Assembly: GCA_036172245.1 (NCBI GenBank)
Contig: JAYWIR010000079.1
Coordinates: 1 to 64,000, forward strand
DNA length: 64,000 nucleotides
Reading direction: 5' to 3'
From: Raillietiella orientalis
Lineage: Eukaryota
A program made the translations under genes and the position numbers. Below, piece after piece: positions 1-64,000 of the stretch; within the stretch, counting starts at the first letter, position 1; the number at the start of each line of letters is the position of its first letter. The notes beneath the pieces are model-generated. The model saw only the letters and a list, made by a program, of their open reading frames with translations. It was not told the origin of the DNA and ran no database searches.

Positions 1-1092
1 CACTCGAGTGTACTTCGCTGCTTCGTTGGCCGTTTTCCCCAGGATTTCCGTCCACAGCAGTTTCGACGCAGAGTCGTCGCCGATGTAGACTCCCAGGTAC
101 TTGGCCGTGTCCACCGTACGGAATCCACTCCCCGTTAGAGTGGAGAGGTTCAGGATTCCGACGGGCAAAAGCTGGCTCTTTTGGGCATTGATTTTCAAGC
201 CCAGTCCCTGTTCCATGAGGTCGACCACATCCAGGAACGCTCGTTGATTCCTCTCTCCCTTGATGAAGAAGAGGAGATCATCTGCGTATGCCAGATGGGT
301 CAGGTGCTGACCATCAATGGAAATCCCTGATAGACGACCGCTTCTCTCGATGTAAGAAGACAGCGCCTCCATGTATATGACGAACAGCATTGGACTTAGC
401 GAGTCGCCCTGCCGGACTCCTCGTTCCATCCTAATTGCTGCCGTCTCTTGGCCGTTGATTTTGATACGGCAGTACTGGTTTTGGAGTACCGCCCTCACGA
501 AGTTGCTGAAGTGTTCCGGAAGCCCTAGCTTCTCCAGAACCTTCAGCAGCATCCCGTGGTCGATGGAGTCGAAGGCCTTCTCCATGTCAGTGAACACCAG
601 CACCAGGTTCTCGCCGACGTATCGGCTGAGTCCGACGGTGGCCTGGGCGCACTTGACATTGTCAGACATGTGTCGTCCTGGGACTGCACACGTCTGGACC
701 GGAGAGATCAGCCTCGACATGACCCTGCCTAAGCGGTTGGACCAGATCTTCGCCAACCACTTGGCATCTGAGTTTAGGATCGAGATCGGCCTCCATTGAG
801 CGATCTGCGTGAGATCGCCTCCTTTTGGCAGCAATCTCATCCTACTCTCGTAGAAGGATTCCGGAAGTCGTCCTTCTTCTCGGATGCAGAGTGTCAACTG
901 GTGGAACAAACGCAGGTAGGCGTGCAGGTACCGCTGATAGTGCGAGATGGGTACACTATCAGGGCCTGCTGCCACATCCTTGCGAAGCTGCCCAAACGCA
1001 GTCTTCACTTCCTCTTCGGAGAACTCCTCCTCCAGTCTATTTCTTTGGAGGTCGTCCGTCCTCTTCTCGAGGTAACCCAGGAAGGCTTGATA
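1..1092 (-). mobile_element. Non-LTR retrotransposon ORF2 reverse transcriptase (L1/Tx1-like), 5'-truncated; continues off the left edge of the window
   Basis: One minus-strand frame reads AAGPD (~963), QWRPISILNSDAKWLAK (~795), QTCAVPGR, LVFTDMEKAFDSIDH (~573), RGVRQGDSLSPMLF (~411), HLAYADDL (277-288) and KYLGVYIG (~99), all in the same frame. Sequence switches abruptly from GC-rich to AT-rich near 1090. Confidence 0.93.
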
Positions 1093-4000
1093 TAGCCTTA
1101 TTGAATTATTTCTTTGCATCTTAATTGTTTGACATGAAAATCTATGCATTCACAAACCTACACTGAAGTATAACAGCATGGTTATGTGCGTTATTTGAGT
1201 TGGTGCATTGGAGCCACTGATTTATGTGCTTGAAACAGTGAGCATGTCTCATCAAAAAAAAAAAATATCCATGTTTCTGCATATTGTTGTGTTTTCTTCA
1301 TTTTTTAGGAAATGCCAAACATTGTGTATTCTTAAGGAAAACTTATGTCAAAAGTTTCATTTTAATTCTGTTACATTAGTAAAATAGTATGATTAGCCAT
1401 GAATATGATTTCACATAATCAATTGAAAAAATGTACGAATAAATTGATTTTATATCGTAAATTCCAATGTAAGTTCTAATGCTGATTCTCATGTTTTGAA
1501 ATTTTCCATTAAAGAAAAAATGTGTGAGTTGTATTGAAAATTATAAAGTTGCAAATATGAATGTTTTGGGTAATTGATGATATATTTAGAGATGATTAGT
1601 GAATGTGTGATGCCCACATGTGAATTAGATGTTGGGAGAATCAGAGGAAATCATTGAATAAAAACAGTAACCTCGATATTGTTTTTTTTACGATCATGAA
1701 TACAAAATCTTAAATATATTTGTTGATAAGCAACATAAGTACGAGTACTACACACACAATTCAGATATGCCTGTGATTTTTGTCAAATTATTTAACATGC
1801 ATGATCACAAGCTAACTGATTTTATAACTCTCTCCCTCGTTTTCTTATTTCCTGTTTGTTTCGATACACATCTTAGTTCTCAGAAAGTGCAACAATTTCA
1901 TGCTTTATTTTCTTTATTGATCTTTATAAAGCGCCTGCTTTTCATCGATTCTTTTTAGGTAACATCAACAGATATGTATGCAGTCCTGTATGCAAATTGG
2001 ATTTCTAGTAATTTTGTTTCCTTTTATTCAAAACCATTTTAACTTTGGTAAATTAAAACAAGGCACTCCTAACAGAGAACATGTGTTCCGTACTAATTTA
2101 TTTCAATTGCTTGTTCCACAAAATTAAAAAAACTGGCGTTTAATGCTATAGACTATTGAAACTTGCTTAATGTTTTGAATCAGTATAATTCAATTGGAGA
2201 AGCCTCATTTTTTCATCAAACAGTATAATCAGTCAGTTTTTTCACAACACGTTTGTCATATGGATTTTTGTACCGTATTCCAGGATCGCTATCGGTTTTT
2301 TCTTAATGATCTCTATGGTTTTTTGAGAGTTATTTTCAGGTTCTTATTAAGGTTTTTAAAATGTAACGAAGGTCTGATTGAGGAATTTCGGATCACAGTT
2401 AATGATAATTTGAATCGCATGTGATTACAGTAACTCATCAAAGAAAGCACATTACAAAATTTTCTTTCGCGAGTCTTGCTGAGAATTTTTTCGAAATTGA
2501 AACTATGACATATATCAGTATCAGAATATGGCAAGTCCTATGTTTAGCTTTCATATTCGTGGAGATGTTTGCAGTGTTCCCGGATTGTGTTGCACATTTA
2601 CCGTTTGCTGTTTTCCCGTTTTTATATTGAAATCGTGTTTTAAAGAACAGAAAAGATTATTAGAACTTTTTTTTTTCTTTGAAACTTTAGGTCTTTTTTT
2701 TTTTCATCACTGGAAATTAAAGCAAATTAAATGAACAAAGGGCGTAAACTTATATTGTGATACAAAAACAAAATGATTTCAAGATGGAAATTTATTTTAA
2801 GATGAACACAGCGTTGAGCAAATCTAGAAATATTATTACAGCCCATTTTGTTTCTATTGCTAGATGATAAACGTATCGGTTTGGAAAGCGCTACTGTTCG
2901 GGCTCATAGGGTTAGCCAGAGTTCGTTTCCATGAATACTTTTCCTAGTGCGAGATTTGATGTTTATTGGAAAATACACATCTCAAACAGTTCTGATTTTT
3001 CACTTAACACATTGCCTGTGGAATGTTCATGTACAAAACGCATTATTGAAAAAGTTTAATAATTAGTTGCACCTTTTCCTTTCCATGTATATCACCAGTA
3101 TACATGTGAGATACACCATGTAACATGTGTGTATCTCTGTATATCAATATAAAACGTAATTATCAACATTATATAGGTTAATGCACTGTACAGTGCACTC
3201 CGCTTAGTAACCTTGAGACTGAAACCGTGTAACGTGATCATCAGAATATTACTTGGTTGGAGAGATACCAAGCACTGGAAACAGACATTTCGAAGTTTAT
3301 AATGAAAATAACAGCAATGTTTCACGTCCGGCCTTTTGTTTACAAAAAATTAAGAATGAAGATTGAATTATAGTTCTTGCAATTATTTAAAATAATAGGT
3401 TAATTTTATTGGAATTCGGGAAAAAAATCTTTGTGGACTGAAGCTTGCACTGAGGTTTTTCATCCCAGTTGGTGAATAACAGCCTGCAGTTTGCAAAAAT
3501 TCATCAACGGATCCACACCCCTTTTGTTCCTACATGTCCTGACGGGATTCAAGCTGTGCACGGCATCGGAAAAAGCTGTTGGTGCAGCATATTTATCGTC
3601 CTTGTCACTACGGCTTCATGCGCAGACTCCTCAGATGGTTTTGGATTAGCATGCATTTTAGTGTAGGCATTTCCGGTGGAGTACAGTTTCACATCATCTT
3701 TAGTTTACTTATTTTCCATTCTTCGTTTCTTCCTTGACTTTACAAAGCAGCTTTTCTGTCGCAGTTAGCAATCACAGTTTGAGTTGAACTTATTCTAGGC
3801 GTTCTCTCCATGTGTGAAGAGTCCAAGAAGTGAAGTTCTTTTGCAGTGTCTGCAGCTTCAACTCGGAAAAGTATTGCACTATTCGTAACTTGTCAGTCTG
3901 GCCATTGCTCGATGCTGTTGAAGATCGCTGTAGTATCTTGATCTGTGTTCGAATCACCCATGCCACTGTTAGGAGGTAAACACTTTTACCATCTAACGGT

Positions 4001-7000
4001 TTGTTATTAGTTTCAGCCTTTCTTTTAGTTGTGTTTAGCTCATCTATGTAAGCGGCACAGTGATTCACAACGAAATTCACTGATTGCGTGCAAGGCATTT
4101 TGTCTTCAGGTTTCGGGGTATCTGTTTTTCTTTCTCTCTGTTTCGTCCTTTACTAAAGCATCGACGTTAGCACATCCAATTGAACAGGGAAATTTGTACG
4201 TTTTTGTAGTTTTATTTACATTTTTGCGGCGTCCCTATTGCCCGCCGGTAGTACGACTGTATCCATACCGTAACTTTGTAATGTGCTCTCTGCGTTTCTG
4301 GTAACCATTTTCTCAAGTCGTTGCATTAACGACTTTAACGAAATTAACGAAAGAACATGCCGACAAGTATCGGCTTCGTCAACGTTAAACGTGGAGAAAA
4401 CGCTTGAAAATGTGAGGCCAAATGCCATCTTCCTGCACCGATATCTTGCTTTTCTCCATGCTTTGGAAATCTACTCGAGTAGGTTTCCACTTCGCACCCA
4501 TTCAGTTGTCTCGTGGGAATTCGAAATGATGAAATCAGTAAGAATTTGTTCAGCTTTCCCCTCACTCTTCGGATCACGAGTGCCATCTTTTTGAGAAAAG
4601 CAGTACGGTGGAAGATTTTCAACTCTTCCTACTGTTTTTTTATTTTCGACCGGAATCAATCTAGGTTTTCTGCTTCTTGTGAGTGAGGTAAATTTTTGCA
4701 ACGAAAAGCTGAGTTCATCTTTTCATGTAGTCTTTTTAACTCCTGAAGATCTGTTCTCACGTGAGCGTTATTATGTAAGCACTTGTCGCCTCTCTCTTAT
4801 TCATAGAATCCGTTTAGCTGTTTCAGCCGAAAGTAAAGTCAGTAGTGTCTTTTCGATGCTGAAGAGTTCTTTCATAAGCATTTCTTGCATCTGAAACAAT
4901 TTGTAGCTTGTTTATAAAACTTGTTTGCTCATTCGGCACACTTCATCATTGGTAAATAAATACTATTGTGTCAGAACCCGAAAATGTTCACAAAATAATG
5001 ATGACTATATTATATATTATATTTTATGGTGCCGATGTTCTATAAAGTACTGATGTTTACGAATCATGTGTACCATAAATTCATTTATCCGACTGAAGCG
5101 TGCAATAAATTGATGTGCAGTTAAGTGAGTGGCTGAAATAAAGTGTTACCAAAATCTGTTGGAATGCGTGAATTAATGAACGACATGGGTGTTGAATTCA
5201 GAAGTCAAAAAACGGTGATTTTCAGATTAAAAGCTTAGAAAGCTCCACAAAGTGTATCGCAAACGAACTCATTAGGCTGGCAAAAAAGCGTGCTACACTC
5301 GTGTAGGTCAAGTCTTTTGAAATAAAAGCTTTTATTTGCTTGTTATCATCAGCAGAGTTGTAAAGTGTAGTCGAATTCGAAAGAATGTTAAGGGACATGG
5401 AAAAATAAAGATGGAACAAAAATACTCAAGAGGGGTTAAATAAAAGACGCGCACAATAAAGGCTCCATAATTTAAAATTTCTGGAGAGCAGTCATCGAAT
5501 CTACCATGTTTCAAAGAGGAATCTTTGAAATCATTCATGACCTAATTTTAGAGGATGCATGATGAACACGAGATAATGTTATGAAATTAAACACTTGTAA
5601 TGCGTGAAGTAACAGTCATGTCTTTTATGATGTTTTCTGTTATAAATTAAAACCGAGCGGGGCTCTTGCAGAATTTTTCCTTCGGGGCATCCTTAATTGC
5701 GTGCACTTTGTCTTAACAGTATGCAGTTTGTCTATGCTTCGCTGCCTCTTGGGAATGGCAGTGAAAGCACCGTTAATTTTGATGCACAGACACGTAATAG
5801 GATGGTTGCATATATCCTTTACACACATCAGGGGAAGAGATCAGGTGAAATGAAATCAGAATCTTAGTAGCCAAGAGGCCGACCCTCCTGGACTAAGTCG
5901 TCCTGCTGACAATTCTGTTTTAAGGACGTTTCACACTGCAAGGCATGAGGCACGGTGCGTTTTTAAGCATAATGTTTGGCTGTACATCTTGAATGCACGA
6001 TACTCAGCTTTATTCCAACATCTTGAATACCGCGTATCCGACATTATCTTGAGGACGTTTCTCATTTGTTCTCACATGACACGTTACTGTTTGAATGGAA
6101 CCTGCATGTGCAATATAACTACGAAGAGGTATTAATGTGCCAGTGAGTGCTTCTTGACTGCAAAGCTGATTTCTAGCATATTAGTTGGAACGTATTGCAC
6201 TGTGCAAGTAGCAACTGCATTGAGCAAGTTTCGAACTATTAAATTTCAACAGATGCTGTTGGCTGAATCCAACAGACTTTAGTTTTGAAATTGTGTTCGC
6301 AATCATATCCAAAATGTGGAAATGACACTCAAGTGTTGTAATGCCATCTATAAAGATCGTTGTTTACTTTGACGTATGACATGCTACTTTCAACCGAAAG
6401 CATCGTTGGCTTCAAAAATGCATTGTCCTTTTCTGAACCATTAAGCACATCCCATAGTAACATGAGTCCATCTTTCAATGGGATGCCATCTTTTAAATCC
6501 TATTCCACCTGCCATTCTACGTGGAGCATCTTTGAGACTTGCGCATGTTTGGGATGCTGCTGGAAAACGGCGAAAACGGCTGCTGGTGGAACCTGCAGTT
6601 TTTATGATTTTCTCTGTCATGAAGCTTTGCTCGTAGATTGCCCGAACTAGTACTACTGGTGCCTTCTGCCATATCTTAATGAATTCGTACTCGGCGGTTT
6701 CTTCCTTTTGGCTCATGAGAATTGAAGTTTATGGTCATTATCCCAACGGCACTCACTTTGTACACTCTCAATCTCGGAAGCAACAGTCATTCTCACGCGG
6801 TCATTCAGTACAGTCTCTCAAACAGCGAGATTCCTTTCTTTCGGAGTACTGCTTTTTATTTTAGCAGAGGCTAACAGATAAGCCTTCAGTACTGCAGCAT
6901 GTAAGGAAACATTTTGTATCTGTTTACACACGCTAAGGATTACTATAAATTGAGCTTTCGGTTGCAGAAAGCTTTCCCTTTCCAACTAGGATATCCATCA

Positions 7001-9762
7001 AAAACAGTTTCAGGTTGTATGCTAAGTCTCGAAAAAAGATAAGAGACTCTTCGCAAATTCAAAGAGTTGGATTTGAGGGTCTTGCAAAAGAGCATTTAGA
7101 ACGAGAAGGATTATCCCCTCTCTGCATTTAGAGAATGATTTTTTGTGATTATTCTCTAATTACCGAGATTTTATATCAGATATTTTTTTTTAGTAAACTA
7201 CAGTGTAAATTTGACTTCACAAACAGCTATAACGTAATAATTTTGATACATTACAGCTTTGCTCTTGCTACGGCGTGTAACGCAAGCAAGCAGGAATGCC
7301 AGCAATGTAGTAGAACTATCAGCTGAGTGGATGCTGCTTTTATGTCTGGCGAACCTTGGGACATACTTATAGATTAGTAGATACAAATTACTGGAGGTGT
7401 GTCTTTATTTCCTCACTCTGCTTTAGCTTGTCCCAGACGTTAGGCAAACATTCGAATGCAAATATCATTCAGATAAGATACCACGTCTAAAGAGAAAACA
7501 GATGGCAAAGAACTAATGCATTTGAAATAGTGGATATTTGGGAAAATATTATATTAAATGGCTAAGTATCAGTTGGCTTTATCTTTTTGTGAGGATGAAC
7601 CGTTGTAAATCCAAAAAGGATGGGATGTTCGGGATGTTGATACCTGATGTCTCAGGACTTCGCAGAACTTCAGTCACTTGAAATTTCATTTTTGCCGCAG
7701 GTTTGAGAAATAAAACAAAAAATTCCTGACACTACCAAATTAATGCTGGTTTAACAACTGACCCGTGATTTTCCTGGCCTTTGAGTCTATGTGAATCTGT
7801 AAATACCGAAATCTTCCATCACGTGCTGGAAAGTGGAGAACTTGGGCATATGATCTGTGTAAACACTTCTCGTGAGCTTTCAACGTCTCAAGATTAACCA
7901 AGATCGGTCGTGAACACAATCAGGAGCTCCACGAGCTTTGAAAACGAGAATGAGAATTAATGTATTTGTAGACAGTGAAAAACATTGAAAGCCCTCTTTA
8001 TGCGTCACCTCCATGTTTTTGCTTGTCATTTTTTTCCACTTATGAAATGAAATTTCGTCCGTTTCAATCCTCGCATTCAGCCATTGAATCCATAATTGCT
8101 TCATCCCCGATTAGGCATAACAGGCAATATATTGACTTGTTTGCAGATCAAGCAAAATGTTTGTATGCAAAGATTTCCTAATTTGGACTGTTTAACTATT
8201 AAATATTAGAATTTGTCTCTCTTGTTGAAATTCATGATCTTCAATGTCACTTTGAGGAATAATTAGTGTGCATCTATCTTTTGTATGGTGTGCTTGTGTG
8301 TTATGCTAATCCTTTAATGCCAAGACTGCGTATAACTTTTATATCTTAAAAAAATGTCAGACCAACTGAAATATTATCGGCAGCTAACGAAAGGATAATA
8401 CGTGATATGAATAAACATCCTTGTTTCCTTTTGAGACTTTCTACCTTAAGCTGTCGCAGCATTCTCATTGCATGAACGAATTACTCAAAACTCGAATAAA
8501 TAAGTTTGAACGTGTATATTGTTTGTGTATGTATTTGAAATAAGGTTCTGGTGCAACAGAATCAGCGAGTATTGAAAAACTTTCGTCCAAGTCCATGAAT
8601 TTAGATGGTGCTGTGATGTCATTTCTCTATTGCATTTTTCAATCGTTTTGTTCTCGTTTAGGTTTGCTTACGACTGCTCATCACCATCACAAAAGCTTAA
8701 TGGGCTTAATGGATTTATTGCCGACAAATTCGCATTTTCTTTTCGACAAAAAAAAAACATCAGGAACATGAAGCTTTGAGTAACTTCACGCAGTTAAAAT
8801 ATCAGTTTTCCTGAGTAAACACGAAATTTGTTCTCAGTGAGATGCTTTCTTGCATTCATTAGCAACATGTGCTCACCAACACTCAGTTCGGTAGACTACT
8901 TTTCAGAGTATTACTTCAAAAAGCCTCAAGGCGAATCCATCCCCCTTTCTCAAGTATTCTCAAGAGATAAGACAAAAATTTCATAAAGGATTGAGTCTTC
9001 TATGAAAATCACCTCGGGGAAAGTCAAACCATAGATTATTCGAGGGATGAAGGATTTTCAAACTTACTTTCTAAAAGAGCACATGAAATAAGAACGAACT
9101 GGTTGCAAAAGAGAGACAAGTACTATGAAGTTGATTTTCCTATGAAAGAAGATTAGTTCAAGTTTCGGGGAAGATTCAAAACTGCTACAAATTCCAGAGT
9201 AGAAACAAACAACGAAAACTTGAAGAACTTCTTGACTAAATATGTAGGGAAATGCATTTTGATCCATGTGCAAAAAAATTACCGGCGAGGAATTTCGGCA
9301 AACGATAGGTAACCAGTGGAGATCTAACATATTAATAGAAAGAGTGTAAATTAGAAAGAGTGTGTATTTTTGGTGTTATAGATCTGGTTAATCATTAGTC
9401 CATCGAAGAAGGTAGACATTTGGCACGATCAAAATTTTTGAGAAGCTGCAGAATTTATTTGAAAAAGGAGCAGTGGCTCAGGAATAAATGTTGTACGGTC
9501 TATTATCAAATTTATTTCTGTATTTACATTTGTGCTCGGTAAAAATTTAAATTAAATAAGTAATTATCACTTATAATAATCAGATATCAGGTTAAAGGAA
9601 GTTTGTAAGTGAATTTTAAGAACCATCGATCATTTGATGTATCTCGCATTTGTTGTGTCCAAATTTTCAGAGTAGAAATAGCAATATGAAATAAAATGGG
9701 ATTTGTTTTAGTCATCCAAAGTGCAGTTTTAATTGAAATATTGTGAAATGAGTGTAAAGTGA

Positions 9763-15235
<5,473 letters not shown>

Positions 15236-15350
15236 ATGTCTGCCGTCCTCCATTTTGGTCTTAGTAAGAGGGATGGGAATCTCAAATTGGACTCCTTGTC
15301 TAAAAGCAACTAACTAGTCGATCTAGTCATTTCCAAAAATTCATATATTG

Positions 15351-15377
15351 AAAAAAAAAAAAAAAAAAAAAAAAAAA
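15351..15377 (+). repeat. 27-nt poly(A) tract
   Basis: Uninterrupted A run about 115 nt after the TTBK stop codon. Confidence 0.9.
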
Positions 15378-16480
15378 TGTAATGCCAATACTACGAATAA
15401 ATCTGAAACATATGGAGGATAGTGTCGTACCCATGTTGAGAAACTGCTATCAAACTCTTCCAGGAAAACAGTGGATTCTTTATGTTTTTTTCCTTTTTAA
15501 TGCGCTGAAATGTAACCAGGAACGATATTTCGAAAACTGAGTGAGTATGCGTATTGAGAAAAATAATTGCAGCCTGCACCCGATGGAAGGAAAAAAGTCA
15601 TGTGTGAATGTGTGAATTCAGATGTTTTGCTTACACATCGGCACTCTCTGAATTAAAATTCGAACTTCAGGTACGGAAGTCCATTCCTCAGGTTTCCTGC
15701 TTCTAAAGCCCTAAATATCCAAAAATATGGAAAGCGTCGTGTATCTGGCACGACGTCTCGATACATCAGCTTTCGACCATTTAGGATACGAAAGAAAAAT
15801 TCAATGTCAGTTCAGCTGTGTTTGTTTCTGTAATTTTTTTTTTTTTTTTTCGTTTCATTTGTATTCGTCATATGCAGTTAATCGCAGCTTCGTTGAAGAA
15901 GTCGGATTGTAGATTACAAAGTCATGTCTTTGGCGTGATGGAAGCCTTAGGAAAGACGAGGTTTCATCTTCGAGATTCTGAGTCTAGTGATTGGATGCTG
16001 CAGTTGCCACTTGCGAGTGACATGCCCAAGCGACAGTAGTTTAGTTTAAGTTGGTTTCTCCGCTACCTGAGTATTTGCAATATGGTTCGGACCGTGAATC
16101 GCTGTTTGACATCGGTGGTTGTCTCGCCGATTGCGGGTGTGCTGCGGTACGCGGAAGAAGAACTTCTTCTACTCTTATCACTTCTTGTTACAGCAAAAAC
16201 ACCGTCATGAAGTAAAAATCAGTTTAGGCTTGTATGCTGCGTGGTCACCTTTACAAAGAATAGGTCAATGCATTCTGATGCAGTTATGTTCTTTCATTAC
16301 TGTTTTCGATGGAAACGTGCTCCTTCCAGTGCTAAGTTCGATTTTTTTTATTTTGACAATTACATGCAGGTGTTTTCAGTCTCCGGAGGTCCGAATAGCC
16401 TTAAGGTGTTGTCAGAAAATGAAATGGTTAAGCTGTGACATTCCGAAAATGAAGCAGCGGTTCTACGAATAGTACTGCTG

Positions 16481-17899
16481 TTGATTTTTTTCCTTTGTTC
16501 GTGGCATGTTCTTTCCGAGTATCCGAGAAGCCACAAACACCGCACATGGAAGGATTCCTATGAAATGACAAGAAATGGGTTTGCCGTCCTCAAAACCACT
16601 TTGCGATGTGCGTTTGGGCGTTCGTCGGGTGTGGCAGCGTCTCTCAACAGCCTCGGAGACGTGCTAGACTGTGCCTTCGCGTGCGGTGCCATGCCAACCG
16701 CCGGAGCGATCGGAAGTTTCTTCTGCCTTCGCGGCACCACGAGGCGCAGAAGAGGCCATTGCGCGCGGAACGCCATCTACATGACCTCGTTGAGATGGAC
16801 AACGAAATGGGGTGGATCCGAAGGTGGAACTTGCCTGCGTCCTGTACAGGATGTAGAGGACTCGATCTCTCAAAGCGAGCAACAGTCCCCAACGGCTATT
16901 CAAGATTGGCAGTATGGCAACTATCTTATGGGATGCGAAAGCGGTGTTCTTGATCAGCATGACGGAGAAAGGGGCATGAATAAAATGAACAGTAGCACGC
17001 GTGCTGCAAAGATTCCACTGGCTCATTTAAACGAGTGCCACCAGAACGGAAAAAAAACAAAACATTTTTTTCTAGCATGGCCCGCTGGTCTGCAGACAAC
17101 AGAAGTCGCTCTCGAATCTGCGTTGGGCTGTGTTGGCTCACATCGACAGCTGGCTTCGATCCATCAGGCTTTCATCCCTTTGGTCTGTCTCATCTTCAAT
17201 CTGCCAATGCATCCGTGGATGAGACTCCTATGGGGTCAGCCACTTAAAACCAGTTCATTTCAAGCCTCGTTACGTTTCGCTGCAAAGCCGGACTTTGGAC
17301 GAGTCGGTTTTAAGTCTCTCACTCCAGAGTTGAGCACACTTCATAAACTTACCCTTAGAAAATGGCGAGACTTAGAGACCGCAGGAACCTCATCAATTTA
17401 CTGTTGTCTGTCCCTGCACAGCGTTCTTGGTTCATTGGTCAATCGAGACTATCGAATCACAAAGCGGGAACATTTTGCAGCATCCACGCTTGCTGCCAAG
17501 CAAGACCACAGACGCGTCTACTTCCGCGTGTCCGGAGGAATTCCGACAAGCGACAAGGAGAACGCAAGAAGGTGGGAGCTCGTGACGTCTCACAAGGGCA
17601 AAGGAAAAAGTTCAACGTGCAGTCCATGTCCGAGTGTTTCTTTGCCACCGTTTGAAATGAACGCAGAACGAAGGGTCAAAGGTATTGTTAAGGGAAGATT
17701 GGAAATGTGCAGAAGTGGCTGGCTGGAGCCACTGTCCTCAGTGTTCGGCTCTAGTCACGAAATCTCTTTTCCTTCTGGAACTGGAGTTGGCGTATGGAAA
17801 CACTGCAATCGAGGATTGAGCCAAGCTTGTGCTAGAAAGGGAAAAAGATTCACTGTCCAAGAAAAAAGTCAATCGGCCTATCCCCATGCTGCAGCATGA
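16481..17899 (+). CDS. Long intronless ORF of unknown function (472 codons; 444 aa from the first ATG at 16565)
   Basis: ORF track shows 472 stop-free codons. No motif was recognised and no long in-register antisense ORF exists. It lies in a GC-elevated block. Protein-coding status is unproven. Confidence 0.35.
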   Translation: MIFFLCSWHVLSEYPRSHKHRTWKDSYEMTRNGFAVLKTTLRCAFGRSSGVAASLNSLGDVLDCAFACGAMPTAGAIGSFFCLRGTTRRRRGHCARNAIYMTSLRWTTKWGGSEGGTCLRPVQDVEDSISQSEQQSPTAIQDWQYGNYLMGCESGVLDQHDGERGMNKMNSSTRAAKIPLAHLNECHQNGKKTKHFFLAWPAGLQTTEVALESALGCVGSHRQLASIHQAFIPLVCLIFNLPMHPWMRLLWGQPLKTSSFQASLRFAAKPDFGRVGFKSLTPELSTLHKLTLRKWRDLETAGTSSIYCCLSLHSVLGSLVNRDYRITKREHFAASTLAAKQDHRRVYFRVSGGIPTSDKENARRWELVTSHKGKGKSSTCSPCPSVSLPPFEMNAERRVKGIVKGRLEMCRSGWLEPLSSVFGSSHEISFPSGTGVGVWKHCNRGLSQACARKGKRFTVQEKSQSAYPHAAA

Positions 17900-20637
17900 A
17901 GATTCAAGAATCATATTTCAGGACTGATTCGAAATGTTCTGAAACATATAATTAAATTAGGCAAAACTTGTAATCAAAAAGCGAACAGGATCTCGTCCAC
18001 CTTCCCATTCATAGACGCTTCTGCTAAAATGGCATGCTATTTACAAGGCGTGATCTTTTCCACAAGGCACTCTGATTTTCTACGATCCTCTTTTTTTTTT
18101 TTTCTATTACACTCAAGTTTTCATCCATCAAGTCAGATAAATCTTGCATAAAAGGAAAATAGTCATCGTAAAATCTGGTGCTCGAATGATCTGGAAAACA
18201 ATATCTTATCTTCAAATAACATCTTTTAACATCTTCAGTCGGTAGAGAGCATTTCTTTCTTATAGGCATCAGAGTAGGACGCAAAAAGCGATGCTCTCAG
18301 CGACAGTTCACAATTGATTTTTATTCACTCCCGTGGATTTCAAATTTTCTATTTCCAAGAATTATATCTGAATTATCTACAACTGATGCATGCACATGTT
18401 ACGAACTCCCTCTCACTTAGCTGACCTCACTTAGGAACAAGTAATTTAGTTATTCATGAATTTAATCCGCTGATTTTTTTATGAAACTTCTCTATGGATT
18501 TTCATCTGCTACTGTACTCTTTTACCTTCGGGGACTTATTGGGATTTACAGTTCCTCAACTGCTCTCTCAGAAGATCTTGCATAAAGAGCCATATGGGTT
18601 GCCAGTGAGCAGTGCCCATTCTTACACAACCGATGCCTCGCTAGCTTTAGCTAGGGGAAGCGCAGTATTTTCAGGGGACAGTCTATAATGCCCATTTTCT
18701 TGTTCTTCCTAAGAGAGTATATCAGACGCTTGGATCATGGCACTCGTTTATGAAAGGAAGAATCCTAACTAAAAGTGGATGCGAGGGCTGGAAAATCTGG
18801 GAGGGAGGAGGGTAGTTACACAAGAGAAAAGAAGGAAGGGGAGAGGGATTCAATTTACGTCGTTCCCGAAGTGGGCAACGAACCCTGCTTTTCGGCCTCT
18901 AGGGCTGAGGCGCTCTCAGTCTCTTTTGAGAGCAGGAACAATGCATCTGTCTGCTCAGCCGCATCGACTCCGCTATGCATCTCAATGGTGCGAGGGATGG
19001 TTTTGGCACGTAAGAGGGGTGGGGGTGGGGGGGAACTTGCGTTCCAAGGTATGCTCGTCGGACCGGTTGCGTATAGCTGCATGCAGGATCCTCAAAGTAA
19101 TGAGAGAACACAGACTCCTCCTCGACCTCTGGGTTCAGAAACTCTTCGAAACGTAGGTGTCGAGAAACTTGAGACGAAGAGAGCACCGTCGACATCCACT
19201 GGTACTTTCAGTGCCTTATTCATTCAACTGAACATATGATCAGTTTGCGATCAAGGAACTGAAAACAGCTAGTAAAAGGAAAAATCAAAGTGGCGCTCAC
19301 CTATTTCCTATGGCACCCACAATTTCCCTACGTTGTAGAATATATGATGGCTTTCAGTAACAGCGCCTATTATTAAAAGAAAAATCTATGCATTTTCTGT
19401 AAGCTGAAATGTATCTTCGTAATTCTGCTGCTTGGTTCCTGCTTCACATGGATGCAGCTTCTGATCCTACGGAGCTCTGATCTTGACAATGGCGATTTCA
19501 GAGAAATAAAGGGGATGTTTATATCTTCATCCATCTTATAAGATTGCAAAGTCACTGTGACTATTACGGCCTGGACCTTACTAACTAATCATATAAGCCA
19601 AACTATTCATATGAGTCAACGAATGCATTTGGAAATGAAGGGCAAGGGCAAGCAATACGAATTCACCTTTAAGAAGGCAGAGTTTAAGTAAGTCACCTAT
19701 CAGTTTGCCGTTATCAATGTAGATATCCATATTATAACACAAGAAATGGAAGATAAAACGAATAAGAGTAAGCAGAGAATCGCTTCCGAAAACAAAAAAA
19801 TCGTGCAAAGCATAAAAATCACATTAGTATTAGAAAAATTCAGAGAATATATTATCATACATCTATGCGAAGAGACGACCATTAATAGCAAAGAATTTAT
19901 CGAAAACGAATAATTTCATTTCCATAATCAGTCATTTTTGGTTGTGGAAAAGAATTCTGTGAAGATTCAAACCATGCAAAAAACCAATCGAGCCATCTAT
20001 GGACGGAAGAATCTCAAAACTTCCTCCAAGCATGTAGTGAAATGCAAGAATATTCTGAAAAATCATGAAATCATGAGGGGCCTAGTTTTGATTGACTATG
20101 AAATCCCTGAAGCGAACCGTTTGGACCGTTTTGCCAAAATGTGTTTCAGCCGTGCACAAGCTAAGGAAAAATGCCTTCACAGTTACTTCACAGTAAAGTA
20201 CCAATTTAGTGTGAGAAAATTCTTTTCGAAAATCTCGTAACAGTTGATTCCATTAAAAATAGTATACCGGTATCAAAACTTTAACGGAAATCGTGCAAGT
20301 GTCCCAGAGTCGTCATAAGATTATTTTATTTTCATCCATACAATAATATAAAAAGTCAAAGGCTTTTCATGTCAGAATATTCATGCCATTGAATGGAATT
20401 GATCGAAACCTGTGGAATGCAATGACCCTTCATGAAATTGAGATAAACCTACAAGAAATGCTTCTGAGGAACTTTCACTTAATAAAATTATTGATGGATT
20501 TGCACATCTCCAAGGAAAAATATTGCTAAATGCAAATTCTCAATTTCGCGTACGCACAGCAACGAAAACTTACATGCCAGCAGGTTTTTCGGATATACTT
20601 TATTGCAATAAGTTAAAAAAAAAAGGTACAGGTATTT

Positions 20638-23600
20638 TCAAAACCATTTTTCCGCATTAAAGAGCATAATATAATAATCTCGTTTGTAACCAATTTCTGT
20701 AAGTGGACTGTTTACATCTCCAGTATAACGACTTATTAAATCTCGATATCCTTGGCCCACGGCTGCGAACATAGGCATCAAATCAGATCTCTTTGGTAAT
20801 GGGATGAGAGCATCAATCTTGCGCTCAAATGGGCGGAATACAGTAAGTGGCAACAAAGCCCCAGCTTCAATGACAATGATACAACCGCCTGTGGTGCCCA
20901 CAAATAAATTCGAATTCCAGATACACATACAGGTAATCTAATGTGGATTATGAACTGTGACCCGATGTCAAAATTTGCAAACCTGGCAGCATGATGTCTT
21001 GGACAATTCTTCAACGTTAATAGACTGAAGACTTTCTGAACATGGAATCAGCCTTGAGCAATCAAGTTTGGCTGAATGATTTGGATATCTATTCCAGAGG
21101 TAAACAGAACTTCCTTGGGTTATGTAAGACCACAAATAATGATCGGTGCACTCTGTGTTTGAAATTAAATTGACGAAATTTGAGTTCGTCATGTCTGGAT
21201 GTTCCAAAAATTCCTGGTCAAGCTTTAGATTTTCATCCATATGAAATAAATACACTCCATTGGAGGCACCACACCACAACTCTATTCTAAAACGGATTAA
21301 TTGAATAAAAGCATTCTTTTGATCTTACTTGTTGTCAACATAAAAAAAAGTCATGGAATGGATTGATACATTCAACTCTGGAATGAAGTGGACCATAAAG
21401 AAATCTTCCTCACTACTAGCATCAGTTGTATTGCTGTGACACAAAATAATGCGACTGCCGACTGCTACAGCTACTTTTGAAACAGGTTGCAAATGGCACA
21501 GGCATATCACTGTGTTGTCTTCAAAATGTGATGTCAGGGAGCGCTCAAAAATGATATCATAGTCATCTGGTCTAATAAATTTATACACTTAAATAATTTA
21601 CTACTTGTACAGTACCTTGAAACAAATAGATTCCCATTATTGTCAACAAACCAAATCATATCTTCAACAGAAGACATGGCCAAAATTTGGGATGGGATAC
21701 ATCGCATTTCAGAGTATGTTTTGATCCGACCAGAATCACATGTTAATACTTCCACACTATTGTTCGCACGGTATAACCAAATTGCACAGGAATGAACAGA
21801 GTTATTTGATGTGGCAGCTGTTGCTAAAATGGATGACATTCCTTCCAAAATAATAACATCATTTAAATGCGAAAATTCTGGGGCTGATACAATAGAAACA
21901 ATCTGACTAGATGTAGGACGCTCCACTTGTTTATGTAACCAACAGTGAACTAATAAATCAAATACGTACATAGGATACAAAATATCCTTAAAACATAATT
22001 TTGAATTTCGATTTATTCTATTTCTTATATTTATCTTACTTTGGATGAAAATGTAGGTCTTGCTCCCCCTAAAACTTCTTCTTTCATAAAGTTTTGTGCT
22101 TCATATGGTGGATGAAGAGTTACTAGTTCATAAATCAACATCCCAAAGGAAAAACAATCTACCTAAAACAAACATATTCAATGTGGTTAAAATTTAAGGA
22201 AATCAATTACCTTTTCACTGTATTCTTCTTCACCATGGAAACATATGATTTCAGGTGCCATGTATCCTTCAGTTCCAGCAAAACCTTTTATTCCAGTGAA
22301 CAAAGAAAACCGGCTTATACTATAATCAGCTAATTTGACAATGGTTGGCACAATTTTTTCCATTGGTTGTGAAATAGACCATACTAATATGTTTTCAGAT
22401 TTGAGATCCCTATATACTATGTGCTGTTGATGTAAATATTCTAATGCCCGACTAATTTGCTGCAAGATTTCACTCAAAATAAAAAATGGCAGTTTACATC
22501 CACAGCGCTGATAATGTCTTAAGATTCGATCTAGTGATCCATAAGGAGCCAGCTCCAAAATCAATGAAACAGGACTGATACACAGACCAAGCAATGATAC
22601 AATGTTAGGATGGTGCAAATTCTGCAAAATTCGAAATTCCTGTCTGGTTGTATAGTATGCTTTCCATGCTGACAGAATAGGATCACAGTTCCATTTACTT
22701 TTCACAGCCTATCACATACATGATTTAAGCATTCTGTACGTAATAAACATACAATACAACAGCATATATTCTGTATAACATGTTAAGACGCTTTTTGAAA
22801 CTGTACAAGCATATATTTCTGAACCTTAAAGCAATTATATCTGTAAATATTATCAATAATGTTAAGGCATATTTAGTATTTCCAAAGAGATGCATGAAAA
22901 ATGCAAAACTATAGAACCTTTCCATACAGTTAAGGTTAAAATTAATTGAAATTTAGGTTAAAAGCTATCGTAATGCATTTACCTCTAGAAAACTCACATC
23001 TACATTCTGTAATGATGAAGTAGGAACAATTGGTTGTAAGAACTTGACTGCCACTTTTGTACCTCGTTCGTTCTTTTTTCTCACAAAAACTCCTTCAAAA
23101 ACTACACTAGAAGCGCCTTGCCCCAGTGGTTTTTCCAATTTAATCGTATTTATGTCCATTAAACAATCCTTGCTTACATCCATGAACATCTAGCACAGTC
23201 AATAACAAACATATTTCTTACAAGTACGACAAACATACAATATCTGGTGCTAGGCTATATAACTGAGATTGTCCATGAAAAGGGCACAAAATAGTCTTTT
23301 CTTTTTCAAATGATTTTAAAATGCACGCTTCGAATACAAAACAGTGCAACACTTTGTTTTGATCATCAAGTGTCAAAGAATTAGACATATGTGTAAATCT
23401 ATACACATTAAAGCAATATCGACAAAACAAATCATAAGATTCTACTCACCTGGAATGTTTGCCAGAATCAACTCTACTATCAAGGTGACAGGGAGAATTT
23501 TTTGTACCTTTCCGCGTATTTTTACATTCTTCAGGAATTAGCTTTCGAAAAAGATTAAAAATAAAATCAAAATACTTTCAGAACTGCTCACATCATTTCG

Positions 23601-26600
23601 CTGATGATGTGCAAAAGTTTGAGAATCAATGTCTATAGCTTCATGTCCATCAATGCCTTCATCGATAAGGCAACTATGACATGGAATAAGACGTAAAATG
23701 AGGTATCTTCCATCAGATGCATGCATAAACCGTGTACCTATTAAGGTAATTTTTATTCAAACAATACAAGAGAAAAATGTTACCTAAAGCTGGATACCAG
23801 TCCTCTAATAATGTATCAATGCATTCTGTACATAAAGTCATCAACCTTGCTATACATTCTATTGTAGATTCCAAAACTGCATTCTCATCATGTTTGCAAG
23901 AAAAAGCATTTGGCAAAGAAATGGTTATGAATGGAAGAAATAATTCAATGAATGTATAGCCTTTGACATTTAGTTGAGTCCAACTTTCATCAACGTTTAA
24001 TTTTATTCTGTAATTTTGAAAAGTAGGATAAACTATAAAGATTAATGCAATAAGTATGAATCAAGAATATGCAAATAATAGTAGTGGATTAATAGTAATC
24101 CAAATGAATTACTCGTTGAGTACTGCTGAGACTTTATTCATGTTCCAATAATTTAAATAATAAAATCATTCAATTTTACATTTATCGGTGGTCAAAAAAA
24201 CTCGTGACATGCACACTTTAGTTATAGACTTATTTTATGAAAAGAGAGAATATTTATGTATGAAACAATGAAGCACAAAATTGAACAATACACTTATATA
24301 CACTCATATAAGGATTATAAACTGATAAAATTTAATCTAAAATTTCTATTAATCGGACAAATAAGGAGCAGCTAACAGACGATACTTTAATTGACTTAAA
24401 AAACTACTTTTTAGATCCTAAACTAAGAAATCAGGATGTTATGTTGATAAGGAATGAATACATTTGAGTGCAATTAAATTAAGTAATCCAAAATTAAGGT
24501 TTGGAAATTTTAATTAGATTAGCTTATCTTTAAAAGGTCCAGGTAAACGAACTCTTGTTCATAGTTAATAAAATCTAAAGGCTTGATCTATTTAATGAAG
24601 TCTCTATAATTTATAAACATCCTCTCATCAATATCAGATATAAAAATCCTCTCATAAAAAGGGATGCTAACGTCAGACATTAGCATCCCTTTTTTTTTGT
24701 ATGGTACTTCCGAATACATACCTCAAGCATTTATAGTCATATGGAGAATAATTCAAACAAGGGAGCATTTCCTTTATCCTCAGGATAGTAATACCTCCAA
24801 ATCGAAGTTCAATTCCAGTTGACCAACATGACCATTCTGCAGAATGATATAAAGCATCCCAAAAATTTTGTGTTAGCTATTCTGCAACATTAATCAAAAT
24901 TTACCTTTATAGAAACCTTACTTGTGTAGAGCATATGTAATACTGTTTCAGAATATCTGCTATGCTTTCTTCAGAAAGAAGGTGAATGATGAAACGGGAC
25001 CAAAACCCAGTAGGTAAATAAGCCAACAACAGAACTCTCCGGACTGAACGAGAATAATGCTCTTGATACCTGGCATCATTTTCAAAATCTTTGAAATCAG
25101 CTGCTTGCTTTTTTGCTAAAAAATAAAAACATTTGTAAATGGTCTACCTATATTTACATTAGTTGCGTTCCACCATCCATACTGATTATCCTGATTCACA
25201 TCAGGAGAAAGAAAGTAAAAGTATATGTTTTTCATTCCAATCTAGCATGCCATAGCACGTTCCTTTGAAAGTTATAAATGCATTGTCAACAATAGCGCTA
25301 TACATTATTGATAATGCAAATGATGAAAAGATGAAAAAAGATAACTAAATTACAGAACTCGAAATCGGCTTTAAAAAGACACGTGACAAACTCCCCATAA
25401 CCATGAATTACACACCGTAGAATACAATGAACAACACTAACTTTGTAACACTGGAATTACAAACCTATGACTTTATCGATAAATTACACATACAAAGAAG
25501 GAATGTCACAGCACACTCCATCAAGCAAGTTGCACCTTAAATGTCATAACTGACATGGATTGCAATGAGGAAAAGTGCTGTATACATTTTCAATAATCAT
25601 TGCCACAGCTTAATTTATGTTAACTAATCAACCTTAATAGTCATGAATTCTTTCAGAATACTAATAACCAAGTTGATAACTCATTAAAGTGCTCAATATT
25701 TGCTTTAACATATGTTCCTCTTAAACTCATTTTGTCCAAATCTTAAACCTGGATAACAGCATACCATGATGTTCAGTTCGTTGTTTACCAACAGAACTCT
25801 GAGGGGAATTTAAATACAAAGATGGTTTTGGATTTTTGAATCGGCTACTCCAGTTGCAGGAACGCAAGGGAAGCTAAAAAATTCAATTTATTTAATTTAT
25901 TTTGTTTTTTGATTCTTAACTAACAAATTTAGGATAATCAGGTGATGAAAAAAAAACTAGAAAAACTGATGACTTATCTAGAAGAGTATATAGAAAGACA
26001 CCATAATAGACATATGCACAAATAAACATGATGAAGATGGGTTCTTGATAGTTCTTTTATAGTTTTCATATTATAAAGAAGACTACGTGTTCAATTTGAA
26101 AAAGCAATCTTACCAGGAATTAAAATGTAAACATCTTTTTTTAAGAAATAAAGAGATTTTATAATTAATCCAAGGATTTCACAAGATGTAGTTTGATTTG
26201 AAAAATAAGATTTTGTTTCCACTTTCAATTATTTTAGCTACATGAGAAAACATGAGATTTAATAGTTGTAGTTTGAATAGTTCGAAAATTTGGCTGGATT
26301 TGCATGTTCCAAATTATGCAAATATTCATGCAACTCAAAAAGAAAAAAAAGATAGCATGAAATCAATGTAACTAAACTCGTTACTAGCTCTTTGTTTCAA
26401 CAAATGGAAACAATTCGAAGAAATAATCAAACAGATTAGATGCAGAAATAACAGTGGCTACTTCTTATAGAAGTAATTACTTATTATATAAATAGTCACT
26501 GTTACTCCTGCATCTAATCTGTTTATCAAAACATGATTTGACGTGATTATAAATGATAAGTTAGCACACTAACATAAAGATTGCTGATTGTTTGAGAGTA

Positions 26601-29600
26601 GTTCTCTTGATTTTGTAGAAATAACAATGGAATAAATTGTTGACAACATTATGCGATGATTGCTGCAAATTAATTTCTGTGCATATACATACTCAGAAAA
26701 GCACTGTTAATACTTGTACTTTCTAGATGGATTCTTTATGTACTTTATCCTTTGAATTAGGAAACCAAAATCAATAATCAATTACTTATGAACAGTTGCA
26801 CTGCACTTAATTACGAAAGATTTCAGAAAATTAGAAAAAAAAAAAAACGCGTGAAGAAAAGCAAATGAGAAAGATTCTACAAACTTACTTTTACAGCATT
26901 TTTTAAAGGATCAAGGAGCAGTGCATCTTCAGTGGGTAATAATGATGGAACTAGTAGATTGCGACCATCCCATGTTAAGGCAATTTCAAATTTACTAAGT
27001 AAGTTGGGAACATAAGAACCAATCATAGATGAGGAAGGTCGGAAACTTTTGAATAATACATCCAGGTCATCAGTTTTCATGATTCCTTAATACACTGGCT
27101 AGAAATAATCATATGCAAAATAAAATATACCAGAATGCATAAATGGATTAATTTCCCTGATTGTAATAACATGAGCTAACATATCACAGAGCCACTGGGG
27201 ATCCATAAAATATAAATCTTTCAAAATACAATCTTCATAATGGAGAAGAATACCTAAAAATATAGGCACTGCTTTAAAAATGAGGATATGATGAGTGAAG
27301 AAAAAAAAATATGGTTTTCTTGCATTGTGTAGTTCAAAATTTCTGAATATTAAGAATACTAGCAAAAACATACCATTGTCATGAAGAAATGATGTTGCTT
27401 GATTTAATTCCGACTCATCACGAAATGATAAGTTAAATTTGCTACTCATTTCTTCTTGAGTAATTTGCTGATATTCATGATATTTCAAAACGGGTTCTTG
27501 TCCTTGCTTTTGCAAGCGAGCTGAAAGACTGGTTACTATATCTTCCAGAGCTAAATAAACTGCTGGGATTTTTTGTTCCAACAATTTTTGTTGACTTCCT
27601 AATAACACATTAAGAATCATTTACTATAATAATTCCACGCTTCACCAAGAGCATTTTCTACCTGGAACTTTGAGATCATGTGCTGTGTCATAAATCAGAT
27701 TACACAGCATCCGGATATTGTATCGAGATTTGCAGCTTACTTCTATAGAATGAATTATCTTTGGAAGACCGGAACTACTGGGTTCAAACACATCAATGTA
27801 TTGACTGTAAAGGTATTCTCGTAACTGCTGTGTGTAATCACAGGGTACTTTTTCTTTAAGTTCATCAAAATGTGTACCAACAAGTATTACTGGAGAATTA
27901 GGTGCACGGCACTACACTACTGGTTCAATCATAGTGGGTTTACTACTTACTTGGATATTGATAAGCCACTGACGAAGATCGTCAATTGCACCATATCCTT
28001 CAGTCATTTTCCAGACCACCAAATAAATGCTGCGTTTGGACAAAAAATACTGATGAGTAGCATAGTATTCTTTCTGTCCACCGAAATCCCAAGTTCTAAA
28101 ATACATAATCTCAATTTTAAAGCAATATTTAAATGTTGCGTAACTGCTTGTAGAATTATTCAGATTGAATATATTGTAATAATTTTTTTGGAGAAGAAAT
28201 AATTCGAGTAATAATAACATGAAAAAAACAACAAATACGTACACATACATGCATTACCCACTTTTTGATGTGGTGGATTATGCTGAAAAATGTCAGCAAA
28301 TATGTGTATTCAAAACACACTGTATGCTGTAATAAGTTCTATAGAATTCATTACAAGTTGATGACAATACTTTACATGAACTTTAAACTCGTTTCTCATT
28401 ACAATTTTAGAAATACACCTGTTGCTATGTGTTTTTCTGAAATTTTAAAACTGTTTTGGGAAAACCAGTAACGACAGTGAGAATGCAGAATCTATTAAAA
28501 GTGCATGAAACAAAAAACATGAAACATGAAATAATCATGCTTCATAAAGCTACATAAAATTAACACGTTTAAAAATTTTTTAAACATAACCTTTATAATT
28601 ATACTTTATGTATTTTGGTGCCTAAGCTGCACTTGAGAATGATTTTTGTGAATAAATTTTTGTACTTCGAAAATTTTCTAGTACAAACAACCATTTGCAA
28701 ACTCATGCTTTGAGTTGAAGGTGTATTCTATTCCTTGTATGACAATTTTGGACTTGATAAATGTATGATCTCAAGTTTTAATTTTATTTTCTAATACCTG
28801 AAAGTTATGGGACCAAGAGCATTGGATCCTTTCCGCTTCCTTTCATAAATCCAAGATCCAATATCAACTCCCACTGTTGAGAGTATTTTCCTTTTTGTCG
28901 ATTTCGAAGCTGCACCCTTATTATTCATACGATTGGTCCAATGCTAAAAACAATATATTTGATGCAATTACATAAAGGTGTACCTCATTTTGCTTTTTTC
29001 TCCAGCTTCCTTGTTGCCTTAATTGCTCAAGTAAGGAAGTCTTACCAATGCCTTGATCACCAACAATCATTAATTTCATTCTGGTATATGGACGAGCATC
29101 ATCAAATACTGATCTCAAATAACCTAAAATTTCTGCTGTCTTATGCCTTTTGGATATAATCACAGTATGGAGTGGTTCATGTAAGGAACAACCATCCAAA
29201 TTCAAATTCCAAAGATGAGAAAGGAGACCCATGCTTGCAGGTAGATCATTGATACCTGCAAATTGGATGATAAGTTGGAATCAAATAAATGACTGATGAT
29301 TATCAAAAGAGGCAAATAAAAATGGAAGCAAAGTGCAAGTCTAACCGTGGTTTCCAGATATGTTAAACACTGATAATTTAGACAGGCCACAAATGCTATC
29401 AGGTATTGACTTCAAGTTGTTATTGGACACATCAAGCATGGTGAGATTTGGAAACAGCAACAGTGAATCTTTTTTGGAGAATGATAATTCCTTTTTGTGC
29501 TGAAAGATTAAAATGCATCCATTTTTGATACGGCACATGAAAAACTGTAGTATTTTTTAAGTTTAACTTGAGATAACTGAAAATTGAAATCAAATATTTA

Positions 29601-32600
29601 TGCATAAATGCTGAAAAGTTCAAACGGAAACTACAATAGTTTTCTAAAAGTGAGGAAAACAAGTCCTTTTTTTTTTTTTTTGCTTTTTAATTTAGTTTCC
29701 TAAGCTGAAAATAAATCAGAAGGTAAATTATCTAGATATTTAAGACATCTATATGATAAGTCATGGTTCTGCAAGAGAGGGTATTTAATTCAGAATTATA
29801 TGTATATGAACTTAACAAGTAAAACAGTCTATCCATTTACTTGACAGTCCAAAGCTTAACTTTTTAAAAAAAGCAGTCATGAGTCTTAAAGGAAACAAAA
29901 GTTTTGTGAGCAGAGATTTCTGAATACTCTGTATGAATAGATTCATTTTGAAACCAAAATACCACAAATCAAATCCACTAAACAGCTAAATGAATATTCT
30001 GTGCTCCACCAACTTGGAAAATAATTTATTTCTCTAGCATAATTCTTGAATTTTTTGATAAATGCAGGTTTTTATTGATTGTGTTTTTAATTCTATATAT
30101 TGATTAAAAGTACAATGATGAGTGTAATGTTAATGACTACAGTGTACAAATATTTGTACAATTTTAAATGACAGCTAATGAAATAATTTGTTTTTAAAAA
30201 AAATGAAGCCAATCACAAAATCCACAATGAACAAACAACGAAAATTCACTAAAAATTATTTTCAAGCATTAAAGCTTGCAGATACGTTTCCCAAAATAAT
30301 ATGAAATTAAAATAAGTGACATGCACTACCTTATTCATAATACTCATGCAATTTGTTGATCAAAAAATTATGTGGGTATGCATATAATCTCCAAAATAAA
30401 TCTTTCAACGAAACACAGAATAAATCACCGGAATGCTGCCTATTTAAATTTACATGTCGTTATATCTATGATAGAATGGATTTCTGAATACCATGTTCAG
30501 TTATGAGTTTAAAGATTTCTTGATCACTGTTTTCCGATTTTCAGCTCTTTCCAATCTGCCCCAATTTATGCAACATCAAAATTCATAAATGCAGAAAACA
30601 AACATTTCAATTTGCTTGTGGGCAATTATAAATAAATTTACATGTCTCATCATGAATATTCCATCTCTATTAGAGTGTTTGGGCTCCTAAAATTGCTTAA
30701 ACCGACTCATAATTACGTAGTTAGTGGGGGATAAGTCAGCTATTACTAGCTTACTAGCAGCTAACAGGAAGCAGACAATCCTAAAAACACAAGCATTACG
30801 TTACCCATCATCGACTTCCATTGATCAAAATATACTGAATGTTTTTCACACACTTGTAAAATGATTCACCAGGAAGAAAGGCCAAATGACAAAATGTAAT
30901 TGAAAATTGAAAACAACAAAGATGTCCATATTTATCTCCTGGATAAAACTTTTCCCATTAAATATATTTTTCTTGTTTAATAATCGCAACAATCAGATAC
31001 TTAACACAAAGCATTCCATGTTTATGATTTTAATCATTAATTGTTCATCTGTAACTAAATCCAAATGTTTAGAACGTTCAGGATTATAACCAAAAACCAG
31101 TATTAAAGCTATCCTATACATGCCACATTTCTTACATGAGTTCTTGTTTTGCAGGAAGTTTCTTTCTAAAAGCGTTCCTTCAGCTATGTTGAGTTTGGAT
31201 ATTACTCTAGCTTCGAAAAACAATCAGTAATGAGAAACAGATTTTAAGTCAATTATACATTCTTCGTTTTTCTTTCTCAATGCATTCGAGAAAATTGGTG
31301 ACAGAAATCTGTTCAACATTGTCCAACCAATGATGGAGAATGAGTATACAGAATGATAAATTCCAGAGGAAATTCTATTATTTCTACGTATTTTGTTTTA
31401 ATGATTCACAATTAATTCTATTAAATTTAGATCATTTTTGCATTGTTTAATATAAATCCAACATGGATATTATAACATATTCAGGCATTAGCATGCATAT
31501 TATACATGTGAAAACACTTATAGGATTATATGCACTGGAGAGTTTCTGGATTTCTCAAGTTGTGATCTTACGAGAATCCTAAGGAAAATAAAAACTATTT
31601 TATTTACCCATTCTGACAAAGATCCTTCTTCAGAAGTCTGATGACAAGAAATGGCAATTTCTTTCAAGAAATTGTTTGCTAATAATAATGAATTTAAATT
31701 TTTCAGTTGCTTATGTTTCCGATGGTCACACACTAAAATGAATTGGAAAAGTAAGTATTCTGGATTTGAAAATTAGTATAAAGCAACCAAATTAACATAC
31801 ATCAAATACATTTCATCATTTACACAAGTGGACAAAGACGAGAATTTTTAAATCAATGTAACGCATCTGAGGGTAAAACAATTGGTTTGTATGTAGCATT
31901 ATGTAAACATATTGCTCCTCACAACAATGAGACAAAATGAGAAAAATATAGACCACCTACATATACAGTGCCATTTCTTGATTTGATTATGAACATAACA
32001 ATACATTTCTTTATTTTTAGATGCAGGTGTTGCAGATGCGACAAAATCTGATTTGGTAATAATAACGTTTGACTTGGAAATATGCAAACGAAAAAATTAA
32101 TGTTATTTAGCAAATTGGTGTTATTTATATTTATGTGTTTGGAAATTAAAGCATCCTTTCACAGACAATGATATACAAAGTTTCTGATTTTTCAAAGTGA
32201 ATTTCATAAGACTTACAATCTAAAACGAATACTATCTAAAACAAGTACGCTCAAATCAAAAGAATTAAATAAAATTCTGCAAACAATCCATAATTTCAAA
32301 TGCATTCCACAAATGCAATGAGTTCATAATTACATTAACATACTATGATCTCATTTATTTTAAACATATGAAAATAATTCAATTTAATAATAAGAAGAAT
32401 TACATGAACATTTTTCCTCAACAGCTGCACAGGATGCATCAGATATGTTGCATGAGTATGTATTAAATAAAGAAATGAGTTTATTGCTTGATACATCCAA
32501 ATACTTCAAACTCAATGGATACAATCCTATGAAGCCAAGTGTCTCCAATCTTTCAAGACAAATTTGGAAACACCATTTATTTACTTTTCATTGATGTTTA

Positions 32601-35600
32601 AAAATCAACAGTGAAAATAATAAAACATATACACATCTAAACAAATATGCATCATGTTGAAGAGAATGAAGCTGCAGAAGTTATTCAAACACACATAAGC
32701 TGGATTTCAAGTATATTAGAAAGTTAAATTAGAAATAAAAAGCAAATTAGCAAAGGAAAATAAATAAAGTATTGGGCATATATCTTGCTCAATAAGGAAT
32801 TAATAAATACCTATTATAGCTAAGATTTAGAGTCTGAAGATTTCGACAAAAGCATGCACAAGCCTCAGGAACACTTTTCAATTTATTATGAGACAAATTT
32901 AAATTAACTATTGGACACTCGGAATTCATAATATTTTCTGATGCTGCTTCTCTGTCAATAAATGTAAGGGTATTAATCCATCGGTTCTGGTGTCGTAGAA
33001 ACTTTTCTTCCAAATTTTTAATCATCTTAAGATTTGTAAATTCTTTTTTTGCAGAAAGACATTCGGTTTCTTCAGAAATGGAAGAATGAAAAACAGTTGA
33101 TTCCGGTTCAAATCTGTTTTTTGCACACTGATCCAAATTTTCTGACTGAAAAGTTGACATTTTTGAAGTTTCAGAAGCAGTATTAATTTTCAAAATCTTC
33201 CCACATAAAGTGGGAAGATCTTCAATAAGATTGAATGAAAGGTTTAAATCAACTAAAGATTTTGCACTCCAAATAGTAAATGGTAATGCAGACAATTTAT
33301 TATTTGATAAATCAAGTATCTTAATATGCTTAAAGGCGAAAATTCCTTCAGGTATTTGCACTAATCTATTGCACTGAAGATGCAATTCTTCCAAGATACA
33401 AAGACTTTCCAGCTGCATCTTGTGTTCAGAGTTTTGCCATACTTTTGGCTTGATGTTGTCCAAATCAAAAGTGATGTATTCCAATTTATTGAATGATGCA
33501 TTCAATATTTTTAAACTAGGCATCTGGAATAAAACAGACGGTAAGTTTTTGAGGGAATTTCCGGATATATCAATTCTTGTGATGGCACACAAGGAAATGA
33601 AACTTTCATTTAACTTGCAGTACAACTTTCTATTCAAATGCAAACACGAATCAACAAGCCACTCTTCCTTCAATGTGTCCGCTAATCCAATATTGTGCCA
33701 GTTAATCATAACAGGTGTTGTTGGAAATTTTGAACTATAAGTGATAAGATTTCTATTAGTCATGATAGGTAGTGACTGTGAAAATCCATGATATTCCATT
33801 GTGGGTTTGTTGATTCTGATATCAGGGTCGGAAAACACATGCAACATTAAGAGAGAGGAAATCATTTTGTCGTCATTATACTGAATTGCATAACGCAATG
33901 CTTTATTTTGATAATCCCGAGCACCATATTGCAATAACAAATTCATCATGTTTAAATCCCTTAATCTGCAGGCCTCTATGAGGCATGATGTCTCTAAAAC
34001 AGAAATAAAATGAAACAGCACAAGAATATCTGTACTTACCAGAAAATATCGTTTCATTTTCTACTGAACCTACATTTGGAATGTAAATTGTTTGATTAGG
34101 ATCAGAACCCGAATCTAAAAGATGCTTAGCAATTTTATGACATCCTTGAGTCACAGCTATGTATAAAGCTGTCTGACATCCATTGTTGCAATACACATTA
34201 ACATGAATAGGAAGTATTTCTTTTTTCGAAAAGCTTTCATAATGCAAGTCCTTAACTTCCTGTGAAGATAATTTTTTAATGATTGCTTGTATGTTGTTTG
34301 ATATTCTAATTTTCGAACAATGAATATCACTTTCTTGATGATGATTCTGCAGTGTATCAGAAAGCTGATTACCTTTCTGTGAAGAAAAGGGTGATCCCTG
34401 AATATCTTGCAAGGTTTCAAGCATTTTAATTTGTTACACTTACCTGGACATTAAATAATTCTACGAACTGAGTTAGGCGAAACTGTAAAAGCAATTCCAC
34501 TAACTGGTAATTCTCCAAGTAACATGAAAGAAAAAGAGCAGTATTTCCAGAAACATCCTTTGCATTTAAATCAAAGGCAAATTTAAAGTTGAACTTTCCG
34601 GACTCATCACTGGAAGTGACAAACAACATTTATTTAATGAAATTTCCAGAGATATTGAGATACGCAAGTGGATTTAGAAATAATCATGGAAATTCTTTTA
34701 AGCATATTCAAAGATAAAATGTACCTAAACGTTTGTAAGAACTCATCAGGATATTTAAAATATAGAAGCATACTGAGAATATCTGCTTGACCACTGATGC
34801 AACATGCATGACTAGGAAGCCATTTTTCAATTGTGGGTAATTGTACCAATCTGGGATATTTCTAAAACGTTTACTACCAATAAATAAAAAACAAATAATA
34901 ACCAGTACTTTTAAAAGTAGCTGAACTATGTGCTTTCTTCCTTTTAAACATGATATGTATAAAGGAGAATATTTGGTTACAGGATGTACGCGATCATCGG
35001 CTCCATTCTCCAAAAGAAGCTCCACTAGTTTATCATTGCCTTCTTCACATGCCCTGAAAAACAAAAATGAATTCATTTGAAAAAAACTTGGACATCCATA
35101 ATTTATGTTTTACAATGCTTTCTTTCCTTTCAACAGTATTGCTAATTAACTCATACATTATAAAATTCCCATATGACTTTCTTAGTCATTTATTTATACA
35201 CTTTTATTACTTTTGGGTTTTTACTTCTATATCTCCATAGCGTCCATGTGAAAACTAAAATCTGATAAGGTTCTTAGAATCATTAATTGCAATTTACATT
35301 TAGGTATGTGATAATAAATACGTTCCACTTTAATAATAATGATTTTATCTAAAACTGCTCTTCACTTTTACCGATCCAAATCATTGAGATTAATTAAAGA
35401 TGAATAGTTTAGCATTTTGAATTTTGCATCCTCTGGGTTTGTTGATCTTGTCAAACTATTTCCATAAGGAGAAATACTTTGTAAAGGAAAACAAAGGCCT
35501 AGAACAATTAGATAAACGAGAAAATGAAAATAAATAATAGTTTTTTTTTTTTAATCATATATAGATAATGAAGTTCAAGTAATGAAATGAATAATCAGAA

Positions 35601-38600
35601 ATGTATGATGTACATCAGAAATGAAGGAATTTAGGAAAATAAATATAATAATAATCTATCTATAAAGAACACTGATCCACAATTTTTCAGTATGCATGGT
35701 TTGAAGTGGTAAGGGGACTTTCAGTTATATTAAGCATCCTTTTGTTTTATTGGTTTCCAGCACTTCTACATATTTGGTATTTCAACAAGGCTGTGAAAAA
35801 TCATGTTACCTTTCAGTCACATCTTATTTATGTTAATATTTCATATGTTCACATACATACTGAATGCAACACTGAAAAATTATCAACTTATGTTATCTGT
35901 AAATTCTTACTTGTACAATAAAGTATTTGAACCATTGGGAGCAGAATTAATTGCAAGCTTTTTGTTTCCACGAAATTCACTAAGAAGTCTTGAAATTTTG
36001 CTAATATTGTCTTCAGAACAAAATTTTTTTAAAGTCTGATAAAAATCATGGTTGTGAACTTCCTGGGAATCTTGAAGAGAAAGAACAGGAAAATAAACAT
36101 TGACGATCTAAATAATTAGTTAACAAATAAATAGGATGAACGTTAGGATTAATTCTTAGTGTTTCTTAGTGTAATAAATTTACAATCCATACAATATACA
36201 TGTTTCTAGCAATAAGTCCAGAGATCTTTTTTTCTAAATTAAAGCATCAAAACGCAATTATTTCATTCATGTTTTTGTGTGCTGAAGGAAGAATTCCCAT
36301 AATTATGCCTTAATGCATATGAAATTTTGCAAATCACAATACACAAAGTTATATAATGAGGTCCAAAGTTCTTCAGATTGGAAGAAGGAAGTCAAAAAAT
36401 TATTCCAGATATCTGCACCTGTAGCTTGTTTTAATATTTCCACACAAGTATGATGACCCCCTAAGTCAGCTAAATCCAGTGCTGTAAGTCCTTTGGCATC
36501 CTTTATCAATACATCAGCTCCAAATTGAAGAAGCAATCTTATATTTGTTTCACGCCCACATTCACTTGCAAGATGTAAGGGGCTCTAAAACAAGAACTTT
36601 ATATTTCTTTCACATATTTCACTTATTCTGGGGTGACAACACCTCATTACAGCATTTTAATGAACATCAGTTTCCTTGTTATAATTGACTGTTTTTTAAG
36701 ACCCATGAAATATACCATAACCTTCTATTATTACAGACTGTTTTATTATTTGACAACTAGGAATTTTCTGAATGAAATACAGGTTGAAAAAGGCAAGGAA
36801 TAGTTCGCATTTTTGATAATATCACTGCACATCAATGTTTTGATCAAAATTTCATGCAATAAAAGGAATTTTTAAATGACAGAGTTCTTATTATTCAGTG
36901 AGCCAAAATTATCAAATGAAAGAAGCTGTTTGAACAATATTTTCTCGTAGACACACGATACATTTTCAATAGAATATCAGAAATTTATTCACAAGTGAAG
37001 ACCTAAATACTGATATCGCCAACCCAAGTTTTATGAATGAAGAGTTTTTTTATTAACAGAAGCTGTCCTGTAGAAAAATAGGCATTCTACTGCACCATTC
37101 AAAATAATCCACGATTTACATAGTTAAATTTTCTACCGGTAGGAAATCCTTCCAGTAGAAATATTCTAACACCAATTGTCTGAAAATTCAGGAACTACCA
37201 ATCCTGTTGAAATGCTAGGTGTACAAAACTTTCCAGAATGCCATAATTTAAGGGCAAATCACTTGATTTAAACTAAGTAAACTGTCTCACAAGGTCCCTT
37301 TTTATCATGCTGCTTTGTCACCAAAAGAACTAAATCCCTACAAATACAAAATAAGCAAATATTGGAAGCAATGCATCCAGTTCCTTCAAAAAGTGTATTG
37401 AAATAAGGGCAAGACAATGAATAAACAAAATAAAAATGTAAAAGTAGATGATTTGCAACAAAGAGATTTTTATAAACTAAAAATAATTACTATACCGGAA
37501 CTTATTAGATCCTTTAAATTTTATTCATGGCTGGGAAATATGGAATGCATCGATACCAAACATAAATCCAAGGAAAGAAAGAAAGAAAGAAAAAGTTGAT
37601 CAAATATTAAAATTATCTTACTTACTCTACTTTATGTGCGAATTGATAAAATTGGAAAAGAATTTCTTTCAGAAAGTACCTAAATCTGAAAGCTGGAAAT
37701 GTGGATAATGACACTCATACCAAAAAGACTATCAATAACTTAGCATTATGAAAGAATGGACTCGAAATGCATGTCATTGAAATAAATATCTAAACAGTTT
37801 CTATTAATATTACTTGGTATTGTCAATGTAGGAAACAGTGTTAAGTTACTGATCAACTAAAAGGCACATTTTTCTAAATTTTTAAGAAGTATAATTAATT
37901 TGTAATTGCAAATATGCAAAAAAGGCAAACTGAAACATATTATACAAATATGCTTCAAACACACTGAACACAGACATCTTACACATATGGAATTTACAAA
38001 CCAAGAACAAAACCGAAAACTTCACTATTACAGAAAATAACTATCTTTTACTTTTAGCATTTCCACCAATGGAAGAACCACCAAAAAGTTAAGGACTATA
38101 ACATTAAAACATCTCTTTTCATTTCTTAATTTGAGAAGAATTTTCAAAGATCATTAAAGAAAAACTGATTTTCTACTTTGTGTTGTACAGCATATACAGC
38201 CAATTATTCTGTTCCGATCGAAAATATAAAAAGAAACAAAAAATATCCTATGCATACAAAAATTATAATAAAAAAATTGCTACATCTTTATGACCTTCTA
38301 AAATTCATTTGGACATTAACTTAGATTTCTAGTATCGTTTTGTCACTATGCTTGCCTGAAATAATTCTGATAATTTTTCAAAATTATTGTAAGATGTTCT
38401 TTTTTCCAAAACACCTACAAGCCTTCTCAAGTCCATATGCTTTTTTTTTTTTGATATCGACGGTATGAAAACAGAGTAGTCTTAAATTGTTAAAAATACA
38501 TATGATTTCATGCAATTGTCCAAAACAGATTTCTCCTAAGTTGTAAAAAACCGATAAGATTCCAAATAATTAACATACTTGTATACACAACTATCAGTCA

Positions 38601-41600
38601 AAAATTTTCAGCTTGCATCATAGATCAGACTGTTACATTTGAAGAGACCAAAAAAAAAACACTTTTTGTTCCGATGAATTTTTCCTCCCTATTCAAAAAC
38701 TGAGGCCCAAACATAAATTTGAAAACTGTTTGATCAATACTTGCAGATTTTGTTTTCCACGATAAACTCCACATGGCTGCATAAATTTGTCAACTTCAAA
38801 ACATCAGTTTCTGAATGTTAATTAATGAAAGATTGATAAAAATGAATATTACTATTTTTCTGCCTTGTTATGTTATTATTCTGAATCTTTATTATTAAGT
38901 ACTAAAGGCATTCCGAGATTATTTTGTTATTATTCTTTCTAACCCCAATATTGTCCGATGCTACACTGTTCTTCAGGTTAGCATCTCTGTGTTCCCAAAA
39001 TGTTCCGAGTCTGCATAAAATATACTTTGTTAAATTTTGTTACTTAATTTCTTTTGAGATTAGCATGTTTTAATCTCGTATCTCTTTTAACAAGGTATTA
39101 AAGATTTTTGCACTTTATTCAAACTTTTATCATGTATATGTACACGACATAAGTAAATGATTCAAAGACAATTCAAAGAGCAAGTGAGTATTCAATGCAG
39201 CGTTTTTGAGTGCAATTTAAGATGAAACCTTCGCAAATGCACATGCCTAAACAAATGAAATGTTAGAGTTCCATATTACTGTTAGAATGTCAAAGAACCA
39301 ATGAAAGCCATTTAACTCCTCTATGATCAATAAATCAGGCTTCCCCTGACTTGCAAAGACACAAATCTTTCTTCAAGTAGCATCAATTCTAATTTTTGGA
39401 ATTTTCATTAATACAAAATAGAAATTAAATTCAAATTAATACCTGAGTTTTTTCTATTATTTGAAAACCTAAAAAGCAAACAGAGAAAGTCTGTTAAACT
39501 CAGAGACAGATAAAATGAACAGAGTTCAGAGCCTTAACTGTTACAAGTATTATTAACCTTAGCTAAGCCATTTTTTAGAATTTTCCGTTGAAAAAGCGTT
39601 TTTAAGAAATGCACCATGCATGGGAATATGCAGATGTTTCAACTTTATCACTATGTTTTACCTGTAACAGTTTTAGATTAGTTTGAGTTGAAAAAGGAAA
39701 GATGATTAATAAAAACTTAATTCAGAATTATGATTTAAGCATTGCGAAACAATATTACCCACCATTATTTCTACCTGACTAACTGAATTTCAAACACCAA
39801 TTTGTGTTCCAAAAGAAGAATTAATAACATGCGAAAAGTAGCATTAAGGTGGACTAGTATGTATGCCTAAATCTCTTCATAAGCATTTCAAATTATAGAT
39901 GCAACTATTCATACCAAAAATATAGTAATTCAGAAATAAGGCTCCATCATACATTGCAGCTACAAATTAGGTACTAGTTAAATAAAAGCCACAAACTATT
40001 CCAAAACAATTGTTAAAGTGGTGCAACTTCCAATCACAATGATTCTAAAAATTCCATCACATTTTTGGTTATCCCAATTATTATTCCATATTGAAGCCCT
40101 AACTTTCAAGGTAGTACCGAAATTTTCCCACTTCTACCTGAAAATGTTCAAGTGTTCTTTGGAAACTTTTTGGGCAATTCCAAATTAAATCATTTATAAT
40201 AGTACATTAATTTAGATACGTAATTCTGATCAACCATTATTGAATTCTTACACACAATCAAATCAAATTAGTATTCCTTAACTTCAATGTTGGAATATCT
40301 GCAGGTTTCAATTTGATGATTCATTCAATGATCACATTAAAACATGAATCACTTAATAAGGATCAGTAGTGAACAATCACGTGCATTTCATCCTTGAAAT
40401 GCTGGTTTAAGATAAATGAATCATATTGCAAATCATCCAGCTTTCCAAAACATGACAACAATATTCACACAAAAGAATTTAATATAAACTGCTGTAGTGA
40501 TTCTTTTAGTATCAACAAATTCACAGAATGGCTTTGAATAATCGACATTTGCATCTCAAATAACAATTTAAATTTAGATATGAACTGTAATTCTAGTGAA
40601 AAGGAAAAGACATTCAAAAAATGCATCACCTTATTGCCATCTTTAGGTCCACAAATAACATTTGGACTGGCTGAAAAAAAAAGCACATGCAAGTTACATA
40701 CAGAATTTTGTTTTTATGTGTCTTTACATTTATTGAGTATCTTACCTCCAGTCTGCAACAAAATCTCTAAGCATTTTGAATCCTTATTAATGCTTGCAGT
40801 ATGCAATGGTGTTCTTCCTTGTAAATCTATACAATTAATATGATTTCTTTCCTCTCCATTGAGAAGATCTTCTAATAATTCAGAATTATCCCACAAAGCT
40901 GCCTTAAAATAGAATAATTGTTTAGAACAAATAATAGTTTATTTTTTTTCTCACCAAAATACTTTGCATTAATGCAGTTTTATGTCACATGAATTTTAGT
41001 TTAATTATAAGTGAACATCAGAAAATCTAAGGCAGTGATGTGAGTGTAACATTGCTCATCTGTAATTTCAATATTGAAAAAAACTCTGGACTCATTCTCT
41101 CAACTGAAGAAGCTTAAAATGTAACCTATTACATAAAATCCAAAACACTTCATGATTAATCATTCACTTTTGAATGAAATAAGAGATGACCACTTTTCAA
41201 ATAGAAATATTTAAATTCATCAAACGCATACCTAAGATGATAATGACTCTATTTGTGCAAGTTATTTTTGCTAGTGACAGAAACTACAAGCACTAGCAAA
41301 GAAAGAATTAGAAAATCCTAGTTTGTGAGACTTGATACCTTTTATAGCTTTACTGATTTGACTCATATGTGTTTAAGAAATCTGTTTCAAAAGAAAACCA
41401 TTATTTGACATGGATATAGCAAACATTAAACTCAATCAACGAAACTGGGAAGAAAAAGGCATCATTCATGAAACCAAAACGAAGAAAAACCTGAACCCTT
41501 GGCGGATTCACAAAGTACTGAATACATCAGCACAATGTGTACTTGGTTCGTGTCACTTCTCATGAACGTTTGTTGCAGTAAGAAAATGCAATAACTGGCA

Positions 41601-41808
41601 TTGGAATCAATTTGAGGTTAGTGAAGTTTTCCATTTTATAAAACACACACTAGTGAGAACAAATCTACAAAAGATATGAGAGTATATGCAAATGGATGAG
41701 AATATGCAGAATATGATTCCATATGTGTGGCATTCATGAACACGTGAATTGCAAAAAGAAACTAACTTATACCTGATGTAATAACTTTCCTGGAAATTCA
41801 TCATCCAT
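20638..41808 (-). CDS. lrk-1: Leucine-rich repeat kinase (ROCO family; ANK-LRR-ROC-COR-kinase-WD40-like), lrk-1/Lrrk orthologue, multi-exon
   Basis: Exon 1 (41808-41773) gives MDDEFPGKLLHQ, followed by AALWDNSELLEDLL (40902). Ankyrin repeats include GRTPLH and SPLYISC. LRRs lie at ~34000-29200. ROC motifs: MKLMIVGDQGIGKTSL, STVGVDI, TWDFGGQKEYYATHQYFLS, VILVGTHFD. COR motifs: DPQWLCDMLAHV, YLPTGFWSR, IDTLLEDWYPALG. Kinase motifs: LGQGASSV, VAVK, IVYRDLKSEN, ADYSISR, GTEGYMAPE. C-terminal beta-propeller-like exons end AEKWF-stop at 20638. Confidence 0.96.
24656..24698. repeat. 15-bp inverted repeat with terminal A/T tracts in an LRRK intron
   Basis: AAAAAGGGATGCTAA-cgtcagaca-TTAGCATCCCTTTTT, followed by further T residues. 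Confidence 0.85.
26429..26524. repeat. 32-bp imperfect inverted repeat in an LRRK intron
   Basis: AAACAGATTAGATGCAGAAATAACAGTGGCTA (26429-26460) against the reverse complement of 26493-26524, AAACAGATTAGATGCAGGAGTAACAGTGACTA: 29/32 identical. Confidence 0.9.
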
Positions 41809-43820
41809 TTTTCCATGGGGTTTCTGATGAGAGAATGGATCACATATCTTTTTCCCTTCTACCCTTCTTTTTCTGTCAACTTTGTACTTGCATTTGGAAT
41901 GATGAGACTCTTGCTTTGTTCTGATTTCATGCAGAAATCTTTCCGATCCTATTTCATGGGCCCTTATTTCGAGAAAGGGAGCACATACAAATACAGCGAT
42001 ATTACCTAAGTATAATTGGTGTTATATGGGGATGATATTATATTTACATCAGCATTGTTCTATTTATGCTTCAACATAATACAGAAAATCAATGATTTGA
42101 ACAGAAGACAAGGCCATTGAAACAGAAAGTTTAGGGGATGCAAGTGAACGTAGTCTAACCATGTAGACAAAGAAACAAAACACCTGAAACAGTATTTGAG
42201 TCTCTTTTTTTTAATACATAGCATAAATACATATAATTTTCGCAAAAAGACTGCCGTCATTCGAAATGCTATTGGAAATTAAACGATATTTAAATATTAA
42301 TTAATGCAGAAGGAGAAAAGTAATCTTTTTGATAATTAGTATTTAGGTTGCTGTTAATTGAAGGAATACAGAAAGAGAAAAAAAAAAAAAAGGCAAAAGT
42401 AGATTAATGGTTGGTTGCATGTAAGATGCATCAGAAGAGGAGCGTAGATTCCAGTAGCTCGAATCTAGCACGCATGCAATTTGTAGAGATGATAAATGAA
42501 GAGCAATTCACAGCTTATTTTTGTCTTGTTTTGAAATCTTCTCTTCTGAGTTTGATGAGAACTGTAAGCTTTCACGGTCATATTTTGGCAGACATTGAAT
42601 ACACTGAATACATTGCACTGATGGTTGTTAGAGATACAACCTCAGTCTCGGGAAGTCTTCTTTATTAACGAATCTACTCTTACTCTTTCTTTCATGGTAA
42701 AAGATGATTCGTTATAGAGAGTTTTCTTCAAAGAAAGACTACAAAAGTACTTCTTACATAATCTGAAGCTTGAACAGCCTATACATTTTCATTTTTCCCA
42801 TCTGAAAACAGCGGAGAATATTTTTTCACCCCGGCGTGCAATAGTCGAGGGATAACAGTTGTCAAAACGATAGCATTTCAAAAGAATTCTTCATTGTCGC
42901 TCTCCTTTGGTCTTTTATTTCCTCAAAATTTTTTATCAAAGACTGAGATACAGAGCAGTAATCTATCCCATCTCTACTGAATGGCCCATTCTCTTTAGAC
43001 AGCCTTTCGGTTACACTGATAGCACATGCTTGTCTTTCTTGGCTATTTTTTTTCTTTTTCATTTTCTCTGTGAGCATCTATAAAAACTGCGTGGATATTC
43101 TTTTATCTTCGTTACAAGACGGTTGGTCATCTTTTTCTGTGAAAATATCTCTAAAGTGTCTACCACACATTTTCCGTTCCATCCGAAGACATTCTTAGTT
43201 TCTTCCACTTTCTTGTAAGATCTTTACTAAGAAAAAACATGCAGTCTGAGCTCTCCTGCATAATTTTAGATTGCAATTATTCAACCTGCAATCGCTTTAT
43301 TCACTGAAGCTACAATTTAGTCCATCATGGTGCAATGTGAGTAAATGATTCCACAAAGCGGGTGGTGACGGAGTCCTATAGTACTTATCCTTCTAGTATC
43401 CAAGTTATCGAATCCTTTCTTTTTAATTACCGAAAACGCATCCTTAGATGCTTTTTTGTCATGACTTTGCTGGAGTCTTTAAGAGGTAAAGACACCAGCA
43501 GTGTGATTTTCGTTCTCTACCGATCCGTGAATCGATAGAATAACTTCATTCATGATACTGACGATAGTGTTCCTTCTTGCCTTTGTGCACATCTGATGTC
43601 TGAGTATAAGATATCTCGGAATGCCTTCATTTTATTTGAACCCAAGTCAGTTCTGGAAATCGGTTTTCGTTGGGCAATCCTGTCTTGCTCAGACTTAAGA
43701 CAACATCTTCGATCTAATTTTTTTAATAGGTTTTTCCTCATCTCTAAATCAGACTTTCAGAAAGTCTGCTAAAATCGTATTAGAAATTGTAATAAACGAT
43801 GAAACTATGGGAATCTAGCC

Positions 43821-43866
43821 TCGTTGGCATGGAGAAGTATGCCACCATAACTCTCCATACCAACGA
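43821..43866. repeat. Intergenic ~21-bp imperfect hairpin
   Basis: TCGTTGGCATGGAGAAGTATG-ccac-CATAACTCTCCATACCAACGA; the arms pair with about 3 mismatches. Confidence 0.75.
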
Positions 43867-45045
43867 TGCGGACTATCTACTAATTCTACTGCTAGGTCTT
43901 TCTTTCTTTAACTTTATCAGTACCGTTCTTACTTTCTCCACTTTTATAGAATTGTTCCTTTAATCCATGCCGTTGCTTGGTTTGATTTTTTTTTATCCAA
44001 TCATTTCCTCACACCCCCATGAATGAGCATGTCCGTTGAGAGTCTACGAGCACTCAGCCGAAATCTCCTGCGACTAACAAAGCTGGAACTGTCATGATTT
44101 CCGGAAAGCCGGGACTGCCTGCGTTTACAGCAGCTAAGCTGCTCAGGCATTAGATTTTTTTTTGATAACTGTGCTATTTTATTTTTTACTAATTCAATTA
44201 ACTTATTCAGAGATTATTTCTATATTGATCATTATGGGAAAACCTATGTACAGGTAAATCAAGCAAGCGTGTAGTAAACATCCTGCCTTCCATCATTGCA
44301 TTTTCTCTTTTTTGCTCAACGCACTCTTTCGTTTTTGCCTTCATCGGTAATCAATCTCTGAATAAATTTAATCAGTTCCTAGCAAAAAGACATGTTCCTT
44401 GCAACCCCTCATCTGCTTGATGTACTGAAACAGCCGCATCTCTTGGAGATTTACAATCGTCGCGATGCTCTCAGTGCTCCATCTTCAGTTGTGTCTTGTG
44501 ATGGATCTAGTGTTCCGTTATCCACGGCACTGGGATTGAACCGGGAATTACCAGGGACGATTCTTTATGTGTCGTAGTACGACTCGGAGTCGGTTGGTGT
44601 ATGATAGCTCCTTTTTCCTTTATGGCTTATCCATTTTTCTCGTTACAACAGGCAGCCTTGAAGTCATCCCTCCTCTTACAGTTATTATTCCACTTGCGCG
44701 ATACATTTCATTCATACCCTCAGGACTCGTTTCTAACCTTATTCAAATTACCTTTTTATGCTGTTTTCTACCTTTTTCTGCATCGTTCGAACTGAAAACT
44801 AGATACCCTGAAGCGGCACCTGTGGTAGCCACAACCCCTTTCCAGTTAGTTTTTGATCACTTCTAGCATTACGAACCGAATGCAGTGAATGACAGAGGAT
44901 TTTTGGATCATTTCTCGATATTCCTCCTTTTGGAATCAATTCGTTCACCATATAAGAACAATTGCTTTAACTGTGCAGTTACCGGTCTCACTTTGCCAGA
45001 TCCGCGGGGTACATTGCCTCTGCTCAGAGGTAGTTTGTTTTTAAG

Positions 45046-47800
45046 AAACGTCCCGGAGTGACCGGGTACAAGCCAGAGCCGCCATCGGCGAACCTGGTGC
45101 GCAAAGTTCGGGAGCTCGAAGACGATGCGCCACTTTTCCACGTTCGTGGGCTCTGCTGTCCTCTCTTGCTGGTGGCAGACAAGTGCAGCAGCCTCCGTTT
45201 GCGCACTATACGCACTGGATTGCGTGCGCGGCGGCAAGGTACCCCACGTGGAAGGGTGCACCTCCAAACCAGATGGCAACTCGTGGACTGCTTTATCACC
45301 AGCAAGCTTGGTGCAGTGGACAGTGTTCCCTGAATTCAAGTACAGAAAAACAGCAAAAAAGAAGTTCAAAGGGAATTACCATCTGCACGCAAGCCGGCTT
45401 TTAGGGAATTCTTGAACCGAAGGGAAAGGACAATAAACAAGTAAAAAAACGGGAGATTAGGGACAGCAGTCTTTACTACGTCACGTTCCTTTCTTCCTAA
45501 AAGCGGCTGTGTATGGTGGCCATCTCCCTGATGACTTCTTCCTACAGGTAAGGCCACCTTGCAGCCGTCCTCATCAAGGCCGCCTGCCATGCGAGTGGCC
45601 TCCCTTTCCTGCGAGTGAGAATCCATCACATAGTAGGCTGTCACAATGGAGCGGAGGCAACAGAGAGTTGCGATCACAGCTCCTGCCGCCGGTCCGCCTT
45701 CCGTGAAAAATGGCCGCAGCAATCCAGCGGATGGCGGAGTGCCGAGGCTGGTCTCCGTCTAGTGCGGCTCCGAATTTCATTTCACACGTTCCCTCCTTCG
45801 TTCGAATCCAGAGGGGTAAGCAACAGCAAGCACTCTGCGCCATTCCCTGATCGCGATTTTAGAGGAACCGTTTCTTCTTCGGAAGCAATAAGCTCACGCA
45901 CACGTCGATGCGGCAACGCGCTGGCCTGCGCTTGGAGTCGCGAACGGCACGGTAGGAGATCCGTACCGCCACGGAACGCTCGCAACGCAAGGTCGACCGA
46001 ACGCAATGCCAAGGCCAAGGGCGCACATGGCTCGGAAAGCACGTGGCGGCACGACAGTAAGTGATGGCAGTGCTGGTCACCGAGACCATCTCAGAATGGC
46101 AGTTCGTCCTTGCCGATGGAGGGAGCTGCAGTTCGCGCCCTCCGCATTCGTCGAAGCCAGCCGACTTTTCACTTTTTTTGTTTGAGTCGTCCGACGGGTA
46201 ACCGGGCGAGAATCGAATTAATGAATTGCGAAAGGCGTCGCTGCTTCCGTTGCGAAGCATTTTCGACCCAATGCGACCGCTTGGTTCCGTTGGACAACTC
46301 CTGCACCACAGAAGCGTGGTTCGTCTACCTTCAAAAATCAGAAGTTTCTCTTGGTCTGTTCTCCGACGGCAAGTTCCTTCTTCCAGAACGAGCTACTATC
46401 TGGAGCAACTTTGTTTCCTCCTCCTTTTCGCTGGTCCATTCCCAAATTCGGCGTAGATTCGGGAGCAGCATCTACTAAGAAAGTCCTGTGGGGTACTACT
46501 ATGTCTCGTATCCGCCTGAAAGAACTGATGGCGCCCCGACACGATGCTGGAACTGCAAGTACAGTCCACGACTCTGGCCCTCTGTGCCAAGTGGTGGAGT
46601 ACTCTGTAATGTGACCCCGCATGCCTTATCCTGCAGCCTTAACCAGACACTGAAGAACTTGCTTTGATGCTGACGGTGTGATTTTAAAAAGATGAGGAGG
46701 TAAGGATATCCATCAAGGCGAATGGTCTCGATACTGCAGCAACACCGCTGCATCTTCTGGCTTCACAGGAACTTCAACGCTTGGCGGCAGGAGACTATGG
46801 AAACCTGGGTGTCCATCTTTCAGCTGAACCCTGAAGAACTTCGTTCCTTAAGAATCTGCTTAGCATCACGTTGGAAGTACTGCTCCAGGACTTCAGGAAG
46901 TCGTCAAGACTGACTGTTACATCCCGTTCTTCAGTGTTATCTGCCCTCAGGGCAAGCAATGACAGTGGCCAACTGATAGGATGGTAGTTCTTCTGCACAT
47001 TGCGGAAGTAACTAAATTCCAAGACGACTAAAAGACATGAGCTGGCCGACGCCACTGCTCCACGGTATGGGACTACTTCAATAAAAAGAATTCTTTAGTG
47101 TGTCTCTCGCAAAACTGGTGGTCTCTTCACTTTGTATGGATGTTTCGGCGCTCCCTTTCTGGTGAAAACACCAGAAGATGCTTTTTCTGCACTGGGGATT
47201 CCGGTGTAAAGAGCGATTACACCTCATTTCCGGGGAATTGCATCTCTGAACTGTTCTAGGTGGCGACGATAGAACCTTTCCCGTACCTGTTGCTGAACTT
47301 CGATGCCCTCCTGTAACTGCGAAGAAGGCTGGCCTCAGCGCTGCTGCATGTGGAGGACACTACGAGATACTTGCTGCGACGCTTCTTCGCATGAGATGGG
47401 CTTTCGTGTGGCAAAATCACAGCAACGTTGGGTTGCGTGCGAACCATCTTGGCGGCTAGAGTCGTTCTGCATCTGCTCTCGTAACAACGGTAAATCACTC
47501 GCCTAGTAGTTGCTTCGTGAGGGCTGCAGCGAGATGGACCCAATTGCCGCAAGAGCTCGCCCATATCTCAAGAAAGCTGTAGAGAAGGAACGGCTTCTTC
47601 CAAAGATCTCTGTAACCGCGGTTAGCATCTTTTATATTCATTGTCTCCTCCCTGCCTTCCGGACTGTCTACTTGACCGACCTGCGTGTCCGTGAAGCCTT
47701 TCCGCGGACTTTCGTTTGTTTTCCTCGGCAACTCGCTCTCCCAATTATTTGTGCGTTTATTCTTTTGTTTTGAGAAATAAACGTCCCGGCGTGACCGGGT
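45046..47800. other. GC-rich island bracketed by 22-nt direct repeats (possible degenerate mobile element)
   Basis: AAACGTCCCGGAGTGACCGGGT (45046-45067) and AAACGTCCCGGCGTGACCGGGT (47779-47800) match at 21/22. Each holds a CCCGG/CCGGG hairpin and is preceded by TTTGTTTT. The interior is CpG-rich with no recognisable protein. Confidence 0.45.
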
Positions 47801-50800
47801 CTAAAACAAAACAGCAGAATCCGTAAACCTGAGAAGGTGCAACCTTCTTCCGTGAGATGCCTCGCCTAAAGTGGTCACGCTTTAGTTCTGAGGGGCCAGA
47901 GCTACAGAAGGAATGATGGATTCAAGATAGTGAAATTATTACTTCCTTGCATTCCTTGACGCCAGTGTGAAGGCTCATTTATGAGCGAAACTGAATTGGA
48001 CGCTTCTGTAGCATCTAGAGTTCCTCAGAAGATGGAAGATTGCTTATGCAGTTGAGCAAAAAAGTGTATCATGTTCTCTTGTATAACTGTCCCGGGTTCC
48101 AGTGACAGTAAGAGAGTTCTCTTGAATAACTCTTGTTAACTCTTATTCACTTGAACACTGAAATTTCCTGTATGGTCTTGCAGTAGCTGCGCAGCTGAAC
48201 TTCTCTTTATGAGTTTCTGAATAATGTGGAATCGTACTGCAGGTCTTTCAGCTTCTACTTTTCCGAAAAAGAGCAACGCATGTTTACTGTGGTATCTTTG
48301 TGCATTCCAACTGGAGGACCTATTCCAGGGATCGCATGCTCACCGAAGAAGAAATGTTCTGTAGTAACCTTTCCATGGCTCTCTGACTTTTTCTGCTTAC
48401 ATTATTCCAATTGCCTTCATCCAAAAAGTGAAAGTGATCGCGTGCTGCAGGAGACTGCCTGTATCCTGTATAATGCTAACTTCATGGAAATGAGGAATTG
48501 AGTTGTTCGCTTTCCTTCGTATTTGTGGCAAAATCTCTCCCTTATCTGTTTTTCAACTAGCGTAACCAAAATTTGAGTAGCAGGTTTTTCGGAAAAGTAG
48601 AAGATACAGGCACAGAGGTGCCGATACTGCAAAACACAATATTGAGATTGGTGACGTGTCTCCTCTAGAGTTAACTGTTAACTATCCACAACAGTTATAA
48701 ACAGCAAAATAATATCCTTTGGCACAGGAAGCTCTCGAAATTTGGTCTGAGCACTTTTTTTCTCCCTCATTTACTGTGAACTGCAAGTCAAGAACAAAAC
48801 CACGGTCTTCCACTGAAGTAGAAGTAGTTTACTCATCCAGAGATACAGGTTTTATTGCCTTTATTTGATGAGCCTGTCCCTAACTAAAGTGCGAAAAATC
48901 GGTTTTGCAATTCCTTTTCTCCCTGTGTCTTTCTGCCACGCAACCAGCACATGCAGGTAGGTGTCGTTTGAGTGAGTGAAAGAGCGCTTCTCGCACTTCC
49001 TTCATACCTTCACCTATATACTCCTTTGGTTATTTCCGATTAGTTTGCATTGGTCCCTCGGAAAGCGTCAAATGCGTAGCCTTGATCTGGAAGGATAGAT
49101 TTTGATTTGATGAATTTTTTGACTCTCAGATTTCTCTATTAGCATTCTAAAAGTAATGCAGAGAGGCTGTGGAATCGCCCTAAGGAGAAGTGGACTCGAA
49201 GAACTGGCTTCAGGCAGTCAATTGCTTCAAGCGTATGACTTCTGTGTCCAGCTCGAGTACGTCTCTAGCTATGAAGATTAATAGATGGTTGGAAACCTGA
49301 CATTTTCTCAGGATAGATAGAAGGGAATAGGATCTCTGCAGAAGGCTAAAAGCGAGTCCGGAAAAGAACTCCTGCTTCCGGAAACTGTTGTCTCTCAACA
49401 GTCCAATAGGAAAGAAACTCCATGATAGTGGCATAGAGTTCAAGAAAGCAAAGGAAGATTTCGTGACATAGGGTCCAAGTAAGTCCTTACCCCCATGATT
49501 GATCTAGTTATGGTTTCTAGGTATTGCAATGGTCCGATTCTCGAAGCGACAAATGCTCTGATTTGGTACAGAAGAGATCGAGGCAGTTCTGCCTGTCACA
49601 AGGAGACAATTCGAAATTTCATTAATAAGAAGCAAAGAGCCCTAAAAATGGATTTCGCTCAATCGTCGGCACTATTCCTAACCGCCGAGACAGGATACAA
49701 ACTCAATTCCTTTCTTCTGGAGTTCCTTTGCCGGAGGACGGCAGGTTCTTCAGTTCCGGTGAACAGGAGGGTCACGACGGTGCGCGCAGAAGGCTTTGGG
49801 CGAGAGATCGCCTGGAGCCGCCGTCGATGCAGATCTTGGTGCAGTATCAAATAGCCCAATGAGATACCGAGGATCTGATGTGAAGAAAGGTTTCAGGAGA
49901 ATAGTTTTTGAGCATGGTTCAATCGATTACCAAGTCCCCGGAGATTTCTGCTGCTATGTACTTCTTCGGTACTGGGGAAAATGGTTTTCTAAATTAGGCC
50001 TGAGGGGACAAAGCTGCAGAGTTCACGCTTTGCTGCCAGCTGGAAAGCCCAAGTCGTGAGATCTCACAGGTCTACACGATCTTGTGGCTTATACTTCCAG
50101 AGCTTCTTCAGGCAGACAGCTTAAAAGATCCATCCTTTAAGGCAACATTGGAAGATATAGGGTGCCAAGAAGGGCATTCTGCTTTCTTATTGACCTCAAG
50201 AAGTCTCTATCGATTCTCCTGAATGTCGCACAGGTTTCTATCCCCTGAGACAAAGAAACTGTCTCTGACGACCCAGAGTGGCTTGGTTGAGAGAGAACTG
50301 AGAACCAAATATATGGAACCATGCTTCTTTCTGATCTTTGAAACATTTCCCTGGCACTCTGCAGTGGAAAGCTCATCCATAGCATAGGACACGCACACCA
50401 CGGTATCATGAGAGGAGCTAGAATACTTTAGAATGTTTGTTCTAGTAAGCAAGAATTTGCTTCTAGTTGAGCTTCTTTAGTGGTTACAAGAAGTTGAATG
50501 CTGGTTCAGCAAATGAAGTGTGTTTTTCCCATTTTTTTCCTCCTCAGAAAGAACAAGGTCCATTATAAAAATTTGCATTTTCTGTTTACACTGCATGCTC
50601 AGCTTTCTAGCCACTCCCTGAGTGAATGGTGTTATTTAAAACGAGATGTTCAGAACAAGACAAATTGAATAAGTAAATTCAATTCCTTGCAGAATTGAGG
50701 GATAATATGAAACCAACTGTTAATCTTTGTTTCCGTTTTAGAATATTTAGCTTTTGCTGAAACATCCCCCCGAGATGCAGAGACGATCGAATACTCAGCA

Positions 50801-50988
50801 AATGCTTTCATCTGAGATTTAATACCAGCGGATTACAGCGATGAATTTGTAATTTAATTTTAGTTTCAAAATTCTTTCCACAAAGTGTCAAGAGTCCTAA
50901 GAATAGCCGCGTTCCTAACGCGCAGAATAAAGTCGGTCGGATCACCGCTCACGGAGCCTTACGTGTCTCATTTGCGGATGTGCACGGT

Positions 50989-51002
50989 GTCGCTATAGTA
51001 AC
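50989..51002. promoter_or_regulatory. X-box-like (RFX/DAF-19) motif
   Basis: GTCGCTATAGTAAC fits the GTHNYY-AT-RRNAAC consensus. It ends 16 nt before the MDH2 ATG, in a CpG-rich promoter-like patch. Confidence 0.35.
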
Positions 51003-51018
51003 GAAAGGCCTGCTGAAC

Positions 51019-53699
51019 ATGTTGCTAAACTGGACGAGAGCCTGTCAAAATGTTTACTTCAGAAGATCTGTGAGTTCATTGCAGGTACTGTAACCATGCA
51101 TTAATTGGAATTAAATTTCTCCTTCTCTCAAGGGAAAACCTCTCTTAGAGAATTACCGATTTAGTTGCGAAAGATTGTTTGGAATGAAGTTCGTGAAATG
51201 TAAAAGGATTATCAAAATCATTTTGACGAAAGCTCTTTGCTGATCGGGTAGTGTTTTGACCCATAAAGGAAATGTGAATTTATAGTTTGAAATGAGAAAG
51301 ACGATTTTCAGTTGATTTATTCTCAAGTACATTTTTGTGTGGCAGTGAGTTTATCGACAATCTTGTTCTGAAATCCATTTTTAAGTAAAATTCTTGTGAT
51401 TGCTATCAGTTTGACTGGTATGTGCACGTGAGGAGGGGACGGGGTATTTTCCAGATCACTTATTTTTTTTTCGGTTCATCAGCAATTATTAAAGCAGTGT
51501 CAAAGTCTTTTTAATCAGATTTCTCGCGCCAAACAGAGTTTTGTGATTTATGTTATTGTCATGTTTATAGCATCAAACACAAGAAAATAACGATTTTCGA
51601 AACCGTTTACAGCTACGTAACTTTATAAAAAATTAGTTTTCATTCATTTTTTGAATTGAGGAACTCCCCATTCCCAGAAAAAGCCAGCATAATAAACCAT
51701 TTTGCCTCGGACTCCCAGAATTGGTGATGCATCAGTTCAATAAGGAATTTATCTAATTATACTTATATTCTTCAGCATGTTTTGAAATGCCGGTGTAGTA
51801 GCCCAGAATCTGTAGTTTGTATGGCTGCTAGATACACATGCAGTAATAACATTCCAGAATTTCAGCTCATATGTCTTTGTACAGACCTTAAGTTTTTTCA
51901 TAGAAAAAGATAGTATGTATAAGGATAACCAATGGAATGCTGTGTATATTTTTTTTGGTATGTTTATGAAATACCTAATGTAAACGAAAAAGTTTGATCA
52001 TATTACTAATAATTACTAGTTGTGTGGATCATTGACCCTTTAAACCTAGTCTTGACCTTCATTTTAGTGATGTTGATAGGCTGGTCATTAGCACTGTCAA
52101 CTGGGTCACTTGCATTAAATAATTGCTATGTGGTTGTATGTGTATGATTGTAAAAAACTGGTTTCCAAGAATAAAAAATTCAAATGAGTAGAAATTGCAG
52201 ATAACGGATTTTTTGAATCAACTAGTAAATCACTGATTTTGCCAAAGTTTACTTGCATTTAGTTATGCAAGTAAATTCATTTTGCATATAGTTATGCATC
52301 CACGTATGTGTATCAATACCTGTATTTATATTATATTTTTATCTTTTTTGTTCAAGGATGCAAATTATGTGTGTGTTTATCTGATCTGTAAGTGGATACC
52401 TTGCTGAATTTTTTCAATAACAATATATTTCGAAAATGCTGCACATTATATTTTACATTTTTTCAATTCATTCAGTTTATGTGTATCTAGCAATTGCAAT
52501 CTTTGGTTTAGCTGATGTTACTGGTGTTATTAAAGCTTCTTTCTGTGTTCCTTTAGAAAAGCCATAAGATCGCTGTTTTGGGTGCAAATGGAGGAATTGG
52601 CCAACCATTGGCTTTACTTTTGAAGCATTCACCACTAGTCAAGGTACTTTCTTTGTATGATGTTGTTGGTACACCAGGAGTGGCTGCTGACCTCAGTCAT
52701 ATTGAAACTAAAGCTAAAGTTGAAGGTTATCTTGGACTGCAGCAATTAGAGGTTTATTTATAAGTTACTTTGCTTTGGTAATTATTTAATTTTGTATCCT
52801 GTTTTCAGAAAACCTTAGTGAATTGTGATCTAGTTCTTGTTCCAGCTGGAGTACCTCGTAAGCCAGGAATGACTCGTGATGATCTGTTCAACACAAATGC
52901 TTCCATTGTTAAAACACTTGCTGAAGCTTGTGCTGAAATATGTCCTAAAGCACTTCTAGGAATTATTACAAATCCAGTAAGAATAACACAGTAAATCAGC
53001 TGCAGAATTTAGTTTTGTATAGGTAAACAGCACACTTCCAATAGCATCAGAAGTATACAAAAAAAAGGGAGTATATGATCCTAATCGGATTTTTGGTGTT
53101 TCTACTTTGGATGTAGTCAGAGCAAATACTTTTGTGGCTGAAGCTAAAGTAATGAGGTACAAATGTGTGTTCATAATCATGTTTCCCATTTCAGGGATTA
53201 GATCCATCTTCTGTTAATGTTCCTGTTGTGGGAGGCCATTCTGGAATTACCATTTTGCCACTGTTTTCTCAGGCTATTCCTACTTTGAACTTTGACCTAG
53301 ATCAGCTGAAAACATTGACAGAGAAAGTCCAGGAAGCTGGCACTGAAGTAGTGAAAGCTAAGGCTGGAGCAGGATCAGCCACTCTTTCCATGGCGTATGC
53401 AGGAGCACGATTTGCTTTTTCTCTCCTTCGTGCTTTGAATGGTGAACAGGGGGTCATAGAATGTGCATATGTGCACTCAAATGTAACTGAAGTACCTTAT
53501 TTTTCTACCCCATTATTATTAGGAGTAAGGATAACTTTTTTTCACAATACGTGCTCAATGATGTTTGTAGGTTAATGGTCTTGAAAAGAACTTGGGATTG
53601 GGACAGTTGAGCACTTTTGAAGAAGAGCAACTTCAAAAGGTTTTACCAGAGTTGAAAAAGAATATTGCCAAAGGAGAAGCGTTTGTCACACAAACATAA
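51019..53699 (+). CDS. MDH2: Malate dehydrogenase, mitochondrial
   Basis: Exons 51019-51084 ([22 protein letters not shown], presequence-like: Arg-rich, no acidic residues), 52557-52751 ([15 protein letters not shown]...GVAADLSHI), 52809-52976 ([20 protein letters not shown]...ITNP), 53023-53148 (VNST...TLDVVRA), 53195-53524 (GGHSGITI...[11 protein letters not shown]) and 53571-53699 (TAA). Confidence 0.96.
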
Positions 53700-53719
53700 C
53701 TTGATTAATGTGGAATATT

Positions 53720-53725
53720 AATAAA
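53720..53725 (+). promoter_or_regulatory. Candidate polyadenylation signal of MDH2
   Basis: AATAAA about 20 nt after the stop codon, with a U/GU-rich tract downstream (53806-53832). Confidence 0.55.
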
Positions 53726-53888
53726 AATGTTGTAAGCATCAAACCAAACACATGTAAGTGGTAGCCTTGGCGCAAGAATGTTGAACCACTTTCATTGTCC
53801 AAAAAGTGTTGTGCTTTTGTTTGTATTATTTCATCTGGGAGAAGTAACAAGACCACCAAAAATCTGTAATAATAATGCAGTCGAGTAG

Positions 53889-56800
53889 ATGAATAATACA
53901 GAGATTGTAATTGAAGAAAAACAGTTTTCCCGTATTGAGTGGGATAGATTACCAGCAGAAGTAAATCCCAACATTGTAAATGCACTAAAAAAACTTGGGT
54001 TTATTTATCCTACTGCAGTGCAAGTAAGTAATTAATTTTTGTGAGTATTTGCAACTTCATTATCATTTAGGCAGCTTGCATTCCCCTGCTATTGCAGAAT
54101 AAAGATGTGTTTGTGGAAGCCATAACAGGAAGTGGGAAGACATTGGCTTTTCTGGTCCCTTTGCTGCAGCGTTTAATGGTGAGTTGCTGATTCTAATCTG
54201 AGAATTAGCTGTAATTTTCAAAAGACTATAAGTTAGCACCAACACACTGTAGCTAATTAATTTTCAAGGATTGACTTCTAGCAGTTATAATTCAAAATTA
54301 AAAAAAAAAGTTTTCAAATTTTATGGTTTAAAGTATCTTGCACGAACATTACATATGTACCAGGAAAAAAAATGCAGCATATTGGCTGGAGTAATTTTTT
54401 AACAATTTCCCACATGATTTTATTCTGACTTCTAAGAGGTTTCTAAACACCTCTTGCAATTGCAAAAATATCTTGTTTACGTATTCAAACTCGTTCGATT
54501 GGGAGAAGTCGTAAAATCTGTGATTATTAGAAGTGTGCATTTTGCTTTCCTGGGTCACTTTATGCACTAATGGCATTAGTTGACTGAATTTGGTTTCAGA
54601 ATGGCAAAGTGTCTCAACATGCACAAGTTGGTGCTATTGTCATCGCACCTACTCGAGAACTAGCACGCCAAACTTATGAATTATTAACTATGTTAATGAA
54701 TCTTCTGGAAACTGGTTTGTCATATATCATGTTTACAGGAGGTGAAGACCTTAAGAAGGAAATCAGTACTTTTCAAAAGTCTGGTGGCAACATTATCATT
54801 GCCACTCCTGGTCGCTTGGCAGATTTGTTCTCTCAGAAAAGTGCAGATTTTAATTTATCGTCCAATGTGAAGTTTCTTGTGAGTATGTCTCCAATTATGA
54901 TGCATATTAATTGCACCATAAAGGAGGTCCTGATTTTGGATGAAGGTGACAAATTGTTGGACTTGGGATTTGAGAAAAGCTTAAATTGTATATTGAGTTA
55001 TCTTCCTAAGCAAAGACGTACTGGCTTATTTTCTGCTACCCAAACAGAACAATTAGAGCAACTTGTGAGGGCAGGCATGCGCAATCCTTTTGTAGTACGT
55101 GTAGTCAGCACTTTGGGCAGCAGAACCCCCCAGTCATTACAAAATTACTATTTAATATGTAATCGAGAGGCAAAGTTTGATATATTATTGGGTTTAATCA
55201 AACAGCAGTCACCCAACATTAAAGCTTTGGTATTTTTTTCTACTTGTGCATCTGTGGACTACTTTGGATTGGCTATGCAAGAGTGAGTATGAAAGATGCA
55301 TTATGAAGTACGAGATTTGTTTTCAATTTTAGACTGTTGAAATCTGTGACTGTATATAGTCTCCATGGGAAAATGAGGCATCGACGTTATTCAGTATTTG
55401 ATAAGTTTCGGAACTTGAAAACAGGTCTCTTACATTCAATTTGAGTTTTGTTTTTTTAAAAAAATGTTTTTGCAAAAATTCCAGGTCTTCTTCTATGCAC
55501 AGATGTCATGGCACGTGGTATTGATATTCTTAATATTGACTGGGTGATTCAGTTTGATCCTCCTTCTTCAGCATCTGCATTTGTGCACCGTTGTGGTCGT
55601 ACTGCACGTCAAGGTCATAAAGGAGCAGCATTGCTTATGTTGTGTCCTGAAGAAGACGCTTATATTCACTTTTTGGAATGTAATCAAAAGGTATAATGAA
55701 GTCACTGTAGTCATATAGGAGCAGATTACTACTATCCGTTTAGGACCATTAAATTGCACACAAAAGGTTTTATTTTTGCAGGTAGTCTTACATCCTCTGC
55801 CATTTAAAATACATGAAGAACCATCGCTTCATCACCTTCAAAAGATGGCACTTGCTGATCGTGCAAGATTTGATAAAGCTAATCGTGCTTTTGTTTCTTT
55901 TGTGCAAAGTTACAAGAAACATGAATGCAATCTAATTTTTCGAATCCAAGGTAATTTCTTGGCGAAATTTATGGTATTTTTCAAAGCTATCAGTTTCATT
56001 GGGCATTTTATAATGTTCTGTTTCGTTTGGAAATTCTCATTTGCAAAATCATATGTGGAGGTACAAATCACATTTTCGAATCAATTTTCTGTATTAAAGC
56101 AAATTACAGCATTTTGAATCTTAGAAGGAAATAGGAAATTTTTTATGATAAACTGCATTTTGAGAGGCTTAGTTAAATGCTTGTCCTGTCTTTTTTGTTT
56201 TCTGTTTTTCATGTAGCTGCCTTTTTATTTTTGACTTTTTCATATATGGAATTATATGATTTCATTCTGTATATGAATTTTTGCAGAATCAGAGCATGCA
56301 AATTAGTGTCAGGAAATATAGATGATTAATAAGCTTCTAAAATAAGATATTGCAATACATTTTCATTTGATTAGCAAAACTTGGACTTGAAAAACAAATT
56401 CTTCATAGAACTTGTTTTTTAGATTTAAACATGGGCAAATTGGCTACATGTTTTGGTTTATTGAAAATGCCACGCATGCCAGAACTGAAAGGCAAAACTA
56501 TTCAGGAAGAAGATTTTTCAAACTGTGATGTCGATGTTTTAAAGATTCGATACAAGTGTGATAATGTTTGACTCTGGATAAATTGCTAATATATAATTAC
56601 AGAGATAAGTACAGAGAGAAGTTGCGTCAGGAGCGGCTGAAACAGCTGAAGGAAACTGGAGTGTGGCCTAGCAAAAAAAATAAACAACATCTCTTAAGGA
56701 AAAAGCTGCGGAAAACTAAAACTAATTTTGTTGCTGTCAAAAAAAAAGTACATAGGACCAAGAAACATCAGTACAGCAAAGAAGATCTGGAAGAGATAAT

Positions 56801-57089
56801 AAAAGATGCAGCCCTATTAAAGAAGTTTAAAAAGAGAAAGGTACAGGTGCAACTGCGAGCAATAAGTACTTAACCAAGTACTTCCATAACATTCTCGTTA
56901 AATACGAGTTGCACACTAATGTATTGTTCTTTGTGAAATTTTGTATTGTCAGTATTTCAAATCACATAGAACATTGTTAGCTGTGATGTTTAACATTTGT
57001 ATCTTCTAGCTACACAATGTCTTCATGTAGCTTTTGTGTTTCAGATTAGCCAAACTCAGTTTGAAAATTCGTTTTTGGAAGAAAGTTAA
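53889..57089 (+). CDS. DDX55: DEAD-box RNA helicase DDX55/Spb4-like, multi-exon
   Basis: Q motif GFIYPTAVQ (exon 53889-54023), motif I AITGSGKT (54071-54178), [28 protein letters not shown] and HRCGRTAR. C-terminal family features AFVSFVQSY and [12 protein letters not shown] plus a basic tail. Last exon 57045-57089 ends in TAA. Confidence 0.93.
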
Positions 57090-57647
57090 GTTAATTTGGA
57101 ACAGTTAACTATGCTGGAAATGAAAATGTGAATGCATGATGTTGAGAAGTGCCATGAAATAAGGCAAAATTAAATCTGACCCATCTGTATCATTCAGCAA
57201 AAGCATGCTATGTCATGGTAGTTTCATGCCATGCAATTAATGAGAGAATCAGCTTTCACCAGTATACACTAGCACAATGAATCAGAAAATCAGAAATATG
57301 AAATCTGTACTTTTTACAAGCATTTTAAAAAATACAACGAGTATTTCCCTAATTTCATTTCTTTAAATTGAAATTATTATCAGCTGAATAATTTGATTTT
57401 AATTTTGTGTGATGCATACCAGAAGCCTTCTAATATTAGGAAACCATTTTTTAGTGGTGTTGCATTAAATTGTCTACATACAGTAGCAAGACATTGGCAA
57501 AAAAGTAATGAGTAAGTTGCATAGAGTAGTAATGAGCTACCACAGCAGTCAGTCATACTAAAATTACTGGTACCAAAACACAGAATTTCCCTTCACAGCC
57601 TTGTAAAAAGTTCGCAGCTACAGAGATTTAAGAGGAAACTCTTCAGT

Positions 57648-59785
57648 TTATGCTTTTCTGTGCAATTTAATGATTCCTTCTTTCATATTCTTGAAAGATA
57701 AATAGTCATCCCTAATGGGATTTGCATGAAATTCTAGGATGTAATGGCACTTGGTAATAATCTCTTTCACAGTGGATAAGGTCCCTTCAAAATGAAGTAT
57801 TTTATAACATGCCTGTGGTGTATAGCACACAAGACGAAAGGTAGCACAAGCTTTTTCCTCTTCCAATTCACAAGCCACCACATTGTCTATGTTGAAAGAA
57901 AACTGTTTCAAAAATGGGAAAAACAAACTCTTCCCTTTCAAGCTGATTGGCACAATTTCAATCTTCTGTTCAGAAATTACTAATAAACCAAAAGTTAATT
58001 GCAAGTAAATATGCAGAGAACTTACTAAAATTCACTGGTACTCTAGATTTCAGTCGATGCAATTGGACAACAGAAAAACTCTTCTTCTCATGTATGTTCC
58101 AGCTATTTGCATTAGATAGATCACAATTTTCAGGTAAATCATTACGCCGACCTAAAATGGATATGACAGTACAGGCAAGCGCATTCGAGTTGCTTAACTG
58201 TGTTTCCTCACAATGCAGAAATATGTGGTCTCCAAATCAGATAAATGGGTTTCTGGGGGAATCTCCACTCCTGGAACATCCTTTCTTTCTATCTGATATT
58301 CTACTTCTGCAACAAAAAAAATGAATACTTGTTTGTTGCATTTGATAGTATACTCACTTGTTCCCTTTGTATTAGATAAGTACTCTTGAAGAATTTTTTC
58401 CAAAAGTTTTTTTATAGATGTAATTCCATCATTAATGCAAATCATCACCTCATCCCCAGCAGGCAGCACTCTGTCTAAACAATGAGTATAAGTATTGTAA
58501 TTTAATACCTTAATCATACACTGTGACGTAGGCATGGTACTGTTGAAGAGCCTCTGCTTCACTGGAACTTTCCTCTACCAGAGCATATGTACTGAATCCA
58601 AATTTAGACACCATTTCTTTCCTTTCTAAGGCAGGAAAATCATAATCCACTTCTCCACTATCCTCAGCAATGAATAAACTATAATGATATACCTGTGGCC
58701 TACAAGAGTTCTGCATTAACACACCATAGTTTGATATGATTGACTCTACACTTTCAATTTTCCATGCAATAAAATTAATCTTAATTTACTTAAGAGGAGG
58801 CTGACTTTCTTCTTTTGTGTATTTCCAACAAATCAACCCTATCAAGTCTTGAACTCTAGCATTACATGTAATGGCAACTTGCATTGGATACTGTTGTTTG
58901 TCAAAAGGCAACATTGTCAGAAAAACAGCAAATTTTCGAACAGGCAGGCCAACTACAACCTATTAATTTTCTTCATCATCATCATTACCTCAGAATAGAC
59001 AAAACAACTCACACTTCCATCAAACTTTGAATATTCTTGGAATGGATTGGTTGGAAGGCAATTTTCATCACTTAAAAGCTTTGTCAATACAGATTCTTGA
59101 AGTTTGGGAGTAACAGCTTTTTTTGAAAACATTTCCTGCAGCACTTCCTCTGTAAAACAAGATTATAAAAATGAATAGCAATGCAGCCAAATCCATTAAA
59201 AACTTCAATCTGAAAGAAACGGTCATGCCAAAACCCTTGGTAATTTTATTTATTTGCTTATAATTATAGTGTTCTACCTGAAACTGGCTCGTTTGTTTCT
59301 TTCCAAAAAATGTGCTGTGCATTGGCTGCTGCTGTTTTTTCTTGCTTCAACTTTTCCAACCGTATTGCTGTATTTGATCGCCTCCTTGGATTATGATAAT
59401 CCATGTCTAGTACACCAAACAGAAATTCCATTTATGAAATTAATATTTTGTTCATATATTTTAATCACCTGTCCTAATATCATACGAAAATGATTCTGTT
59501 CCATCATGGGCGCTTTTTTCATTTCCTTCGGAATACGATATAATTCCTAAAGTCTCATCATTTGGAATTGGCAAATCATTATTGGACATAAGCAGCTCGC
59601 AAACTCCTGAATCAGGAAAAACAAATTACTTTTAATTATGTTATAATAGCTATAACAACTTCTTGTATAAACATAATCAGTGAATCATTAAATTTATCAA
59701 AATCAACTTCACCTGTATCGTCGCTGGTCACATAAGAATTTCGGATATGATGTAAAAGCCAGTATTTATTATCAAAAAAAGCCAT
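57648..59785 (-). CDS. MAPKAP1: TORC2 subunit SIN1 (MAPKAP1), multi-exon
   Basis: Exon 1 MAFFDNKYWLLHHIRNSYVTSDDTG matches the known SIN1 N-terminus. Also RRRSNTAIRLEKL, NPFQEYSKFDG, ARVQDLIGLICWKY, IAEDSGEVDYDFPALE (CRIM region) and a C-terminal PH-like exon ending at 57648. Confidence 0.94.
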
Positions 59786-62700
59786 GAAAACAACAACTAC
59801 GGAAACAACTTTCGGCGCACATCTGCAAATTTATAAGTAACATATTAAAAGTGTTACTTAATCTACACTTGTATTATAATGTGCAATTCTAACGTAGCAT
59901 TACTGATTGTTTTCCATTCGTTTTACCACATCTTTTTAAAATGAAAATGTCAGTAAATCGAATTTTTAATCAGGCCTCACTGTCATCTTGAACCACACAG
60001 TTGAAAACTGAACCTGAATTTCTTACTTTTGATTAAAAGTTAATATAATATCTTCTGCATCTTTAGTTAATTTTTTGCACTTCTGATACTCAATTATGAA
60101 CCTCACAAGGTTTATGGACACAAGTTGTGATATTTGCGGTCCAAATTTGAAGCCTTCACTTTAATGTTTAGATTTCCAGTTTATCCCGCTGAAAACAAAT
60201 TGAATGGATGGTCTCCATTCCATTCAGTGAAAATTAGTGTGCAGAAGGCATTATTAGTGATGGCATTAATAGTAAAAAAAGCAAAGTGGAAATATCAACT
60301 GATATAGTAGTGAACCAGCACAAATTGCTAGGAAAGTCGATATTGTTCATTCGAGGATTCTAGTTTTTACTTCGAATTTTCAAGCATTCTGTAAAGCGAA
60401 GCAATTGATATTCTTGATGGAAAGCGATATTCTCATATATATTTATTAAAATTGCTTTCATACTGCACATAGCTCTATTCTTATGACCTCTTAGGAATGC
60501 TTTCATTTCTGTGTTTTCGAATGCATTTGATTTAAAGTGTGTGTTGCTTGAGAAAAGTAGAGAGAATCGTAAAACGTCTTTCATTTTCTCATGAGCATAT
60601 TACTGACTGAGTAATTGCATATAGTATCAAGTGCGTCCAAAAACTGGTCATTTCATTTGTTTGGCTTGGAAATATGCATTTATGATAGTCAACTGTTTTT
60701 TTCTGCACAAGATTCCTTAAGAATTTATTTTTTAATGATGTTTTCAACAATTATCATTTTTCTTGCAAATCTGAAACTAAACAACTGTCAACAAGGAATA
60801 CAGGCTCTAATTAAATATCATTTATCTTCAAAAAGATTAGAACAGTTGGACAGCGTATTCTAAAAATACCTTGGTTGCTCATTTCAACATAAGTAATAAG
60901 CTGTTCCATTAGATAAATGCAAGCGGGTCTTCTATATTATTTTGCATTGTTCTGGACACTAATATCCTTTAAACAACTGGAAACTCTTGCCATCAGTTGT
61001 TCCCTACTCGTTACATTTTTTATTTATATTCTGGAATCTTAAAATGCTTTCTTATTGTGATGGGAGCTGGAAGTCACTTGTAAAATTTTCTTATCTAATG
61101 ACTGTTTTCCGAATTTATTTCATTTCTTGCTGTGAGTTCAAAAAGAATTGAGCAGCTCAGAGATTTACAGCAATCTGATTTCCTTTTAATTCTTTCTATC
61201 TGGTTTCCCGGACCTAATTTCAGTCGTGATTTGAGCAGGTAGCAAAATGCATTTGTAACGTATCGACATTTGTAACCTATCGATCGATTTATCTGAAGGA
61301 AACTTCATTTTCAAAACTTCATTATCTCTCATACAGGTAGAATCATCTTCCTTTTGTATTTTGCCTATGGTTATAAGAAATTGAAGTATCTTTAATATGA
61401 AACAGGATTTGTTCGTGCAAACCACTGTGACAGTCTTGAATCCACTTTTTGAATTCTGAGACATTTTTCAGATGGATTAAGCCTTGAATTTTAGCAAGTG
61501 TTACATTTAAAACTGCTTTCTGGAAAGAAACTGGAAATTGTACCACAGTGGCACTTTAATATTCATCATAAACAGTGATGCAAATTGTACAAAATAGAGA
61601 ATAAATTAATTAATTTTGAAATGCGGTAACTCATAACGGGTAACTATCTGTTTTTGTATTTTCCCATTTACTGCTTTTCCTACTGAATAAATGCTTAGGA
61701 ACACTCGAAATCACTTTCGATTTTTGTGAATTAATCGCAGACATTTTCCTTTTTTTTGGATAGCTTGTTGGGGTAACTACAATAATTTTCCTCATTCATT
61801 CACTTTATATAATTTACGCTCCATTTCTTCATTTTGTTCCTACTTGCTCCATTATTTTCTTCAGTGTTTTGGAGAGTTATCAAAATATTTCAGAAACATT
61901 TTTTTGTTTTTCTTTCTTTCTTTCCTTGAGGTGTTCTTACTAAACGATCTACTTTCATCTGTATTGTCCAGTATCCTAAAGGACTTTTCAACTTACGTAG
62001 GATTTGATCTTTTCAATATTGCTAATGACCAAACTTCAACACTGAGAGCAAGTAATGCAAAGAATCACACAAGCTTTGAAATCTACTAGAATCGAAATCG
62101 AAGTGGCAGTTAAGTTTTTCATGGCCATAATATTCTGAAGTTCGCGAAGATTGTTTGACTGGTCGCATGCATGATTATAAAGTGGGTTGTGGACTTTGTT
62201 ACCACATTACAGAGAAATCTGGGTAACTCAGTTTTTCTTTATCTAATCTTTCCAAGGCACTCATCAGAGATGCAACTGAGAAGTGAGATTTCGGTTTAAC
62301 ATAACAGCAGGCAAAATGAAACTATGACCTCTGACATTAAGCCTACCAGGGCGGAAAATATTCAACAGTCAAATTTGCATTCATGAACACGTAAACAGAT
62401 TAGAACCGTAAGAATACAGAGATTTATAATTGCAACCTAAGGGATATCAAGAAGACTAAACAAAATTCAACAAAAAGGAAAACATATTATTATTCATTAA
62501 TGTCCAACAAAAGTTCATCTATTGTTGGTCACTATGTCCTTTAATGAGTCTCAGAATAATAAACCGGCTCTAAAAAGAAATCATCTGATACCGATGGAAA
62601 AGTTACGAAGAATTTTTTCCATTAAAAAAGAATTTAATATTTTATATTTTTGGATTGCCGCGTGTTTGCGGAAGGTGGGCAAAGAACATAGGAGAGTTTA

Positions 62701-64000
62701 TTGATTTGAAGTCGATATTGATTCTTAAAGGGTCATGAATCCAATGAAGAATTTCTTTTTTTTTTCTTTCTTTCTTGTGAGAAAAGTGCTTCGATCACTG
62801 ATTTTGTTCCAATACTGAAGATAGGAGGATTCTTCAAATGGGAAAACATATATTTAGAATTTCTATCGGGAAAGTCTAATTATAGCGGTAGAAAAATACG
62901 ACTATGCTTCTTTGGATTGCCAGAGAACGTGTTCAAAAAATCGTACCAAACATCACTAGAGTAGCAGTAACCTTACAAGATAGTATCGAGAGTCCCACTC
63001 CTCAGAAAACGATTTCGTCTTGCACATGATAATGCATTTTACCAAAGAAAACTTCGAAATGCCAAATTAAGATGCCTAGAATTCTGAAAATACTTAGATA
63101 AGGGCAACTATTATATTCGATCGAATTAACATGTTCTGGTTTCCGATAGTTCTGCTGATTATGAGATGAACGTAGCACTCCAGGGAATTGTTGGAGACTG
63201 TAGAAATTAGGAACTTCTTTGAGACATTCAGATGACAGCAAAGCAAATTCAGTACGGATGCAACGAAAAGTCTCCGTGGGAAGACACTGCTGTTTTGAAA
63301 TCGAAACAGATCAAAATGAACCATAACAAAAATCAAATGAGTCTCTTGCAGAAGCGAAGGATTATGTTAGTAGATGTATGATTGGTTTTGGTTCCTGTTT
63401 GCTTCATTGGATTCCCATTCTAACTTTCCAGCTCGGAATTTCAAAAAACTCAAATGTGTTGATGGAGATTGCAGAAAGCTGTCTAAACACCCAGAATGAA
63501 AAAGCCCATTTTTTCCCTCCCACCTATCGCGTTGCCTTCCTGGAAGACGTAAACTGCACATGAAATGTAATTCATCCAGAGTTCCTCCCCCAAGCATCTG
63601 ATTATTGTTCAGTTTAAAGAATCCATGGCCGAAGAATCCAAGAAATCCCTGCTTGTTTGGGAAAGGGAGAGAATTTTGTGGCTGACTGAATCAGTAGCAA
63701 AGTTCAGAGTGCTGAGCATGTAGAAAATTGCAGTAACCTTGTACTTAGCCTCCATTGCCTGCTCTTTTGTTACCATGGAATAGGGGGTAATTTTTTTGAA
63801 AATTAGGATTATTATCTAATTATGAAACGGAACGGCATTCCTCGGTGTTCAGCACACACCACAAATAATTGCCTGCAAATCAGTCAAAGAAAAGCTCTCA
63901 ACCCCGATCCGTAAGGTCGTGAAGTGTGTAGCATTTCGAATTTTGACTTCAGTAGATCGTAGGTTCTGCTTCCGATTCCCTATCTAATTCGGTATAAGCA

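Follow-up and report, generated by a model that had tools for sequence, protein, structure and literature searches.

The commonest inherited mutation in Parkinson's disease falls on the glycine of the DYG motif in LRRK2. In the window, by which we mean the whole 64,000-nucleotide stretch of DNA that was analysed, a kinase gene of the same family reads DYS instead. This locus raises the question of whether the serine is a genuine feature of the encoded kinase, whether it is shared by related kinases, and whether it is likely to make this kinase more active.

On the minus strand, the motif was read directly as GAT TAT AGT (D-Y-S, a DFG-type motif with Ser for Gly), within the context gtc aaa tta gct gat tat agt ata agc cgg (VKLADYSISR in translation). 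The first base (A) of the serine codon is position 22321, and the DYS reading, the coordinates and the AGT codon given in a preliminary description of this DNA were found to be exact. In alignments, the DYS of the window falls opposite the DYG of human LRRK1 and opposite the DYG, DYS or DFS of the other homologues. The further claims that the gene encodes an LRRK-family kinase, that DYG is the usual state and that the serine stands at the G2019-equivalent position are also borne out. Although the window kinase has DYS in place of the DYG form of the DFG motif, an alignment of 104 LRRK-type kinase domains, the window counted, has glycine in 79 and serine in 25, so that DYG is a typical and not a defining feature of LRRK kinases. 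The serine may be fixed in the source species, which is represented by a single assembly. The sole DNA run that was matched contains 5% of the words sampled, with contigs that span about 21995-22178 and do not reach 22321.

The motif belongs to an intact gene of LRRK architecture, with the domain order ANK-LRR-Roc-COR-kinase-propeller (Table 1). Three full-length homologues, from a millipede, a hemichordate and a crinoid, gave colinear tblastn matches on the minus strand from ~40920 to 20640. The succession of Roc and COR that marks ROCO proteins is present: Roc was recognized with an E value of 2.4e-9 (37.9 bits, cutoff 27) together with a P-loop piece (E 1.5e-4), COR-A scored 35.9 bits against a cutoff of 35.3, COR-B was weak in Pfam (E 0.0078), and the Roc-COR region gave colinear tblastn matches to all three homologues. 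The kinase domain lies C-terminal to COR and has its catalytic residues. Ankyrin repeats and LRRs were found at the N-terminal end and a propeller at the C-terminal end; although its Pfam match is weak (E 0.0014), the propeller can be aligned with the C-terminal ends of the homologues. The gene has very short introns, among them those at 22163-22210 (48 nt), 21987-22039 (53 nt) and, presumably, about 27912-27953 (~42 nt), and several of them are in frame with the exons, so that long homologue matches read straight through them.

Table 1. Positions in the window of the putative LRRK1-type gene, its domains, its kinase exons and the two serine sites
Feature	Position	Strand	Basis or remark
Whole LRRK1-type gene	40920..20641 (about)	-	Limits are the ends of tblastn matches, not mapped transcript ends
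Ankyrin repeats	about 40905-34474	-	Pfam Ank, Ank_4; tblastn
LRRs	34337-32810	-	Pfam LRR_8 E 2e-21; tblastn
Roc	29487-27915	-	Pfam Roc; tblastn
COR-A/COR-B	27620-24724	-	Pfam; COR-B weak
Kinase	23189-21621	-	Pfam Pkinase; tblastn
Upstream kinase exon, with glycine-rich loop GQGASS and the VAVK Lys	23189..22998 (about)	-	tblastn to P0068 and P0079; weak PK_Tyr_Ser-Thr match
Ser at the third Gly of the GxGxxG loop (GQGASS), codon AGT	23106..23108	-	Alignment column 12
Main kinase exon, 166 codons	22708..22211	-	AG acceptor 22710-22709; GT donor 22210-22209; phase 0 at both ends
DYS motif	22327..22319	-	D codon GAT 22327-22325; Y codon TAT 22324-22322; S codon AGT 22321-22319
Kinase exon VDCFSFGMLIYEL...	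22162..22040	-	After 48-nt intron; tblastn
Kinase-domain end and linker exon DILYPMYVFDLLVHCW...	21986..21621	-	After 53-nt intron; tblastn; 3' boundary approximate
C-terminal propeller-like region	21285-20641	-	Weak Beta-prop_LRRK2 match; tblastn

Against solved structures, the main kinase exon scored highest with human LRRK1 (94 bits, E 7e-26), ahead of LRRK2 (82 bits) and Roco4 (65 bits), and the named relatives returned by the homologue searches are annotated as LRRK1 or LRRK1-like. These matches suggest that the gene is LRRK1-type and that orthology to LRRK1 is likely, with the trees described below holding one vertebrate row (a fish protein, P0051, with a motif context like that of human LRRK1) and no row identified as LRRK2. 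Human LRRK1 (8E04, 8E05, 8FAC), the best solved match, has the same domain order as the window protein and shares with it the alpha-C RQE and the ...KL.DY.ISR... context. The two differ in that the window has DYS and not DYG, YRD where human LRRK1 has FCD, and a serine at the third glycine of the glycine-rich loop. Identity to homologues reaches ~60% at best on the exon and 47-55% over longer alignments, and no near relative was found in these searches. A comparison with a protein atlas returned generic kinase clusters only.

The kinase exons are separated by introns of about 290 nt, 48 nt and 53 nt, and the joined kinase domain contains no stop codon. The upstream exon terminates in ...QNVD, followed by a GTGAGT donor, and its 5' boundary was placed from an adjacent upstream TAG/AG. 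The main kinase exon (Pfam Pkinase E 3.8e-28) carries the alpha-C RQE, which contains the alpha-C Glu, as well as YRDLKSEN, DYS and APE. The catalytic elements VAVK, YRDLKSEN and APE had been described as intact, and all of them can be read directly. With its Lys, alpha-C Glu, catalytic loop, DYS Asp and APE in place, the predicted kinase should be catalytically competent. Also described as unchanged were NIQCRAP and YLPTGFW; YLPTGFW is present in the gene, and NIQ|CRAP is readable once a presumed in-frame intron of about 42 nt, deduced from the open reading frame list, is removed. CRAP and YLPTGFW are the putative equivalents of R1441 and Y1699 of the human sequence; the two short exons bearing them had no match among solved structures.

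At the third position of the glycine-rich loop, glycine occupies 97% of the other 103 aligned rows, whereas the window has serine. The kinase has in this way a second Gly-to-Ser change, here at a glycine that is conserved and binds nucleotide.

The exon was aligned to all 208 proteins from two homologue searches. The motif is DYG in 106 of these proteins, DFG in 47, DYS in 19 and DFS in 8, and the remaining 28 have another motif or are unaligned at the site; most relatives thus have glycine, and 27/208 have serine. In a tree of the 104 kinase domains, 24 serine-bearing homologues formed one clade in which every row (24/24) carries serine, and this clade was seen again in a more careful tree of 66 rows. 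It comprises Adineta and Rotaria (DFS), Didymodactylos (DYS), 14 metagenomic DYS proteins and three identical DFS rows, and its neighbours are one nemertean and one leech protein, both with DYG. The sister position of the metagenomic DYS proteins to the bdelloids suggests that they may come from other rotifers. In one of them, encoded on a metagenome contig (L001), the motif serine is also AGT (GAT TAT AGT), and the codon in a DYG relative (L002) is GGT, a single step away. Serine is thus the normal state of an entire animal clade that includes the bdelloid rotifers. As to whether DYS is widespread among invertebrate LRRKs, on which the preliminary description had made its reading depend, this holds in part: DYS or DFS is fixed in that one clade, and glycine prevails among the other relatives.

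Within the clade, the Adineta and Rotaria proteins P0030, P0031, P0035, P0037, P0038 and P0039 have YLD and not YRD in the catalytic loop and DFS and not DYG at the motif, and Didymodactylos retains YRD together with DYS. A word search of the open-access literature found no description of a natural serine at the LRRK motif position. There is older phylogenetic work on LRRK genes by Marin.

Trees were built from the kinase domain and from a longer alignment. In the quick kinase-only tree, the window fell among arthropods and nematodes, and all 55 other members of its clade in the 104-row tree carry glycine (P0086, for example, reads DYG); P0095 has an insertion between DY and G. A tree forced to unite all serine-bearing rows was 16.5 lnL better than this quick free tree (p-AU 0.74). 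The careful kinase tree (66 of 104 rows) joined the window to the serine clade with weak support (61/49; 64% of bootstrap trees), and a grouping of the window with Ecdysozoa fitted the kinase domain equally well (p-AU 0.57). The kinase domain alone was rejected as a basis for placement, the window being unplaceable on it, with a long branch of about 1.0.

The longer alignment extended from Roc to the C-terminus (26 rows by 1562 columns, with 22 long-branched, gappy or redundant rows dropped), and the window exons were taken from tblastn matches with the millipede protein as guide. In the resulting tree, the window joined nematode and arthropod genes named "LRRK1" or "leucine-rich repeat kinase" with support of 99/99, and the rotifer-type serine proteins formed a separate clade with support of 100/100. 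A single serine group appeared in only 2% of 200 bootstrap trees, and forcing one cost 16.2 lnL (p-AU 0.063). When the hemichordate protein guided the choice of exons, the placement was the same (SH-aLRT 94). The end branch of the window is about 1.0-1.2. From this placement, an independent second Gly-to-Ser change in the window lineage appears better supported than a single origin, for which a p-AU of 0.063 falls short of formal rejection.

Before a role is sought for the serine, it may be asked whether the protein carries it at all. The A at 22321 could be an assembly or sequencing error, or one heterozygous allele of a gene whose usual product is DYG. All other members of the window's clade have glycine and the change is a single transition, as such an account would have it; however, the base lies in a clean, in-frame exon, many further sites also set the protein apart from its relatives (end branch about 1.0-1.2), and serine is common enough in nature (27 of 208 homologues) that no error is needed. 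We regard an error or a heterozygous allele as very unlikely. The preliminary description had also raised A-to-I editing, by which the genomic AGT would be recoded to GGT and some or all of the protein would be DYG. The target A does lie in a U-A-G context (TAT AGT), UAG being the preferred ADAR neighbourhood, and AGT recurs in one relative from the DYS clade (L001). Such a context is nevertheless expected by chance at about 1/16 sites, the 300-nt RNA around the site folds worse than 200/200 shuffles (z +3.05), and of five inverted repeats in 21300-23400 none covers the site. The proposal found no support beyond the UAG context, given the weak fold and the lack of a covering inverted repeat; editing at 22321 is speculation, and we hold it to be extremely improbable.

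If the serine is real, it could be functional: it may bond the residue before the alpha-C Glu and hold the kinase in the DYG-in active state, giving a higher basal activity that is kept by selection, possibly with compensating changes. A review (PMC4017136) describes a new hydrogen bond from the serine of Roco4 G1179S to Arg1077, which precedes the alpha-C Glu and has a Gln as its LRRK2 counterpart. Activity goes up with this bond, and removal of the partner restores wild-type activity in Roco4 and in LRRK2. Gln occupies the partner position in the window (RQE) and in 21 of 25 other rows compared; because a Gln precedes the alpha-C Glu, an activating effect is structurally possible, and by analogy with Roco4 and LRRK2 a contact between the serine and this Gln is conceivable in the window kinase. 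The invariance of serine in an old and diverse clade of 24 rows suggests maintenance and not transience, and at three near-invariant columns the window has a residue of its own; one is the third glycine of the glycine-rich loop (Ser in the window), and all three changes could be linked to the motif serine. On the other side, human LRRK1 also has RQE, and yet in the account of Malik et al. (PMC7886321) G1411S does not activate it. Co-variation with serine was limited to two other columns (I at column 64 and L at column 234, both shared with the serine clade and present in <15% of glycine rows), and no clear compensating change of the kind allowed for in the preliminary description was found in this screen. 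Both the protein as a whole and the DDX55 gene next to it have long branches, which fits general fast evolution and not a specific adaptation. An activating serine maintained by selection seems to us unlikely.

We consider it probable, by analogy with human LRRK1, that the serine is a tolerated, near-neutral change in a real LRRK1-type kinase, and this reading is judged the most likely because the window gene is LRRK1-type. Human LRRK1 G1411S, the equivalent of G2019S, is reported by Malik et al. (PMC7886321) to have wild-type-like activity towards Rab7A. That activity was measured in overexpressing cells, and the result may not hold for a kinase ~50% identical. On the tolerated-serine reading, a single G-to-A change, GGT to AGT, would have turned DYG into DYS in a gene that appears to belong to a fast-evolving invertebrate lineage, most probably one of Ecdysozoa other than the arthropods and nematodes sampled. 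Serine at the motif would be a state that LRRK1-type kinases tolerate, being the normal residue in the rotifer-type clade at least and having probably arisen again in the window lineage, and its effect on activity would be expected to be little or modest, as for human LRRK1 G1411S. The suggestion that the window encodes a constitutively more active kinase does not carry over, because the gene is LRRK1-type and LRRK1 G1411S is described as wild-type-like (PMC7886321). To speak of a fixed "disease residue" overstates the case, since the gene lies on the LRRK1 branch and natural serine is widespread in another invertebrate clade.

Human LRRK2 G2019S belongs to the same family, has serine at the same DYG position and, like the window kinase, has Gln before the alpha-C Glu; it differs in that LRRK2 is a more distant paralogue of the window gene than LRRK1 (82 versus 94 bits) and in the standing of the serine, which in human LRRK2 marks a rare dominant disease allele and in the window is the reference state. 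Activation by serine is documented for LRRK2 and Roco4 (PMC4017136) and, in the account given in PMC7886321, not for LRRK1. Dictyostelium Roco4 G1179S offers a structural model for a Gly-to-Ser change in a Roco kinase, although this mutant was made in the laboratory, in a DFG kinase that is only distantly related to the window kinase (65 bits). The rotifers (Adineta, Rotaria and Didymodactylos) and the metagenomic clade resemble the window in having serine as the normal residue, as DFS or DYS, with AGT as the codon in L001 too. Adineta and Rotaria differ from the window in having YLD and not YRD and Phe and not Tyr in the motif, and they fall in a separate clade on the long alignment.

Because many animals carry serine normally in a sister kinase type, constraint on the DYG glycine is not absolute across the family, and what serine does depends on context, in agreement with the neutrality reported for human LRRK1 G1411S (PMC7886321). 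Natural Ser/Gly pairs could be used to find the residues that decide whether serine activates, although the practical value of this is modest. A bolder reading, which we think quite unlikely, is that invertebrate LRRKs have on at least two occasions taken a G2019S-type serine as their normal residue, in the rotifer-type clade and in the window lineage, with the kinases running more active but offset elsewhere. If so, the serine of the glycine-rich loop in the window and YLD in the bdelloids would be candidate offsetting changes, and these kinases would amount to natural experiments on life with a G2019S-like kinase.

Several other features were observed in the window. A DDX55-type helicase exon at 54588-55286 (+) has at most 52% identity among the 120 matches listed, the best of which is from a scorpion, so that among these matches it has no near relative in annotated genomes; the divergence of the window LRRK protein and of DDX55 fits a generally fast-evolving lineage. 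The stretch at about 44000-48000 has a GC content of 0.49, compared with ~0.30 in the introns of the LRRK gene, and contains open reading frames of 117-177 aa on both strands, and a 486-aa open reading frame lies at 16439-17899. Neither this 486-aa frame nor two of those from the GC-rich stretch had a Pfam match, and they may represent repeats, or a promoter island directly upstream of the LRRK gene. At 53177-53575 (+) lies an exon for the C-terminal part of a malate/lactate dehydrogenase (Ldh_1_C E 6.5e-32), and at 9763-10110 (+) an exon of another protein kinase, a candidate tau-tubulin kinase (Pkinase E 1.4e-8). At 1-1149 (-), an open reverse-transcriptase fragment (RVT_1 E 2.3e-34) belongs to a LINE-type element that runs off the start of the window.
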